From Candidatus Lindowbacteria bacterium RIFCSPLOWO2_12_FULL_62_27 (GTDB taxonomy: Bacteria; Lindowbacteria; 2-12-FULL-62-27), in assembly GCA_001784175.1 (NCBI GenBank), contig MFPR01000030.1, positions 1 through 64,000 of the forward strand: a stretch of 64,000 bases of DNA, in the 5' to 3' direction. The translations under genes were made by a program, and so were the position numbers. A model generated the notes under the pieces. It searched no databases and was not told the origin of the DNA. It saw only the letters and a list, made by a program, of their open reading frames with translations. Positions within the stretch are counted from its first letter, which is position 1. Every line of letters begins with the position of its first letter. This document shows, in pieces, positions 1 through 64,000 of the stretch.

Positions 1-420
1 CGGCAAGGTCGAGGTCGCCGTCGTTGTCGTAATCGCCCCACTGGATGGAACTGTAAATCACCCCCGCGTTGGCGCCCATCGGCTCGGCCACGTTCGTGAA
101 ACTTCCGCCGCCGTTGTTCCGATAGATGATCAATCGTCTGTTTGAGCTCCAATCAACTCCCGACACGGCAAGGTCGAGGTCGCCGTCGTTGTCGTAATCG
201 CCCCACTGGATGGAACTGTAAATCACCCCAGCGTTGGCACCCATCGGCTCGGCCACGTTCGTAAAACTTCCGCCGCCATCGTTCCGATAGATGATCAATC
301 GGTTGTTTGCGACGTCAGATCCCGACACGGCAAGGTCGAGGTCGCCGTCGTTGTCGTAATCGCCCCACTGGATGGAACTCTGAAACACCCCCACGCTGGC
401 GCCCATCGGCTCGGCAGCGT
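1..420 (-). repeat. Second FG-GAP repeat array (3 units visible, continues off the left edge)
   Basis: Same ~160-bp unit as 5200-6310 (cccgacacggcaaggtcgaggtcgccgtcgttgtcgtaatcgccccactggatggaa). Confidence 0.9.
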
Positions 421-3400
421 TGGTCCACGCGGACGGCTTGGCGCCGGCGATGGAGTCGGAGTAGAAACTTTCATTCGGAAACGCCGCGCCGTCCCGGGCG
501 GTCACGCGGTAGTAGTATGTCGGCCCAAACGTCATTCCCGAATCCGTCAGCGCCGCGCCCGTGGGCGTGCCGACCAGCGTCCAGCTTGACGTGTCGGCCG
601 TCGTCGCGCGATACACGCGATACTGCGCCACCGCCGGCGACCCCGCGACGCCTTCCTCGTTCGCCGTCACCGCCGCCCACGTCAATAGCACCGTCCCCGC
701 CCCAGCGGTCGCGCTCGCCGACACCGTGTCAGGCGCCTTCGGGGCGGTCGTGTCGGCGCCGGGTCCGGTATCGACAGCACCCAGGCGATAGGGCTGGAAC
801 TTGACGAGCTTGCCTGTTGCCGTGTCAAAAATCATTTTGTTGATGGCCAAAGAGTCGGTCGTGTTCCAGTAGTTGCGGGTGAAATCGAATGCGTTGTTTG
901 TGCCGTTGTATACTCCGCTATCGGGATTGGTTGTCGATGGTTTGATGTTGTTCTTCTGTACCGTGTCTGAGGAGGACAAGCCGATGATGTAAATCTGATA
1001 CTGGACGTTGGAGTCCAGGGTGTTTTGGACTACCGCATTGTTCGAACTCCATGACAGACCTATCCCGTGGGACGAATTCGATTTAACGGTGTTATTGCTC
1101 ATCACGTTGCTCGAACTCGAATTAAGATAAATGCCGTATGTCAAATTCAAATTTGTGGTGTTATTACCCACCACGTTAGTCGTACTCGCATCCAGATAGA
1201 TGCCGTTGGACGTATTCAAATTGGCCGTGTTGTTGCTTACCGTATTGCTGTTTGAACCCGAAGTTAGACGGATACCATCCCCATTCGAATTGATCGTGTT
1301 GTTGGTCACTGTGTTGTTTGAACACGAAATAGTCAGATATATACCGATCGCATTTGAATTGGCCGTGTTACTGCCTACTGTGTTGTTTGAACTCGAAGTC
1401 AGATAGATGCCGCTGTACGAATTCAAATTGGCGGTGTTGTCACTTATGGTATTAGTGTCGGAATTAGCTCGGAGATAAATCCCAATATCTCCGCAGCCCC
1501 CGGTGCTGTCCTGCGTGATCGTAGAAAGATCGACATTGTAGAGATGTATGCCATCGTACGCTCCAGTCAGCCCGATATTTTTGATCACAATCCCCTTCTG
1601 TGTATCGGCGTAGATGCCGTACAGCCCGCTCGTCGAATTCGCCCCCGGCGGGTCGATTACGGTTGCGTTCGAGTCCTTGCCAATCAAGCTGATGTAGTCT
1701 GTGTCGATGACGACTGTCTCGGAATAGAGGCCCGCATCGATGTAGATGGTGTCGCCGGATTTGGCCGTGCTCAAAGCTTTTGTGATCGTAAAGAAGGGTC
1801 TCGATTTGGACCCATCGCCATACCATGTGTCTGTTCCACCCGTGTAAGTGAAGGAATCCGATGAAGTCCGCGTGTCGTTGACGTACCAGACAGGGCCAGC
1901 ATAGGCAGGGCTGACAAAGCCGAATTTCGTATCTGTAAAAAATGACTCATTAACAAACGTCGCACCATCGATAGAGGTCAGCCGGTAATAGTAAGTATCA
2001 CCGCCTGAAGCACCCGTGTCCGACCAAGATGTGTCAGTAGTACTACTAATTCTTACCAGATTATTACTGTTCGCCCAATGTGTTGTATCTGGCGTATTCT
2101 TTATTCGATAGATCTTCGTACCCACATATCCCACTGACCCGCCGTTTGTCTCCTCATTGATCACAGGGATTACCCAAGAGAGTTTGATCTGCTCGGAAGC
2201 GCTCGCCTCTAGAAATACGTTAATAGGAGGCAAAGGTGCGGTCGTGTCTGCTCCAACGGCCGTATCAACTATTGCTAATCGGTAAGGTCTGAAATTAATC
2301 TTCTTCGGCACGGCACTGTCATAAATCATCCTATTTATAGCTAATTCGTCCGTCGTGCCCCACCAGTTTGTTGGGAAATTATGCGAGTTATTCGTATTAT
2401 TGAGAACACCGCTGTCGGGATATGTGGACGACGATTTAATATTATTCTTAGTGAATGTATCCGAGAAAGAGCCACCGGAGATAAAGACTTGGTATTTGAA
2501 ATTGGATAGAATGTCATTCTGAATGAATTGATTGCTATTAGAGCTAGTTTGTAATGCGACACCATGAATTGAATTCAAAGCCAGGATGTTGTTAGAGAAA
2601 CGATTATAGTTACAATAGGAGGTGAGATATATTCCATATGCATTCGAATTAGACACGTTATTAATAACGACGTTTCCCGTGCAATTAGTCGTAAGTTGGA
2701 GGCCGGCCGAAGCATTAGAATTACAGATATTGTTGGCTATTGTATTGTTCTGGCTAGTAACAATAGTAATTCCGGCGGAATTATTTGAGGATATCGTATT
2801 ATTTCTAACTGTATTGTTATTGGAGTTTGATTGGATTTCTATACCGTCTTGAGTGTTAAACGAGATAATGCTCGAACTGATTTCATTCGTATCACATCCA
2901 TTGTAAAGCCAAATGCCGTAGAAACTATTTGAGCATATGCTGTCGCCCGTAATCGTAGAAAGATCAACGCTATCAAACTGTATCCCGTGATATGCGCCCG
3001 TGATACCAAGATTTTTAATAAGCAATCCTTTACGACCGATGGAATATATACCGATTGAGAATGACCCTGGCGGGTTAATGACAGTCGATAATGAATCCTT
3101 TCCTATGAGACTAATGTAATCCGTATCGATCGTAACTGTCTCGCCGTATAGTCCAACATCAACAATAATAGTGTCGCCAGATTTGGCCGCGCTCAACGCT
3201 TTTGTAATTGTCAAATAAGGCGTGCCCCTGCTTCCATTTCCAGTGGCATCAGAGCCTGTTGAAGTCGTAAAACTATCTGTCGATGATGAATACGTATCAT
3301 TTACAAACCACACGGTTCTTGTAGCTAATATAGAAGCAGTGTCTGTATTGAAGAATGATTGATTGACTCTCGTCGCGGCATCGAACGATGTGATGCGGTA

Positions 3401-6400
3401 ATAATATGCATTACCCAGCGTAACCGTTGTGTCAGTCCATGTCGTCTCTGTTGAATTTGTCGTCCGGACCAAATTGACACTATTTGCCCAGTTGGACGTG
3501 TCAGTCTGATTTTTTATGCGATAGATTTTTGTACCAGTATACCCTATTGAGCCGCCATTTGTTTCCTCTGTTGCGGTCGGTAGAATCCACGTCAAAATTG
3601 GATACCCGTCCTGCAATTTTGTAATTGTCAAATTAGTAGGTGTTGCGGGGGCTGTTGTATCCGAACCGGAAGACGTATCTATTAGACCCAGTCGATACGG
3701 TGAAAATGTACCTGCCGTATCGCTAAATTTTGATTTGATCGCAACTTCATCTGTCGTTCCCCACCAATTTCTGTAAACTGGTTGTCCCATTCCGGCCTGA
3801 TTATAGAAATTGCTAACATTATTGCTGTATATGTTATTTTTGGAAATAGTATTATTCGATGACGATATGCGAAGCCAGATTCCGGTATCATTATTTGATA
3901 TTTCGTTTTCGGATATAAAATTCGTATCACAAAACTGATACAGTGCTATGCCAGCCCGTCTGTTAGACAGAATCTTATTGCGCAATAAAAGATGGTTAAA
4001 GCATGAAGAAAAATAGATTCCGAATAGGGAATTGGAATCTACTATGTTATCACTTATGACATTGTCCGATGATGAACTAATCAAAATGCCCGTATTGTTA
4101 TTTGAATAACAGCGATTGCGGCTAATTTTGCTCCCATTCGATGAAATTACATAAACGCCATAGTTCGAATTTAGATTGGCGGTGTTATCGATTATCGTTG
4201 TATTTGTACAAGAATTAAGGAATATGCCTTCAAGATTTGAATTGGCAGTTACATTATTGATTGTATTATTCGAGCTGTAGAACATCTCGATCCCGCGATA
4301 ATTTGATAATGTATTTAGACGGCTTAGTGTATTTGAATCACTCCGGCCAAAATGAATTGCCGCGCCGTTGCCGTTGAATAAATCAATACTGTCATTAGTA
4401 ATTGTTGAATAAGAGACATTATCAAAGTATATGCCGTGGTTCGCTCCTATAATACCCAAGTTTTTTATTAAAAGACCTATTTGAGTATCGGCATATACGC
4501 CATAGTAACCTGTAACAGTATTCGGACCGGGCGGATCAATTATTGTCGATGAGGAATCTTTTCCTATAATACTCAGATAGTCGGTGTCAATTCGCAACGC
4601 TGACGTCTCCAACCCCGGGCTTATTTCAACATAGGTATCATTAAACAATCCAGCATCGACATAGATTGTATCTCCGGATTTGGCTTTTTGGAGGGCCTTG
4701 GCTGGTGAACGGAATGGTTTCGAGACCGAACCGTCGCCCGCTGTGTCAGAGCCGGCCGAGTAAGTGTAGGAATCTGACGCTGTGTACATGTCATTGACAA
4801 ACCATCCGGGGCCTGAATAGGGAGCGGTAATAGTGAACGTTTCCTCCGGCGCCCACGCCGACCGCATCATGCCACCGTCGACGGCCTGGATGGACCAGTA
4901 GTATGTTCCACCGCCAAGGTTGCGAATCAGATACGCCGACGTGTCGTTCTGGGCGTTGCCAAGGATGGTATGGCCAACCGAGTCGGCACTGTTGGTATCA
5001 GCGGCGATAATGTCGGACTTGCCCGGCGCGGAGCCGACGCGCAGGTTGTACGTCATGCCGGTGTCGGGCGTCGTGTCGGTTGAGACTTTCGTCCAGCGAA
5101 ACGTCACGGTGTCGCCCTGGGCGAACGCCGCGCCTTTGGGCGTGTCAGTCACCGGCGCGGCCGGCCGGACATTGGCCGAGGCAATGGTGTCGCTCCGGTA
5201 GAGGATCAATCGGTAGAGTGAGCCAGTATATCCCGACACGGCAAGGTCGAGGTCGCCGTCGTTGTCATAATCGCCCCACTGGATGGAACTCTGATACACC
5301 CCCGCGTTGGTGCCCATCGGCTCGGCCACGCTGGTGAAACTTCCGCCGCCATCGTTCCGATAGATGATCAATCGGTAGTTCAGACTGCCATCTCGTCCCG
5401 ACACGGCAAGGTCGAGGTCGCCGTCGTTGTCGTAATCGCCCCACTGGATGGAGCTGAACCAGACCCCCGCGTTGGCACCCATCGGCTCGGCCACGTTCGT
5501 GAAACTTCCGCCGCCGTCGTTCCGATAGATGATCAATCGCCTGCTTCCGTCATATCCCGACACGGCAAGGTCGAGGTCGCCGTCGTTGTCGTAATCGCCC
5601 CACTGGATGGAACCTTCCCGCACCCCCGCGTTGGCGCCCATCGGCTCGGCCACGTTCGTGAAACTTCCGCCGCCGTTGTTCCGATAGATGATCAATCGTT
5701 TGGCCGCGCTGTTATCAAGTCCCGACACGGCAAGGTCGAGGTCGCCGTCGTTGTCATAATCGCCCCACTGGATGGAACTCTGATACACCCCCGCGTTGGT
5801 GCCCATCGGCTCGGCCACGCTGGTGAAACTTCCGCCGCCATCGTTCCGATAGATGATCAATCGGTTGTTTGCGCCGTTATCAATTGTTCCCGACACGGCA
5901 AGGTCGAGGTCGCCGTCGTTGTCGTAATCGCCCCACTGGATGGAACTCCAATCCACCCCCGCGTTGGCGCCCATCGGCTCGGCCACGTTCGTGAAACTTC
6001 CGCCGCCGTTGTTCCGATAAATGATCAATCGTTTGTTCCCGCTGCCATCCTGTCCCGACACGGCAAGGTCGAGGTCGCCGTCGTTGTCGTAATCGCCCCA
6101 CTGGATGGAACTCAAATACACACCCGCGTTCGCGCCCATCGGCTCCGCCACGTTCGTGAAACTTCCGCCGCCGTTGTTCCGATAGATGATCAATCGGTTG
6201 GTTGTGCCGTCAAATCCCGACACGGCAAGGTCGAGGTCGCCGTCGTTGTCGTAATCGCCCCACTGGATGGAACTGTAATGCACCCCCGCGTTGGCGCCCA
6301 TGGGTTCTGTGTCTTTGGTGAACCCCGACGGCTTGGCGTTGACGACGGAGTCGGAGTAGAAACTTTCGTTCGGAAACGCCGCCCCGTCCCGCGCGGTCAC

Positions 6401-8131
6401 GCGGTAGTAGTACGTCACGCCGAGCGTGCCGGTGTTGTCTGTGTAGGACGTGCTCGCGCTGTTACCGAGATACGTCCAACTCGACGTCTCGGAAACCGTC
6501 GCGCGATACACGCGATACTGCGCCACCGCCGGCGACCCTGCCACGCCCTCCTCATTCGCCGTCACCGCCGACCATGTCACAAGCACCGTCCCCGCGCCCG
6601 CCGCCGCGCTCGCCGCCACCGTGTCCGGCGCTTTGGGCGCGGTCGTGTCGGCGCCGGCGGCGGTGTCGACATGGCCGAGACGGAACGGTTGCCAGATCAC
6701 GGAATCACCGTTCGATTCCTGGAAGATCATCTTCTTGATTCGCCCCGTGTCGGTCGAGTTCCAATAGTTGCGGGTGAAGGTGAATTTGTTGGTAGTAACT
6801 GTCGACGCATTGTACACCCCGCTGTCGGGATTGGTCGTTGAGGTCTTGATGTTGTTCTTCTGCACCGTGTCAGAGGAGGACGTGCCGTAGATATAAATCT
6901 GGTACTTGACGTTGGAGTCCATGGTGTTTTGAACCATCGTGTTGCTCGAACTCGAATATAGAGAGATGCCGTAGATCAAATTCGAACTGGCCATGTTGTT
7001 GCTCACCGTGTTGCTCGAACTCGCATCCAGATAGATACCGTAGAACGAATTCGAACTGACAGTGTTATTGCCCACCGTGTTGCTCGAACTCGACTGCAGT
7101 AGAATGCCGTGGGCTGAATTCGAACTGGCCGTGTTGTTGCTCACCGTGTTGCTCGAACTCCCATTCAGATAGATGCCCTCGCCCGAATTCGAACTGGCTG
7201 TATTGTTGCTCACCGTGTTACTCGAGCTCGAATTCAGAGAAATGCCGTCGTCCAAATTCGAACTGGCCGTGTTGTTGCTCACCGTGTTGCTCGAACTCGA
7301 AGTTAGATGGATGCCGCGGTTCGAATTCAAACTGGCCGTGTTGTTGCTCACCGTGTTGCTTGAACTCGCATCCAGAAAGATGCCGTACGAATTCGAACTG
7401 GCCGTGTTGTTGATGATCGTGTTGGTGTCCGAATTGACACGAAGATATATACCGACGTTGCCGCAGGAGCTTACGCTGTCGCCTTCGATTCTGGAGTTGT
7501 CCACGTTGTGGAAATGTATCCCGTCGTAGGCGCCGGTCACGACGAGGGTTTTGATCGTGATGCCTGTTTGCGTATCGGCATAAATGCCGTATAGTCCGCT
7601 CGTCGAATTCGCCCCTGGCGGGTCGATCACCGTCGCGTTTGAGTCCTTACCGATCAGAGCGATATAATCCGTGTCGATCACGACGGTCTCGGAGTAGACG
7701 CCGGCGTCGATGAAGATGGTGTCACCGGCCTTGGCTTTTTTCAGGGCCCTCGTGATGGTCAGAAACGGCCGGGATTTTGAGCCGTCGCCGTACCAAGTGT
7801 CGTGGCCGCCGGCGTGGGTGAAGGAGTCCGAGGCGGTGCGCGCATCGTTCACAAACCAGACGGGTCCAGCGTAATCATCGTACAGGAGAGTATGGATATA
7901 GCCGCCCTTCATGATATTTGAATCGCCGGACATGGTGTCCGACGCGGCCTGGCCGACGCTGGCGAACATGACGAAATCGGTAGAAACGCCCGAGTCGATG
8001 CCGGCGTCGATGTTGGAGGTGCGGATGACGAAGTCAGATGAGGACATTGACAGGGCCATGCCAGCCGAGCATGTGACGCTGAAGATGAAAATGCTGACGA
8101 CAAGGATTCTGAGCGGTGTTCCTGTCCTCAT
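1..8131 (-). CDS. Giant secreted surface protein, 3' end outside window (>2,700 aa): signal peptide, four parallel beta-helix (NosD-like)+FN3 modules, FG-GAP/VCBS beta-propellers
   Basis: ATG at 8131 (MRTGTPLRILVVSIFIFSVTCSAGMALS...). The same frame is in register at base 2-4, and the ORF track lists no closed ORF in it. Motifs: (G/T)xxW(F/Y)VND...GDGS..PF.TI..AL four times; GIxLxxSSSNTVSNNTASSN beta-helix repeats; YYYR(V/I/L)T FN3 ends; WGDYDNDGDLDLAVSG FG-GAP repeats. Confidence 0.9.
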   Translation of the reverse strand, partial: MRTGTPLRILVVSIFIFSVTCSAGMALSMSSSDFVIRTSNIDAGIDSGVSTDFVMFASVGQAASDTMSGDSNIMKGGYIHTLLYDDYAGPVWFVNDARTASDSFTHAGGHDTWYGDGSKSRPFLTITRALKKAKAGDTIFIDAGVYSETVVIDTDYIALIGKDSNATVIDPPGANSTSGLYGIYADTQTGITIKTLVVTGAYDGIHFHNVDNSRIEGDSVSSCGNVGIYLRVNSDTNTIINNTASSNSYGIFLDASSSNTVSNNTASLNSNRGIHLTSSSSNTVSNNTASSNLDDGISLNSSSSNTVSNNTASSNSGEGIYLNGSSSNTVSNNTASSNSAHGILLQSSSSNTVGNNTVSSNSFYGIYLDASSSNTVSNNMASSNLIYGISLYSSSSNTMVQNTMDSNVKYQIYIYGTSSSDTVQKNNIKTSTTNPDSGVYNASTVTTNKFTFTRNYWNSTDTGRIKKMIFQESNGDSVIWQPFRLGHVDTAAGADTTAPKAPDTVAASAAAGAGTVLVTWSAVTANEEGVAGSPAVAQYRVYRATVSETSSWTYLGNSASTSYTDNTGTLGVTYYYRVTARDGAAFPNESFYSDSVVNAKPSGFTKDTEPMGANAGVHYSSIQWGDYDNDGDLDLAVSGFDGTTNRLIIYRNNGGGSFTNVAEPMGANAGVYLSSIQWGDYDNDGDLDLAVSGQDGSGNKRLIIYRNNGGGSFTNVAEPMGANAGVDWSSIQWGDYDNDGDLDLAVSGTIDNGANNRLIIYRNDGGGSFTSVAEPMGTNAGVYQSSIQWGDYDNDGDLDLAVSGLDNSAAKRLIIYRNNGGGSFTNVAEPMGANAGVREGSIQWGDYDNDGDLDLAVSGYDGSRRLIIYRNDGGGSFTNVAEPMGANAGVWFSSIQWGDYDNDGDLDLAVSGRDGSLNYRLIIYRNDGGGSFTSVAEPMGTNAGVYQSSIQWGDYDNDGDLDLAVSGYTGSLYRLILYRSDTIASANVRPAAPVTDTPKGAAFAQGDTVTFRWTKVSTDTTPDTGMTYNLRVGSAPGKSDIIAADTNSADSVGHTILGNAQNDTSAYLIRNLGGGTYYWSIQAVDGGMMRSAWAPEETFTITAPYSGPGWFVNDMYTASDSYTYSAGSDTAGDGSVSKPFRSPAKALQKAKSGDTIYVDAGLFNDTYVEISPGLETSALRIDTDYLSIIGKDSSSTIIDPPGPNTVTGYYGVYADTQIGLLIKNLGIIGANHGIYFDNVSYSTITNDSIDLFNGNGAAIHFGRSDSNTLSRLNTLSNYRGIEMFYSSNNTINNVTANSNLEGIFLNSCTNTTIIDNTANLNSNYGVYVISSNGSKISRNRCYSNNNTGILISSSSDNVISDNIVDSNSLFGIYFSSCFNHLLLRNKILSNRRAGIALYQFCDTNFISENEISNNDTGIWLRISSSNNTISKNNIYSNNVSNFYNQAGMGQPVYRNWWGTTDEVAIKSKFSDTAGTFSPYRLGLIDTSSGSDTTAPATPTNLTITKLQDGYPILTWILPTATEETNGGSIGYTGTKIYRIKNQTDTSNWANSVNLVRTTNSTETTWTDTTVTLGNAYYYRITSFDAATRVNQSFFNTDTASILATRTVWFVNDTYSSSTDSFTTSTGSDATGNGSRGTPYLTITKALSAAKSGDTIIVDVGLYGETVTIDTDYISLIGKDSLSTVINPPGSFSIGIYSIGRKGLLIKNLGITGAYHGIQFDSVDLSTITGDSICSNSFYGIWLYNGCDTNEISSSIISFNTQDGIEIQSNSNNNTVRNNTISSNNSAGITIVTSQNNTIANNICNSNASAGLQLTTNCTGNVVINNVSNSNAYGIYLTSYCNYNRFSNNILALNSIHGVALQTSSNSNQFIQNDILSNFKYQVFISGGSFSDTFTKNNIKSSSTYPDSGVLNNTNNSHNFPTNWWGTTDELAINRMIYDSAVPKKINFRPYRLAIVDTAVGADTTAPLPPINVFLEASASEQIKLSWVIPVINEETNGGSVGYVGTKIYRIKNTPDTTHWANSNNLVRISSTTDTSWSDTGASGGDTYYYRLTSIDGATFVNESFFTDTKFGFVSPAYAGPVWYVNDTRTSSDSFTYTGGTDTWYGDGSKSRPFFTITKALSTAKSGDTIYIDAGLYSETVVIDTDYISLIGKDSNATVIDPPGANSTSGLYGIYADTQKGIVIKNIGLTGAYDGIHLYNVDLSTITQDSTGGCGDIGIYLRANSDTNTISDNTANLNSYSGIYLTSSSNNTVGSNTANSNAIGIYLTISCSNNTVTNNTINSNGDGIRLTSGSNSNTVSNNTANLNTSNGIYLDASTTNVVGNNTTNLNLTYGIYLNSSSSNVMSNNTVKSNSSHGIGLSWSSNNAVVQNTLDSNVQYQIYIIGLSSSDTVQKNNIKPSTTNPDSGVYNGTNNAFDFTRNYWNTTDSLAINKMIFDTATGKLVKFQPYRLGAVDTGPGADTTAPKAPDTVSASATAGAGTVLLTWAAVTANEEGVAGSPAVAQYRVYRATTADTSSWTLVGTPTGAALTDSGMTFGPTYYYRVTARDGAAFPNESFYSDSIAGAKPSAWTNAAEPMGASVGVFQSSIQWGDYDNDGDLDLAVSGSDVANNRLIIYRNDGGGSFTNVAEPMGANAGVIYSSIQWGDYDNDGDLDLAVSGVDWSSNRRLIIYRNNGGGSFTNVAEPMGANAGVIYSSIQWGDYDNDGDLDLA
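5200..6310 (-). repeat. Seven tandem ~160-170 bp near-identical repeats encoding a 7-bladed FG-GAP propeller
   Basis: Seven copies of EPMGANAGV-xx-SSIQWGDYDNDGDLDLAVSG-(variable)-RLIIYRNxGGGSFT. Segments 5231-5376 and 5720-5865 are identical. Confidence 0.95.
6930..7420 (-). repeat. ~66-69 bp tandem repeats encoding beta-helix turns
   Basis: Recurrent gaactggccgtgttgttgctcaccgtgttgctcgaactc; protein GIxLxxSSSNTVSNNTASSN, about 7 copies. Confidence 0.9.
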
Positions 8132-8195
8132 GAACGCCAACTCTTTTGTGGATGCAGGCGAGCGTACACGTGCGCGTTCCACCGGTCGTCGATCA

Positions 8196-9629
8196 CTATT
8201 TCAGGTATCCATTAATGGTAATACCACTTGCGGTACTTGATTTGACGACTCCTCCGGCAGGGACAAATATTGGTAACGCCAATGTCAGAGTGGACGCCTC
8301 CCTGTCTTCGGCTGTTCCAACACTCGAATAAGCTGTGTTCCAGATTCCCTCCGCAAGTGTGTAGATCGACCCGCCGACCGTGAATTGCAAACTCGACCCG
8401 CTCGGACAATAAGCTTGCGATACAATCAGGAGTTTTCCTGTGGGAACCGTATAATTCACAGAGGACGTCACAGATTCTAAAATGACACTGACACCAGATG
8501 AAACCAAAAAGCCATTTATCGTGAAGGTATCAGTCGTACTTGTTTTAACTACGGCGGCTGCCGGTAGGATTATTGGTTGCGAGAGCGTAAGATTATTCAA
8601 TCCAATGGCGTTTGAAGAGTTGCTTAAAAAATCCCCTTTATTCCAGCCAGCCGAGCCATAAATGTCTAAAATCGTGTAGGTACTTGCACCGATGGTTACT
8701 TGCAATGTTGCAGCCGCCACATTGGAGTAGACCTGCGTGACATAAAGCGTTTTACCGGTGGGGACTGTGTAATTGACCAGCGAGGAAACCTGGGAAAAAA
8801 CGGGTGTCATGCCAATTGTTCCGTCCGGGAAGCGCAGGTCACCGCCCCCTCCGATAATCGTCCCATCAGATTTTTCGAACGTGTCGGCTTTGACCGTGCC
8901 CGATACGTGCAAAGTGGCCGTAGGTGTATCTGTCCCAACGCCCACGTAACCAGATGTGTCGATCAACATCCGCGTCACGCCTGCGTCTTCATCTTCAACT
9001 GAAAACGATCCGGGTTTCTTGGACGAACCCGTCCCCGCCGACCGCATATTCCATTTCCGGCCACCGGCAGATGAGTTGCTAACCTGCACGTACACGTCCG
9101 CCCCGTTGTTTGCGACGGTCAAATTTCTACCGGGACTGGATGTGCCGATGCCGACATACCCGTTGTCCTTGACGACCAGCGCAGTGTCCTTCACTGTTAA
9201 CGTGTCTTTGACCGTAAACGATCCCGATGCCTGTGCCGAGCCGGCCAAAAACGCCGCCGTATCCGCATAGAGGGCATAGGGGGACGCCAACAGTTTTCGC
9301 CGCGGCGTCATCTCCGCGTTGCCGGCGATGGAAACGCCCAACCAATACTGCGTGTCAAACGCCAATGTCAATGGCGTGACACTGCCCAGTTCGACATCAA
9401 ACACGCCGCTTGTGATAGATACCGAAGACTGGGCTTCCGTCCACAGTGAAGACCCGCCTGAGGGAACATTATACATTCTAAATGTCATGGAGTAGTTGCC
9501 CTGCAGGCGGACTCCGTTGGTATCTGTCAGTTGACCTTGAAAAGAAATTAGACGCGGCGCGTTGGCGTAGGCCGGAATTGCAATAAAAAAAAGGACCAGA
9601 ATGCAACAAACCACGTTTCTCAATATCAT
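8196..9629 (-). CDS. Secreted tail-fibre-like protein (477 aa)
   Basis: Signal peptide; APRLISFQGQLTD N-domain; GYVGIGT..P repeats typical of fibre proteins; duplicated C-terminal NYTVPTGK module; SD GGAGGAGG upstream. Confidence 0.75.
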   Translation of the reverse strand: MILRNVVCCILVLFFIAIPAYANAPRLISFQGQLTDTNGVRLQGNYSMTFRMYNVPSGGSSLWTEAQSSVSITSGVFDVELGSVTPLTLAFDTQYWLGVSIAGNAEMTPRRKLLASPYALYADTAAFLAGSAQASGSFTVKDTLTVKDTALVVKDNGYVGIGTSSPGRNLTVANNGADVYVQVSNSSAGGRKWNMRSAGTGSSKKPGSFSVEDEDAGVTRMLIDTSGYVGVGTDTPTATLHVSGTVKADTFEKSDGTIIGGGGDLRFPDGTIGMTPVFSQVSSLVNYTVPTGKTLYVTQVYSNVAAATLQVTIGASTYTILDIYGSAGWNKGDFLSNSSNAIGLNNLTLSQPIILPAAAVVKTSTTDTFTINGFLVSSGVSVILESVTSSVNYTVPTGKLLIVSQAYCPSGSSLQFTVGGSIYTLAEGIWNTAYSSVGTAEDREASTLTLALPIFVPAGGVVKSSTASGITINGYLK

Positions 9630-9660
9630 CTACAACCTCCTCCTCGGGATGCCGGATTCA

Positions 9661-10392
9661 TCAAAAATCCTTGTAACAAGAGTTCCACGTTTTATTAGAT
9701 GAAGATCCGCAATCGTTGGCGGCCACGATGGTTGCTGTGTAGGTGTAATAAGACGTCCACCCCGAAGGGCAAGATGGAGCGGTCCCACCGCATTTCGAAA
9801 TTGTGATCCACGCCTTCTGTCCCGTGAGATTAGCACCACTTCCGACGAACGCCGTCGCCGTGACCGTGCCGCTGACGTCGAGTTTTGTGGCCGGATTCAG
9901 CGTGCCGATTCCGATGTTACCCATTTTGCTGACAAGAAAATTCGAGCCGCTGACCGTGAAGGTGTCCAGAACATAGAAGGAACCCGAAGCGGAGGCGCCC
10001 GGGGCGAGATAGAAAGCGGTGTCGGACCAAAATGAGTAGGGAGCAGACAGCAGTTTCCGGCGCGGGGTCATTTCCGGATTTGAGCCAACCGTCACGCCGA
10101 TCCAATATTGGGTATCGAAGGGAAGCGTCAGGGGAGTGACATTGCCGAGTTCGACATCAAAAACGCCGTTGGAAACCGAAACAGAAGACTGAGCTTCCGT
10201 CCAAAGCGGTGATCCGCCGGATGAGATGGTGTACATTTTGAATGTCATCGAATAAGTCCCCGTCAATCGGACGCCGACCGAGTCGGTTAATTGACCTTGG
10301 AAGGAGACCAATCTGGGGGCGCCGGCGAACGCGGATGGCATCGAAATCGAAAACAACAGGCCACAAATCGCCAATCTGGAACAAAGGGTCAT
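9661..10392 (-). CDS. Secreted tail-fibre-like paralog with Cys-containing C-terminal tip (243 aa)
   Basis: N-domain highly similar to 8196-9629 (APRLVSFQGQLTD...TPRRKLL); GNIGIGT..PATKLDV.G; C-terminal CGGTAPSCPSGW...C...C; SD GGAGG upstream. Confidence 0.75.
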   Translation of the reverse strand: MTLCSRLAICGLLFSISMPSAFAGAPRLVSFQGQLTDSVGVRLTGTYSMTFKMYTISSGGSPLWTEAQSSVSVSNGVFDVELGNVTPLTLPFDTQYWIGVTVGSNPEMTPRRKLLSAPYSFWSDTAFYLAPGASASGSFYVLDTFTVSGSNFLVSKMGNIGIGTLNPATKLDVSGTVTATAFVGSGANLTGQKAWITISKCGGTAPSCPSGWTSYYTYTATIVAANDCGSSSNKTWNSCYKDF

Positions 10393-10414
10393 TGAATGGG
10401 TTACCTCCCAACTT

Positions 10415-10751
10415 TCATTTGATTTTAATGTTCAGACCAATCCTGTGCGTCTGCCCCAAATCATCGTGTGTGCTGTACGCGTAATCGAGCGCAAGGAACT
10501 TGATGTTGAACCCGATGCCGGCAAGGAATTCCCGGGAGTCGGTGGTGTAGCCGCCGCGCAGAGCGAGGACGCGGGAGAACAGGCGGATTTCGCCGCCGAA
10601 CCGGTACGAGAGGTCGCCTTCCTCGTTTTCAACATCGGCGGCCAGCGTCATCCATGTGAACGGATCAAGACTCGCGCCACCGCGGATCCGCAGTGGGAAC
10701 TTTTCGTCGACGGATTTGAAATGAAATGTCGGGGCGATGAGATTTTCGACC
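10415..10751 (-). pseudogene. 5'-truncated PorV/PorQ-family gene (last 111 codons only)
   Basis: 98/111 aa identical (manual alignment) to the C-terminus of 59055-60038. Homology stops abruptly upstream of VENL at ~10751. Confidence 0.85.
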
Positions 10752-10782
10752 GGGACAATCTGGTTCAGTTGTATCTGATGGT

Positions 10783-11319
10783 TCATTTTCGTTTGATGCT
10801 CTCCATATCGCCCTTGGTCAAAAGTAGACGTTCGTCTACAGCATCGAGAAGATCGCCGGCCGGCATGGCATCCGCGAAATAGGCGAGTTTGACGACAACA
10901 CCATCCTCTTTGGCGAAATTTACTGCCGGGATAAAATCGGAGTCGGCGGTCAGGAGAGTGGCGTGGGTGATCAGATGTTTTGAGGCCAGACGCACAAGAT
11001 CGACGCCGAATAGCATGTCGACCTGTTTTTGAACGGGGCCGCCCGGCCGCATTTTCAATTTGCCTTCACGGACTTCAAAGCGTTCCAGCCTTGTCAGGAC
11101 CCCGAAAAATTTTCGGGCGTGCTCCAATCGGGCCATATCCGCCGGAGCGGGATTGGATCCCACAAAGGGAAGGCAGTTGTAATAATACGTTCGAAGATGT
11201 TCGTGCGGCACGGCCAGACGGACGGATAGTTTTGCGAAGTCGATTTTCAAGCCGCCGTATTGATAGAGGAGGAGATTGTCGAGATATCCGCCGTCGATGA
11301 GCACAACCACTCTGCTCAC
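10783..11319 (-). CDS. NYN-domain (LabA/DUF88, PIN-like) ribonuclease
   Basis: IDGGYL...QKQVD...ADSDF acidic PIN/NYN motifs. Confidence 0.9.
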   Translation of the reverse strand: MSRVVVLIDGGYLDNLLLYQYGGLKIDFAKLSVRLAVPHEHLRTYYYNCLPFVGSNPAPADMARLEHARKFFGVLTRLERFEVREGKLKMRPGGPVQKQVDMLFGVDLVRLASKHLITHATLLTADSDFIPAVNFAKEDGVVVKLAYFADAMPAGDLLDAVDERLLLTKGDMESIKRK

Positions 11320-11333
11320 TTGGAGGGGCCCAT

Positions 11334-11408
11334 AAAAAAACTGCCCGTCATCCGTATCTCGGCTGTCCTTACGGACCCGAGAGGACGACGGGAAGGATAT
11401 CTACATCT
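11334..11408 (-). ncRNA. Candidate structured leader / antitoxin-like RNA with U-tract upstream of NYN gene 1
   Basis: Minus strand CCCGUCGUCC-UCUCGG-GUCC(GUAA)GGAC-AG-CCGAGA-UAC-GGAUGACGGG-CAG-U7: nested stems with a GNRA loop. Confidence 0.55.
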
Positions 11409-11414
11409 GAAACT

Positions 11415-11444
11415 ACTATACCCATCGGAACGGAAGTTTGTCAA
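11415..11444 (-). promoter_or_regulatory. sigma70-type promoter for NYN gene 1 and its leader
   Basis: TTGACA-18 bp-TATAGT on the minus strand. Confidence 0.7.
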
Positions 11445-11802
11445 CTTGAAGGAGGCGGCGGTCGCAACCGGCCGACACTCCCGGTATAGGCGCAGTACTA
11501 CACCATCCCCTGAAAGATTCGGGGTGGATGATACACCTGAGATGACATTCCGTCCGTGGTTGTCAGCCCTTGCCGTTTCCCCTCCGCGCCCAGAGTCGTC
11601 AACAGGCATCCTTCGGGCTACCCCCTTTGCAGAATCAAGCGAATAAATGAATCAGGTTTATAAGGTGCCGGATGCCAACTGTATATATATACAAAGTATA
11701 GGTGATTCCAAGCCATAATCAAGCCGTCTTTCCCGAATACCAACACAGTCTACCATGCTCGCCTTTTGCGAGCAAGGCATGCGTGGGCGCATAATGCCCC
11801 GG

Positions 11803-12072
11803 ATGAAAAAATCGACGTTCACACCGCTTTACGCTGTGTTTCGAAAAAAGCTGGTGTCCATGCGGAAGGCCGCCGGCCTGACCCAGCGCGATCTGGCCAA
11901 GAGGCTCAAGCGGGAGCATTCTTTTGTCGCCCGAATTGAACAGGGCGAACGGCGGCTGGACGTGGTTGAGTTCTACTGGGTCTGCCGCGCCTGCGGCGTC
12001 CCGCCGGACAAGACGGCAAGCGAAATAATGAGGGGGATCATGTCACAGGATACTTCGAAACGAGGATCCTAA
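11803..12072 (+). CDS. XRE-family HTH transcriptional regulator
   Basis: GLTQRDLAKRL...FVARIEQGERRLD. Start placed at ATG 11803, 7 nt after a CATAAT -10-like box; upstream in-frame starts exist. Confidence 0.85.
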   Translation: MKKSTFTPLYAVFRKKLVSMRKAAGLTQRDLAKRLKREHSFVARIEQGERRLDVVEFYWVCRACGVPPDKTASEIMRGIMSQDTSKRGS

Positions 12073-12101
12073 TTCCAACCTCCAATTTCATGCGATTTCC
12101 C

Positions 12102-12130
12102 TTGACAGACAACGGAATCTGAATGACTAT
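12102..12130 (+). promoter_or_regulatory. sigma70-type promoter for NYN gene 2 and its leader
   Basis: TTGACA-17 bp-GACTAT. Confidence 0.55.
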
Positions 12131-12136
12131 TCGGCC

Positions 12137-12195
12137 ATACCACCCCAGTTGCTTCGGCGCTGGGCGCGAAGCCGCCTTCGGGCGGCTTCTGCATT
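12137..12195 (+). ncRNA. Candidate structured leader RNA upstream of NYN gene 2
   Basis: Two adjacent hairpins, both capped by C(UUCG)G tetraloops: CCCAG-UU-GC(UUCG)GC-G-CUGGG and GAAGCCGCC(UUCG)GGCGGCUUC. Confidence 0.55.
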
Positions 12196-12208
12196 ATAAG
12201 GGGTCCAC

Positions 12209-12832
12209 ATGATTACGGTCGTCTATATTGATGCGTTCAATCTGTATTTCGGTGCGCTCAGAGGCACTCCGTACAAATGGCTGGACCTCTCCCAACTCTG
12301 CCGCCACATGCTCCCGAAAAATGAGATCAAGGCCATCAAATACTACACTGCGCTTGTGACCCCGCGAGCCAAAGATCCGGAGCAACCGATCCGTCAGCAG
12401 ACCTATCTCCGGGCGCTCAAGACCCTGCCGAACCTTTCCATTCATCACGGCCATTTCCTGACACATATCGTCAAAATGCCGCTGGCCTCATCCATTGCCG
12501 GGGAAATGAAGTATGCGGAAGTCGTGAAGACGGAGGAGAAGGGTTCTGACGTGAATCTGGCGACGCATCTTCTGTACGATGCCTTTCGGGGGGAATTTGA
12601 AGTCGCCGTGGTGATCTCGAACGATTCCGACCTGGTGGAGCCCATTCGGATCGTTACAAAGGAACTGAAAAAAACTGTGGGTGTCTTGAATCCACATGAA
12701 CACCCAAGCCGGGTTCTGCACGCGCAGGCGACCTTTTTCAAAAAAATCCGGCGAGGCGTCTTGAAGGCAAGCCAGTTTCCGGAGATCCTGACGGACGTTC
12801 ACGGCGAGTTTCATAAACCAGATGGGTGGTGA
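12209..12832 (+). CDS. NYN-domain (LabA/DUF88, PIN-like) ribonuclease
   Basis: YIDAFNLY...EEKGSDVNLA...ISNDSDL motifs. Confidence 0.9.
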   Translation: MITVVYIDAFNLYFGALRGTPYKWLDLSQLCRHMLPKNEIKAIKYYTALVTPRAKDPEQPIRQQTYLRALKTLPNLSIHHGHFLTHIVKMPLASSIAGEMKYAEVVKTEEKGSDVNLATHLLYDAFRGEFEVAVVISNDSDLVEPIRIVTKELKKTVGVLNPHEHPSRVLHAQATFFKKIRRGVLKASQFPEILTDVHGEFHKPDGW

Positions 12833-12862
12833 TCGATATCTTCTTCGGCAGAGGCAAGCTGA

Positions 12863-13645
12863 TCAGTTCCATTTCCGGCGCCGGCGGCGGCCCTTCCCTT
12901 TTCCTTTCAGGTGCTTCCTATACCATCTCCGGTACTCGACCCTCTCTCGCTTGTACGATGCCACCTGATGCCAGCTACAACCTGCGGTTCCGGCGCGTTT
13001 GGCCGCCCGGTCGAGCATGGACAGATCCAAGATCCAGTTGCCCTCGACGCGCCGGAGCACCCTGTACTTCGCCATGAGGTTTAGTCGCCTGCGCACGACG
13101 GTCACGTCCAAATGCGTATCCTTTGCCAGCTCGGTGGGATTGATGCGCACACCAGCCCGAATGGCTATGATGATTCTCATACCAGATGCGCCGAGACACC
13201 GGTCTCGGAAGGCGGCGTGCCCCAAATTGAAATCAGGAATGTTAGAAAATTGCAAATTTGCAGGGTTTACATTGGACTGCTTACGCATTTCCGGCATTGG
13301 ACTGTTTTGACTCGTCCGGCCAATGAACTGTTCGAGCATTCTTTTATTGAGAAACCACAGACTCCCTTCTTTGTAACTACCTGGTTTAACGCACCGAATC
13401 CACCCGTTTTTTATTGCTCGCCGGACAGACGGATCACAACCGCTTCGGCTCAATCCACACTCTTTGGCCAACTGACGGCGTGAGAACAAAAAATGGGCCG
13501 CGCGCGCCAGTTTAACTCGTCTCAGGATTCCGAGGGTCACCTTGCAATCTGTATTTCCCTGCCGACCTGTCCACGGATACCGGGCGACCATAAACGCAAG
13601 ACGATCGATATCGTCGGAGCTGAAGTCGATATCATTCTCATCCAT
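12863..13645 (-). CDS. Hypothetical basic DNA-binding protein with two winged-HTH-like segments (possible replication or regulatory protein)
   Basis: SRRQLAKECGLSRS and INPTELAKDTHLDVTVVRRRLNLM; SD GGAGG upstream; basic tail. Confidence 0.6.
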   Translation of the reverse strand: MDENDIDFSSDDIDRLAFMVARYPWTGRQGNTDCKVTLGILRRVKLARAAHFLFSRRQLAKECGLSRSGCDPSVRRAIKNGWIRCVKPGSYKEGSLWFLNKRMLEQFIGRTSQNSPMPEMRKQSNVNPANLQFSNIPDFNLGHAAFRDRCLGASGMRIIIAIRAGVRINPTELAKDTHLDVTVVRRRLNLMAKYRVLRRVEGNWILDLSMLDRAAKRAGTAGCSWHQVASYKRERVEYRRWYRKHLKGKGKGRRRRRKWN

Positions 13646-14171
13646 CGCAAATCCTCCCTACGCCGGAACCGGTTCTGCCAGCGAGGCAGGTCTGAACGGT
13701 TGCCGGCATTGATTCACTTCATGGTCGTACGTGATACATGATTATTTGAAGGGAGACGATATAGTGACGTATTAATAATGTCTCATCGGCTAACACAACA
13801 AAATAGCCGGGTGTGAAATGGCTCCTAAGGACCACTGCTTTGGGTGATTTTTTGCCCGGATGTCTCCATAATTTTCCCGTTTGGTTCAGTATCTTACCCA
13901 TGGATGTTCTGGATTTTATATCGTCTTGAGGAGTAATATGGGCAAAATCTTAGCCCGTAACAGAGGCGTGTCAGATTGTTTGTCAGCACACCACTCGTCC
14001 CGGTCGGCGGTCTTGTTTGTAGCTTCTTAGCCATTCCATTTTTGGCGGGTAGACGACATTTACGCCGTCCGACTCTTTGAAGATACCGCTGTGTTGGAAA
14101 GAACCCTCACGAATTGATAATATTGCTTCTAGCGGGATGGTGGAATAGGGGGCACTGGAATTAAGGGGGGA

Positions 14172-14765
14172 ATGATTTTGCGATCGAAGGAAGACCGTGC
14201 ATTTTTGGAGAAAAGGAGAAAAACCGCTGTTGACTTACATCAGCAGGGGGAAAAAATATCACGGATTGCCAAGAGATCCCGTGTTACTGTGCGCAGTGTT
14301 TCGAGGTGGTTATCGGCATATAGGGCTGGTGGATTATCGGCCTTAAATTCCAGGATTTCTCCCGGCCGCCCAAAAAAATTGACGAAGGACCAAGAAATGG
14401 TGCTTGTAAAGAAACTCTCGAATTTTAGGAAAACTTGGACGTACGAAGAGGCTAAACAGTTCATAAAACGGCAAATTGGGATTGATTACCGTCCACATTC
14501 TTTTACAAGATTGTTCACAAGGCTTGGCCTTCACATCGACTACGATGCTGTCGAGCATAGACTCAGATTTTATTCAGACTTGGATGAAGCCGCCGCCGAT
14601 TTTCTCATCGATCGAATTATTGGGACTATTTCTGCCGATGAGAAACTTCCGACAGCAAGAAAGGCCCGCATCCGTAAAGTTCTCGAACAGTTGGATCCGG
14701 ATCTCGCCGATAGATTTATGAATAAAAATTATGGTGCTCGAAAATTCGGCAGATATTTTTCTTAA
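14172..14765 (+). CDS. HTH/winged-HTH protein resembling the IS630 transposase N-terminus, no DDE domain
   Basis: IAKRSRVTVRSVSRWL...GGLSAL...PGRPKKLT...WT...I...GIDY...L.RLG pattern; unrelated C-terminus. Confidence 0.7.
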   Translation: MILRSKEDRAFLEKRRKTAVDLHQQGEKISRIAKRSRVTVRSVSRWLSAYRAGGLSALNSRISPGRPKKLTKDQEMVLVKKLSNFRKTWTYEEAKQFIKRQIGIDYRPHSFTRLFTRLGLHIDYDAVEHRLRFYSDLDEAAADFLIDRIIGTISADEKLPTARKARIRKVLEQLDPDLADRFMNKNYGARKFGRYFS

Positions 14766-15653
14766 CTGTATTCGTTAAGATTTGATTTTTTCATCGGATT
14801 ATTAACTGTAAACGCTAATATTCGGCAGGTGCCATTTACCTGCGCCCCTTATGTCCGCAGTCAGCAACCCTCATTACCCCCTTCCGCCGTCGATAGGACA
14901 TTATTAATACGACAGCCTATGGGCTTCCCGAAATATTCAAATATAAAATCGGCACTATGAAAATTAGTGTGGCACTCGACATTTTCACAATTGCGCCGGC
15001 GCTGGCGTTATGGCTCCTCCGGATTGACAATGCGTGGATATACCGCCAGATGGCAGAACGACTGGGTCTCAAGGGAGAGGGGAGTGTCAGCGGTGCGGTC
15101 ATGGTATGCCGCTGGGAGAGCGGCAAAGTGGAGATATCCCGACGTTATCGGGAGAAGATTGCAGCAGTCGCCCGCGAAGTCAATTGGCCTCTGAATCAAT
15201 ATACAGGACTATTTCTACAGTTTAACCAGATCGCGGACAAAATAGACGACAGAGAGGTCACCTATACACACTCGCTGAAGGTTGCACAATATGCTGAAGC
15301 AATCGGGCGACGGATGATACGGCATCTGGTCCGCGAAACACTCAAACAGTTTCCTCTCGATTTTGGCGGGATGGAGCCGAAAGTTCTAAGGAAAAAAATA
15401 CTCGCGATGCTCGTTAAATCCGCCATGTTTCACGACATCGGAAAAGTTTGGATTTCAAATAGAATCATCCGCAAGGCCGGGCCTCTGACTGAATCTCAGA
15501 AACAGAAGATGCGAAGCCACGCGATATTGACCGATTTCATCATCTCGTCGTTACTGCCCATGGAAACAGGAATCGCAAAGGTTGCATCAATGCACCATGA
15601 GCTTCTGAATGGCATGGGCTATCCAAAAGGATTAACAGCGGGACAGATTCCTC

Positions 15654-17040
15654 GAGTCAATCCCTTTTTTAGTTGAAAATGCTGCATGACTCACGCCGCT
15701 TTAGCCTCGCAGACAACATGTTGTTTCATGGCCAGCCGAAGTTTCTTGAGTAAGCGGTGGCCTTTTACTCTTCGGAGCCAGGGCTCGACTTCCAGCAGCG
15801 CGGAGGCTACCCAGCGTTGCCGCTGATCGCTGTTCTTCCAGCTCGTGACGCGCCCGGTATATTGTCCGACCATGCTGTTGAGCGACTCGATGCAATTCGT
15901 CGTTTTGAAACTCGTACCCAACTCGGAAAACACCCCCAGCCGATGAAGCGTCAGCGTTTCCTCCAAGCCTTCATCCAAACTGGCAACCGCCGACACATTC
16001 AGCCGTTTGAGTTCCTGCCGAACGTTCATCAGCTTCTGCCTGGCCACGTCGTATGTCAGTTCGTCGTAGGCGTCCTGAAGTTTTCCGCGAAACTCGCCCT
16101 GATGCTTTTTGTCCAGATAGCTCACCACATTCTCGCGCTTATGCCACTGACAGCGCTGCACACACGCGCCTGCGCCGATCACATCCGTGATCGCCTTCCG
16201 AATACCTTTTGCTCCGTCGATGATGAACAGAATTTCTTCCTCCATCTTCAAGCCTCGCTGCACCAAGCCGCTGAGAAACTCCTTGCACACCCGCGCGTTC
16301 TCCGTGCTCGTCTCGATGAACCCCAAAACCAGCTTTTTTCCCTCGATGGTGATCCCGAGGGCGATCACCACCTCCAACTCGCCAAGACTTTTGCCGTCAA
16401 TAAAAATCGCCACGATGTCCTCCTGGCTGAGGTCGCGCTCCATCAATTTCTTCAGTTGCCGGGCCGTCGCGCGGATAAATCGCCTCGACACGCTGTTGCG
16501 CCGGATCCCAAACGTCTCCGGGACCGTCAGCGCCGCCCGTTCGTACTTGCGGCTGCTGAGACCGTTGATCATTCGAGCCAATACCGCATGGTCAATCACT
16601 CGTGGATTCTGCAGCGCCTGATAACTCTGCAATGGAACTTCGCATCCATCATTCGTATTTCGAACGCGAGGCACTTCGATCAGAATTTTCTGGTCGCCCA
16701 AATACACGGACCCCGGATTCTTTCCCCAACGCCCGATGCCGGGGCTTTGCCGGCTGTGCCTCTCTCCAACCAGCCGCCGAACCTCATCCTGCAATTCGTC
16801 GTGGACATCTTTCAGCCCCAGCGGAATCAACATCTGGATCAACTCCACCCTCCCGTTCAAATCGTTACTCGCAGCTTCCATCGCCCGGATCGTCTCCGTT
16901 CGATTTTTTGATTTGCTTCCCGTTCCAAAACGTATTACCTTTTTCATCAGCATGACCTCCTGTTTTTTGGTGTTGTCCTTCGTCAGTCAACACCTTAGCG
17001 AGGTCATGCATCATTTTTCAACTAATTTTAGGACATTCTC
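15654..17040 (-). mobile_element. IS256-family insertion sequence, 1387 bp, 8-bp target duplication GATTCCTC
   Basis: TSD at 15646-15653 and 17041-17048. Imperfect TIRs GAGTCAATCCCTTTTTTAGTTGAAAATG versus reverse complement GAGAATGTCCTAAAATTAGTTGAAAAATG. Confidence 0.93.
15691..16953 (-). CDS. IS256-family (mutator) DDE transposase
   Basis: IFIDG...IIDGAKG...QRCQWHK...TTNCIES motifs. Confidence 0.95.
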   Translation of the reverse strand: MLMKKVIRFGTGSKSKNRTETIRAMEAASNDLNGRVELIQMLIPLGLKDVHDELQDEVRRLVGERHSRQSPGIGRWGKNPGSVYLGDQKILIEVPRVRNTNDGCEVPLQSYQALQNPRVIDHAVLARMINGLSSRKYERAALTVPETFGIRRNSVSRRFIRATARQLKKLMERDLSQEDIVAIFIDGKSLGELEVVIALGITIEGKKLVLGFIETSTENARVCKEFLSGLVQRGLKMEEEILFIIDGAKGIRKAITDVIGAGACVQRCQWHKRENVVSYLDKKHQGEFRGKLQDAYDELTYDVARQKLMNVRQELKRLNVSAVASLDEGLEETLTLHRLGVFSELGTSFKTTNCIESLNSMVGQYTGRVTSWKNSDQRQRWVASALLEVEPWLRRVKGHRLLKKLRLAMKQHVVCEAKAA

Positions 17041-17425
17041 GATTCCTCTGCTCTCACAGATCATTACGGTCTGTGACATATTTGACGCGCTGATTTCTGT
17101 AAGATCCTATAAGCCCGGACTACCGACTGACCGGGCTTTTGAAATATTGTACCAGGGAGCTGAAAAAGGCGAAGTAAACATCCAGGTCGTCAATGTTCTC
17201 AAAAGCATCCATGAGCAAGTCGACAGGCGGAATGTCATTCCCCCATCCACCGAAAAACCCCAACCCAGGACGCGGCCGGTGTCCTTTCGATTGGCTACCG
17301 ACGTTTATGAAAAAATGGCCAAACTGGCCGAGGCGAGCAATCTTTCGCCGGGTTCTATGGCCCGGCAGATCGTTGTGAACCACGTAATTGGGGACTCGGC
17401 CCATGCGTAACGTTGTCACAAATAC

Positions 17426-17872
17426 GTGGCGGGGCCCGTATTATTTTACAGGGACCAGTATCTCCCGGATGTCGGCCTGAAGCGGATGGCACAAATGCGC
17501 GAGTTGGCCGATTTGATAGAGCATCCGGAGGAGGTAAGCGCAATATCTCAGCGGGAGGCGCAAGAGATGTTGATTAAGATCAGCCGGCTGCAGACAGCCC
17601 TTCTCATTCGCGCAGTGGTGCCGGCGGTTGAAAATTGCAGCGATGAGAAACTGCCGGATCGGGACAGGCTTCTCACCCCGGAGGAGACGGGGAAGCGGCT
17701 GGGCAGGAGCGTCCGCTGGATATATCGGAATGCAAAAAATCTGCCGTTCGCCGTCAAGCTTTCCCGAAAATGCCTCCGATTTAGTGAGGCAAGACTGACG
17801 AAGTGGATCGACCAGAAATTGGCCATGAACAGATGTTCTCCATCGGATAAAGACAGGAGGCGGACTCCGTGA
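17426..17872 (+). CDS. Excisionase/AlpA-like HTH protein
   Basis: LLTPEETGKRLGRSVRWIY...LRFSEARLTKWI; overlaps the integrase start. True start may be downstream. Confidence 0.75.
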   Translation: MAGPVLFYRDQYLPDVGLKRMAQMRELADLIEHPEEVSAISQREAQEMLIKISRLQTALLIRAVVPAVENCSDEKLPDRDRLLTPEETGKRLGRSVRWIYRNAKNLPFAVKLSRKCLRFSEARLTKWIDQKLAMNRCSPSDKDRRRTP

Positions 17873-18999
17873 AAGAACGCGGATTGGGGAGTATATACAG
17901 ACCAAAATACAAAAACCCGGGCGGGGCATTGATCGAATCCGGCGTCTGGTGGATCAGGTACTCCTACAGGGGGACTGTGCACAGAGAATCGTCAAAGTCC
18001 CGCAGCAAGGCTGACGCAGTCCGGCTGTTGAAGAAACGGCAGGGGGATATGGCAGCGGGCCGAGCGGGTGGCCCAGACATAGAAAAGACAACCTTTGATG
18101 ATCTGGCCAAATTGATCCTGACGGATTACGAGGTGAATGGCCGCCCGTCGATCAAACGACTTAGCTTCTCCATCAGCCAACTGCGGAATATTTTTGGCGA
18201 TTATAACGCGATGGATATAACGCATGACAGGATTCTTTCCTATATTAAATTGCGGAAAGATGCAGGGGCGGAAAACGCCACCATCAATCGGGAATTGGCC
18301 GCGCTCAAGCGAATGTTCAATCTGGGCAAACGCGCGCTCAAAGTTGGGCAACCTCCGTACATCCCGATGCTTAAAGAGGACAATGTCCGGAAAGGATTCT
18401 TTGAGTATCCTGAATATCAGGCTTTTCTCGATCATCTGCCAACATATCTTCAGCCCGTCATGGAGACGGCATACATCACGGGTTGGAGGATAAAATCAGA
18501 AATTTTGACGCGTCTGAAAATACACCTTGATATGTCGGAGGGCTGGCTCAGACTAGACACGGGTGAAACCAAGAACGGCGAGGGCCGTCAGTTTCCTCTT
18601 ATTCCCGAGTTGAGGAGGGTCATGGAGGACCAGTTGGCACGGACAAGGGAATTGGAAAGAAATACCGGGCGCATCATACCGTGGTTATTTCATCGTGATG
18701 GGCAGCCCATCAAGGATTTTCGATATGTCTGGGACAAGGCCAAGGAACTGGCCGCCGTTCCGGATCGGATTCCCCATGACTTCCGCAGAACGGCCGTCAG
18801 GAACCTCGAGCGCGCTGGAGTCCCAAGATCCGTTGCCATGAAACTTGTCGGACACAAAACAGAGTCCATGTACCGAAGATACGCCATCGTCGAAGAAAGC
18901 GACATGAAAGAGGCGGCGGAGAAACTTGCCGCATTGCAGAAGGCCCGTCGATTCATGACCATGAAAGTAGTTCCTCTCCGCCCCGCAGCCAACGAATAA
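17869..18999 (+). CDS. Tyrosine recombinase / phage-type integrase
   Basis: Catalytic R (TGWR), K (ETKNG), HDFRR, GH and Y (YRRY). Confidence 0.95.
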   Translation: MKERGLGSIYRPKYKNPGGALIESGVWWIRYSYRGTVHRESSKSRSKADAVRLLKKRQGDMAAGRAGGPDIEKTTFDDLAKLILTDYEVNGRPSIKRLSFSISQLRNIFGDYNAMDITHDRILSYIKLRKDAGAENATINRELAALKRMFNLGKRALKVGQPPYIPMLKEDNVRKGFFEYPEYQAFLDHLPTYLQPVMETAYITGWRIKSEILTRLKIHLDMSEGWLRLDTGETKNGEGRQFPLIPELRRVMEDQLARTRELERNTGRIIPWLFHRDGQPIKDFRYVWDKAKELAAVPDRIPHDFRRTAVRNLERAGVPRSVAMKLVGHKTESMYRRYAIVEESDMKEAAEKLAALQKARRFMTMKVVPLRPAANE

Positions 19000-19007
19000 A
19001 GATGAAC

Positions 19008-19027
19008 TGGCAAAGTTTTGGCAAAGT
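19008..19027 (+). repeat. Direct repeat TGGCAAAGT x2, probable integrase arm-type sites
   Basis: At 19008-19016 and 19019-19027, between the int stop and the att core. Confidence 0.65.
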
Positions 19028-19087
19028 CAGGGGTATCTCGTGTGTGCAACTCGTTGAATATCAAATGAAGGGTTGTCAATCCGCCGA

Positions 19088-19128
19088 GGATTTTGAGTCC
19101 CGCGCGTCTGCCGTTCCGCCACTCCGGC
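19088..19128 (-). tRNA. 5' half of tRNA-Leu(CAA), truncated after the anticodon loop (att junction)
   Basis: GCCGGAGTGGCGGAACGGCAGACGCGCGGGACTCAAAATCC, then non-tRNA sequence with no T-arm or acceptor 3' strand. Confidence 0.85.
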
Positions 19129-19143
19129 CTGAATCTGATAGAC

Positions 19144-19172
19144 AGGATACGCATGTCGGCCAGACATGTCAA
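19144..19172 (-). promoter_or_regulatory. Promoter of the tRNA-Leu fragment
   Basis: TTGACA-17 bp-TATCCT, 15 nt upstream of the tRNA 5' end. Confidence 0.7.
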
Positions 19173-19211
19173 TCAAACCCAATTCCGGGCCGGCGGCAAG
19201 TGCATTTGATT

Positions 19212-19231
19212 AAGTTAAAATACTCTAACTT
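19212..19231. promoter_or_regulatory. Putative DtxR/MntR-family operator
   Basis: Imperfect palindrome AAGTTAAAATACTCTAACTT overlapping the -35 (TTGATT-18-TAGGAT) of the iron locus. Confidence 0.6.
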
Positions 19232-19265
19232 GATTTACAGGCAAGAACTGAGTTAGGATACGGGC

Positions 19266-20765
19266 ATGATCGCACGATTTGAGCTTGTCCTCTGTCTTTG
19301 CCTGATGGGGACCATCGCCGGTGTATCCCATCCGGAGGCGTCGCAGGCGCAACCGCCGGGGCCACTTCTTGCGCGGATATATCCGGAAGCGTCCGCCATG
19401 CGGGAGAAGATCCTCTGGCTGGATGAGGGCGCTCAGGCGCAGGTCCGAGCGAAGGCGCGGGCGCCGTTTGACGAGCCTCACGTGTCCTACACCGAAATCG
19501 CCGGCGCGGGTGGCGTGGCCGGGTACGCCTTTGTCGACGACGTCAAGGGACTGCACGAGATGATCACGTATCTGGCGGCTCTGAACTCCGACGGGACCGT
19601 ACGGGCGGTTGAGATTCTGGCGTACCGGGAGGCCTATGGGTTCGAAATCAAGCACGAGCGGTTCCGGCGTCAGTTTGTGGGCAAGCGGCTCGAGGATCCG
19701 ATCCGTGTCGGAGCCGACATCCGCAACATTGCCGGCGCGACGATTTCGACGAACGCGATTTCCACGGGTGTGCGGAAGATTCTTGCGTTGTATGAGGTGG
19801 GGATCAAAGGGATGGTGACGCAGGGCGACAACCGAAATCTGCCACCCTCACCCCGACCCTCTCCCGCCAGAGGCGGGAGAGGGGGGTTACAGGACGGATA
19901 TCTTGAACACGATTCCGGCGCGTCCATCCGTCGATCGAGACCCGTGTGGGGGACGACCCTGACGGTCGAAGCAGCCGACACCGACAGGGGTCGGGACGTT
20001 CTCGAAGCGGCCTTCCGGGATGTCGAATCGCTGACGCCCGTCTTCAGCCGGTATGACACCGCGAGCGAAATTACCCGGCTGAACGCCCGGCCGGGCGAAT
20101 GGCACGATCCCTCTGTGGATTTTGCTGCGCTGTTCGATCTGTCTATGAGCGCGGCGCGCGAAACGAAAGGCTGGTTCGATCCGACCAAGCGCCGGGAGGG
20201 CCTGTCGCATGTGCATTTGGACGGAGGCGCGTCCGGGCGGCCCGCGCGAATGAGACTCGATACAGGAACCGCGCTTGATTTCGACGGCATAGCCAAGGGA
20301 TACGCGGTGGACCGAGTCATCCGGATTCTTCGATCGGCGGGGATTTCAAGCGGTCTCGTGAATTTCGGCGAGAGCAGCATCGCGGCGATCGGGTCGCCCG
20401 CGGGCGCCGGGCGCTGGCAGATTTCCGTGCGCGATCCGCGCCGCCCGAAGTCCGTGGCGACGCAGCCGCTCCTGCGGCTCGCGATCCGCGACGCGGTCGT
20501 GTCCGTGTCGGGCGCTTACGAACGCGGACCTCACATCATCGATCCCTTTACAGGAAAACCGCCTCCGGACAGCCTGCTGGCCGTCGTCGTGGGGCCGTTG
20601 GCGGCGTGGGATGGCGCCCGATCGGACGCGTGGTCGACGGCGCTTTTTGCCTGCGGCCCAAAACTTCTCGCCGACGCCGGCGCGGCCGGGTTTGAGGCCC
20701 TGTGGCTGGGTCCGGCCGGGCCGGTCCGAACGAAGGGATTTTCGGCGTACGAGGAAGGGCCATGA
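19266..20765 (+). CDS. apbE: FMN-binding domain fused to FAD:protein FMN transferase (ApbE)
   Basis: Signal peptide; FMN-bind domain with IAGATIS; ApbE motifs DFDGIAKGYAVD, SVSGAYER, HIIDPFTG, DAWSTALF. Confidence 0.88.
   Translation: MIARFELVLCLCLMGTIAGVSHPEASQAQPPGPLLARIYPEASAMREKILWLDEGAQAQVRAKARAPFDEPHVSYTEIAGAGGVAGYAFVDDVKGLHEMITYLAALNSDGTVRAVEILAYREAYGFEIKHERFRRQFVGKRLEDPIRVGADIRNIAGATISTNAISTGVRKILALYEVGIKGMVTQGDNRNLPPSPRPSPARGGRGGLQDGYLEHDSGASIRRSRPVWGTTLTVEAADTDRGRDVLEAAFRDVESLTPVFSRYDTASEITRLNARPGEWHDPSVDFAALFDLSMSAARETKGWFDPTKRREGLSHVHLDGGASGRPARMRLDTGTALDFDGIAKGYAVDRVIRILRSAGISSGLVNFGESSIAAIGSPAGAGRWQISVRDPRRPKSVATQPLLRLAIRDAVVSVSGAYERGPHIIDPFTGKPPPDSLLAVVVGPLAAWDGARSDAWSTALFACGPKLLADAGAAGFEALWLGPAGPVRTKGFSAYEEGP
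19845..19886 (+). repeat. REP-like palindrome in frame in the interdomain linker
   Basis: CCCTCACCCCGA-CCCTCTCCCGCC(AGA)GGCGGGAGAGGG; encodes PSPRPSPARGGRG. Confidence 0.7.
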
Positions 20766-20829
20766 TTTCCGAAATTTGCTTTTGTGGCTATAGGTGCGAT
20801 AAAATATACATGGAAAAGCCCTCTTTGCC

Positions 20830-20898
20830 GGTAAGGTCGAAAGCCTTACCAACGGCTCCGGTCCTGCTTCAGACCGGAGCCGTCTTTGTCTACGGCTC
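20830..20898 (+). promoter_or_regulatory. Structured intergenic region with alternative hairpins next to the start codon
   Basis: GGTAAGG..GAAA..CCTTACC; ACGGCTCCGGTC/GACCGGAGCCGT; second ACGGCTC directly before ATG 20899. Confidence 0.45.
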
Positions 20899-21456
20899 AT
20901 GACCCAGTATTACGCGCTTCCGAAGTTTTCTCTGAACCGCTCGCGTCCGTCGATCAAGGTTCTCATCACGCTGTTTTTGATCGGGACGCTTCTGGCGACG
21001 TGGCTATCGGTGTACACGCTGCACCACCGGACGGGCCTGACTGTGCGAGGCGTGGTGCAGTATTATCTCGGAAACGAAGGCGTGGTCGGCGCAGCGGAGA
21101 TTTTATTTCCAAAATCAAGCGGCGAGATGCTCGAATTTTTTCACATCCATGCCTTCACGCTGCTTCTTCTCATGTTCATCCTCTGCCATTTCGTCGCGCT
21201 GACGACGGTGAGCGAGGCGCGCAAGATCATGAATTTCACGCTGACGTTTCTGTCGTGGCTCGGCATGATGGTCTTCCCCTGGGGCGTGCGGTTCGGCGCG
21301 TCGCCGTCGCGGTGGGCGGGCGCCGCTCTCTGCAGCGGATTTGTGTTTCTGGCGGTCACCGCCGTCGGGTCCGCGGCCGTTCTTTGGGAAGTATGGATAT
21401 CGCCGCTTGGGGACGCGAAGGCGCTCGGCGATCCGGAAGACGGCCCGGACCTGTGA
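20899..21456 (+). CDS. Hypothetical integral membrane protein (about 4 TM, several His)
   Basis: Hydrophobic segments; HIH and CHF within or near TM; co-oriented with the iron genes. Confidence 0.75.
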   Translation: MTQYYALPKFSLNRSRPSIKVLITLFLIGTLLATWLSVYTLHHRTGLTVRGVVQYYLGNEGVVGAAEILFPKSSGEMLEFFHIHAFTLLLLMFILCHFVALTTVSEARKIMNFTLTFLSWLGMMVFPWGVRFGASPSRWAGAALCSGFVFLAVTAVGSAAVLWEVWISPLGDAKALGDPEDGPDL

Positions 21457-21472
21457 AACAACCGGGCGACTT

Positions 21473-21492
21473 TACTTTGGACACCCAAACTT
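21473..21492. promoter_or_regulatory. Second putative DtxR-family operator
   Basis: TACTTTGGACACCCAAACTT, imperfect palindrome, 12/20 identical to the 19212 box, directly upstream of the regulator. Confidence 0.5.
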
Positions 21493-21500
21493 AGTAAACT

Positions 21501-21974
21501 ATGTCTAACATGAGGAACACAGGCCCGAGGAGCAAGTTAACCGAGAGCATGGAGATGTATCTGAAGACAATCCTGCAGATTCAGCGGCACCGGCAGGTGG
21601 CGCGGGTGCGGGACATTGCCGAGGCGCTGGACGTTTCGATGTCGAGCGTCACGGCCGGCCTGAAGGGGTTGGCCTCCAAGTCGCTCATTCATCATGACCG
21701 ATACGAATATGTGCAGTTGACGGAGGAAGGGAAGAAGCGAGCGGAGGATTTGCTGTACAAGTGCGAAGTGATGGGCAAGTTTTTCTCCCAGTGTCTGGGC
21801 GTGGAGGAGGGGATTGCCAAGTCCGACGCGTGTTTGATGGAGCATGTGGTGAGTGGCGAGACCATCGACCGGATGATCCGATTTATGGAGTACGTCGAAT
21901 CGGACGCGCAAAAGGGCAAGAGGCTGATCGACGGATTCCAGACGTTCGCACGCCGGAACCGCCGTAGCCGGTAG
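21501..21974 (+). CDS. DtxR/MntR-family metal-dependent repressor
   Basis: LTESMEMYLKTI...ARVRDIAEAL.VS..SV...LTEEG...ACLMEH.VS. Confidence 0.93.
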   Translation: MSNMRNTGPRSKLTESMEMYLKTILQIQRHRQVARVRDIAEALDVSMSSVTAGLKGLASKSLIHHDRYEYVQLTEEGKKRAEDLLYKCEVMGKFFSQCLGVEEGIAKSDACLMEHVVSGETIDRMIRFMEYVESDAQKGKRLIDGFQTFARRNRRSR

Positions 21975-21992
21975 CGGGCGAAGGACGGGGAT

Positions 21993-22220
21993 ATGACCGT
22001 GTTGGATCTGCCCAGGAACCGCTGGGCCCGGGTCGAGGCAGTGGAGGGTGACGACGCGATCCGGACGCGGCTTTTGGAGATGGGCTTCACGCCCGGCGAA
22101 TGCATCCGGCTGGTCGCCGCGTCGCCCTTTCACAATCCCATCGCCGTCAACCTCCGCGGCACCGTGTTCGCGCTGCGGGACTACGAAGCTTCCTGTCTAA
22201 AAGTATGTCTGATGGATTGA
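21993..22220 (+). CDS. feoA: Ferrous iron transport protein A
   Basis: RLLEMGFTPG...P..V.LRG...ALR; precedes feoB. Confidence 0.92.
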   Translation: MTVLDLPRNRWARVEAVEGDDAIRTRLLEMGFTPGECIRLVAASPFHNPIAVNLRGTVFALRDYEASCLKVCLMD

Positions 22221-24163
22221 GTCTCCCGACGGAGAGCCCCGCCACCGCATCCGCCGCCCCGCTCGTGGCGCTCGCCGGGCTGCCGAACTCCGGCAAGACC
22301 ACCCTGTACAATGCGCTGACCGGATCCCACTACCGGACGGTCAACTATCCGGGGTCGACGGTCGAGTACGCGATCGGCCGCGGCCGGATCGGAAGCCGGC
22401 CGGCGCGGGTGATGGACTCGCCGGGCATCACGAGCCTGACGAGCCAGTCTCTGGACGAAGTCACGACGGTCCGTGCGCTTTTCGGGCACTCCCGGCACGG
22501 GATGCCGGACGTGGTCGTGGTGGTGGCGGACGCGACGCAGTTGCCGAGGCATCTCTATCCGGCGATGCAGCTCATCGGGGCCGGCCACCGCGTCGTGATC
22601 GCGCTGACGATGGTGGACATCCTCGAACAGCGGAAACACATGCGGATCGATACGGCGGCGGTCGAGGCCGACCTCAAGTGTCCGGTGGTCCGGGTGGACG
22701 GACGAACGGACGCGGGGGTGGAGGACCTGCGGCGGAAGATCAGCGAGAGCCTGCAGACGCCGCGTGCAGTCCAGCCGGCGCGGCCGGAGGCGCCGACCGA
22801 TACCGAGATTTCATCGATTTACCGGGCGCTGGAGCGGACTCAATCAAAGGCATTGCAGGCCGATGAGGCGAGGACTGATCTGGCCAAGCGCCTGTCGATC
22901 TGCATGTCGGACCCGCTGACGGAGCGTCTGGACCGGATTTTCCTTCATCCGGTGTTCGGCGTGGTCGTTTTCAGCACGATCATGACGGCGATTTTCACAT
23001 CGATTTTCTGGGTCGCGCGGCCGATGATGGATTCGGTCGACAGCGCCATCACGCTTCTGGCCGGCGCCGTCGGCGCCGTTCTGCCGGACGCCTGGCTTGC
23101 GCATCTGGTGACGGACGGCATGATCATGGGGGCCGGGGCGGTGGCGGTGTTCATTCCGCAGATTGTCATTTTGTTTCTGGCGCTCGGGTTTCTGGAGGAT
23201 TCCGGGTATCTGTCGCGCGGCGCAATGATCGTCGACCGGCCGCTGGCGGCGGTCGGGCTGTCGGGCCGAGGATTTGTGCCGATCCTGTCGGGGTTCGCGT
23301 GCGCGATCCCGGCGATGCTGTCGACGCGGACGATCCCGAGCGCGCGGGAGCGGATGCTGACGATTTTCATTCTGCCGCTCATGGTCTGCAGCGCGCGCCT
23401 GCCGGTGTATGGACTGCTTCTGTCGTTCCTCACGCCGGCGGACCGGCCGTGGATCGGCGGATTGGGACTGACGGCGCTGTATCTGTTCAGCGTGGTGTCG
23501 GGCCTCGTGGGCGCGGCGATTCTGGGCCGGTTTTTAAAACTGGACAAGAGCAAGAAGCCCACGCTGCTTTTGGAGCTTCCGGCGATCCGGCGGCCCAAGT
23601 TCCGCGTGGTCCTGACGTCGACCTATCACCGGACGAAGTCCTACATCCAGCGGGCCGGAGGGACGATCCTGGCGATTGCGATCGCGCTCTGGATTCTCAC
23701 TCACTTTCCCCCGAGGCCCGGGCTGACCGAATCGGAGCAGCTCTCGCAGTCGATCGCGGCCACGATGGGCCGGTGGATCGAGCCGGTGATGGCGCCGATG
23801 GGATTGGACTGGCGCGTGGGCGTGGCGCTCATCTGCGCGTTCGCCGCGCGCGAAGTTTTCGTCGGCGCGCTGGCGCTGGTGCTGCTCGTGTCGAGCGGGG
23901 GGGACGCGGTGGAAGCGCCGCTGTTTTTGGCGATGCGCCAGGCGACGCTTCCGGACGGAACGCCGCTTTTCACGTTTGCGTCCTGCCTCGGCCTCATCGT
24001 CTTTTTTGTGTTCGCGCTCCAGTGCATGTCGACGGTCGCAGTCAGCCGCAAGGAAACCGCGGGCTGGCGGATCCCCGCGCTGCAGCTCGTGGCCTTCACG
24101 GGCGTCGCCTACGTTTCAGCGGTCGCCGTGGTCCAAGTCCTGAGGTGGCTCGGAATTTCCTAG
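22205..24163 (+). CDS. feoB: Ferrous iron transporter B
   Basis: GLPNSGKTT, NYPGSTVE, DSPG, LEDSGY, GFACAIPA, CSARLPVY, AAREV. Start set at ATG 22205. Confidence 0.95.
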   Translation: MSDGLSLPTESPATASAAPLVALAGLPNSGKTTLYNALTGSHYRTVNYPGSTVEYAIGRGRIGSRPARVMDSPGITSLTSQSLDEVTTVRALFGHSRHGMPDVVVVVADATQLPRHLYPAMQLIGAGHRVVIALTMVDILEQRKHMRIDTAAVEADLKCPVVRVDGRTDAGVEDLRRKISESLQTPRAVQPARPEAPTDTEISSIYRALERTQSKALQADEARTDLAKRLSICMSDPLTERLDRIFLHPVFGVVVFSTIMTAIFTSIFWVARPMMDSVDSAITLLAGAVGAVLPDAWLAHLVTDGMIMGAGAVAVFIPQIVILFLALGFLEDSGYLSRGAMIVDRPLAAVGLSGRGFVPILSGFACAIPAMLSTRTIPSARERMLTIFILPLMVCSARLPVYGLLLSFLTPADRPWIGGLGLTALYLFSVVSGLVGAAILGRFLKLDKSKKPTLLLELPAIRRPKFRVVLTSTYHRTKSYIQRAGGTILAIAIALWILTHFPPRPGLTESEQLSQSIAATMGRWIEPVMAPMGLDWRVGVALICAFAAREVFVGALALVLLVSSGGDAVEAPLFLAMRQATLPDGTPLFTFASCLGLIVFFVFALQCMSTVAVSRKETAGWRIPALQLVAFTGVAYVSAVAVVQVLRWLGIS

Positions 24164-24957
24164 ATCAGTTTCTGCCGGACGATATTGTAAAAGGACGGAG
24201 CGTGACGGCGCTCCGGACGGACGAAGTTTGCGGTATAGGCCGAGGGCAGGACCCGGATGCGGGTGGGGCCGGGCTTGAGCCGGTGGACGCGCTGGCCGTC
24301 GAGGCTGACGCGCAGATCCGTGAACCGGTCGGTCCACTCGATCTTGATTTCCTCCTCGTCCACCACCATTGGCCGCACCCTCGGCGGATGGGGGCAGATG
24401 GGGACGATGAGGAAGGCGCGCAGCTTTGGTGAAAGGACGGGCCCGCCGGCCGCGAGGGCGTGCCCGGTCGAGCCGGTCGGTGTGGCGACGATGACGCCGT
24501 CGAGGCTGAAGATGCCAGCGGACTCGCCGCCGATGGTGATGGAAAGCTCCGGGATTCGCGCGAGACCCTCGCGGACGAGGAGCATTTCGTTGAGCGCGAC
24601 GCCGAGCTTTTTGTCGCGGCCGGCCTTGCGGGTTTGCCACACGTCCAGCATGCGGCGCTCTTCCACCGAGAATTTTCCGTGCAGAATCCCGTTCAGTCCC
24701 GAAAAAACATTCTTCTCGTCGAATTCGGCCAGAAACCCCAGCCGGCCGACGTTGATCCCCACGATCGGCACGCCCCGCCGGGCCGCCTCCGGAGCGATGG
24801 ACAGGATCGTCCCGTCGCCTCCGATGACCAACAGGACTTGGGCGCGGTCGAGCGGCACAATCGAAACGCGCCGCCCCAGATGCCGCCGTAGCTTGTCCGC
24901 GAGCTGCACGGCCCGCGGCTTGCCGTCATGCCGCCAGATGGCGATTCGGGTGATCAT
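24160..24957 (-). CDS. nadK: NAD kinase
   Basis: GGDGT, GRLGFL, NE, TPTGSTG motifs. Confidence 0.95.
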   Translation of the reverse strand: MITRIAIWRHDGKPRAVQLADKLRRHLGRRVSIVPLDRAQVLLVIGGDGTILSIAPEAARRGVPIVGINVGRLGFLAEFDEKNVFSGLNGILHGKFSVEERRMLDVWQTRKAGRDKKLGVALNEMLLVREGLARIPELSITIGGESAGIFSLDGVIVATPTGSTGHALAAGGPVLSPKLRAFLIVPICPHPPRVRPMVVDEEEIKIEWTDRFTDLRVSLDGQRVHRLKPGPTRIRVLPSAYTANFVRPERRHAPSFYNIVRQKLI

Positions 24958-24991
24958 GGGATTAAAATAACATTGAATCGGGCAAAAACAA

Positions 24992-25786
24992 TCAAAAAGC
25001 TTCGGCCACGACACAAGCCACGGACTCCGGTGGGACGGGCGCGGGGTTTGCGCGTGACACTTTCAACAGATACTCGATGTTTCCATCGCCGCCGCGGAGT
25101 GGGCTGGGGATGAGATCGGCGAGGAAGAGATGGAGGTCGGCGAGTTTGTGGGCGGCGGCGGTCAGGAGTCTTGTGTGAATTGCAGGGTCGAGGAGGAGGC
25201 CGCCTTTGCGGACCTCGCCACGGGCGGCTTCGAAGTTGGGTTTGAACAGAATCACGCCTTCCGCGGCCGGAGAAAGGAGCGGAATGATCGCCGGGAGGAT
25301 TTTGAACACCGAAATGAACGACACGTCCATCGCGAGGAAATCGACAGGCGGCGGGACATCGGCCGTCGTGAGGGTCCGGGCGTTTTTTCGTTCGAGCAGA
25401 ACGAGTCGCGGGTCCGGGCGGAGTCGGGCGTCGAACTGGCCGTAGCCGACATCAACCGCGTAGACCCGGGCGGCGCCGCGGTCGAGGAGGACCTGCGTAA
25501 AGCCGCCGCTTCCGGCGCCGATGTCCAGACAGATGCGGCCGCGGCATGAGAGGCCAAACCGGTCCAGCGCGGCCGAAAGTTTTTCGGCGCCCCGGCCGAC
25601 CCAGCGAGATTTCGACCGGACCTCGATCCCCGCGTCCGGCGGGACCGGCCGGCCGGCCTTGTCGGATTTTTCGCCGGCGACAAAAACGGTCCCGGCCAAA
25701 ATGGCCGCCTGGGCCTTGGCGCGGCTTTCAAAAAGTCCGCGGTCCACCAAAAGGAGGTCCAATCGGATTTTTTTCGGCGCCGTCAA
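24992..25786 (-). CDS. tlyA: TlyA-family rRNA methyltransferase
   Basis: RLDLLLV..GL..SR.KA S4 domain, LDIGA..GGFT, DVSFIS. Start approximate (TTG 25786). Confidence 0.92.
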   Translation of the reverse strand: MTAPKKIRLDLLLVDRGLFESRAKAQAAILAGTVFVAGEKSDKAGRPVPPDAGIEVRSKSRWVGRGAEKLSAALDRFGLSCRGRICLDIGAGSGGFTQVLLDRGAARVYAVDVGYGQFDARLRPDPRLVLLERKNARTLTTADVPPPVDFLAMDVSFISVFKILPAIIPLLSPAAEGVILFKPNFEAARGEVRKGGLLLDPAIHTRLLTAAAHKLADLHLFLADLIPSPLRGGDGNIEYLLKVSRANPAPVPPESVACVVAEAF

Positions 25787-25799
25787 TTTAGACGTTTGT

Positions 25800-26693
25800 C
25801 TACTTGACGCGTTCGACGACGAACTCCGCGAGGAGTTCGAGCGGGCGGCGGCGGTCGGGCGGGAAGGATCCCAGGGCCGCCCTGGCCTTTGCGGACAGCT
25901 CCCGCGCTTTGGCAGCGGCGCCGTCGAGTCCGAGAACTTTCGGATACGTCCACTTGCCCATTTTTTCGTCGGTGCCGACGGCCTTGCCCATGTATTCCTG
26001 ATTGCCGACGACGTTGAGGATATCGTCGCAGACCTGGAAGGCGAGGCCGATCGCATCGCCGTATTCGGCGAGTTTCTGCAGGATGGCCTCATGGACGCCC
26101 GCGAGGACGGCGGGGGCCGTGACGGAGACGGAGAGGAGCCGGGCCGTTTTCAGGTCATGCATGTTCTGCAGGCGGTCCTCCGTGGAGGGCGCGACAACGC
26201 CGCAGGTGTCGATGAACTGCCCGCCGACCATGCCGCCCGGCCCGGCCGCCGAGGCGACCTGATGGACGCACCTCGTCACATTTTCCGGCTGGAAATTCCG
26301 CGCGAAGGATTCCTCGGACAGAAGCTCAAACGCGAACGTCAGGAGGCCGTCTCCCGCCAGGATGGCGGCCGCCTCTCCGAATTTTTTGTGGCTGGTGGGC
26401 AGTCCCCGCCGAAGGTCGTCGTTGTCCATCGCCGGCAGGTCGTCGTGAATGAGGGAATAGGTGTGAATGCACTCAAGGGCGACGAAGAGGTTGTCGAACC
26501 GCGTGAAGTCTCGACCCAGAAGTTCGACGACAGTCAGCGCGAGGACCGGCCGGAGTCGTTTGCCGCCGGCGAAGAGGGAATACCGGATGGCCTCGGCGAG
26601 CGGCGGGGGCCAGGCATTTCGTTTTTCGAATTTTTTGGCGAGGATCGAATCGATCCTGGCCTTCTGGGCCTCGATTAACTCTGCGGCGATCAT
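25800..26693 (-). CDS. ispA: Polyprenyl (farnesyl) diphosphate synthase
   Basis: GGKRLRP, SLIHDDLPAMDNDDLRRG, AFQVCDD. Confidence 0.95.
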   Translation of the reverse strand: MIAAELIEAQKARIDSILAKKFEKRNAWPPPLAEAIRYSLFAGGKRLRPVLALTVVELLGRDFTRFDNLFVALECIHTYSLIHDDLPAMDNDDLRRGLPTSHKKFGEAAAILAGDGLLTFAFELLSEESFARNFQPENVTRCVHQVASAAGPGGMVGGQFIDTCGVVAPSTEDRLQNMHDLKTARLLSVSVTAPAVLAGVHEAILQKLAEYGDAIGLAFQVCDDILNVVGNQEYMGKAVGTDEKMGKWTYPKVLGLDGAAAKARELSAKARAALGSFPPDRRRPLELLAEFVVERVK

Positions 26694-26712
26694 GGCGAAG
26701 GTTCCGCCCGGT

Positions 26713-26952
26713 TTAAGACTCGTTCACTTTGAGCGGCCCGACGGCGGGGCGGTCCTCGGCGCTCTGGGGGAGGACCTTTTCGAGTTTGGCTTCGGCCGCC
26801 GCGAGTTTTTTTTCGCAGACTTTGACGAGTTTCATTCCCTCTTCGTAGAGTTCGATCGATTTTTCGAGGCTCGTGCTTTCGGATTCGAGACCCTCGACGA
26901 TCTCGTCCAGCCGTTCGACCGCTTCCTCAAATTTCAGTTCACGTTCGGACAT
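26713..26952 (-). CDS. xseB: Exodeoxyribonuclease VII small subunit
   Basis: FEEAVERLDEIV..LE....LEKSIELYEEG. Confidence 0.93.
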   Translation of the reverse strand: MSERELKFEEAVERLDEIVEGLESESTSLEKSIELYEEGMKLVKVCEKKLAAAEAKLEKVLPQSAEDRPAVGPLKVNES

Positions 26953-28198
26953 GTCGTTCCCTCCGCACCGGGCGATCCGGCCCCGCCAGGGGGCCGGCCG
27001 AGTCGACAAGCACTTTGAGCGTCCCGTCCGATACCCGGACCGAGAGCCGGTCGCCGGCGGAAACCTGGGACACCCTGCGGACCACCGATCCCGACGCGTC
27101 GGTCAGCAGGGCGTATCCCCGCTCAAGGACCGCCGTGGGCGACAGGGCCGCGACGCGGACGCGGACGGTTTCGAGCGCCTGCCGCGCCTGAATCACGCGG
27201 CGTTCGAAATTTCGCGCGAGGTCCACTTTCAGATCATCAAGCCTCTGCCAGCGGGTCTCGAGGAGGCTTTTGGGTTCCTTCCACCAGCGGGATTTTCTTA
27301 TCAAATCGAGGCGCCCGGCGGCAAGCGCGAATTTTTGTTTGAGTTCGCGCGCGAGGCTGCGCCGCCGTGAGGCGAGATCCGCCGCGACCGTGTCGATTTC
27401 CGGGAACACGATCTCGGCCGCGTTGGAGGGCGTCGCGGCGCGGACATCGGCGACGAGATCGAGCAGGGTCACATCCTTTTCGTGGCCGACGGCCGACACG
27501 ACCGGGACCGGGCAGGCCGCGGCGGCTTTGCAGACCACCTCCTCGTTGAAGGCCCACAAATCCTCGATCGATCCGCCGCCCCGGCCGACGATCAGGACAT
27601 CGCACAGTCCCCAGCGGCCCATGCGTCGAATGGCCTCGGCGATTTCGGGCGCAGCCTTCGCGCCCTCGACCGGGACCGGATGGACTAAGACACACGCGCC
27701 GGGCCAGCGGCGGAGACCCACTTTGAATATGTCGCGGATGGCCGCGCCTTCCGTGGAGGTGATGACGCCGATGCGCCGGGGAAAAAACGGGAGCGGGCGT
27801 TTTCTCGCGGGGTCGAACAATCCGAGGGCCGCGAGCTTCTTCTTGAGCTGTTCGAGCGCCACCGCAAGCGCGCCGGCGCCCTGGGGCAGGAGCCGGGAGA
27901 CCTTGAGCTGATACTCGCCCTTGGCCTGATAGACATCCAATTTGCCGACCGACACCACCTGCATGCCGTTTTCGGGCACAAAGGTGAGCGATTCATTGTC
28001 GCTGCGGAAAAAGACGCACCGGATCGCGGCGCCGGCGTCCTTGAGGGAAAAATACATGTGTCCGGAGGCCGGATAGTGGGAAAAATTCGAGATTTCGCCC
28101 GACACCGCGACTTCGTCGAATCCGCCGAGGATCAGCCGCCGGATCTCGACGGTCAGCTCAGAGACGGTGTAGATGCGCGAGCCGGAAGGATCGGGCAT
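26939..28198 (-). CDS. xseA: Exodeoxyribonuclease VII large subunit
   Basis: GEISN...SGHMYFSLKD, RGGGSIEDLWAFN, SAVGHE.D, TPSNAAE. Confidence 0.95.
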   Translation of the reverse strand: MPDPSGSRIYTVSELTVEIRRLILGGFDEVAVSGEISNFSHYPASGHMYFSLKDAGAAIRCVFFRSDNESLTFVPENGMQVVSVGKLDVYQAKGEYQLKVSRLLPQGAGALAVALEQLKKKLAALGLFDPARKRPLPFFPRRIGVITSTEGAAIRDIFKVGLRRWPGACVLVHPVPVEGAKAAPEIAEAIRRMGRWGLCDVLIVGRGGGSIEDLWAFNEEVVCKAAAACPVPVVSAVGHEKDVTLLDLVADVRAATPSNAAEIVFPEIDTVAADLASRRRSLARELKQKFALAAGRLDLIRKSRWWKEPKSLLETRWQRLDDLKVDLARNFERRVIQARQALETVRVRVAALSPTAVLERGYALLTDASGSVVRRVSQVSAGDRLSVRVSDGTLKVLVDSAGPLAGPDRPVRRERHVRT

Positions 28199-29057
28199 GG
28201 CGAGGTGTGAGATGAATTGACGCCGACACAACCGTGTTGGCGAGAAGCTGTGCGACCGTTTCGGGGCCGACGCCGCCGGGCACCGGCGACAGGGCCGACG
28301 CGACCTTGCGGACGGACGGCGCGACGTCACCGGAAAAAACTTTCCGGCCGTCCTTTGACTGATCCACATGGATGCCGACGTCGACCACGACGGCGCCCGG
28401 GCGGACGTACCGGGCCGAAAGGAGGTGTTTGCGGCCCGCGGCGGCGACGAGGATGTCCGCGCGCCGGGTGACTTCGGCCAAGCGACGCGTCCGGGAATGG
28501 CACACGGTCACCGTCGCGTGGCGGTTGATCAGAAGGAACGCGAGGGGCCGGCCGACGAGCCGGCTGCGGCCGACCACGACCACTTCGCGGCCCTCGATCG
28601 GAACCTTGTAGAAGTCCAAAAGGTGGATGACGCCTTTCGGCGTGCATGGCACGAATCGGGGCCGGCTGGCGGCAAGCCGCCCGAGATTTTCGGGATGGAG
28701 GCCATCGACGTCCTTGAGCGGCGATATCCGCTCCAGCGCTTTTTCCTCGTCGAGATGGTCCGGAAGCGGAAGCTGGAGGAGGATGCCGTGGACGCTGCGC
28801 TGCCGGTTCAGTTTATCAATGAGCGTTTCCAGCGCGCCCTGCGTGGTCCGGCCGGGCAGTCGATACATCTTGGAGACAATGCCGCAGGCTTCGGCGGACC
28901 GGCGCTTGTTGGCGACATAGGATTCGGACGCCGGGTTGTGCCCGACGAGAATGGCCGCAAGGCAAGGCCGCACGCCGCGGCGCCGGAGGGCGCGCGCGGC
29001 CTCAGCCGTGTTTTTACGCATGTCGTCCGACGACCGGCGGCCGTCGAGAATTTTCAA
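28158..29057 (-). CDS. folD: Methylenetetrahydrofolate dehydrogenase/cyclohydrolase
   Basis: QLPLP, KDVDG, PCTP.G, PVPGGVGP. Confidence 0.95.
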   Translation of the reverse strand: MKILDGRRSSDDMRKNTAEAARALRRRGVRPCLAAILVGHNPASESYVANKRRSAEACGIVSKMYRLPGRTTQGALETLIDKLNRQRSVHGILLQLPLPDHLDEEKALERISPLKDVDGLHPENLGRLAASRPRFVPCTPKGVIHLLDFYKVPIEGREVVVVGRSRLVGRPLAFLLINRHATVTVCHSRTRRLAEVTRRADILVAAAGRKHLLSARYVRPGAVVVDVGIHVDQSKDGRKVFSGDVAPSVRKVASALSPVPGGVGPETVAQLLANTVVSASIHLTPRHARSFRLAHLHRL

Positions 29058-29058
29058 G

Positions 29059-29322
29059 TTACTTCTCCGCGCGGACGATCAGCTTGATCGCCGTTTTTTC
29101 TTTTCCGTCAATGTTCAGGTCCACAAAGGCCGGGATGGTCACCAGATCAATTCCGTTGGCCGCGACGTATCCGCGGGCGATCGCGATGGCCTTGACCGCC
29201 TGGTTGACCGCGGCGGCGCCGATCGCCTGGAGTTCCACGCGGCCGTCCTCCTTCAAAAATCCCGCAATCGCTCCGGCCACACTGGGTGCGTTCGATTTCG
29301 AGGATACTTTCAACAGAGACAT
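29059..29322 (-). CDS. spoVS: Stage V sporulation protein S family
   Basis: LKVSSKS...VAGAIAG...AIGAAAVNQAVKAIAIARG. Confidence 0.95.
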   Translation of the reverse strand: MSLLKVSSKSNAPSVAGAIAGFLKEDGRVELQAIGAAAVNQAVKAIAIARGYVAANGIDLVTIPAFVDLNIDGKEKTAIKLIVRAEK

Positions 29323-29384
29323 GCGACTTCACCTCCCGGAACGGCCGCGCTCACCCGCGACCGCTCGTTCTTCTGTTACCGCAT

Positions 29385-30194
29385 CTAAGACCGTACGTCG
29401 CCGCCGTACGGGTGGCGTTCCTGTATTCTCCGTATGCTTGTCGCGCGGCCGGCCGGATCGACTTCGATCACGGCGCCGCACAGGATCACTTCGCCGGATT
29501 TCGGTACTTCAAATTTGACCGGGACCTGCGTCAGAAACCTTTCCAAGATCGGCGCGATCTCGACGCCGATCACTGACTGCGCCACGCCCACCATGCCCGC
29601 GTCGGTCAGGTAGGCGGTTCCGCCCGGCAAAATCTCCTCGTCGGCCGTCTGAATATGCGTGTGCGTGCCGACCACGACGGAGACATGCCCGTCGAGGAAA
29701 TGTCCCATGGCCCGTTTTTCGCTCGTGGCCTCCGCGTGCATGTCGACGAAAATGACGGTGGCGCCCTTCGATTTCAGCTCATGCACGGCCCGCCGGCCAG
29801 CCTGGAACGGGCAATCAATCGGGTCCATGAAAATCCGGCCCTGCAGATTCACCACGCCGAGTTTGACGGCGCCGACCTGATAGACCCTGTATCCGCATCC
29901 CGGCGCGGCGTCCGGATAATTGGCCGGCCGAAGAATCCTCGGCTCGTCGGTCCGCGCCAGGTAGTCGACGAATTCCTTTTTCTTCCAGACGTGGTTCCCG
30001 CTCGTCAATGCGTCCACGCCGGCCCGGAACATCTCTTCGGCCTTTTCCATCGTGATGCCAACGCCCGAGGCGAGGTTTTCGCCGTTGGCGATGACGAAAT
30101 CGAGTTTCAATTCCTGCCGGAGCATCGGCACCCGGCGGGCCACGACGGCGCGGCCGGGCCGGCCAACGACATCGCCCAAGAATAATATTTTCAC
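29385..30194 (-). CDS. ymdB: YmdB-family metallophosphoesterase
   Basis: GDVVGRPG, NGEN, GNH, HAEATSEK, GTHTH. Confidence 0.95.
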   Translation of the reverse strand: MKILFLGDVVGRPGRAVVARRVPMLRQELKLDFVIANGENLASGVGITMEKAEEMFRAGVDALTSGNHVWKKKEFVDYLARTDEPRILRPANYPDAAPGCGYRVYQVGAVKLGVVNLQGRIFMDPIDCPFQAGRRAVHELKSKGATVIFVDMHAEATSEKRAMGHFLDGHVSVVVGTHTHIQTADEEILPGGTAYLTDAGMVGVAQSVIGVEIAPILERFLTQVPVKFEVPKSGEVILCGAVIEVDPAGRATSIRRIQERHPYGGDVRS

Positions 30195-30204
30195 CGTTCG
30201 TCCC

Positions 30205-31767
30205 TCAGCGCGCGTACTCGATGATCCGGGACTCCCGGATGCAGATGACCTTGATCTGGCCCGGGTAATCGATCGTTTTCTCGATCCGCTGCGCCATGCT
30301 GCGCGCGATTTCCTCCATTTGCGCGTCCGTCACGTGCTCGCTGCGGAGAATGGCGCGGATTTCGCGGCCGGCCTGGATCGCATAGGCTTTTTCGACGCTG
30401 GGAAACTCCCGCGCGATTTGTTCCAGGGATTCCAAACGCTTGATGTAGGACTCGACATTTTCCTGCCGGGCGCCGGGCCGGGCGGCGCTGATGGCGTCGG
30501 CGGCGGCGATGAGGACGCTTTCGATGGTGGTGGCGTCGCATTCCCCGTGGTGGGCCGCGATGCCGTTGGTGACGGGGCCGGTTTCTCCGTGCTTGGCCGC
30601 GAATTCCGCTCCGACGACGGCGTGCGGCCCCTCGGCTTCCTGGGTGAGGACCTTGCCGAGATCGTGCAAGAGGCCGATGCGCCGGACCATCTTGACGTTG
30701 GCGCCGACCTCGGCGGCCATGACCGACGCGAGATACGCGACCTCCTTGGAGTGCTCGAGGACGTTCTGGCCGTAACTGGTCCTGAAATGGAGCCGGCCGA
30801 TCATGCGGACTTCCTCCTCGGGAACGTCGGTGACGCCGAGTTCATAGAGGGCGCGCTCGCCGATTTCAAGCAACCGGGCATGCATCTCCTCCTCGACCTT
30901 TTTGAGAATCTCCTCGATCCGCGCCGGATGGATCCGGCCGTCGGCGATCAGCCGCTCCAGCGCCAGCTTGGCGACCTCGCGGCGGTAGGGATCGAAGGAC
31001 GAGAGGACGACGGTTTCGGGCGTGTCGTCGATGATGATGTCGACGCCGGTCAGCTTCTCGAACTCCCGGATGTTCCGCCCCTCCCGGCCGATGATCCGGC
31101 CTTTCATTTCGTCGCTGGGCAGCGTGACCACCGAGATGGTGTATTCCTGCGTGACATTGGACGCGAGCCGCTGGATCGCGGTGGTCACCACGGTCTGGGC
31201 CTTGCGCTCCGCCAGCCGCTTGGCCTCGGATTCGATCTTCTTCACGTACCGGGCGGCGTCGAGCCTGGCCTCGGCCGTCATTCTTTCAACCAGCAGGTCC
31301 CGCGCTTCCTGCGCGGTGATGTGAGAAATGCGCTCAAGCTCGCGGACGGCGCGGTCGTGGTCGTCCTTCAGTTTCTGCTCGTCCGACCGCTGGCGTTCGA
31401 CGCGGCGGGCAAAGTCCTCGTCCCTGGCGCGAAGCTCCGCCTCGCGCTTGTCGAGAAACTCCTCCCGGCGAAGGACCTGGTGTTCGATTTCCTGAATCCG
31501 CATCCGCTCGCCCGCGCCGGCCTGTTCCAGTTCCTCGCGTTCGGACTGGAGAACCTCGCGCCCTTCGAGCAGCTTTTCCTTTTTCAATTCCTCGGCCTGC
31601 GCGCCGGCTTTGATCAGAATCTGTTGCGCGCGGTCTTCCGCGGATTTTAAATGCTTGTTTTCAATCCATCGCCGGACAAAATAACCAAACCAGATTCCCA
31701 ATCCCCATCCCACCAACAAAATGAGAAGGGGGGGAAGATTGAATGCGTTTGTCACCATACCACCCAA
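30205..31767 (-). CDS. rny: Ribonuclease Y
   Basis: N-terminal TM and coiled coil, KH (KGRIIGREGRNI), HD (LLHDLGK), SAARPGAR. Confidence 0.96.
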   Translation of the reverse strand: MGGMVTNAFNLPPLLILLVGWGLGIWFGYFVRRWIENKHLKSAEDRAQQILIKAGAQAEELKKEKLLEGREVLQSEREELEQAGAGERMRIQEIEHQVLRREEFLDKREAELRARDEDFARRVERQRSDEQKLKDDHDRAVRELERISHITAQEARDLLVERMTAEARLDAARYVKKIESEAKRLAERKAQTVVTTAIQRLASNVTQEYTISVVTLPSDEMKGRIIGREGRNIREFEKLTGVDIIIDDTPETVVLSSFDPYRREVAKLALERLIADGRIHPARIEEILKKVEEEMHARLLEIGERALYELGVTDVPEEEVRMIGRLHFRTSYGQNVLEHSKEVAYLASVMAAEVGANVKMVRRIGLLHDLGKVLTQEAEGPHAVVGAEFAAKHGETGPVTNGIAAHHGECDATTIESVLIAAADAISAARPGARQENVESYIKRLESLEQIAREFPSVEKAYAIQAGREIRAILRSEHVTDAQMEEIARSMAQRIEKTIDYPGQIKVICIRESRIIEYAR

Positions 31768-31810
31768 GGGCCTGTCTACATGAGAAGGGAGGGAGTGTCA
31801 ACGAAAAAGG

Positions 31811-31981
31811 TCAGGCTTTGCCCTTTGAGGCGAGGACGCCGAGGTAGAAGAGCGCGGCGCCGGCGGCGAGCATGGCGAGTTCTGTTTTGGCGGTGATTTT
31901 GCCCATGAGGGCCCAGAGGAGGACGGAGGGGAGGAGGATGAGGCCGGTGATTTGAAGGAAAAGGCCGAGCGCGCGCCTCAC
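31811..31981 (-). CDS. Small two-TM membrane protein (~56 aa)
   Basis: GTG overlapping the pcrA stop; hydrophobic LGLFLQITGLILLPSVLLWAL...LAAGAALFYLGVL. Confidence 0.5.
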   Translation of the reverse strand: MRRALGLFLQITGLILLPSVLLWALMGKITAKTELAMLAAGAALFYLGVLASKGKA

Positions 31982-34200
31982 GAAAGACGCGTGAGTTTGG
32001 CGTGGGCCAGTTTGAGGCGTTTTCGGCCGGCGCGGTCGAACTTGACGGTGGCCGTGGCGTCCTCCGCATGGCCCGAGATCCGCAGGAGCATGCCCTCGCC
32101 GAAATGCGGATGGGCGATGCGGTCGCCCGGGGCGACGCCGAACGCCGCCTGGTCGTCGTCCAAGGGGACGCGAACGATGGTGTCGTCGTTCAGGCTCACG
32201 CGCTCCGGCGCCTCCCGGCGGCGGAAGCTGCGGTATGCGGCGGTATCGACCACCTGAAACCGGGCCTCCTCGAGGACGCCGGCCTCTTCGAGGAACCGGG
32301 ACGGCCGGATGTCGTCCCGGGTTTCGCCGTAGATGCGGCGGCTGTAGGCGTGGGACAGGAACAGTTTTCGTTTTGCGCGTGTGATGCCGACGTAGCAGAG
32401 CCGCCGCTCCTCCTCCAGCTCGGCGTCCGACTCGAAGGCCGACGCGTGCGGGAGACTGCCCTCCTCGAGACCGATCAGAAACACGGCGGAGAACTCCTGG
32501 CCCTTCGCCGCGTGCAGCGTCATGAGCGAGACGCGGTCCGCCGAAGAATCGGCACGGTCCGCGTCCGTCAGGAGAGACAGCTCCTCGATGAAGGCAACGA
32601 GCGGCGGCTGACCCTCCGCCATTCCGACGCGGTTTGCGAACTCCTGGGCAACGGTGTAGAGTTCCTGGACGTTGGCGGCGCGCTCCTCGAATCCGGGCGG
32701 GTCGGTTTTTTCCAAGTAATCGAAATAATTTGTCACCGCAACGGTCCGCCGGAGCGTCTCCTCGATCGTTCGGTCGGCGGCGTCCCGGCGAAGCTCCTGC
32801 AGGAGATGGGCCAGATCGGCCAGACGCTTTTTGACCATGGCCGACGCCCCCACCTGATCGAGACGGTTCAGCATGTCGGCCTGCGAAACGCCCGCGGCCC
32901 GCGCGCATTCGGCGAGCGCCGCCGCCGAGGTGTCTCCAATGCCGCGTTTGGGAACGTTCAGGATGCGCTCAAGGGCAGCGTCGTCCGCGGGGTTGGCGAT
33001 CACGCGGAGGTACGCGAGAAGGTCCTTGACCTCGCGACGCTCATAGAACCCGACGCCGCTCACTACCACATATGGAATGCCGCGCGCCAGGAATTCCTCC
33101 TCGATGAGCCGCGACTGCGCCGACATGCGGAAAAAGACGGCCATCTGGTTGTACGGGAGATCAGATTCCAAGTCGCGGACCCGGCCTGACACGAAGGAGG
33201 CCTCGTCGTATCCGTCCGCGGCCGCATAGACGGTGGGGGCATCGCCCGGCCCGAGGTGGGTGACGAGGCGCTTGTCGGCGCGGTCCCGGTTGTTGCGGAT
33301 GACGCGGTAGGCGAGGTCGAGAATGCCCTGGGTGGACCGGTAATTCTGTTCCAGTTTCACGACGCGCGCGGCGGGGAAATCCTTTTCGAACGACAGGATG
33401 TTTCGGACGTCTGCGCCCCGCCATGAATAGATGGCCTGGTCGTCGTCGCCGACGACGCAGAGGTTGCCGTGGGCCGCGAGGCTCCGGAGGAGCCTGTACT
33501 GCGCGAGGTTCGTGTCCTGATACTCGTCGACGAGGACGTAGGAGAATTTTTCCTGCAAGTGCTTGCGAACCGGTTCGGCCGATTCGAGGAGCCGTACCGC
33601 GAAGACGAGGAGGTCGGTAAAATCAAGCGCGCCGGCCGCGCGGAGGCGGCGTTCGTACTCGACAAAAATCCCCGCTGTTTTTTCCTCGACCGGCCCCTCG
33701 GCGGCGGCCTCGATGTCCTGCGGCCCGCGCAGATCATTCTTGGCGCGGTCGATGATCGCGGCAATGGCGGCGGGGCGGTAGATGGACGACTCAAGGTTCA
33801 TCGATTTCAGGATCTGTCGGATCACGTGCAGCGAGTCGGCGTCGTCGTAAATGGTGAACCGCTTCGGGATGCCGACCGCCTCGCCATGCCGGCGCAAGAG
33901 CCAGGCGCAGAACCGGTGAAAGGTCGCGAAGAAAACCCGCCCGGCCGCCGCCGCGTGGCTGGACCCTTCGGCGAGGCCAACCAATCGCTCCCGCATCACG
34001 CCGGCGGCCTTGTTGGTGAATGTGACGGCCAGGATATTCTCCGGCGGGATGCCGATGTCGTAGATGAGGTGCGCGATCCGGTGGGTGATGACGCGGGTCT
34101 TGCCGGTGCCGGCGCCGGCGAAAATGAGGAGCGGCCCGTCGATGCAGGCCGCCGCCTCGCGCTGGGCCGGGTTGAGATCGTCGAGGATGCGGGATTCCAT
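31978..34200 (-). CDS. pcrA: PcrA/UvrD DNA helicase
   Basis: AGAGTGKT, TFTNKAA, DEYQD, QNYRS, TLHAAKG, EERRLCYV.ITRA. Confidence 0.95.
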   Translation of the reverse strand: MESRILDDLNPAQREAAACIDGPLLIFAGAGTGKTRVITHRIAHLIYDIGIPPENILAVTFTNKAAGVMRERLVGLAEGSSHAAAAGRVFFATFHRFCAWLLRRHGEAVGIPKRFTIYDDADSLHVIRQILKSMNLESSIYRPAAIAAIIDRAKNDLRGPQDIEAAAEGPVEEKTAGIFVEYERRLRAAGALDFTDLLVFAVRLLESAEPVRKHLQEKFSYVLVDEYQDTNLAQYRLLRSLAAHGNLCVVGDDDQAIYSWRGADVRNILSFEKDFPAARVVKLEQNYRSTQGILDLAYRVIRNNRDRADKRLVTHLGPGDAPTVYAAADGYDEASFVSGRVRDLESDLPYNQMAVFFRMSAQSRLIEEEFLARGIPYVVVSGVGFYERREVKDLLAYLRVIANPADDAALERILNVPKRGIGDTSAAALAECARAAGVSQADMLNRLDQVGASAMVKKRLADLAHLLQELRRDAADRTIEETLRRTVAVTNYFDYLEKTDPPGFEERAANVQELYTVAQEFANRVGMAEGQPPLVAFIEELSLLTDADRADSSADRVSLMTLHAAKGQEFSAVFLIGLEEGSLPHASAFESDAELEEERRLCYVGITRAKRKLFLSHAYSRRIYGETRDDIRPSRFLEEAGVLEEARFQVVDTAAYRSFRRREAPERVSLNDDTIVRVPLDDDQAAFGVAPGDRIAHPHFGEGMLLRISGHAEDATATVKFDRAGRKRLKLAHAKLTRLS

Positions 34201-34210
34201 CAGGATTCCG

Positions 34211-35536
34211 TCACAAAAGCTGCGCCGCGAGTTCCGCAAGTTCCGACCGCTCGCCCTTGGTGAAGAGGACGTGGCCGTAGACGCCCTGGCCCTTCATGCG
34301 CTCCACCATGAGCGCGAGGCCGTTGGAGGTCGCGTCGAGATAGGGGTTGTCGATCTGGGCGAGGTCTCCCGTAAATATGATTTTGGTGCCCTGGCCGGCA
34401 CGCGTGATGATGGTCTTGACCTCGTGCATCGTGAGGTTCTGCGCCTCGTCGACGATGATGAAGACGTTGGGGATGCTGCGGCCGCGGATGTAGGTGAGGG
34501 CCTGGATGTCGACGATGCCGCTGTCCATGAGTTCCTCGAGGTCCGACGCGCCGATGTCGTTGTGGGCGACGTTCGAAAAGAGAAAATCGAGGTTGTCCTG
34601 GATCGACTGCATCCTCGGCAGGAGCTTCTCCTCCAACTCGCCCGGCAGATACCCGATGTCGCGGCCGAGCGGGACCAGCGGTTTCATGACAAACAATTTC
34701 TGATATTTTTCCTCGCGAACGACCTTTTCCAGCCCGGCCGCCAGCGCGAGAAGCGTCTTGCCGGTGCCGGCCATGCCGACGAGACTGATCAGCGGAACGT
34801 CGTCGTCGAGGAGAACGTCGAGCCCGAATCGCTGCTCCCGGTTTTTCGGTTTGATGCCCCACAGCGAGGGGTTGTCAAGCCGGAGTTTCTGAACGCAGTT
34901 CTTCCGTGCGTTCACCCGGCCGAGGGCCGTGTGCGATGGGTTCGTGGCGTCGATCAACATGACGCACTCGTTGGCGCAAAGCGCCGGATCGACCGGAAAT
35001 TCGGCCAGGGGCAGCGACTGCTCCTTGTAGAAGCGGTCGACGTACCCGAACTTGACCGTCAGTTCCCTGTGTCCGCGGTAGAGGGCGTTGGGGTCGACCT
35101 TGTTTTTTTCGTAATCCTCCGCCGGTATCCCGAGGGCGTCGGCCTTCACGCGGAGATTCAAATCCTTGGACACGAGGACCACCGGCTCCGAGTATTTTTG
35201 CTTGTAATGGAGCGTCAGCGCGAGGATCCGGTTGTCGGCCTTGTCGTGCGCGAATCCTTCCGGCAGGGGCGCGAGGTCCATGTGATGAAGCTCGATGAGG
35301 ATTTTTCCGCCGCCCGGGAGGGGCACGCCCTCGGCGAGGCTGCCCTGCAGGCGGAGTTCGTCGAGGTAATTGGAGACGAGTCTGGAATTCCGGCCGACCT
35401 GGTCCTCTCGTTTTTTGAACGTGTCCAGCTCCTCGATCACAACAATCGGGAGGACCACGGTGTTGTCTTCGAAATCGAAGAGGGAGGTAGGCTCGTGGAG
35501 GAGAACGTTGGTGTCGAAGATAAAAAATTTTTTCAC
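34211..35536 (-). CDS. PIN-PhoH (PhoH2/YlaK-type) ATPase
   Basis: FDTNVLL PIN domain, G.AGTGKT, IGYLPG, RGRS, DEAQN. Confidence 0.93.
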   Translation of the reverse strand: MKKFFIFDTNVLLHEPTSLFDFEDNTVVLPIVVIEELDTFKKREDQVGRNSRLVSNYLDELRLQGSLAEGVPLPGGGKILIELHHMDLAPLPEGFAHDKADNRILALTLHYKQKYSEPVVLVSKDLNLRVKADALGIPAEDYEKNKVDPNALYRGHRELTVKFGYVDRFYKEQSLPLAEFPVDPALCANECVMLIDATNPSHTALGRVNARKNCVQKLRLDNPSLWGIKPKNREQRFGLDVLLDDDVPLISLVGMAGTGKTLLALAAGLEKVVREEKYQKLFVMKPLVPLGRDIGYLPGELEEKLLPRMQSIQDNLDFLFSNVAHNDIGASDLEELMDSGIVDIQALTYIRGRSIPNVFIIVDEAQNLTMHEVKTIITRAGQGTKIIFTGDLAQIDNPYLDATSNGLALMVERMKGQGVYGHVLFTKGERSELAELAAQLL

Positions 35537-35557
35537 GCGAGGATTACGGGGGAGGGA

Positions 35558-37093
35558 TCAGTGCCGGAAATGGCGGCGGCCGGAGAAGAAAAGGGTGACG
35601 TTCCGTTTCCGCGCGGCCGCGATCACGTCCGGGTCCCGCACCGACCCGCCAGGCTCGATGACGGCGGAGACGCCGGTTTTCGACAGAAGCTCGATCGAAT
35701 CGGAAAACGGGAAAAATCCGTCCGAGGCGCAGGCGGCGCCCTGGATCGAATGGCCGTACCGCCGGGCCTTGTCGACCGCGATGCGCACCGAGTCGACGCG
35801 GCTCTGCTGGCCGGCGCCGATGCCGACGGCCTGGCCGCGCCGCACGAGGACGATGGCGTTCGATTTGGTGTGCTTGGCCAGCCGCTGCGCGAGATCGAGG
35901 TCGAGGAGCGTCGCGCGCGCGGGTTTGCCGCCCGCCATGCGTTTCCACGCCGAAGGCCGCTTGAGGACCCGATCGATGTCCTGGACCAGAATGCCGCCCA
36001 GCGCGGACCGGATGTCGGCCACGCGGTCGCGCGAAAGGCCCGCGAGCCGCGTGGGCGTGAACCGGATCAGGCGGAGGCTCTTCTTGCACTCGAGGATTTT
36101 CCGCGCATGGGCGTCGTACCCGGGCGCCACGATGACTTCGAGGAACCGTTCCGCCAGTTCCCGCGCGGCCGCGCCGTTGACGCGGCGGTTGAAGAGGACC
36201 ACGCCGCCAAAGGCGCTCTGCGGGTCGCTGTTGAACGCGCGTCGAAACGCATCGGCGCTGTCCCGGCCGACGGCGGCGCCGCAGGGGTTGGTGTGCTTGA
36301 GGATCGCGCAGAACGTGCGGCGGGGCGCGTCGAGCCACAGCATGGCGGCGGCGTGAACATCGAGGAGGTTGCAATACGAGAGGGCCTTGCCCTGCAGGAC
36401 TTCGAAAGGAAGCTCTTCGGGAATCTGCAGGAAGAAGGAAGCCGACTGGTGCGGGTTTTCCCCGTATCGAAGCGGGAGGGCCTCCTCGGTGACCTGGAAA
36501 TTCCATTTCGGCATCCCGCCGTTGCCGAGCCGGCGGAGGCTGGCGTTCAGGATTCTGAGATCATACTGCGCGACGACGCCCCAGGCGTTGGCCGCGAGCC
36601 GGCGGCGGTATTCCGGCTCGTCCAGCTTGCCCGACAGGAGCCGCTGGACGAACTCGCCGTATTGGGCCGGGGCAACAATCGGGAGGACCGAGCCGTAGTT
36701 TTTCGCCGCCGCGCGGACCAGCGCGACGCCGCCGATGTCGATGCGCTCGGCCATTTCGGAATCCTGCATCGATTTCCTGTCGGGAAACTCGTAAAAGTTG
36801 GTGACGAGAATGTCCATCCGGGGGAATTTCAATTTTTCAAGCGCGCGATCGTCCTCCGGTCGCGCGAGGAGCCCGGCGAAGACCGCAGGGTGAAGCGTCT
36901 TGACGCGCCCGCCGAGGATTTCCGGGAACTTCGTCAGCGCGCTGATTTCACGCGCGCGGATGCCGCGCCCCCGCAGGAACCGGGAGGTTCCGCCCGTGGC
37001 GTAAATGGTCACGCCGTGTTGGGCCAAGATTTTGGCCAGCGGCACAAGTCCTTCCCGGTCGGTTACGGAAATGAGAGCGTTGCGAATGGCCAT
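35558..37093 (-). CDS. purH: Bifunctional AICAR transformylase/IMP cyclohydrolase
   Basis: GRVKTLHP, IDIGG, RYGENPHQ, KHTNPCG, ASDGFFPF. Confidence 0.96.
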   Translation of the reverse strand: MAIRNALISVTDREGLVPLAKILAQHGVTIYATGGTSRFLRGRGIRAREISALTKFPEILGGRVKTLHPAVFAGLLARPEDDRALEKLKFPRMDILVTNFYEFPDRKSMQDSEMAERIDIGGVALVRAAAKNYGSVLPIVAPAQYGEFVQRLLSGKLDEPEYRRRLAANAWGVVAQYDLRILNASLRRLGNGGMPKWNFQVTEEALPLRYGENPHQSASFFLQIPEELPFEVLQGKALSYCNLLDVHAAAMLWLDAPRRTFCAILKHTNPCGAAVGRDSADAFRRAFNSDPQSAFGGVVLFNRRVNGAAARELAERFLEVIVAPGYDAHARKILECKKSLRLIRFTPTRLAGLSRDRVADIRSALGGILVQDIDRVLKRPSAWKRMAGGKPARATLLDLDLAQRLAKHTKSNAIVLVRRGQAVGIGAGQQSRVDSVRIAVDKARRYGHSIQGAACASDGFFPFSDSIELLSKTGVSAVIEPGGSVRDPDVIAAARKRNVTLFFSGRRHFRH

Positions 37094-37104
37094 ACCGGAT
37101 TTTT

Positions 37105-38436
37105 TTACCTGAAAAAAATCGTGGACTCAAGCCGCCAGCGATCGTTTTCTTCGTACGTCGCCTGTACCCCGCGCGAGCCTTTGCCGGACAGCGCATCGAA
37201 TCCGGCGCGAAGCTCGAGGAGGTCCGTGACGCGCCATGCGTACTCGGCCGTCGCCACCCAGGCGTCGGCGCCCCGGAACGTGTAGGCGCCGCGGACAGTC
37301 CATGATGAGAACTCGGTCAGGTCCCACCGCGACTCGACGAGGACCGACCCCGGGAAGGGTCGCTGGGTCAGATTCTGAATGAGCGGGCCGGGGTCCCTTC
37401 GATACGAGTAGACATGCTCGCCCGCCCATTCGATCGTCAGGTCGAGATCCACGCCGCGATAAATGTCCGTCACCGCGCGCCGGCCGCCCGCGACCACCTG
37501 AAGCACATCGTCATCCGTTCCCGCCGGCGTCGACGTGTACGCCGCTTCCACGTGCGCCTCCCAGCGGCCTTCACCGAGGGTGCGGACAGCGTCGAGTCCT
37601 GCCATGCGTTTTTTCAGAAACAGGGGCCGCACCCACAGCCCGCCCAGCCGTTCGCCGCCCGCAAGATCATCCGTGACGCGCGCGTAGCTGACGGAGACGT
37701 CCCACTCGCTCCATGGCCGCGAAAGTTTTGCGCCGTAATCGGCGTTCGAGAACGCCGTCGCCGGATACACCACGTCGACGCCCACCGCCGGCAGGCCGGC
37801 GTCGGAGACGCCGGCACTTGGAGCGCCAGAGGCGCCGATCCGGCCGCCGTCCAGGAGCGGCCGCCAGCGCGTGTTGGACCGGCCCGCGCGGCTCGGAGAA
37901 TAGAGCGGGCGAAAGATGAGTTCCAAACAGTGATCGGGCTGAGCACGATCGGGATAGACGAACGCCCGCAGCGCAACGATGCCGAGGCGGGCGGGGTCGA
38001 GAAGGTCCGCGTAGTCGAACGCGCCGAACACGTCCGTCGGGTTCATTCCCTCGGCCCTGCCCCATGAGATTTTTTGTTTTCCGATCCGAAGGTCCCATCG
38101 GTCGGCGCGGAAATCCAGATATGCCTCCACCGCGTTCACCGCGGGCCGCCGGACGGCGCGGTCGTGGACCTGGTTGAGATGCGCCGCCGACAGGCTGCGG
38201 TTGTCTCCCCAAATTTCCGCGGACACGAACGCCTCCAAGCCGGGCGAGAGCGGTTTTCGGCCCTCCATATTTAGATGGCCCTCCGCAAGGCCCGATCCAT
38301 CCGACAGAGGGTCGCTGTGAACGTAGGACACAAACCGCCCGACGAGCGAGGTGGGCCGGATCCAGCCCGTGTCGGCGCGCGCCACTGAAAGCCAGCCTGA
38401 GAAGAGGCACAGAGACACAAGGATTCGAACGGTCAT
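37105..38436 (-). CDS. Predicted outer-membrane beta-barrel protein (DUF1302-like)
   Basis: Signal peptide, EAYLD...DLRIGKQKISWG...NPTD, C-terminal aromatic strand. Confidence 0.7.
   Translation of the reverse strand: MTVRILVSLCLFSGWLSVARADTGWIRPTSLVGRFVSYVHSDPLSDGSGLAEGHLNMEGRKPLSPGLEAFVSAEIWGDNRSLSAAHLNQVHDRAVRRPAVNAVEAYLDFRADRWDLRIGKQKISWGRAEGMNPTDVFGAFDYADLLDPARLGIVALRAFVYPDRAQPDHCLELIFRPLYSPSRAGRSNTRWRPLLDGGRIGASGAPSAGVSDAGLPAVGVDVVYPATAFSNADYGAKLSRPWSEWDVSVSYARVTDDLAGGERLGGLWVRPLFLKKRMAGLDAVRTLGEGRWEAHVEAAYTSTPAGTDDDVLQVVAGGRRAVTDIYRGVDLDLTIEWAGEHVYSYRRDPGPLIQNLTQRPFPGSVLVESRWDLTEFSSWTVRGAYTFRGADAWVATAEYAWRVTDLLELRAGFDALSGKGSRGVQATYEENDRWRLESTIFFR
37787..37844. repeat. ~58-bp double-hairpin element, copy 1 (in frame in barrel gene)
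   Basis: GCCGGCGTC(GGA)GACGCCGGC-ACTTGG-AGCGCC(AGA)GGCGC. Confidence 0.85.
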
Positions 38437-38464
38437 CCCGCGATTTTATGCTACGATCGGCGGC

Positions 38465-39625
38465 ATGGGCAAGGTGAGGACGGGCCTCGACCGGGTCGCA
38501 GCCAAAGAGACCGCGGCGGTCCGCGCGATGCGGGGGTTGAAGATCGGGCTTCTTGCGCATCCGGCGTCGGTGGACCGGCGGCTCGCGCATGCGGCGGAGA
38601 TTTTTTCGTCGAGCCGGGCATGGAAGCTGGCCGCGTTGTTTTCGCCCCAGCACGGCTGGCAGGGCGAAGCCCAGGACAACATGATCGTGGCGAAGGACCC
38701 GCCGCGCGTCCACAGCCTGTACGGCGCCGTGCGGGAACCGACGGCGAAGATGCTGGCGGGGATCGACGCGGTGGTGGTGGACCTCCAGGACGTGGGGACG
38801 CGGGTCTACACGTTTGTGCAGACGCTGTATCTGGTGATGCGCGCGTGCGCGCGGCGCGGAAAAAAAGTGATCGTGCTGGACCGGCCCAATCCCATCGGCG
38901 GCGCGGTGGAGGGCCCGACGCTGGATCCGGCGTACGCGTCGTTTGTCGGGCTGACGCCGCTGCCGCTCCGGCACGGGATGACGATCGGCGAGGTGGCGAG
39001 GTGGTATCGGACCATCGACCCCGGGATCATGGAACCGACGGTGATCGGCATGAGGGGCGGGCGACGGGCGATATATTTTGATGACACAGGTCTGCCCTGG
39101 GTCATGCCGTCACCCAACATGCCTGCCGTCGATACCGCCGTTGTCTATCCGGGGACCGTGCTGTTCGAAGGCACCAGCCTCTCGGAGGGTCGCGGGACGA
39201 CGCGGCCGTTTGAAATCATCGGCGCGCCGGGCGTGCCGCCGGACCGGCTGGCTCGGGAACTTGAAAGTTACAGACTTCCGGGCGCGAGATTTCGCGCGCT
39301 GAGGTTTCAGCCCACCTTCAACAAACACGCCGGCAGGATCTGCGGCGGGGTCCAGATTCACGTCACGGACAGGCGCGCGTTCCGGGCCACGCTGACCGGC
39401 GCGGCCATCCTCAAGGCGTTTCGCCGGCTGGACCGGGGATTCCGATGGAAAAAACCGCCGTACGAATACGAGTACCGAAACTATCCGATCGACATTCTGG
39501 CCGGGACCGACCGGCTGCGCCGGATGATCGACGGGGACGCGCCGGTCAGCGCGTTTCGGGAGTGGTTCGAGTCGGACGCGAGAGCATTTCAGGCACGGAG
39601 GCGCGCTGAAGGCTTCGCGGGGTGA
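38465..39625 (+). CDS. namZ: Exo-beta-N-acetylmuramidase NamZ family (DUF1343)
   Basis: FSPQHG, DLQDVGTRVYT, LDRPNP, RHGMTIGE, PSPNMP, SEGRGTTRPFE. Confidence 0.9.
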   Translation: MGKVRTGLDRVAAKETAAVRAMRGLKIGLLAHPASVDRRLAHAAEIFSSSRAWKLAALFSPQHGWQGEAQDNMIVAKDPPRVHSLYGAVREPTAKMLAGIDAVVVDLQDVGTRVYTFVQTLYLVMRACARRGKKVIVLDRPNPIGGAVEGPTLDPAYASFVGLTPLPLRHGMTIGEVARWYRTIDPGIMEPTVIGMRGGRRAIYFDDTGLPWVMPSPNMPAVDTAVVYPGTVLFEGTSLSEGRGTTRPFEIIGAPGVPPDRLARELESYRLPGARFRALRFQPTFNKHAGRICGGVQIHVTDRRAFRATLTGAAILKAFRRLDRGFRWKKPPYEYEYRNYPIDILAGTDRLRRMIDGDAPVSAFREWFESDARAFQARRRAEGFAG

Positions 39626-40424
39626 AGAGGTCCGGCGGGAAGGAGACGTCGAGGCGGCGCGCACGGACCAAGAGGCGGGTCTTGTGGTTGCGCGCGTAAT
39701 TGTCCACGGAAACCTCGTCAGCACGCCAGAGGCTGCCATACCCTTTGACCTGCGAGGCTGACAGGACTTTGATCAGCTTCCCGCCGCCATCGAAATATTC
39801 GGTCTTGAGGATGACGGATCGGTCTGAGTCGACATAGACACGCCGCAGGCCGTATCCGGACCGCCGCCCGGCGGCGGTGTCGGCCGGGACGGCGTCGATG
39901 ACATGCGCCGGGCGGCCGGCGTCGGAGACGCCGGCACTTGAGGCGCCGGAGGCGCTGACCCGGCCGTCTACCACCGTATCGGGCGCCGCGAACCGGTACG
40001 AGAAATGGTCGATGTCCTCCACGGACAAGTCTTCAAAGGTGAGATCGGCGCCGAGGAAGTAGTCCGTCCGGCCGGAGTCGGCGATTCGGCGGATTTTGCC
40101 CACCGCCGGGAGGAACATCCACTGGTCGTCCCAGCCGTCAGCGCGTTCCCTTGAGAGGAGGGCCGACCCGCGGATGTCGGGCGGGTCGTCGAAGAAGATC
40201 AGTGAATCGTCCAGTCCGCCCGCGTTTCGCAGGCGAAATTCCCGCACGAGCCGGCGGCGCTGGAATCCCGATTTGTCGGTCAATACCATCTCGAACGCGA
40301 GCGCCTCGGACGACGCATTCTGATTCGCCTCCAGACGTTCCATCACCTCGCGCGCGGTCAGGGCGTGCGACAGGCCGGGCGGCAGTGCAGAAAAAATCAG
40401 GAGGCATGCGAACCACTTGCTCAT
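39546..40424 (-). CDS. Outer-membrane lipoprotein-sorting protein-like (LolA-like)
   Basis: Signal peptide, F..P.DIRG..LL, DQWMFLPA..KIRRI, FLGADLTFEDL. Confidence 0.8.
   Translation of the reverse strand: MSKWFACLLIFSALPPGLSHALTAREVMERLEANQNASSEALAFEMVLTDKSGFQRRRLVREFRLRNAGGLDDSLIFFDDPPDIRGSALLSRERADGWDDQWMFLPAVGKIRRIADSGRTDYFLGADLTFEDLSVEDIDHFSYRFAAPDTVVDGRVSASGASSAGVSDAGRPAHVIDAVPADTAAGRRSGYGLRRVYVDSDRSVILKTEYFDGGGKLIKVLSASQVKGYGSLWRADEVSVDNYARNHKTRLLVRARRLDVSFPPDLFTPRSLQRASVPEMLSRPTRTTPETR
39907..39964. repeat. ~58-bp double-hairpin element, copy 2 (in frame in LolA-like gene)
   Basis: Same core as 37787, with variant second hairpin GCGCC(GGA)GGCGC. Confidence 0.85.
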
Positions 40425-41092
40425 CCAACAACCAACCGATGCAACTCTTCAATCTCGAGGAGATGGTCTCCACGAAACACACGGATGTTGTCGTAGCCGA
40501 GGTCGTCGATGACGATGAGATCGGGACGATGTCCCACTTCGAGTTTGAAATCGGCCAGCCTCAGGTTTATTGATTGGAAAAAGTCCGTGAGCGCCTGCGT
40601 CACGCGGTCCAGGATGGCGCGGACCGCCGCCAGCTCGCAGGCCGAGATGAGGCCGCGGCCGACCGCATCCGCCTCGGAAATCAGCGGATCGTCCCGCGCG
40701 TCGTCCTTCAACGTCAGTTCCCGTGTGCCGGGGATGGGCGAAAGCCGCGGGACCTCCGGATGGCGGCGGAGATACGATCCGCACGCGAGTTCCCGGGAGA
40801 TGAACTCGATCCGGATGGGTTCGGCCTTGAGCACCATGATGGAATCGTCGGAGAGACGATCCACAAAGTGCGTGTCGATTCGGGCCGCCCGCAGGCGCTC
40901 GAACACGCGGCACGCGATGGCGCAGGCCATCCGGCCCTTGCCCGCCTTCCGGCCGACAATCTCGTTGCCGCCGCTGTCCGGCACGCCGGCGCGGCCGAGA
41001 ATGTTGTCCTTGAATCGAAACCCGAGATGGCCCGAATGGGGCAGACTCAGAACGTCCTTTGTTTTCCCCACATAGAGAACCGGCGGCGACAC
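40421..41092 (-). CDS. purC: SAICAR synthetase
   Basis: YVGKTK, FKD, IEFISR..A.GS, LKDD...DP, DFKLE.G. Confidence 0.88.
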   Translation of the reverse strand: MSPPVLYVGKTKDVLSLPHSGHLGFRFKDNILGRAGVPDSGGNEIVGRKAGKGRMACAIACRVFERLRAARIDTHFVDRLSDDSIMVLKAEPIRIEFISRELACGSYLRRHPEVPRLSPIPGTRELTLKDDARDDPLISEADAVGRGLISACELAAVRAILDRVTQALTDFFQSINLRLADFKLEVGHRPDLIVIDDLGYDNIRVFRGDHLLEIEELHRLVVG

Positions 41093-41105
41093 GGACGTCA
41101 GCCGT

Positions 41106-41148
41106 CCCCGCTCACCGTCCGACAGGGATGTCGGACGCTCAGGCGGGG
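41106..41148. repeat. Intergenic palindrome (REP-like or terminator)
   Basis: CCCCGC...CGTCCGACA(GGGA)TGTCGGACG...GCGGGG. Confidence 0.5.
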
Positions 41149-41154
41149 GCGCCG

Positions 41155-42048
41155 TCAGGGCGTCCGGGGTTTCTTGTTTTCGAGTTTCTTTAGTAATCGT
41201 TCCGTCTCTGCCCGGTAACGTCCGTTGGGATATCGGATCGAGTATTGTCCGATGGCCGCGAGGACCTCGCTGTCGCCGTTTCCGGCCGCCATGGCCACGA
41301 GGCGGTCGAAGTAGGCGAGTTCCGCGACGGCGGCATTCGGATAGTCCTGATACACTTTTTCATATTCCCGGAGCGCGGTCGGGGTGTCGGAGAGGGCGAG
41401 GGCGGATTTGGCGAGGCTGTAGTGCGCGGCCGGCCGGAGCGTCCCGGCCGGGAAGAGGTCGATCAATTTTTCGTAGGCGGCTCGGGCCTCCTTGTGATTC
41501 TTTCCCTCCTGATGCAGGGCGCCAAGATCGTACCATGCCTTTTCGACGACGGGATCGCGTCCGAAGGAGGAAACGATTTTTTGATATTGCGCCAGGGCCT
41601 CCGTCTTCTTCCCGAGTTCGGCAAGGCTGGCGGCGATTTCGTAGGCGGCGGTCCGGTGGAATTCGCTGCGCGGGTAGCGCTTGATCAGCTCCTCGTATAC
41701 CTCAACGGCCTTGGATGGATTTTTCAGATGGTACCGGTAAATCTTGGCAATCTCGTAGAGGCTGTCGGCCGCATAGACGGAGTTGGGACTGAGATTGACG
41801 ACCTCCCGGAATCCCTTGATGGCCTCCTGATACTTGCCGAGGGAGACCTGGTTGGCCGCGACGTTGAACCGCATCTCGTATTCAATATTTTCCAGCCGCG
41901 CGGTCAGGACCTCCACCTGTTTTTCCAGTTGCTTCATCCGCTCGGCGCTGCTCGCGTCCGCGGGGGCGCGCCAGCGGCGCATGGTTTGACAGCCGGACAA
42001 CACCAGGCCACAGGCGGCCAAGAGCGCGATTTTGCCGGGACGGTTCAC
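41155..42048 (-). CDS. TPR lipoprotein (CpoB/BamD-like)
   Basis: GTG 42048, lipobox LSGC, coiled coil, TPRs with YPxS-type turns. Confidence 0.8.
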   Translation of the reverse strand: MNRPGKIALLAACGLVLSGCQTMRRWRAPADASSAERMKQLEKQVEVLTARLENIEYEMRFNVAANQVSLGKYQEAIKGFREVVNLSPNSVYAADSLYEIAKIYRYHLKNPSKAVEVYEELIKRYPRSEFHRTAAYEIAASLAELGKKTEALAQYQKIVSSFGRDPVVEKAWYDLGALHQEGKNHKEARAAYEKLIDLFPAGTLRPAAHYSLAKSALALSDTPTALREYEKVYQDYPNAAVAELAYFDRLVAMAAGNGDSEVLAAIGQYSIRYPNGRYRAETERLLKKLENKKPRTP

Positions 42049-43742
42049 GGCGCAGGCTCCGAGCCGACCGAGACGTGATCGACCATCATCGTGTAGTGCG
42101 CCTCGTCCATCCCGGGAACTTTTTTGAGGTCCGCCACCGATTTGAATGGGCCGATGTTCTGCCGGTACCACAGGACGTTCTGCGCCAGACGCTCGTCCAT
42201 GCCCGGCACGAGGATCAGCACGCCGAGGTCCGCGAGGTTGATGTTCGTGCGGCCGTCCGCGACGCCCGGCAGGGCGGCCTGGGGACGCAGCGAGCTGATT
42301 TCGGCCCGGAGCAGGTCCCGCTCGATCATGAGCTGGCGGATCTGCCGCTGAAGCTGCTGGACGGCGCGGTCCGCCGCGTCGAGCCGGTCCTCCGCGGGAC
42401 CGGCCTCCGCCGGCATACCCCGACCCTCCTGCCGCCGAACGTCCTCCAGCTCCGACCGCGCCATGGCCAGCGTGCGCTGGAGCTCATTGAGCCGGTCATC
42501 GATCGCGAGTCTGGCGGAGCCGGACGGCTGGATCGCGTCCAGCCGGAGTTCATCCGTGGGTGCAGGCGGCGCGCTCGCAGGCTCTTTGCCCTTTTTCTCC
42601 AATTTGTCCTGCGCCTTTTTCAGTGCCGCGTCGACGCGGGGCGTCTCGCGTTTCGCCATCTCATCCATTTTCGCTTCAAGCCCGGCCAGCCGGTCCTTGA
42701 GTTCCTTGTTTTCTTTCCGGAGACGATCCATGTCCGGGGACGGCGCCTCTTCGGGCTTGGCGGCCGGCCGATCGGGCTTTTTCTCAGGCTCGGCCGGAAC
42801 GGCCGCAGGTTTCCTGGGCGGCTCAGCCGGCGCCGGAGGCTGCGCGGACATTTTTGCGATGTAAGACCGCGCGGTCGCGTCGTCGGGGGACAGGGCGAGG
42901 ACGCGGTCGAACGTTTTCCGCGCCTCGGCGGTGTTTCCGCCGAGGAAAAAGGTGATCCCCAGATTGTTCATCGCCAGCGTGTTGTTCCGGTCGATCGCCA
43001 GCGCGCGCTCGAACGCCGACTGCGCGCTCGGAAACCGGTTCAGCTCGCGCAGGACCACGCCGTAATTCACCAGGTAGTCCGGGTCCTCGCGGAGCCTCAC
43101 CGCTTCCTCGAGCTGCGGGAGGGCCTTCACGAAGTCGCGCGTGCGGATGTAAAGGAGGGCCAGATTGTAGCGTGCGTCGGTGAATTTGGGGTCGAGTTCG
43201 ACGGCGCGGAGATACGCGTTTTCGGCCATTTCATATTTGCCCATCCGGTATTCGACCAGCCCGAGGTTGTACCGATGGAACGATTCCGCCGGCTGGCGGA
43301 GCGACAGGTCCATGAACACCTGCTCGGCTTCCTTGAGCTGGCTCGTCGCCACGTACAGCTCTCCGAGCGCGTGGGTCACGCGAAGGTCCGTGCCGGTGTA
43401 GCCGAGCAGGACCGCCATCGCGCCCTCCTCTTTGCCCTGCTCCATCAGCGCGCGAGCGAGCGCCACGACCACGTCCGCGTTCTGCGGGTCCAGCCGGACG
43501 GCCGTTCGGAGCTGCTCCTCGGCCTTGGACCAGTCGCCCTTCGACATGAACTCTTCCGCGCGGGAAAGGTACGATCGAACCGGCGACGGAGCCTCGGATG
43601 ATTTGTCTGAAACCACCGGCAACTCCGCCTGCGGTTTTTTCGCGCCGGTCGACGACTTCAGGCCGGGATGCGCCGGCGGGGAGACGGCGGAGGCCGGAAG
43701 GGACAGGACAAACATAAGAAGGCAAGCCGCCCATCGGATCAT
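42045..43742 (-). CDS. Secreted TPR / coiled-coil / ComEA-type helix-hairpin-helix protein
   Basis: Signal peptide, TPR array, C-terminal NINLA...L..VPG....A..V..YR...GPFKSV.DL.KVPG. Confidence 0.85.
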   Translation of the reverse strand: MIRWAACLLMFVLSLPASAVSPPAHPGLKSSTGAKKPQAELPVVSDKSSEAPSPVRSYLSRAEEFMSKGDWSKAEEQLRTAVRLDPQNADVVVALARALMEQGKEEGAMAVLLGYTGTDLRVTHALGELYVATSQLKEAEQVFMDLSLRQPAESFHRYNLGLVEYRMGKYEMAENAYLRAVELDPKFTDARYNLALLYIRTRDFVKALPQLEEAVRLREDPDYLVNYGVVLRELNRFPSAQSAFERALAIDRNNTLAMNNLGITFFLGGNTAEARKTFDRVLALSPDDATARSYIAKMSAQPPAPAEPPRKPAAVPAEPEKKPDRPAAKPEEAPSPDMDRLRKENKELKDRLAGLEAKMDEMAKRETPRVDAALKKAQDKLEKKGKEPASAPPAPTDELRLDAIQPSGSARLAIDDRLNELQRTLAMARSELEDVRRQEGRGMPAEAGPAEDRLDAADRAVQQLQRQIRQLMIERDLLRAEISSLRPQAALPGVADGRTNINLADLGVLILVPGMDERLAQNVLWYRQNIGPFKSVADLKKVPGMDEAHYTMMVDHVSVGSEPAP

Positions 43743-44692
43743 CTCAGCCGGCCCGCCAGTTCCCCGGTGACGTCGAGGGCGCCGGCCCGCTCGCGGAATT
43801 GTACCGCGGCGTCCGGCTGGCCGATTCTATCGAGCGCCATGGCCATGTGGAGGTTTCGCTCGGCGGTTTCGCGCATCGCGAGAGCGCGCCGGAAATGTTC
43901 GATCGATTCGGCCGGCTGGTCCCGGCGAAGAAGGACATATCCGAGGGTGTCGTAAAGATATTCCACGTAATTTTCAGCGCCGGCGACGCCAAAGGCCCGA
44001 CGCACCAGTTGCTCGGCTTCGCGGGGATCGACGCCGTCCGCAAGGAGCAAGGCCATGTTGTTCAGGATGACGGGATGGTCCGGATATTTGGCGGCGAGGC
44101 CGCGATACTCCCGAATCGCCGAGGTCAGCCGGCCTTTGCGCCGCAGCACTTCGATCTCGTTGATTTCGTCCCACAACCCGCGCGCCGCAGGTCGGACAAC
44201 GCCGGCGGAAAAAAACCTCGAGGCGCCTTTGAGCGGCGCCGTCAAAAGCTGCGGCTTTTCGTAATTTTGCAGGACCCGCTGCGCAAACGCCCGGATCTCG
44301 CCGCCTTCCGGGTCGGGCACCGGCGTCTGCGCGGCGTGGGTCAGCGCGCCCTGGGCGGCAGGCCGGTCCAGCATGGAGGCGGCGAACCCGAATTTGAGCA
44401 TGGCCCGGCTCCGCAGCGGCTCCTCCGCGAGCTTCGCCACGACCCCGAACTGCTCCAGCGCCTCAACGACCCGGCCGGCCGAGAGCCATTCGTCCGCGCG
44501 GTTGAATGTTTCGACAAGCTGCCGGTCAGGCCCGCCGGACAGACGCATCGGCTTTTCCGGCGCCAAGGCCGGCATCTCCGGCAGACCCGCGACAGAGACG
44601 GTGTCGGACGGAAACGCGTTGGTGATGAATAAAAGTAACCCGAAGACGGACGCAGCTCCCACTATATAAATATATCGAATAGTATCGCGCAT
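43739..44692 (-). CDS. Membrane-anchored or secreted TPR protein
   Basis: N-terminal hydrophobic segment; ILNNMA...YDTLGYV TPRs. Confidence 0.75.
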   Translation of the reverse strand: MRDTIRYIYIVGAASVFGLLLFITNAFPSDTVSVAGLPEMPALAPEKPMRLSGGPDRQLVETFNRADEWLSAGRVVEALEQFGVVAKLAEEPLRSRAMLKFGFAASMLDRPAAQGALTHAAQTPVPDPEGGEIRAFAQRVLQNYEKPQLLTAPLKGASRFFSAGVVRPAARGLWDEINEIEVLRRKGRLTSAIREYRGLAAKYPDHPVILNNMALLLADGVDPREAEQLVRRAFGVAGAENYVEYLYDTLGYVLLRRDQPAESIEHFRRALAMRETAERNLHMAMALDRIGQPDAAVQFRERAGALDVTGELAGRLR

Positions 44693-44724
44693 ACTTTAAA
44701 CGATAATTACCGCTCAAGGGAATG

Positions 44725-47700
44725 TCAACGCGCCAGAAGGCGCCGGTAGCGGCCTTCCGCGACCATGAGGTCGAGGATCTGGACGGCCGATTGGATTCGC
44801 GCGAGGCGCAAAGCCAGGTCCGCGCTCACGCCTTTGGACCGGACCGATTCGGCCGCGTCGAAGAAACGCTTCTTGTCGGCTTCCGAAAGAATCCGGTCGA
44901 GGACCGGCAGGGTATCCGGAAGGGACCGAAAGCGTTTCAGTGCTTCGGAAACGTCCGACGTGCCGTACTCCCGGAGGAGCCAGCGTGTGAGATCCGCGAG
45001 TCCCAGCTCGAGAGAATGCCACGCCTGGACGGCGGCCGCGTCGCGGTTGACGCGGGCTCGCACATCGGCGGCCCGAACCAGGGATTCGGCGGCCAGGTAT
45101 GCGCGGACCACTTCCACCGGCGGTTTTCCGGTTTCGTCCGAGAGGCGGAATGCGAAGGTGAGGCCGGCGCGGTTGACGAAGGCGTTGGCGGCGGTCGTGG
45201 CCGTGATGTGGTTCGCGAGGCGCATCCGCTGAAGGCCGACGATCAGGCCGGGGAAATACGCATGGAAGAACGGGCCGAACACCGGATCGGCCGACAGCGC
45301 CTGCTTCCCCGTCCCGGCCTGCTCGAGAATCGCGCGATTGATTGTGATCTTGACGTAGGCCAGAAGGACCGCAAGTTCCGGCCGAACCAGCCCCAGGGAC
45401 TGCCGGGCGCGTTCCGCGAGTTCCTTGTCGGAGGGGATCCATTCGAGGTCGCGGGACAAACCGTCCGCGGAGAGGAGTTCGATTAGGCGCGGATAATATT
45501 GAATTTCCTGCCGGCTGCGCCATTCCTCCAGCGTCAGAATCCGGCTTTGCAGCGCGTTGTCCTCCAAGACCGCCCGGCTGACCGGGCCGGAGAGCCGGCG
45601 CAGGAGGCGGTCGCGCCGCGCGCCGGACACGCCAAGCGTCCGCAATCCGATTTTGAGATTCACCTCGTGATCGGAGAGATCCACGCCGGCGGAATTGTCG
45701 ACCGCATCGGTATTGAGCCGGCGCCCGGTCCGCGCGAACTCGATCCGCGCGGCCTGCGTCAGGCCCCCGTTGCCGCCCTCCCCGATGATCCGGCACCGCA
45801 GGTCCGCGGCGTCGATCCGCACGCGGTCGTTGGCTGGATCGCCGACATCGGCATGTCGTTCGGCCGAGGATTTGACGTAGGCGCCGATGCCGCCATTGTA
45901 GAGAAGATCGACCTTCATTTTGAGAATCGCCCGGATCACCTCTTCTCCGCTCGCCCCACGCGACGGCAACTCCAGCATGCGGGCGGCCTCCGCCGAAAGC
46001 GATATTTTTTTCGCCGACCTCAAATACACGCCGCCGCCCCGGGAAATCGCGGCCGGATCATAATCGGCCCACGTCGATCGCGGCAGGCGAAAGAGCCGCT
46101 CGCGTTCGGCGGCGGCCCGGCGCGCATCGGGCGCGGGATCGAGAAAGATGTACTGGTGATTGAACGCCGCAAGGAGCATGATTTCAATTCCATATCCCCA
46201 GTCCCGCATGCCGTTGCCGAACACGTCGCCGGACATGTCGCCGATGCCCGCGCAGGTGACGCGCGACGGAGCGCCGATCGTTCCCAGGTGGTGCCGAATG
46301 CACTCCCAGACACCGCGCGCGGTGATTCCGAGTTTTTTGTGGTCGTACCCGGATTTTCCGCCGGAGGCGAACGCGTCGCCCAGCCAGTATCCCCGGTCGA
46401 TCGCAATGGCATTTGCGATGTCCGAAAAATCCGCGGTGCCTTTGTCCGCGGCCACCACGAGATAGGGGTCCGGCTCGTCGTAGATGACGCAGCCGGCCGG
46501 AGGCGCCAGCCTGCCGATTTCGTTGTCCGTCAGGTCCAGGAGCGTCTGAATGAAGGACCGGTAGCACCGGACGTGGGTCTCGCGCGCCCGGTCTTTCGGG
46601 ACCGGCGATTTGACCACGAATCCGCCCTTGGCGCCGACCGGCACGATGATGGCGTTTTTGACCATCTGCGTTTTCATGAGGCCAAGGATCTCCGTCCGGA
46701 AATCGTCCCGGCGGTCGGAATGCCGGATTCCGCCGCGCGCGATTCGCCCGCCCCTGAGATGTACGCCTTCAAAGTCGGGATCGCTCACGAAAATCTCGAA
46801 GAGCGGCACCGGCTTGGGCGCCGACAGAAGGCTGCTGCTCCGGATCTTGACGCCCAACGCGCGCCGGGCGGGCGTTTGATAATAATTGGTCCGCACCGTC
46901 GAATGGATGGCGTTGGCCATCAGCCGCAGAATGCGGTCTTCCAGGAGGTCCTCGACGCCTTCCAGGAATTCTTCCATCTGTTTTTCCGCGTCCGACACCC
47001 GCCGGCGCCGTGCTGCGGCGCCGGCCGCTCCGAGCGACGGATCAAACCGCGCTCGAAAGAAGTCCAGCAGGCCGCCGGCCGTTTCCGGATGGCGGACCAG
47101 CGCGCTTTCGATGGAACGCAGGGTGTGTACGGGCACGATCTGGTGGAGGAAATTCCGATAAAGCCTGAGCAGCGCCACGTCTCGTGGACGGAGGCCGGCC
47201 AGGAGAATCAGGGAACACATCGGGTCGCACTCCGCGTCCCGGCGGATCGCGCCGAGGACGCTTTCGCACAGCGGCGCGCCCAGCGTCTGGACCTCCACCG
47301 GCTTGTCGTCTCTCTGCACCCGGAACGTGTGGATGAATGCGAGCGGGCGACCCGCGACGCGGACGGAATTGGAAACCTCGTCGACCACGCGGAATCCGTG
47401 GTCGGTCAAAACCGGCATGATGTCGGACAGCGGGAGTTTCTCGCGAAGATGATAGAGCTTGATCCGCGAGCAGCCCGGGTCGGCCCGGGTGTTGAAGAGA
47501 TCGATCTGCACCGGGTCCTGCGACTCGGTCCGGCCGTGCAACGCCTCGAGCTTCTCGACGTCGTGGACGGCGCCTGCGGGCGTTGTGTGGGAGTGGAACT
47601 CGACGCTGAAGGCGCCGGCATACAGTTGCGCGAGCCGCGTGCCCTCCCTCGATCCCTTGCGCGCCGCCAGCTCCTCCTGCAGCCGGTCGGGCCAGGTCTT

Positions 47701-49188
47701 GGCCAGATCCGCCATCTCCCGCTCGAGATCCGCGAACGTGCCTCTCACAGGCGTCTTGCGCGGCGTGACGCAGGAAAAATAAAGCCGGGCGAATTCCCCG
47801 CCTTCCACGCCCATCGACAGCGACGTCTCGATCTCCACAGCGGCCAGCCGGGCGCGCAGGCAGTCTTCGAAACGCAGCCGCACCTCCCGGTTGAACTTGT
47901 CCCTCGACATCACCACCACCACCGAAATCTCGTCGTCCACGCTCGACGGCCGGAAGGTCGCCTTGAAGTCCCGCACGTGCTGGGCGGCCATGGCGGCGCG
48001 GATTTCGCTGCGGAGGTCGTCGACCGACGCGCCGAACAGAAAATCTTTCGGATAACTGCAGAAAATACCGTACATTTCCCGGTAATCGTGCGACTGCGGC
48101 ACGACACCGTCCGCCGAGATCACCGCGCCGAATTTCTCCTGCAGAATCGGAATCTCCGTCGGCGGGAGGCCCTCCACCCGGTTCGTGAACAACCCCACCC
48201 ACCGGTGCTCGCCCTCGACCCGGCCACGCGCGTCCAGGGATTTCACGCCGAGGTACACCATCCGCTCGCGCCGGTATATCGGGGAATGATCGTCGCTGTG
48301 GGCGATCACATACGGCGCAGGACCGGCCAGCCATCGGCGGAGCGCGGCGGGCGCGGAGGAGAGTGGCGCCGGGCGGTAGAATCGCGATTGCCGTTCGCGC
48401 CGGAGAATCCCAAGACCGCTTCCGCGCCGGAGACCAATGTATTTTCGGCCGCGCCTTGTGAGGAGGTCGTATTCGCGGTAGCCGAGAAAGACGAAATTGC
48501 CGGAATCGAGCCAGAACAGGAACTTTGCAAGCTCCCGGCGCTCCGCCGCGAATTTTTCGGCGCCGGCCGCCTCAAGTTCGCGGCGGGTCCGCTCGAGTTT
48601 CAGGCGCATCCTTTCGAAGTCCCGCACGACAAGGCCGATATCGGCGAAAACCTCCGCCACCGCCGATTCGATCCGCCGAAGTTCCGCCGGATCGTCGACG
48701 CGCTCGATCTCGACGTGGATCAGCGATTGCCGCGATTTCAGCTTCGGGTCGCCCAGCGCCGTGAGCTGACCCCGACGGTTCCACGCGACCGGAAGAATGG
48801 GATGAACCAGGTGGATGACCGGATGGCGCATGACCCGCAGCCGTTCCCTCACGCTGGTGACATAAAAAGGCCCGTCCGGCGCGGAGATCTGGAGGATCGT
48901 GCGGTCGGAGGCAAAGCCGTCCCGGGCCGGATCCGGATTCCATGCCGACACGGCCATGCGAGCGCCCCGGGTTCGCACGAGCGCCTGAAAGGCGCCGGCC
49001 AGGATCACCTGAAGGTCCTCCGGCCGGTAGCCCAGCACAAACGCCTCCGGGGCGTTCTTGAAGAATTGTCCGGCCAGCGCGGTCAGAAAAATCCGCGCGC
49101 GGCCTCCGGCGCCGGCCAGTCGCCGGCGCAGGTCTGACAACCTCCGGCGGACCTCATCCGCCGCAGGCCGGGCGTCAGCGTGTGCCAT
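44725..49188 (-). CDS. gdhB: NAD-specific glutamate dehydrogenase (large type)
   Basis: EGVHLRGG.IARGGIR.SDR, KNAIIVP.GAKGGF, YLVVAADKGTA, GDMSGDVFGNG, DNSAGVD.SDHEVNLKI. Confidence 0.96.
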   Translation of the reverse strand: MAHADARPAADEVRRRLSDLRRRLAGAGGRARIFLTALAGQFFKNAPEAFVLGYRPEDLQVILAGAFQALVRTRGARMAVSAWNPDPARDGFASDRTILQISAPDGPFYVTSVRERLRVMRHPVIHLVHPILPVAWNRRGQLTALGDPKLKSRQSLIHVEIERVDDPAELRRIESAVAEVFADIGLVVRDFERMRLKLERTRRELEAAGAEKFAAERRELAKFLFWLDSGNFVFLGYREYDLLTRRGRKYIGLRRGSGLGILRRERQSRFYRPAPLSSAPAALRRWLAGPAPYVIAHSDDHSPIYRRERMVYLGVKSLDARGRVEGEHRWVGLFTNRVEGLPPTEIPILQEKFGAVISADGVVPQSHDYREMYGIFCSYPKDFLFGASVDDLRSEIRAAMAAQHVRDFKATFRPSSVDDEISVVVVMSRDKFNREVRLRFEDCLRARLAAVEIETSLSMGVEGGEFARLYFSCVTPRKTPVRGTFADLEREMADLAKTWPDRLQEELAARKGSREGTRLAQLYAGAFSVEFHSHTTPAGAVHDVEKLEALHGRTESQDPVQIDLFNTRADPGCSRIKLYHLREKLPLSDIMPVLTDHGFRVVDEVSNSVRVAGRPLAFIHTFRVQRDDKPVEVQTLGAPLCESVLGAIRRDAECDPMCSLILLAGLRPRDVALLRLYRNFLHQIVPVHTLRSIESALVRHPETAGGLLDFFRARFDPSLGAAGAAARRRRVSDAEKQMEEFLEGVEDLLEDRILRLMANAIHSTVRTNYYQTPARRALGVKIRSSSLLSAPKPVPLFEIFVSDPDFEGVHLRGGRIARGGIRHSDRRDDFRTEILGLMKTQMVKNAIIVPVGAKGGFVVKSPVPKDRARETHVRCYRSFIQTLLDLTDNEIGRLAPPAGCVIYDEPDPYLVVAADKGTADFSDIANAIAIDRGYWLGDAFASGGKSGYDHKKLGITARGVWECIRHHLGTIGAPSRVTCAGIGDMSGDVFGNGMRDWGYGIEIMLLAAFNHQYIFLDPAPDARRAAAERERLFRLPRSTWADYDPAAISRGGGVYLRSAKKISLSAEAARMLELPSRGASGEEVIRAILKMKVDLLYNGGIGAYVKSSAERHADVGDPANDRVRIDAADLRCRIIGEGGNGGLTQAARIEFARTGRRLNTDAVDNSAGVDLSDHEVNLKIGLRTLGVSGARRDRLLRRLSGPVSRAVLEDNALQSRILTLEEWRSRQEIQYYPRLIELLSADGLSRDLEWIPSDKELAERARQSLGLVRPELAVLLAYVKITINRAILEQAGTGKQALSADPVFGPFFHAYFPGLIVGLQRMRLANHITATTAANAFVNRAGLTFAFRLSDETGKPPVEVVRAYLAAESLVRAADVRARVNRDAAAVQAWHSLELGLADLTRWLLREYGTSDVSEALKRFRSLPDTLPVLDRILSEADKKRFFDAAESVRSKGVSADLALRLARIQSAVQILDLMVAEGRYRRLLAR

Positions 49189-51331
49189 CGTAGACGTACC
49201 GGACCGCTTTGCGGCCGGCCGGGATCGACAGCAGCCAGTCCCGGACCGATCGCGCCGTCGAAGATGCGCGCGGCCACGGAGACAGCAGGCGCCCGATCCG
49301 GCAGGCCTGCGGGAAAGTCACAAACGCGCCGCCGGCGAATCCGACCGCCTTGGCCGACGCAGTCGTCAGTTCGCCGGACCGGAAGACATGGATGGAGCTG
49401 GAATCGGACGACACGCGGGTGAGGGCGTCGATCTGGGTGTAGGTGGAATTGATGCCGGACGCAGACCAGAGTTTAAACCCGTTTGTATCGGCGCCGATCG
49501 CAACCAACTGGTTCAAGAGCGTGGCGTCGAACCGATATTCGACCACATATTTGTACTTCTGCGATCCGCTCGAAAGATCCGTGAGCGTGGTGCCGGACTG
49601 GTCGACGAAGCGGACGTCGAGGACGAGCTTTTTGAAAAGAGCCAAGCCTGATTCCGTCGCGGGGAATCCCGCAGGCACGTTGGAGGATGTCCAGGTCAGC
49701 GTCCCGGCCTGCGGCACCAGGACTTCGATGACGGCGGTCTCGGTGTTGGTCTTGACGTAAATCGCCACGCTGTCCTTGCGGTTCTCGATCTGCACCACCG
49801 CCGTGCAGCTCGCCTGACCGGCGCCGACGGTCGAGGAGAAATCGGTGTCGGCGGCTTTGAAGGAGATCCGCTTGTAATCGGAGGAGGACGAAACGGTCGG
49901 CAAAAGCACGGTCGTGTCGGGGTTGACGCTGACCACGGCATTCGTGTTGAATTCGCTCAGGGTGTCGGTGAAACTTGCCGTGAATGACACGCTGTCCGCG
50001 CCCATCGCGATTTTTTTAATGCTGAACCGCGCGCCCGATTGCGAGTAGGCCCGGGCGTTGGGCGTCGTGTTGTCCGCGAAGGTCGTCTTGCCCTCGAATC
50101 CCGGCCAGGGGTCGCCGGCGTCGCCGAGGTCCGCAATCGTGGTGTTCCGGCCGCCGTCGGCGGCCTCCAGATGCACGCGGCCGTGGCTGGAGGAGGTGTT
50201 GTTGTCCGTCGTGTTGACGGTGTTGGACGTGACGGATCCGACCGAATTGTCGACGTGCCAGATGAGGAGCCCTTCGCCCGGCGCGCTGTCATTGCCGGAC
50301 GGCAAGGGGTCGCGGTATTCGAGGAGGAAATACTCGGTGGCGCTCGACGTCAGCGGATAAATTTTGTAAATCTTCGAGTCGGCCTCGGCTTTCAGGAGCG
50401 TCGGCGCCGTGTCCGTCGTGATGACCTTCGTGTCGGCCCAGCTCAGATACTCGCGCTCCCAGGCCGACATCCAGGACGGGCTGTCGCCCTGCGGGTCGCC
50501 CTGGTAGTTTCCGGTGCCCATCAAGGCCCAGTTTCCCGCGCCCCGCGTGCCGACCGACGTGTTGTAAAGGTCCGGCAGGCCCAGCACGTGGCCGAACTCG
50601 TGGCAAAACGTGCCGAACATGGTGACGGCGACGCCGGAGACGGTCGTGCCGTAGGCGGCCAGGATGACGCCCTGGGTCACGGTGTCGCCGGTTTGCAGGT
50701 CGGTGTAGGTGGTCACGTCGGTGACATACTGCGCGGCGAGGTCGTTCGTGTTTCCGGTAAGCTGCTCGGCCGTGCCGGCGTGGAGGACGGTGACGGCGTG
50801 GTAATAGCCGAAGTTGACCCAGGTATCGACGCGCATGAGCGCCTCACGAATGAGGGTCTTCTCCGAATTGTTCGCGCCATAGGTCGCGATCCCGTTGCCC
50901 GCCGTCAGCGCGAGCGTGTCGAAAACCGTGGCCGCGAGGTTCAGTCTCCCGTAGGACATGGCGCGGTACAGCGTGTCGGCGCGCGTCATCATGTCGCGGA
51001 TATATCCTCCCGCCTCCGTGGTGGATCCGGAAAACGCCGCGTCCGGAAACTGCACCAGCAGGACCGCCACCCGCACCGTGTCCGTGATGTTGTCCGTGTC
51101 GCCGCCGAAGGACTGGCTGGGCCCGCGAAACGCGGGCGCCGCGGGCGCCGACGCGGCGGCGCCATGGCCTGCCGCAACCCGCGCCCACAGATCCCCCACG
51201 CCGCTCGGACAGCCCGCCACGCAAGGCTCGCCGCGCGCGCGGCGCGCCGACTCAATCGCCGGATGCATCGGCGCGGCCCATACGCTTGAGGAAACCGAAA
51301 GCAAAGAAAGAACCAGCATCAATGCAACCAT
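49175..51331 (-). CDS. M6-family (immune inhibitor A-like) zinc metalloprotease with CFI-box-CTERM-like tail
   Basis: Signal peptide, HAG, HEFGHVLGLPDLY, WALM..G, EYFLLEYR, GLLIWHVD; tail C..GRL...VRDWLL..PAGRKAVRYVY. Confidence 0.88.
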   Translation of the reverse strand: MVALMLVLSLLSVSSSVWAAPMHPAIESARRARGEPCVAGCPSGVGDLWARVAAGHGAAASAPAAPAFRGPSQSFGGDTDNITDTVRVAVLLVQFPDAAFSGSTTEAGGYIRDMMTRADTLYRAMSYGRLNLAATVFDTLALTAGNGIATYGANNSEKTLIREALMRVDTWVNFGYYHAVTVLHAGTAEQLTGNTNDLAAQYVTDVTTYTDLQTGDTVTQGVILAAYGTTVSGVAVTMFGTFCHEFGHVLGLPDLYNTSVGTRGAGNWALMGTGNYQGDPQGDSPSWMSAWEREYLSWADTKVITTDTAPTLLKAEADSKIYKIYPLTSSATEYFLLEYRDPLPSGNDSAPGEGLLIWHVDNSVGSVTSNTVNTTDNNTSSSHGRVHLEAADGGRNTTIADLGDAGDPWPGFEGKTTFADNTTPNARAYSQSGARFSIKKIAMGADSVSFTASFTDTLSEFNTNAVVSVNPDTTVLLPTVSSSSDYKRISFKAADTDFSSTVGAGQASCTAVVQIENRKDSVAIYVKTNTETAVIEVLVPQAGTLTWTSSNVPAGFPATESGLALFKKLVLDVRFVDQSGTTLTDLSSGSQKYKYVVEYRFDATLLNQLVAIGADTNGFKLWSASGINSTYTQIDALTRVSSDSSSIHVFRSGELTTASAKAVGFAGGAFVTFPQACRIGRLLSPWPRASSTARSVRDWLLSIPAGRKAVRYVYDGTR

Positions 51332-51340
51332 TACCCGATA

Positions 51341-51712
51341 TTACCTCACTTTTTCCGCATGTTCGACAAAAAGCGTCGAGCCGTCGATCCGGCCGTACAG
51401 GCGGATCGGGGCGTTCAGCCACTCCGCCATCGTTTCCGGCGGCCACTTGTCTCCACGCTTCTGCATCTCCTCGTAGACGTCCGGATGATAGGGCGCGACC
51501 TCGAGCGGCAGCCACGGCTTGACTTCGACTTCGCCCGACGCATCCTTCAGGACGAACTTCGGATTGTTGAAATATCCCGGACCCCGGTTTTCAAGGACGC
51601 CTTCCACCACCACCCGCGGACAGCCGCACGTCAGCGCCTTGGCGATGGGCTTGACGGCCGGCTCGCACGCCGCGAGCAGAAACGGCAACACGCCCAAGAG
51701 GAGAGTCTTCAC
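51341..51712 (-). CDS. Small lipoprotein (possible OB-fold)
   Basis: GTG overlapping the upstream stop; lipobox LAAC; FVLKDASGEVEV. Confidence 0.65.
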   Translation of the reverse strand: MKTLLLGVLPFLLAACEPAVKPIAKALTCGCPRVVVEGVLENRGPGYFNNPKFVLKDASGEVEVKPWLPLEVAPYHPDVYEEMQKRGDKWPPETMAEWLNAPIRLYGRIDGSTLFVEHAEKVR

Positions 51713-53052
51713 GGCCGCTCCGCGCCCAGCGACTCGAGATTGTTGCGCGCGATTTCGTTGGTTGGGTCGATCTCCAGGACCTTTTCCCATGCGCGGCGCG
51801 CGGCCGGAATGTTCTTCAGGTAATAGAGCGTGTACCCGAGATACAGGTGGCTGTCGACGTCCGACGGGTTCAGCTCTGTCGCCTTGAAGTAATGCCCGTA
51901 GGCGTCGGAATAGCGGCGCAGGACGAAATAGGTCGTGGCGAGGTTGTACCGCAGCATCGCGTCGTCCGGTTTCATCGCGACCGCCGCCTCGTAGTGCGCG
52001 GCCGCGGCCACGTAATCCCGCCGGTCGAACGCGCGCATCGCTTCGGCTGTGCGGTCCGCCAGCGCGGCGCCCGGCCCGGCGGGCGCTGCGGCCTTCTCGG
52101 CGCGGCGCAACACCTGCGCGAGGTCCTCCTCCGTCGGCTGCCAGAAGTCCGACTCCTCCTGCCTCGCCTGCGCGTGGGTCCGGATATTTCCGAACATGGT
52201 GCTCAGGCCGATCCGGAAGGAAAAATTGGGGCTGCCGGCCAGAACGCCGAAACCGCCGCCGGCCGTGAGCGAAAATCGGTTCGTCGGGCTGAATCGCACG
52301 CCCAAAAAGGCGGCGAGCTGCGCGTTGGACTCGACGCCAAAACCCCCCTTGAACGGCGACGTGCTCCCCGCCAGCTCGTACAGGCCCTCCCATCGGTCGG
52401 ACCACTCGTGGGCATAGCCGATTCCGAAACTGATGACATTGTCATAAATATCTGCAGCGTTCTTGACGCCGTTGTCGTTGATGTCCGGATTTCCGCCTTT
52501 GGAAACGACGCCAAGATTCACATTCATCACGCCGGGTCCGAGTTTCGGGCCATACATGAATTTGACCCCGAAGTCGACGTTGTCCCGGCCGTAGAGAAGC
52601 GCGTTGTTTCCGAACATTGCCATCTCCCACATCCAGGAGACGCGCGGCCACAGTTTCCATTTGACAAACAGCCGCATCCCGCCGAGGCCGCCCTGGTTCA
52701 ACAGATTTCCCGTGAAGTTCACAGGATTGGTGTCCACCCCTTTGTCGAACTCCCCGTCCACCGACCAGCCCAGCTCCATCCGGTCGGTCAGGCCGTACCG
52801 GACCTCCAGGGGCACACGCACGAAATCGACCTCGACGTCGTCCTTGGACGTCGTGGTCCGGACCGGCCCTTTCAGCGGCGCCGCGCCGGCGCCGAATTCC
52901 AGATCGAACTTCAGGTCCCACGACCCGCGCTTCATCATCCGCTGGTTTTCAAGCGTCAATCCGTCGAGCGGTTTGGCGGCCGATATGCCCGGCACGGACA
53001 GGCCACAGGCAAGAATCAAGAGGCAAAAGCACAAGAGAAAACGTGCGTTCAT
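51709..53052 (-). CDS. Outer-membrane beta-barrel-like protein fused to C-terminal TPRs
   Basis: Signal peptide, RYGLTDRMEL and alternating beta strands, then YNLA...YLG...WEKVLEIDP.N..ARNNL. Confidence 0.7.
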   Translation of the reverse strand: MNARFLLCFCLLILACGLSVPGISAAKPLDGLTLENQRMMKRGSWDLKFDLEFGAGAAPLKGPVRTTTSKDDVEVDFVRVPLEVRYGLTDRMELGWSVDGEFDKGVDTNPVNFTGNLLNQGGLGGMRLFVKWKLWPRVSWMWEMAMFGNNALLYGRDNVDFGVKFMYGPKLGPGVMNVNLGVVSKGGNPDINDNGVKNAADIYDNVISFGIGYAHEWSDRWEGLYELAGSTSPFKGGFGVESNAQLAAFLGVRFSPTNRFSLTAGGGFGVLAGSPNFSFRIGLSTMFGNIRTHAQARQEESDFWQPTEEDLAQVLRRAEKAAAPAGPGAALADRTAEAMRAFDRRDYVAAAAHYEAAVAMKPDDAMLRYNLATTYFVLRRYSDAYGHYFKATELNPSDVDSHLYLGYTLYYLKNIPAARRAWEKVLEIDPTNEIARNNLESLGAERP

Positions 53053-53097
53053 CGTCCAGCCTTTATAGCATTTTGCCGGCATGAGTTGAATGCCGGC

Positions 53098-54396
53098 TCA
53101 TTCGGGGAATCGGCAGACCGCGTAAAGCGGGTAATTTCGAATCTTCCCGTCCGCCTTCAGGTTCAACAGATTTGTCCGACACAACGTTTTCGGGTTGTAC
53201 TTCCTGTCATAGAATTTGAGGCTTTTGCTGCGGGGATTGAATCCCGATTTCACCTCGAGAGGATGGACGGCGCCTTTGAATTCGCAGATGAAATCCAGTT
53301 CGGCCGCGCCTGGACTGCTCCAGTAATAGAGATCGCCGGCGCCCCTGGCCGACCATTGCTGCGCCACATAATTTTCTGTCATGGCGCCTTTGTATTCATG
53401 GAACATCTCATCCGTCCTTACAACAACCTCCGCCGGGAGATTCGCCAGAGCTCCCAGTAAGCCGGTATCCAACGCGTATACCTTGTAAATGCCGCTCTGC
53501 CGGTACGCGCCCAGCGGGAGCTTGCCGGCGGAAACCGCGTGGCTTCGGTGGATCAATCCCGCATCCTCCAGCCACACGATGGCCGCCTCGTATTCCCGCG
53601 CCCGCGCGCTTTTCTTCAGGGCGGAGAACATGAACTTCTTGTTTTCTTTGCCCAAATGCGCCGGAATCGAACTCCAAATCAGCGTCAATTTGGGGATGTC
53701 CACCGCCGGGGCATGTTTTGCAAAATCGAGAACATAGGAATTGTTGATCTCCGTATGGACCTTCCGGACCTCGTTTAAATCACCGCTGTCCGCATAGACC
53801 GCCACGGCTTCGGGCATCCCGCCCACAAATAAATAGGCCCTTAACAGGTCGATGAGTTTGTGGTGCAAGGGTTCCGGATAAGGCGTGAAGTCCGAAGTCT
53901 CTTCGATGAGTGTCCGTAACCCGGGTTCTCCCACCGCGCCGAGAAATTCCATGAAGGTCAACGGATGCATGTGGAGGAAATTCACCTGACCCACCGGAAA
54001 CCCTCCGGGCTGTGACGTTTTCACGCCCAGCAAGGACCCTGCGGCCACGATATGATACTGGTTGGATTTCTCATGGAAGTATTTCAGTCCGGTCAGGGCG
54101 CTGTTGCATTCCTGGATCTCGTCGAACAGGATAAGCGTCGTCTCGGGGTTGATTTCCTGTTTCTTGTAAATGGAGAGATTCTTCAATATCCTGCCCGGAT
54201 CTTTGGAATCCCTGAAAAACCCCTTCAACTGCGAATCTTCCTCAAAATTCAGATAAACCAGATTCCTGTATTCCTTGCCCCCGAATTCCTTCAGAATCCA
54301 TGTCTTGCCGACCTGCCGCGCCCCCTTCATAATCAGGGGCTTACGGCGCCGGGATTTCCTCCATTCGACCAACTCTCGATATATATCTCTCTGCAT
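53098..54396 (-). CDS. AAA ATPase with DUF4143 C-terminal domain
   Basis: GARQVGKT, FDEIQ, AGSLLG, GGMPE, KVY.LDTGLL, ELDF...PLEVKS; lower GC. Confidence 0.92.
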   Translation of the reverse strand: MQRDIYRELVEWRKSRRRKPLIMKGARQVGKTWILKEFGGKEYRNLVYLNFEEDSQLKGFFRDSKDPGRILKNLSIYKKQEINPETTLILFDEIQECNSALTGLKYFHEKSNQYHIVAAGSLLGVKTSQPGGFPVGQVNFLHMHPLTFMEFLGAVGEPGLRTLIEETSDFTPYPEPLHHKLIDLLRAYLFVGGMPEAVAVYADSGDLNEVRKVHTEINNSYVLDFAKHAPAVDIPKLTLIWSSIPAHLGKENKKFMFSALKKSARAREYEAAIVWLEDAGLIHRSHAVSAGKLPLGAYRQSGIYKVYALDTGLLGALANLPAEVVVRTDEMFHEYKGAMTENYVAQQWSARGAGDLYYWSSPGAAELDFICEFKGAVHPLEVKSGFNPRSKSLKFYDRKYNPKTLCRTNLLNLKADGKIRNYPLYAVCRFPE

Positions 54397-54402
54397 AGGC
54401 TA

Positions 54403-54431
54403 AATCTATATATTTTGTGATTAAATGTCAA
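54403..54431 (-). promoter_or_regulatory. Promoter predicted to give a leaderless mRNA
   Basis: TTGACA-17 bp-TAGATT-6 nt-ATG(54396). Confidence 0.7.
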
Positions 54432-54546
54432 TAATACGTAGTATAAAAGTGGGGGCTACCACATAAAATTATGGAACCCTTGGCCTTCCTCCGCGTGTTT
54501 AAGCTCCACGGCTGGCGAAAGTAGAAGAATGACACCTAGGCCCTAG

Positions 54547-54599
54547 GCGGGCATCCAGACCCGCAGGGCAGACTGGATTCCCGCTTTCGCGGGAATGAC
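54547..54599. repeat. REP-like palindrome (GTCATTCCCGCGAAAGCGGGAATCCAG type) with degenerate partner
   Basis: CTGGATTCCCGC(TTTC)GCGGGAATGAC at 54573-54599; partial inverse GCGGGCATCCAG at 54547-54558. Confidence 0.7.
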
Positions 54600-54664
54600 G
54601 CAGATGGCTGAATAGTAACCGTAAATATCAGATTACGAAATTGGTTTTCAGTGAAATACCGTAA

Positions 54665-54693
54665 CCCCTCCTCCATCCCCCCTCAGGGGGGAT
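54665..54693. repeat. REP-like palindrome or terminator after the FecR gene
   Basis: CCCCTCCTCC-ATCCCCCC(TCA)GGGGGGAT. Confidence 0.55.
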
Positions 54694-54701
54694 GAAAAGA
54701 A

Positions 54702-56858
54702 TCAGAACGGAGGCGCCGGCGGAACGTCCGCGGCCGGGGGCGGCGGAGCTGATTCAACCACCGTGGTCGGAGGAGGTGGTGGCGGCGCTTCTTGGACCAC
54801 GATCGTCGACGTGAGCGGCACGTCCACCACCGTTGTGCTTGTCAGGACCTGCTGCTGCTCCGACGATGTGGTAGCCGACGTGGTCACATCGACAATGGCG
54901 GTTTGAACCTGAATCTGCTCGGCCGTTGCATATTCCGTCGAAGCCCCGCCCGCACTGACCGCTTCCACAAAGCCGAACTGCGAGGGGTCGATCAGAGTAA
55001 AGACCGGCAAAGGCTCGGCGCCCAGCACCGGTTCTCCCGGCGCGCCTGGCAACGGCTCGCCTGGCGCGCCCGGCAATGGAAGCGGCGCGCCCGGAATCGG
55101 CTCGCCCGGCGCCGGCGCGCCCGGAATCGGGGCGCCCGGTAGCGGCGCGCCCGGCACTGGCGCGCCCGGAGCCGGAGCTTCGCCCGGAGCGGGCGCGGCC
55201 ACCGGCGGAGCGTCGAACGCCGCCAGGAATTTTACATCAAAGGATTGAGTCAAGAATGCATTGAACTCCTGCAAGGCCGCCGCGACACTCACCGGCTCGA
55301 CCGCCGCCGGCGCCTCCGCGAGGGGCGGAGCAATGGACACGGCGACATCGGCCGCCGAAATCGCGCCCTGCGCCGCCGCCGCAACGATTTGTTCGGCACC
55401 GGCCGCGTTGCCGACCGCCGCATTGGCCCCCGCCTGAGCCATGGCAGAGGCCTCTGACGCTGAAGCGCCCCTCGCGATGGCCTGCTCAACAACCGCGCCG
55501 GATACTCCGGCCGCCGCCATCGACGCCGCCAGGCCCACATCCCCGCCCGACGACGCCGTAGCAGCAGTTCTCGCCGCTTCGCCCGCCGCTTTAGCATCGC
55601 CGCCGGCCGACAACACGGCTTCCGCTGCTGCCGACGCCGACGCTCTGGACGCCACCGCACCCGCAGCATCGGCGCCTACAATGGACGACGCCGCGGACCT
55701 CGCTGCTTCGCCCGCCGCCTTGGCGTCGCCGCCGGCCGCAAGCGTTGCCGACGCGACTACTTCCGCCGACGCGCGGGCCGCCACTCGATTGGCCGCTTCC
55801 GCACCGACCATCGTCACCGCAGCAGCTTTCGCTCCGTCCGCCGCCGATCGAGCGTCGCCACCGGCCGAAACCGCCGCGCCAGCCGCGGACGATGCCACAG
55901 CCCTGGCCGCGGCTTCACCCGTCACGCCCACCGACTTGGCAACCTCGCCGCTCGCCGCCGAAGCAACCGCCGCGGCGACCTTGGCGACATCGCCGCCGCC
56001 GGCCGCCGCCGTCGCCACTGCTTTTTTGACGGCGTCCTCAAGTTTTTTGGCCTCCGCCCCGGTCAAACCCGCCTCTTTCGACGCCGCCTTGGCCATGTCA
56101 TCGCCCATCTTTGTGGCGACGGCGGCCGTCATGGGACCACCCTTGGCGGCGTCGCCCGCGAGTTTGGCCACGGCCTTGCCGACTTCTTCAACCTTCTTCA
56201 CTTTTTCCGCTTCGACCTTCTTGAGCTCCGCCGTCTTGGCCGCAGCCTCGGCCGCCTTGGGCGCCTCCACTGCTTTGGGAGGCGCAAGTCCGAGGACGGC
56301 CTGTACGGCCGGCGGCAGTTGCGAAGCGATGACCGGCGCGCGGTCGACCTGACCTTCAAATGTTTTGATTTCGCACCCGATGCCCGGGAAATATCCGCAC
56401 TCAAACTGCGTGCCGCGCACGCCCGCGACCGCCGTAGGCGTGGTGATCGAGAACTTGTTGGTCTTGCCGCTTTCCTTGTCGACCTTGGCCGTCACCTTGC
56501 CGACCTGGAGGAACAGCTCCGTGTAGAATTCCTTGTCGCCCTCGACCGTGCGGCCGACGACGAACTGCGTGAGAGGCTCGATGACAGTCTGGCTGTTTTC
56601 GAACTTGATGGTGGCCTTGCCGTCAATGCCCGTCGAGATCTGATCGCCCGGCGTGACGATCATGCCGTCGGAAGCCTTGATAAAGTCCGTGCTGCCGCGC
56701 TTGTTGACCTCCACGTCCCCGCTGACGTCAATCAGGGCGCCTTTCATGATGTCGGCGCCTTCGGCCGATGGGAGAGGCAACAGGAGGCAGGCAACCACCA
56801 AGAGACACCACGCGCGAGGAAGAGACATCCTTGATTTATTCATTATCATCATGACCAT
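54702..56858 (-). CDS. FecR-domain secreted protein with Ala-rich helical repeats and PGAP-rich tail
   Basis: GDQISTG..G.A.I.F, FSITTPTAVAGVRGT; AGGDAKAAGEAAR repeats; PGAP(V/L/I) pentapeptides. Confidence 0.8.
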   Translation of the reverse strand: MVMMIMNKSRMSLPRAWCLLVVACLLLPLPSAEGADIMKGALIDVSGDVEVNKRGSTDFIKASDGMIVTPGDQISTGIDGKATIKFENSQTVIEPLTQFVVGRTVEGDKEFYTELFLQVGKVTAKVDKESGKTNKFSITTPTAVAGVRGTQFECGYFPGIGCEIKTFEGQVDRAPVIASQLPPAVQAVLGLAPPKAVEAPKAAEAAAKTAELKKVEAEKVKKVEEVGKAVAKLAGDAAKGGPMTAAVATKMGDDMAKAASKEAGLTGAEAKKLEDAVKKAVATAAAGGGDVAKVAAAVASAASGEVAKSVGVTGEAAARAVASSAAGAAVSAGGDARSAADGAKAAAVTMVGAEAANRVAARASAEVVASATLAAGGDAKAAGEAARSAASSIVGADAAGAVASRASASAAAEAVLSAGGDAKAAGEAARTAATASSGGDVGLAASMAAAGVSGAVVEQAIARGASASEASAMAQAGANAAVGNAAGAEQIVAAAAQGAISAADVAVSIAPPLAEAPAAVEPVSVAAALQEFNAFLTQSFDVKFLAAFDAPPVAAPAPGEAPAPGAPVPGAPLPGAPIPGAPAPGEPIPGAPLPLPGAPGEPLPGAPGEPVLGAEPLPVFTLIDPSQFGFVEAVSAGGASTEYATAEQIQVQTAIVDVTTSATTSSEQQQVLTSTTVVDVPLTSTIVVQEAPPPPPPTTVVESAPPPPAADVPPAPPF

Positions 56859-56911
56859 TCCACCTCATTTTATTTCTGGTTTCCCAGAATCCTGTTTGCC
56901 CCCACAGCCCG

Positions 56912-56973
56912 GCCGGCCGCCCGGCCGGCGTCGGAGACGCCGGCACTTGGAGCGCCAGAGGCGCTGACCCGGC
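56912..56973. repeat. Double-hairpin element, copy 3 (intergenic)
   Basis: GCCGGCGTCGGAGACGCCGGCACTTGGAGCGCCAGAGGCGCTGACCCGGC. Confidence 0.85.
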
Positions 56974-56983
56974 AGCCTGCCCT

Positions 56984-57505
56984 TTATTTGGAACCCTCGG
57001 CGCCCTTCTTCTGCTTGTCCGTCTCCTCCACGACCTTGGCCAGGAGCGTTAAAAGATCGCCGCCGCTCATGACCTCGTCTACCGTGCTTTCGGACGGGAC
57101 CATATTCATGTAGATCGCCTCCCTGAGCGCAAATCGCTGGCTGTTGGGAAACAATCGGTACATGAACCCTCCTTTGTACCCCATCGCCGTCAAAAGAATA
57201 TGGACGGCGTTGCCCTTCGTGAGCGGCACATCCTTCATCTTTTCAATGTCCGGCCGGAACTTGATTCCCATATTAAACAGGAACGTCAGCTCCTCCTTCA
57301 TATCGGACGTGGCCTCATATCCCTTGTACCGGGCGCACGCCCTGACCACATCCTCCACCGTGGCCGGCTTTTTCCTCAGCAGCACGCGGTAATATTCGTT
57401 TTTGCTCTCCGCCAGGGCCGACGCGCCGGTGGCGCCGAGCATGATGGCCGCAAACAGCCCCATGCCGACCCACAGCCGTATTTGCCCTCTCCAACCTCTA
57501 AGCAT
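56984..57505 (-). CDS. Hypothetical secreted protein
   Basis: Signal peptide, SD GGGAG, co-oriented in the operon. Confidence 0.7.
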   Translation of the reverse strand: MLRGWRGQIRLWVGMGLFAAIMLGATGASALAESKNEYYRVLLRKKPATVEDVVRACARYKGYEATSDMKEELTFLFNMGIKFRPDIEKMKDVPLTKGNAVHILLTAMGYKGGFMYRLFPNSQRFALREAIYMNMVPSESTVDEVMSGGDLLTLLAKVVEETDKQKKGAEGSK

Positions 57506-57528
57506 GTTCGTCTCCCGTCAAGAAAAAA

Positions 57529-59043
57529 TTACAACTCAACCGAAACCTTGAACCGCCAGTACGTCTCCGCGTTCTTGGTCGTCAGATACGCGCTGCCCGG
57601 ATGGAAGTATCCATACTTCAACTGATACGTCACGTCGCTGAACTGGCGCCAATTGAAGTTCACGTCGACCTCGTCGCCGATCCGGTTGCTCGACTGATAG
57701 TCGATCTTGCTGTCATTGCCGGCCGCGCCCTTGCTGCCGGTCCAGCGGCGGAACACATAGTATTCCGGCGCAATGGAGAACTCCTGCACCGACTTGTTCG
57801 GCGACCGCGCGAAGGGCTTGATGCTCGCGCCGAATTTGTAGACCGTCATGTTGGTCATGGTCGGCGACATGGCCAGCCCGAGGGAGGCGCCGCCGAAGGG
57901 ATTGAATCGCGAGTCGTTTCCCGAGGACGAACCGCCCTGCGGGGAGTTGGTCGAGGTCGCGTCCTCGTCGCCCGTGGCGGTGACAAGCTCGAAAAACATA
58001 TTGGGCTTGAGGTCCCCGCTAAAATAGTACTTCATGCCGGTTATCAGCGCCCTGGCGTTGATGCCGACAATCTTGCTGCCAACGCCGCCCACCGAGCTGT
58101 CATAGGTATGGCCGCGCTCGACGATGTATTCGGCCCAGTACTGCAGGTCCTTGGTGACGCGGCCCTCGGAGACCCAGCCGAAATACTTGGGTTCCAATCC
58201 GTGTTTCTGCTCGGGCGTGCTCGCGCTGAGGTTCTTGTTCCGCTCGCTCACCTGCACGTAATAGAAGCTCATCTTGGCCTTGGGATGCACGTCGTATTTC
58301 CCGTGAATGCCGTAAAATTGCCGCTTGGTCCGGCCCGACCCCGAAGCCGTAGCGTCGATGTTGTCGTCGCCCGGGTTCTGCCTCAGAGCAAACATCTTGT
58401 ACTCGCCCTTGCCCGCCTTGCCGACCTTGGTCGACTCCCAGAGGACGCCGTCGGCCGTGAGGGCAAACGCAATACCGCGTCCGACCTGGGTGAACTGCCG
58501 GCCGACCGTCAGCTTGCGTTTCCCGCCGGCCTTGGTCCCCGTGAACTCCTTTTCGTAGTACGCCATGTCGATGGTGGGCTGGATGTAGTTGTTGCCGCGT
58601 GTGGCGGCGGCGTTTTTCTTGGTTTCGGTGTACTTGGTCGTGAGCCGCGTGTAGAACTTGGCCTTCTTCTCCATCTTGACGTTGAGGAAGGGCTTGACTT
58701 CGTAATCCCAACTGTGGTCCTGCGCGTCGGCCTCGCTGGAGTTTCTGTCCGAGCCGTTGTCGCCCCAGGTGTTCTGGACCGACATGGGAGAGCCATAGGT
58801 GAATATCCAGCCGGTCTTGCGGCCGAGGTCGCCAAACATCCGGGACGATCCGCCGGAGATATCCTCGGTGCGCTTCAAGGCCTCAATGGTCTCGATCTGC
58901 TCGCGCCGCAATTCCTCGGCGGACATTTGCGCATTGGCGCCCTTCTGGAATCCAGGAGCGAGGAGCCATGCCACGGAAGCCAGTACGACGAATCCCAAAT
59001 CCAAAATCCAAAATCTAAAATCCAAAATCTCCGTTTTTTTCAT
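57529..59043 (-). CDS. Outer-membrane beta-barrel (alginate-export-like)
   Basis: Signal peptide, LTVGRQ....GRG, ATGD, GDEVD, YGYFHPG.AY, terminal beta strand. Confidence 0.75.
   Translation of the reverse strand: MKKTEILDFRFWILDLGFVVLASVAWLLAPGFQKGANAQMSAEELRREQIETIEALKRTEDISGGSSRMFGDLGRKTGWIFTYGSPMSVQNTWGDNGSDRNSSEADAQDHSWDYEVKPFLNVKMEKKAKFYTRLTTKYTETKKNAAATRGNNYIQPTIDMAYYEKEFTGTKAGGKRKLTVGRQFTQVGRGIAFALTADGVLWESTKVGKAGKGEYKMFALRQNPGDDNIDATASGSGRTKRQFYGIHGKYDVHPKAKMSFYYVQVSERNKNLSASTPEQKHGLEPKYFGWVSEGRVTKDLQYWAEYIVERGHTYDSSVGGVGSKIVGINARALITGMKYYFSGDLKPNMFFELVTATGDEDATSTNSPQGGSSSGNDSRFNPFGGASLGLAMSPTMTNMTVYKFGASIKPFARSPNKSVQEFSIAPEYYVFRRWTGSKGAAGNDSKIDYQSSNRIGDEVDVNFNWRQFSDVTYQLKYGYFHPGSAYLTTKNAETYWRFKVSVEL
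58991..59030. repeat. Heptamer tandem repeat (AAAATCC/T) in frame in the signal-peptide region
   Basis: aatcccaaatccaaaatccaaaatctaaaatccaaaatct, encoding EILDFRFWILDLGF. Confidence 0.85.
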
Positions 59044-59054
59044 GTCCGGCCCCC

Positions 59055-60038
59055 TCACTTGATCTTGATCGTCAGGCCGATCCGATGGGTCTGCCCGAGA
59101 TCGTCATGAGTGCTGTATGCATAGTCGAGCGCCAGGAACTTGATGTTGAACCCGAGGCCCGCCAGAAATTCGCTGCTGTCGGTGGTGTATCCTCCGCGAA
59201 GGCCGAGGACCCTGGAGAAGAGCCGGATTTCGCCGCCGAACCGCCAGCTCATCTCGCCCTCCTCGTTTTCGATGTCCGCCGCAAGAGTCATCCAGGTGAA
59301 CGGATCGACGCTGGCGCCGCCGCGGATTCGCAACGGGAACTTTTCGTCCGTCGCCTTGAACCGGAACGTCGGCGCGACCAGATTTTCGACCATCACCCCC
59401 ATCCGGGCCCATTCGGCCGGAAGGAACATGAACCCGACGTCGGCGCCGAATCCGTTGGTGGAAAACTCGGCGATCTCGCCGCGGACGCCCTTGAAGTTCG
59501 CCCCGACGGCGGCGCGCTTGCGGCCGTCTTCGCCGCCAAAGCCGGCGCCCACCGTGAAGTACAGGGCGCCGTCCCTCGCGTTGAAGGACGTGTTGGTCAG
59601 GTTGCCGGCGGCGTCGGCGCCGCGGAGCTTGCCGGCGTCAAAAAAGACGCCCGACACGCCATATCCGACGTGCCGGCTGGGATTGCGGTGCGCAAAACCG
59701 ACGGTGTGGTACTGCAGATCGTCAACTTCGGTGTAGGGCTGACTGAACAGGGATGTGAGTTCAGTGCCTTCGATAAGACCGAGTCCGGCGGGGTTCCAGT
59801 AGAAGCTTCCAGCGCCCATCGGCACGCTTGTGGCGGCCTTCCCCATGCTCACGGCTCGAACGCCGGCGCCATGACGCGTGAACGCGTCAATGCCGGGCGC
59901 GCCCGCGGATGCGGGCAGAGAAGTCCAGTGAACCATGGCGGCTGATATTAGAAACAAGGCCGCGCAAACAACACTCAATCCAACCCACGCACGTCGCCGA
60001 TTTTGCAGTCTCATCATTGTCTTTGACATTGTATCCAC
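59055..60038 (-). CDS. PorV/PorQ-family outer-membrane protein
   Basis: GAGVRAVSMG.A, FYWNPAGL, G.GADVG, LRGGY, LDYAY...DLG.THRI. Confidence 0.85.
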   Translation of the reverse strand: MDTMSKTMMRLQNRRRAWVGLSVVCAALFLISAAMVHWTSLPASAGAPGIDAFTRHGAGVRAVSMGKAATSVPMGAGSFYWNPAGLGLIEGTELTSLFSQPYTEVDDLQYHTVGFAHRNPSRHVGYGVSGVFFDAGKLRGADAAGNLTNTSFNARDGALYFTVGAGFGGEDGRKRAAVGANFKGVRGEIAEFSTNGFGADVGFMFLPAEWARMGVMVENLVAPTFRFKATDEKFPLRIRGGASVDPFTWMTLAADIENEEGEMSWRFGGEIRLFSRVLGLRGGYTTDSSEFLAGLGFNIKFLALDYAYSTHDDLGQTHRIGLTIKIK

Positions 60039-60084
60039 ATCCCTTCGGTTAATGCAACACTTTTTTTCGATATTTTTCGAACCC

Positions 60085-63000
60085 CTAACGCACCACCGCC
60101 AGCTTGTCCACCATTCTGGCGCCGCTGGCTTCTACAATATATATGTAAACGCCCGATGCGACCTTCTGGCCGAACCGGTTCGTCGTGTCCCAGAGAATGG
60201 GCGAGGCCGTTCCGGAAAGCTCCCGGACCATGCGGCCGCCCACGTCGAAAATCGTGATCTTGACTTCACCGCTCGTGATGTTGTGCTTGAAATTCATGAT
60301 GCCGGCTCCGTCCGGACCCGGGTTTGGATAAACGAACGTATGATCTTTGGCCAGCGGCGCCGCGAGAAACGCCGCGAGGTATTCGGGCAGGCCCACGGCC
60401 AAGGTCATGGAGATTTTAGATTTTAGATTTTCGATTTTTGATTGTAAAACCACAGAGGAAGATTTGCGCATGTCGACGGTGCCCGTCGGAGTGACCAGAT
60501 AGACATCGTAATTTTCCGGGATGTTGTCGATGTTGTCCCACGTCAGCGTCACCGGGTCGGTCAGGTCCGTGTAGACCTCGACGTCCCACGATTTGGCCGT
60601 TGTCACCGGCGGCGCGTAGGACGCGGCCGCCAGCGGCGCGTCCGGCTGGTCCTTGTCCCGGATGCCCAGCGTGAGGTACCCGCTCGCGACGGCCGGGGGT
60701 TCGAACAGGCTGGATTTCGACGCGGCGTCGGCGGTCGGCATCACGCCCACGTAGTTCTGCACGTCCGAGATGCCCGACCCTTGGGCGGCCAACTGGATCG
60801 CCCAGTTCGCCTCGTTGCCCGTCAGACCTTTCTGGCGGTAGACACCGGCCAGGTACCGCGGGGACTGGTTCAGGACCTGCGACGCGACGGAGTCCGGATA
60901 GGCGGGTTTGGGGTCGATCCTCATCACGACCGCGTCGGTGTCGACCCAGAGCCAGAATCCGGCCATCGGTTTCATGAGGACCGGCGAGAGGTTGTTCGGG
61001 CCGGCCGAGTCGGGGCCCCACCAGTAGTTGCCGATGGCGTCGTCGCGCCAGTAGATCGCGTTTTTGATCATGCCGTAGAAGGCGGCAGATGTTGGTTGAT
61101 AGAACACGTCCTCGCCGCTGTCCGTGGTCGAAAACTTCACGGCGTTGTCCCAGTCGACGAAGTAGAACTGCCCGGAACCGATCTGGTGCCAGCCTTTGCC
61201 GACCAGCGTGTCGTAGACGGTGACGTTGGTGTCGGGAACGCCCGGGGTCTGCATCAGGCCGCCCTCGTGGTCCTTGACCCAGTAGGCCCGGCCGCGGACG
61301 ATCTTCGACGGCGTCCGGTATTTGTTGAAGGCGTTTGCGCTGTCGACCGACGTCACCCATTCGTAGACGTAGGCGGGCACGCCCGACCCCAGCGTGCTCG
61401 GCGCGCCCGGCTCGCCCTGCACGACGCGCGCGACGGTCGGGGTGTCCGGCGTCTTGTTCGGCGCCCACATCCGCCAGCCCTTGCCGGGCTGCGAATCGGC
61501 CTGCGCCGGGACCGAGAGCTTGTCGCTGTAAGCGTAGAAAAACCGCGACGCGCCCGTCGAGCCGACCTGCGCTTCGATCTTGTGGAAACTGCTGGTCAGG
61601 TCGGGCGCGAAGAAGAGTTCCGCCTGGCCCGACCCGTTGGTCGGCACGGCCGCGAGGATCAGGGATGAGGGATGGCGCTGCGTGAAGGTCACGGTCTCGC
61701 CCGGCGTGGGATTGCCGTTGACGTCGCGGATCGTCACCCGGATCGTGACCATGCCGGTGTCGTCCGCGAGCAGATGCGTGTCGGGGAAGGTGACGCCGGT
61801 GGCGGCCCCGGCGAGGACTGTGACGTCGACCGTGTCAGCGCCGGAATTGAGACCGTCGGACACGGTCAGGGTGAATGAGTAGAGACCGGATACGGTCGGG
61901 ACAAAGAACGGGTTCGGGGCGGTCGCGGAGGACAGCGTCACCGACGCCGGGCCGCCGGCCTGCGTCCACGCGAAGGTGATGCGGTCGCCGTTGGAGTCGG
62001 TCGAGGCGGCGCCGCTCAGCGTCACGGTGTCGCCGGCGATGCGGACGGTGTCGGATCCCGCGACGGAGGCGAGGGGCGGCGTGTTGAGGCCGGTGCAGAT
62101 GATGTCGTCCGGCGCCGAGGTGTCCTTGCCGTCGAAGACGCGGAGACGAAATACATACACGCCGTAGGAATCGATCAGGACGCTCGGCGTCGCCGTGTTG
62201 GCGCCCAGAATCGCCGGGGTTGTCGGCCCGGACACCTGCGACCACGTGTAGGCGAGCGTGTCGCCGTTCAGGTCCGTTGAGGCGAGGCCGCTCAGGGTGA
62301 TCGTGTCCGGATGAAGGATCATCGCGTCGGGGCCGGCGTTGGCGGCCGGCGGAACGTTGCCGGCGGTGACGCGGACGGTGTCCGGGGCCGAGGTGTCGAA
62401 TCCGTCGTTGACTTCGAGCTGGAAGATGTAAGTGTCCATAAACGCGGTGTCGAGGACGAAGGTCGGACTCGCGACCGTGAAAGACGGCGTCAGGGCCACC
62501 GTCGGGGCGCCGTTGGCAGTCTGGGTCCACCGGTAGGTCAGCGGGTCGCCGTTGGTGTCCATCGACGCGCTGCCGTTCAGCGTGTCGACCGATCCGGCCG
62601 GGACGACGACGTCGAGGCCGGCGTTGGCGACGGGCGGGGTGTTGGTCGCGGTGATGAGGATCGTGTCGGTCGCCGTGTCCGTGCCGTCGTCGACCACCAC
62701 CTGGAACAGGTACTGGGTCACGCTGTCGGCGGACGCGAAGGCCGGGTTGGCGGCCGACGGGCCGGGCACGAGTGACACAAGCGGGCCGGTGATCCGCGTC
62801 CAATTGTACGTCAGCGTGTCTTCGGTGTCGGCGTCGGTCGAGGCGGCGGCGTTCAGAAAGACCGTGTCCTTCTTCGTCACGGTCGCCGTTGCCGGGCCGG
62901 CGTCGGCGATGGGTTTCGTGTTGACCACCGTGTCCTGGACCGTGTCGGCGTTCGTGTCCGTGCCGTCGTTTACGACCAGTTGAAATACATACGTGCCTTT

Positions 63001-64000
63001 CAGCGTCATGTAGACGCTCGCGGTTGCGGCCGTGGGGTTATTGATCGTGACGGCCAGGCCGGAAAGTTGCGTCCACGAGTAGGTCAGGGCGTCGCCGGCA
63101 TCGCTGTCGGTCGAGGCCACGCCGACCAGGAGAATCGTGTCGTTGTTGGGGCGGGTCGTGTCGAGACCGGCGTTGGATACCGGGAGCGTGTTCAGGACCG
63201 TGACCAGCACGGTGTCGTACGAGGTGTCGACCGCGTCGTTCACGCGGAGCTGGAAGACGTAGACGCCCTTGTTGGTCATGAAGACGCTTGCGACCGCAGC
63301 CGACGCGTTGTTGATCGACGCGGCCGGGCCGGAAAGCTTTGACCACAAATAGGCGAGCGTGTCGCCGTTGGCGTCGGACGAGCCGGCGCCGTTCAGGGTC
63401 ACCGTGTCGTTGTTCGGGACGCTCATCGTGTCCGGGCCGGCGTTGGCGACGGGCGCGACGTTGCCGGCCGTGACGCGGACGGTGTCCGGGGCCGAGGTGT
63501 CGAATCCGTCGTTGACTTCGAGCTGGAAGACATAATCTCCGATGAAGGATGTGTCCAGGACGAAGGTCGGAGTCGAAACCGTGAAGGACGGCGTCAGCGT
63601 GACCGTCGGGGCGCCGCTCGAAAGCTGGGTCCACCGGTAGGTCAGCGGGTCGCTGTCGGCGTCGGTCGAGCCGCTGCCGGTCAGGGTGTCGGTCGATCCG
63701 GCCGCCGTGCCGTGATCGATACCGGCGTTGGCGACCGGGACCGCGTTGACGGCCGTGATCTCGACCGTGTCGGCGGCCGTGTCCGTGCCGTCGCTCACGA
63801 CCATCTGGAAGACATACTTGGTGACGCTGTCGGCCGACACGAAGGCCGGGTTGACCACCAGGCTGTTGGGCATCAGGGACACGAACGGGCCGGAAAGCTG
63901 TGTCCACGTGTACGTCAGGCTGTCGCCCGTGTCGGCGTCGGTGGAGGCGGCGCCGGAGAGGTAGACGGTGTCCTTCTTGCTGACCGTCGTGTCCGGGTTG
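60085..64000 (-). CDS. Large PKD/Ig-like repeat surface protein with T9SS-like (FlgD-Ig) C-terminal domain; 5' end outside window
   Basis: Frame open from 63882 to the right edge; P.ANAG.D...L....S.D..GD.LTY.W.Q..G repeats; C-terminal VYPNP...I.IFDV.G.MVREL...WD.TN..G..VASGVYIY.V...KLAVVR. Confidence 0.9.
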   Translation of the reverse strand, partial: NPDTTVSKKDTVYLSGAASTDADTGDSLTYTWTQLSGPFVSLMPNSLVVNPAFVSADSVTKYVFQMVVSDGTDTAADTVEITAVNAVPVANAGIDHGTAAGSTDTLTGSGSTDADSDPLTYRWTQLSSGAPTVTLTPSFTVSTPTFVLDTSFIGDYVFQLEVNDGFDTSAPDTVRVTAGNVAPVANAGPDTMSVPNNDTVTLNGAGSSDANGDTLAYLWSKLSGPAASINNASAAVASVFMTNKGVYVFQLRVNDAVDTSYDTVLVTVLNTLPVSNAGLDTTRPNNDTILLVGVASTDSDAGDALTYSWTQLSGLAVTINNPTAATASVYMTLKGTYVFQLVVNDGTDTNADTVQDTVVNTKPIADAGPATATVTKKDTVFLNAAASTDADTEDTLTYNWTRITGPLVSLVPGPSAANPAFASADSVTQYLFQVVVDDGTDTATDTILITATNTPPVANAGLDVVVPAGSVDTLNGSASMDTNGDPLTYRWTQTANGAPTVALTPSFTVASPTFVLDTAFMDTYIFQLEVNDGFDTSAPDTVRVTAGNVPPAANAGPDAMILHPDTITLSGLASTDLNGDTLAYTWSQVSGPTTPAILGANTATPSVLIDSYGVYVFRLRVFDGKDTSAPDDIICTGLNTPPLASVAGSDTVRIAGDTVTLSGAASTDSNGDRITFAWTQAGGPASVTLSSATAPNPFFVPTVSGLYSFTLTVSDGLNSGADTVDVTVLAGAATGVTFPDTHLLADDTGMVTIRVTIRDVNGNPTPGETVTFTQRHPSSLILAAVPTNGSGQAELFFAPDLTSSFHKIEAQVGSTGASRFFYAYSDKLSVPAQADSQPGKGWRMWAPNKTPDTPTVARVVQGEPGAPSTLGSGVPAYVYEWVTSVDSANAFNKYRTPSKIVRGRAYWVKDHEGGLMQTPGVPDTNVTVYDTLVGKGWHQIGSGQFYFVDWDNAVKFSTTDSGEDVFYQPTSAAFYGMIKNAIYWRDDAIGNYWWGPDSAGPNNLSPVLMKPMAGFWLWVDTDAVVMRIDPKPAYPDSVASQVLNQSPRYLAGVYRQKGLTGNEANWAIQLAAQGSGISDVQNYVGVMPTADAASKSSLFEPPAVASGYLTLGIRDKDQPDAPLAAASYAPPVTTAKSWDVEVYTDLTDPVTLTWDNIDNIPENYDVYLVTPTGTVDMRKSSSVVLQSKIENLKSKISMTLAVGLPEYLAAFLAAPLAKDHTFVYPNPGPDGAGIMNFKHNITSGEVKITIFDVGGRMVRELSGTASPILWDTTNRFGQKVASGVYIYIVEASGARMVDKLAVVR
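60412..60446. repeat. Heptamer tandem repeat (GATTTTN x5) in frame
   Basis: gatttta gatttta gattttc gattttt gattgta, encoding LQSKIENLKSKI; inverse orientation to 58991. Confidence 0.8.

Follow-up and report, generated by a model that had tools for sequence, protein, structure and literature searches.

In ICEBs1, the repressor gene lies beside int and is co-transcribed with it. In Escherichia coli, PdeL is described as an HTH protein with an active EAL phosphodiesterase (PDE) domain that binds its own promoter in a c-di-GMP-dependent manner (PMC5052742). HD-GYP domains carry the motif HHExh[D/N]GxGYP, and the main architectural survey places them on the C-terminal side of sensors (REC, GAF, PAS, dCache, and others); the main text of that survey contains zero occurrences each of HTH, helix-turn-helix, DNA-binding, and ribbon. 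For the HD-GYP protein PmGH, eight metal ligands are given in PMC4159591: E185, H189, H221, D222, H250, H276, H277, and D305. Here we describe a gene whose product is predicted to carry an XRE-type HTH, an HD-GYP domain, and a ribbon-helix-helix (RHH) tail, an architecture that a preliminary description of this DNA did not recognize as a described one. The literature searched agrees: as far as titles and abstract openings tell, the works listed for HD-GYP and ribbon-helix-helix describe no such fusion, and a search on HD-GYP and excisionase returned unrelated works only.

In the window (the whole 64-kb stretch of DNA analyzed), positions 14957-17410 span one gene, encoding 352 aa, that an IS256-family element has split and inactivated. 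The features of the locus, with residues in full-length numbering, are as follows.

14762 to 14818, no strand: candidate operators, 140-195 bp before the start codon; palindromes TTAAC-N7-GTTAA and TTAAC-N7-GCTAA, separated by 40 bp
14957 to 15653, plus strand: 5' part of the split gene, 232 codons and 1 base; predicted XRE-type HTH, linker helix, and HD-GYP up to the GYP motif
15646 to 15653, no strand: left copy of the 8-bp target-site duplication GATTCCTC
15654 to 17040, minus strand: IS256-family insertion sequence, 1387 bp, with transposase ORF 15691-16953 and imperfect inverted repeats
17041 to 17048, no strand: right copy of the target-site duplication
17049 to 17278, plus strand: 3' part, first section; last HD-GYP helices (D242, D245, R251, K254) and a Pro-rich linker
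17279 to 17410, plus strand: predicted ribbon-helix-helix tail and stop codon; residues 310-352, VSFRL strand, two helices
17415 to 17444, plus strand: promoter-like site, 9/12 matches, between the regulator stop and xis; overlaps inverted repeat 17380-17390/17419-17429
17426 to 17872, plus strand: xis-like ORF, HTH_17 domain in its C-terminal half, 4-bp overlap with the integrase start
17869 to 18999, plus strand: tyrosine integrase, single copy in the genome

The preliminary description had obtained a continuous 352-aa ORF by removing the IS and one copy of the duplication. Indeed, when 14957-15653 and 17049-17410 are joined by script, the length is divisible by 3 and gives 352 codons, the sole stop being terminal. 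The Pfam HD_5 profile runs over both parts (profile positions 41-124 in the N part and 122-163 in the C part), and the V-cGAP3 structure 5z7c aligns at 322-400 with the N part and at 404-437 with the C part. Because these alignments adjoin, the two parts are one gene and not a chance juxtaposition. The intervening element has the transposase, the terminal inverted repeats, and the 8-bp duplication by which the IS256 family is defined. Its minus-strand transposase ORF scores 210.8 bits with NCBIfam NF033543, "IS256 family transposase" (cut-off, 150), and E 1.2e-29 with Pfam Transposase_mut. The inverted repeats lie just inside the duplication copies (15669-15679/17015-17025, 100%; 15676-15690/17003-17017, 93%), and the duplication is the only exact direct repeat of at least 8 bp flanking the IS. 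Target duplications of this family are 8-9 bp long. More copies of the same IS are found at two contig ends.

The insertion leaves a product of 239 aa in which the final HD-GYP helices are missing, together with a metal ligand, the substrate residues, and the RHH, so that the regulator is lost and any read-through transcription into xis-int would be interrupted. In each of the three other records with identical DNA, the IS occupies this site as well: L033, L030 (2 mismatches in 7659 bp), and L029, which is probably the same assembly. The truncated product of 239 aa is encoded on 14 recorded contigs. The two junctions between gene and IS (14700-15695 and 17006-17700) are both crossed by Logan contigs from three runs in three studies (X1, X3, and X6), and no contig in these sets, from which rare variants are dropped, joins 15653 to 17049; a further run, X8, yielded IS-like pieces only. 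No RNA run was listed among those with this sequence. Since every copy seen contains the IS, the gene is dead, a point on which the preliminary description put no stress.

The HD-GYP domain of the reconstructed protein begins at about residue 97, after the linker helix. HD_5 matches the N part at 40 bits (cut-off, 27.2) and the C part alone at 23.1 bits, which is under the cut-off, as expected for a 42-residue remnant. Every motif named in the preliminary description is there (THSLKVA, HDIGK, HHE, GMGYP, DIFDAL, and RSYK), with HDIGK at residues 159-163 and the signature motif reading HHELLNGMGYP at 213-223. When the PmGH residues named in PMC4159591 are mapped onto the split-gene protein, H189 falls on H105, H221-D222-K225 on H159-D160-K163, H250 on H188, H276-H277 on H213-H214, the GYP on G221-Y222-P223, and D305-D308-R314-K317 on D242-D245-R251-K254. 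Seven of the eight PmGH metal ligands, as well as K225, D308, R314, K317, and GYP, align exactly. PmGH D183 and E185 are probably equivalent to D98 and E100; E100 sits in an acidic ligand loop that is one residue longer than that of PmGH and whose D-x-E-V-T is kept in the relative P0008 (see below).

The best solved sequence matches of the domain are V-cGAP3 (E 2.9e-14), PmGH, and PA4781, the V-cGAP3 alignment consisting of generic HD-GYP motifs only, at about 40% identity. The AF2 model (pLDDT 75.9, pTM 0.67) gave these neighbors in VIA: PA4781 (4r8z) at Z 10.8, rmsd 2.6, and 139 aligned; DvhD (9rbz) and PmGH (4mcw) at Z 10.2 each; and V-cGAP3 (5z7c) at Z 7.8. Over 4r8z, 9rbz, and 4mcw, the rmsd is 2.6-3.1 with 129-139 aligned. 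The best 12 Foldseek rows are all HD-GYP structures, at E values of 1.4e-3 to 0.28, none at or below 0.001. With HD_5 above its cut-off, the PmGH residues aligned, and fold matches at Z 10.2-10.8, the domain looks as intact as first described. It appears to hold a complete catalytic set, from which phosphodiesterase activity is predicted; such a site would suit a plain enzyme as well as a sensor. Weak PADLOC cross-matches of the N part to Cas3-HD were read as generic HD similarity.

On the N-terminal side, the model places an XRE-type HTH at about residues 9-75 (14981-15181), with helices 9-25, 29-35, 46-54, and 62-74 at pLDDT 70-84. Among the 50 best VIA rows, 36 align solely to model residues 3-96, and all of these are XRE/lambda-repressor-type DNA-binding domains; the neighbors include Aca10, Aca7, HigA2, MqsA, C.AhdI, P22 c2, ImmR, and the 434 repressor, at Z 9.2 to 6.6, where by the tool's own warning values under 8 may reflect a common arrangement. 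A profile of three N-terminal sequences matched HipB (E 0.025) and a lambda repressor-like protein, all six rows having this fold, and residues 1-100 matched no Pfam family, even at E 10. The model and the marginal profile matches thus support the predicted N-terminal HTH of the preliminary description. The same kinds of evidence support its C-terminal ribbon-helix-helix, predicted here to be dimeric. Homodimer prediction with the last 48 residues gave a score of 0.82, the best of three controls reaching 0.00. Among proteins solved as pairs of one chain, 21 of 30 attain this mark, and among those solved as single chains, 0 of 23; since RHH dimers have already been solved, the outcome may mirror mere likeness to them. 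Agreement of contacts between runs is at least 100%, pLDDT in the partner chain is 87 or more, and the cross-chain contacts 6-8, 5-9, and 4-10 form an antiparallel ribbon. A profile of two tails matched CopG-family 6iya (E 0.023), 7etr, and HP0222 (three of five rows, E 0.023-0.19). The tail also matches an Arc-like PHROG (E 0.004) and, below the Pfam cut-offs of 27, NikA-like (16.1 bits) and RHH_7 (15.7 bits).

The family is very rare, with just two other lineages found. Two of the three known lineages are truncated by contig ends, and the only complete relative is a 171-aa HTH-RHH protein of a sister genus (L031/L032; G002:C237). It aligns with residues 8-96 of the split-gene protein at 39% identity (E 4e-23) and with residues 310-341 at 38% identity (E 2e-4), its two blocks lying one residue apart, without an HD-GYP. 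Because the HTH is joined directly to the RHH in this relative, the HD-GYP is a 213-residue module between two DNA-binding domains. The match of the relative to HTH_3 (E 0.015) is below the cut-off, its AF2 model is poor (pLDDT 60; 41-61 in the RHH region), and its Foldseek matches, mostly XRE-type HTH and POU DNA-binding domains, are weak (E 0.2-1.1). Its gene adjoins cas6 on one side (Pfam E 4.3e-21; TIGR01877 69.7 bits, cut-off 58.65) and carbonic anhydrase and CBS-domain genes on the other. A candidate CRISPR array after cas6 in L032 is only a 54-bp tandem pair and is unconvincing. The preliminary description had set the linkage of homologues to mobile elements as a test, and the one relative with a readable context does not show it: no integrase lies in 3.5 kb. 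Because this relative is beside cas6 and lacks the HD-GYP, the HTH-RHH core shows no conserved link either to mobile elements or to a nucleotide.

The other lineage is represented by P0008, a 189-aa protein on a 933-bp contig that matches the N-terminal domain. An exhaustive HMMER search with the N part gave 33,201 matches at E <=0.001; among the best 150 of these 33,201, which are filled by HD-GYP matches and could hide weaker N-domain relatives, P0008 is the only N-domain match. By word search, the N part matched nothing beyond the protein itself and two HD-only sequences. Searched against longer proteins, the C part matched none and the N-domain profile matched the protein itself only. Metagenome contigs yielded four loci (two of the split-gene sequence and two of the 171-aa relative), genome contigs two loci, and viral contigs no relatives. 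Among 60 other genomes, only G002 has a match. The source phylum is uncultured and is represented in the set searched by four species genomes, of which two match, the source genome counted. In G001 (L021), a contig begins with a partial HD-GYP ORF, but this encodes another protein and has no RHH. Of the 125 near HD-GYP relatives scanned, none has a Pfam DNA-binding domain.

The split gene opens a module in which regulator, xis-like ORF, and integrase are co-oriented; the module lies at the right-hand end of a low-GC island, with GC of 0.45-0.55 over 8-19 kb versus 0.59-0.67 to the right. The integrase matches PF00589 at 55.6 bits and phrog_1 at E 2.5e-44, and has no relatives in viral contigs. 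The xis-like ORF is a softer call, at 25.2 bits with Pfam HTH_17 (cut-off, 27) and E 1.9e-5 with PHROG 66, "excisionase and transcriptional regulator". In the preliminary description the regulator was co-oriented with the excisionase ORF and ended 15 bp before it; the orientation stands, and the distance holds if the ORF starts at GTG 17426, the in-frame ATG at 17486 giving 75 bp. The promoter-like site may provide xis with a separate promoter, which makes operon coupling uncertain. Both exact palindrome matches of the window fall within 57 bp, upstream of the split gene; five matches were counted versus 1.9 expected, and 6 of 100 shuffles reach five, which hints only weakly at operators. There is no exact repeat of at least 11 bp between 18950-19300 and 1-17400 that could mark att, the window contains no tRNA gene, and its base 1 is also the start of the contig; the limits and the mobility of the island are therefore putative. 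The island also carries a PADLOC HEC-09 NYN protein (E 3.4e-40) and a CapH-like XRE gene, the HEC-09 gene lying 2 kb from the split gene with three ORFs on mixed strands between.

We favor, tentatively and at a little less than an even chance, a reading of the pre-insertion protein as the island's own repressor/autoregulator, c-di-GMP-responsive and of the "trigger phosphodiesterase" type, in the place that cI/ImmR-type repressors hold beside int. In the mechanism that we infer, the RHH would dimerize the protein, and the RHH and HTH together would bind operators close to the promoter of its gene and close to xis. The HD-GYP between them would bind and hydrolyze a cyclic dinucleotide, most likely host c-di-GMP, and substrate occupancy would shift the relative position of the two DNA-binding domains. 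DNA binding, and hence xis/int expression, would then track the nucleotide level, following the logic of E. coli PdeL. As for the mobile-element regulator proposed in the preliminary description, the position at the head of a xis-int module on a low-GC island argues for it, and the relative without an integrase link argues against it; the coupling of excision to a cyclic nucleotide would be pure conjecture. Rather doubtful is a reading as an active HD-GYP "trigger phosphodiesterase" repressor in which the c-di-GMP (or cGAMP) level would set DNA binding, with the HD-GYP as a plug-in sensor module. If true, island excision would be a direct read-out of the second messenger, and the 171-aa relative would show that a two-headed repressor can gain or lose an enzyme domain. 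As for the messenger, the 94%-complete host genome has 15 GGDEF matches and at least four other HD-GYP genes, with no match to SMODS/CD-NTase or to Cas6 families. The GGDEF and SMODS counts favor c-di-GMP over CBASS signals, and the proposal that the protein degrades CBASS-type messengers finds no backing in a host with no SMODS/CD-NTase match versus 15 GGDEF matches.

The host c-di-GMP network would also accommodate cargo, that is, an active c-di-GMP phosphodiesterase altering host motility or biofilm, whose DNA-binding domains autoregulate only and whose gene adjoins xis-int by coincidence. Diguanylate cyclases are carried in this way by SXT/R391 ICEs, the catalytic residues here are all conserved, and the palindromes lie upstream of the regulator gene, not of xis. 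However, two separate DNA-binding domains are more than simple autoregulation calls for, the DNA-binding core can, as the 171-aa relative shows, do without the enzyme, and the gap to xis is just 15-75 bp on the same strand; we consider cargo somewhat unlikely. In another reading, the HD-GYP would be a non-enzymatic scaffold or dimerization module in an ordinary constitutive repressor. Inactive HD-GYP proteins such as Bd1817 exist, as the title of 3tm8 also indicates, and the acidic ligand loop exceeds that of PmGH by one residue. Seven of eight metal ligands, K225, D308, R314, K317, and GYP are nonetheless exact, and the eighth ligand has a plausible equivalent kept in P0008, which makes a scaffold very unlikely.

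Two further readings turn on defense. The HTH-RHH core could be a general regulator of defense or toxin-antitoxin-type loci, to which the HD-GYP adds nucleotide tuning and whose target is not xis-int, e.g., the HEC-09 NYN gene. The relative beside cas6, the HEC-09 NYN protein with its CapH-like XRE gene on the island, and the fold neighbors Aca10, Aca7, HigA2, HipB, MqsA, and C-proteins fit this. XRE folds are ubiquitous, though, so such neighbors say little on targets; the HEC-09 gene is 2 kb off, has its own XRE gene, and is separated by three mixed-strand ORFs, and the 94%-complete source genome has no cas6 family match. We regard this regulator as distinctly unlikely. The least likely is an anti-defense role, in which the HD-GYP would destroy 3'3'-cGAMP (CBASS) or cyclic oligoadenylates (type III CRISPR) and shield the element in a new host. 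That the best solved sequence match is the cGAMP-specific V-cGAP3 counts for little when the alignment covers generic HD-GYP motifs; the cas6-adjacent relative, which might seem to favor it, is the very one without the HD-GYP; and the gene lies on a mobile-looking island, but no relative occurs in viral contigs. Moreover, the host has no SMODS match, and two DNA-binding domains are without obvious use for such an enzyme.

On the favored reading of a c-di-GMP-responsive island repressor, the EAL trigger enzyme PdeL would have a counterpart in this protein, with its apparently active HD-GYP set between two DNA-binding domains, and the protein would be a candidate direct link from second-messenger level to mobile-element excision. 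The natural pair, one protein of 352 aa with the HD-GYP and one of 171 aa lacking it, already amounts to a domain-insertion experiment. As PdeL (YahA) is described (PMC5052742; bioRxiv 10.1101/2021.10.01.462762), both proteins join an HTH to a c-di-GMP phosphodiesterase domain in one polypeptide, the activity of the split-gene protein being predicted. Binding to a palindromic region of its own promoter and a c-di-GMP-dependent output are reported for PdeL and are conjectured for the split-gene protein. The HTH of PdeL is of the LuxR type, its enzyme domain is an EAL, its gene is chromosomal, and it is described with no second DNA-binding domain; in contrast, the split-gene protein has an XRE-type HTH, an HD-GYP, and an RHH, and heads a xis-int module. 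The cI/ImmR-type repressors (ImmR DNA-binding domain 7t8i, P22 c2, and the 434 repressor) share the XRE-type HTH fold (Z 6.8-7.0) but sense damage or signals through proteolysis (RecA, ImmA), with no in-built nucleotide hydrolase and no RHH. CdbA of Myxococcus xanthus, as presented in PMC7156744, also binds DNA as a ribbon-helix-helix protein, and this binding is tied to c-di-GMP, but it is a small nucleoid-associated receptor that binds c-di-GMP directly and has no enzyme domain and no HTH. The 171-aa relative has the same N-terminal domain and RHH tail and differs in having no HD-GYP and in adjoining cas6 and housekeeping-looking genes. With PmGH (4mcw), PA4781 (4r8z), DvhD (9rbz), and V-cGAP3 (5z7c), the split-gene protein shares the fold, motifs, metal ligands, and substrate residues; where known HD-GYPs are C-terminal to sensors, its HD-GYP lies between two DNA-binding domains.

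The gene at 14957-17410 (+) is split by an insertion and lies among the following features.

Features around the split gene in the window
2-8182 (-), giant ORF of >2727 aa that runs off the contig start, with beta-helix/NosD, FG-GAP and DUF1565 repeats
8196-10392 (-), two adjacent fibre-like ORFs (477 and 243 aa), both with an N-terminal match under the cut-off of NCBIfam 'Bdello_MAT_N' (mosaic adhesive trimer fibre), weak PHROG tail-fibre matches
10783-11319 (-), second NYN gene
12209-12832, NYN-domain protein (207 aa), end-to-end match to PADLOC candidate defence family HEC-09 (E 3.4e-40)
14172-14765 (+), truncated IS630 transposase, N-terminal HTH part only (72.4 bits, cut-off 100; profile positions 1-111 of 299)
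15654-17040, IS256-family element (1387 bp), bounded by an 8-bp duplication and imperfect inverted repeats
17426-17872 (+), xis-like ORF, co-oriented with the split gene, 4-bp overlap with the integrase
17869-18999 (+), integrase, co-oriented with the split gene

The insertion belongs to the IS256 family: ORF 15691-16953 (-) matches the transposase model NCBIfam NF033543 at 210.8 bits (cut-off 150) and Pfam Transposase_mut at E 1.2e-29. Its limits follow from the sole exact direct repeat of at least 8 bp flanking this ORF, GATTCCTC at 15646-15653 and 17041-17048, and from the imperfect inverted repeats directly inside the two copies. Joining 14957-15653 to 17049-17410 by script, without the element and one copy of the duplication, recovered the uninterrupted 352-aa ORF of the preliminary description, with a single stop at its end. 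This frame is not a chance one, since matched stretches adjoin across both parts: the left part matches Pfam HD_5 profile positions 41-124 and the right part positions 122-163, and the solved HD-GYP protein V-cGAP3 (5z7c) aligns by residues 322-400 with the left and 404-437 with the right. The element is a multi-copy, recently active IS. Two other host contigs (C3 and C25) start with ends identical to its own, and in metagenome contigs its termini (loose ends at 15653-15656) also adjoin other, unrelated flanks. Across the metagenome runs compared (X1, X3, X6 and X8), IS variants about 5-10% divergent have a depth 3-5 times that of the gene flanks in the same runs, and a lake-water run holds IS-like pieces with the gene absent; the IS family is therefore wider than the host genome.

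Every copy of the gene seen is interrupted and inactivated. The IS occupies the same site in all three other records, contigs from three runs of three studies (groundwater and soil metagenomes) span both IS-gene junctions, and the 239-aa truncated product is found on 14 contigs. Missing from this product are the final helices of HD-GYP, together with a metal ligand, the residues that bind substrate, and the RHH. An open frame at 16736-17410 (+) crosses the right IS boundary and continues, in frame, through the 3' part of the split gene, and an ATG near 17008, inside the IS terminal repeat, could yield a protein of ~134 aa that keeps the RHH. The runs with the locus are metagenomes from groundwater and soil. 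One 2.2-kb contig, an exact match to window 13833-16038, has been assigned to a MAG from another lineage, probably through a binning artefact.

The HD-GYP domain is intact in appearance, as had been described. The left part passes Pfam HD_5 (40 bits, cut-off 27.2), and its AF2 model, built from 35 sequences (pLDDT 75.9, pTM 0.67), matches the solved HD-GYP proteins PA4781 (4r8z), DvhD (9rbz) and PmGH (4mcw) at Z 10.8, 10.2 and 10.2; all of the best 12 Foldseek matches are HD-GYP structures, none of them reaching E 0.001. For PmGH, Bellini et al. (PMC4159591) name the metal ligands, three more essential residues and two substrate residues. Within that set, seven of the eight metal ligands, K225, D308, R314, K317 and the GYP motif have exact aligned equivalents in the split gene (H105, H159, D160, K163, H188, H213, H214, G221-Y222-P223, D242, D245, R251 and K254). 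For the remaining ligand, E185, the probable counterpart is E100, whose loop is longer by one residue. The protein and its 189-aa relative P0008 have D-x-E-V-T in common. The domain looks catalytically complete at the sequence level, and by its sequence and modelled fold the protein is an HD-GYP family member with predicted activity.

Both flanking DNA-binding domains of the preliminary description reappear in the models. Up to E 10, no Pfam family matches residues 1-100, and the AF2 model places four helices in residues 9-74 (pLDDT 70-84). Among the 50 VIA matches listed, 36 align to residues 3-96 only, and all 36 are of XRE/lambda-repressor type, including Aca10, HigA2, C.AhdI, P22 c2, ImmR and 434 repressor; their Z runs from 9.2 to 6.6, where values below 8 may reflect a common arrangement, and weight was placed on family consistency across matches. 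A profile from the three known N-terminal sequences matches HipB (E 0.025). The domain is thus predicted to have an XRE fold that does not pass the family HMMs. RHH family HMMs are likewise marginal on the tail (16 bits against cut-offs of 27), which matches an Arc-like PHROG (E 0.004) and CopG-family chains (E 0.023-0.19). Modelled as a homodimer, the last 48 residues score 0.82, the highest of three controls scoring 0.00. The level of 0.82 was reached by 21 of 30 proteins whose solved structure is a pair of one chain and by none of 23 whose solved structure is a single chain. Between runs, agreement was at least 100% of contacts, partner pLDDT at least 87, and cross-chain contacts 4-10, 5-9 and 6-8 form an antiparallel ribbon pattern. 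Many solved structures are RHH dimers, and the pass therefore indicates likeness, not proof, of an RHH fold.

The combination of XRE HTH, HD-GYP and RHH is indeed one we did not find previously described. By term search it is absent from the main text of the HD-GYP architecture survey, whose supplements could list rare architectures, and from the portions of the literature searched. Exhaustive HMMER with the 232-aa left part gave 33,201 proteins at E <=0.001; among the best 150, only P0008 (38% identical, ending at the edge of a 933-bp contig) matches the N-terminal domain. In the 125 of the 151 nearest matches scanned with Pfam (those of ~690 aa or less), HD-GYP is partnered by REC, GAF, GGDEF, PAS, HAMP, MASE9, Lit or a tandem HD-GYP; a DNA-binding family and the three-domain combination are absent from all 125. 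Within the four species genomes of the host phylum searched, the N-terminal domain occurs in one other genome only, that of a sister genus, where the relative is complete on two metagenome contigs at 171 aa. Its residues 24-116 align with residues 8-96 of the split-gene protein (39% identity, E 4e-23) and residues 118-149 with the RHH at 310-341 (38%, E 2e-4). Residues 97-309, the HD-GYP domain and a Pro-rich linker, are therefore a module that one lineage has and the other lacks, placed exactly between two conserved DNA-binding domains; with three sequences to compare, the change may be a gain or a loss. The unusual architecture and this domain-insertion pair (352 aa versus 171 aa) give the gene its appeal, within the limits of a dead gene, a tiny family and a function that is predicted only.

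The expected tie between homologues and mobile elements fails for this relative. One side carries carbonic anhydrase and CBS-domain genes and the other a 90-aa ORF and cas6 (Pfam E 4.3e-21, and passing the cut-off of TIGR01877), with no recombinase within the available 3.5 kb. A link to mobile elements or nucleotides as a core property of the HTH-RHH pair is weakened, because the relative adjoins cas6 and has no HD-GYP. On one of its contigs (L032; 1341-2345, 2579-2686) the order is the relative, the 90-aa ORF without matches, cas6 and a 54-bp tandem pair, which does not resemble an ordinary CRISPR array; no further cas gene is reached before the contig ends.

On the island, the split gene, the xis-like ORF and the integrase all run in the same direction, as the preliminary description had it. 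GC is 0.45-0.55 from ~8 to 19 kb and 0.59-0.67 further on, where ApbE, an iron-dependent repressor and FeoB follow; no att repeat or tRNA gene was found in the window, at whose base 1 the contig starts. The giant ORF looks foreign or mosaic, because the GC of its middle (1-5 kb) is 0.41-0.48, against ~0.65 for the host. The fibre-like ORFs may be fibre or adhesin genes of the island, which also carries XRE and wHTH genes. Ahead of the HEC-09 gene (region 11755-12832) is a 105-aa XRE protein, whose matches are CapH-like and C-protein-like, and the two NYN genes and the XRE gene may form a small defence cassette. Upstream of the split-gene start codon, by 140-195 bp, two palindromes TTAAC-N7-G(T/C)TAA stand 40 bp apart and are the only exact matches in the window; their statistical support is weak, with 5 matches where 1.9 would be expected and 6 of 100 shuffles reaching 5. 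Directly upstream of these candidate operators is the IS630-family ORF, which is a remnant or else an HTH protein that has been domesticated. The interval from the split-gene stop codon to xis holds a promoter-like site and an inverted repeat.

We tentatively read the protein as the island's repressor or autoregulator with cyclic-dinucleotide-dependent DNA binding, a reading to which we give somewhat less than an even chance. It would dimerise via the RHH and contact DNA by both DNA-binding domains, and the HD-GYP module would tie this binding to a cyclic dinucleotide, most likely c-di-GMP because of the host repertoire (15 GGDEF matches, plus four or more further HD-GYP genes). With the same catalytic residues and candidate operators, the protein could instead be a cargo phosphodiesterase limited to autoregulation, which we consider unlikely. 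A regulator of defence-type loci, not tied to xis-int, is a further reading, for which the neighbouring HEC-09 NYN gene here and cas6 in the sister genus would speak; we hold this to be improbable. A non-enzymatic scaffold, for a domain with these aligned ligands, is very improbable, and an anti-defence messenger hydrolase is the least probable, the host genome (94% completeness) having no match to SMODS. No Cas6 match was found in that genome either.

As the island's regulator, the protein may work like a one-component regulator or a trigger phosphodiesterase. Trigger phosphodiesterase logic is described for the EAL protein PdeL (PMC5052742); the same logic is proposed for the split gene, whose domain is HD-GYP whereas that of PdeL is EAL.
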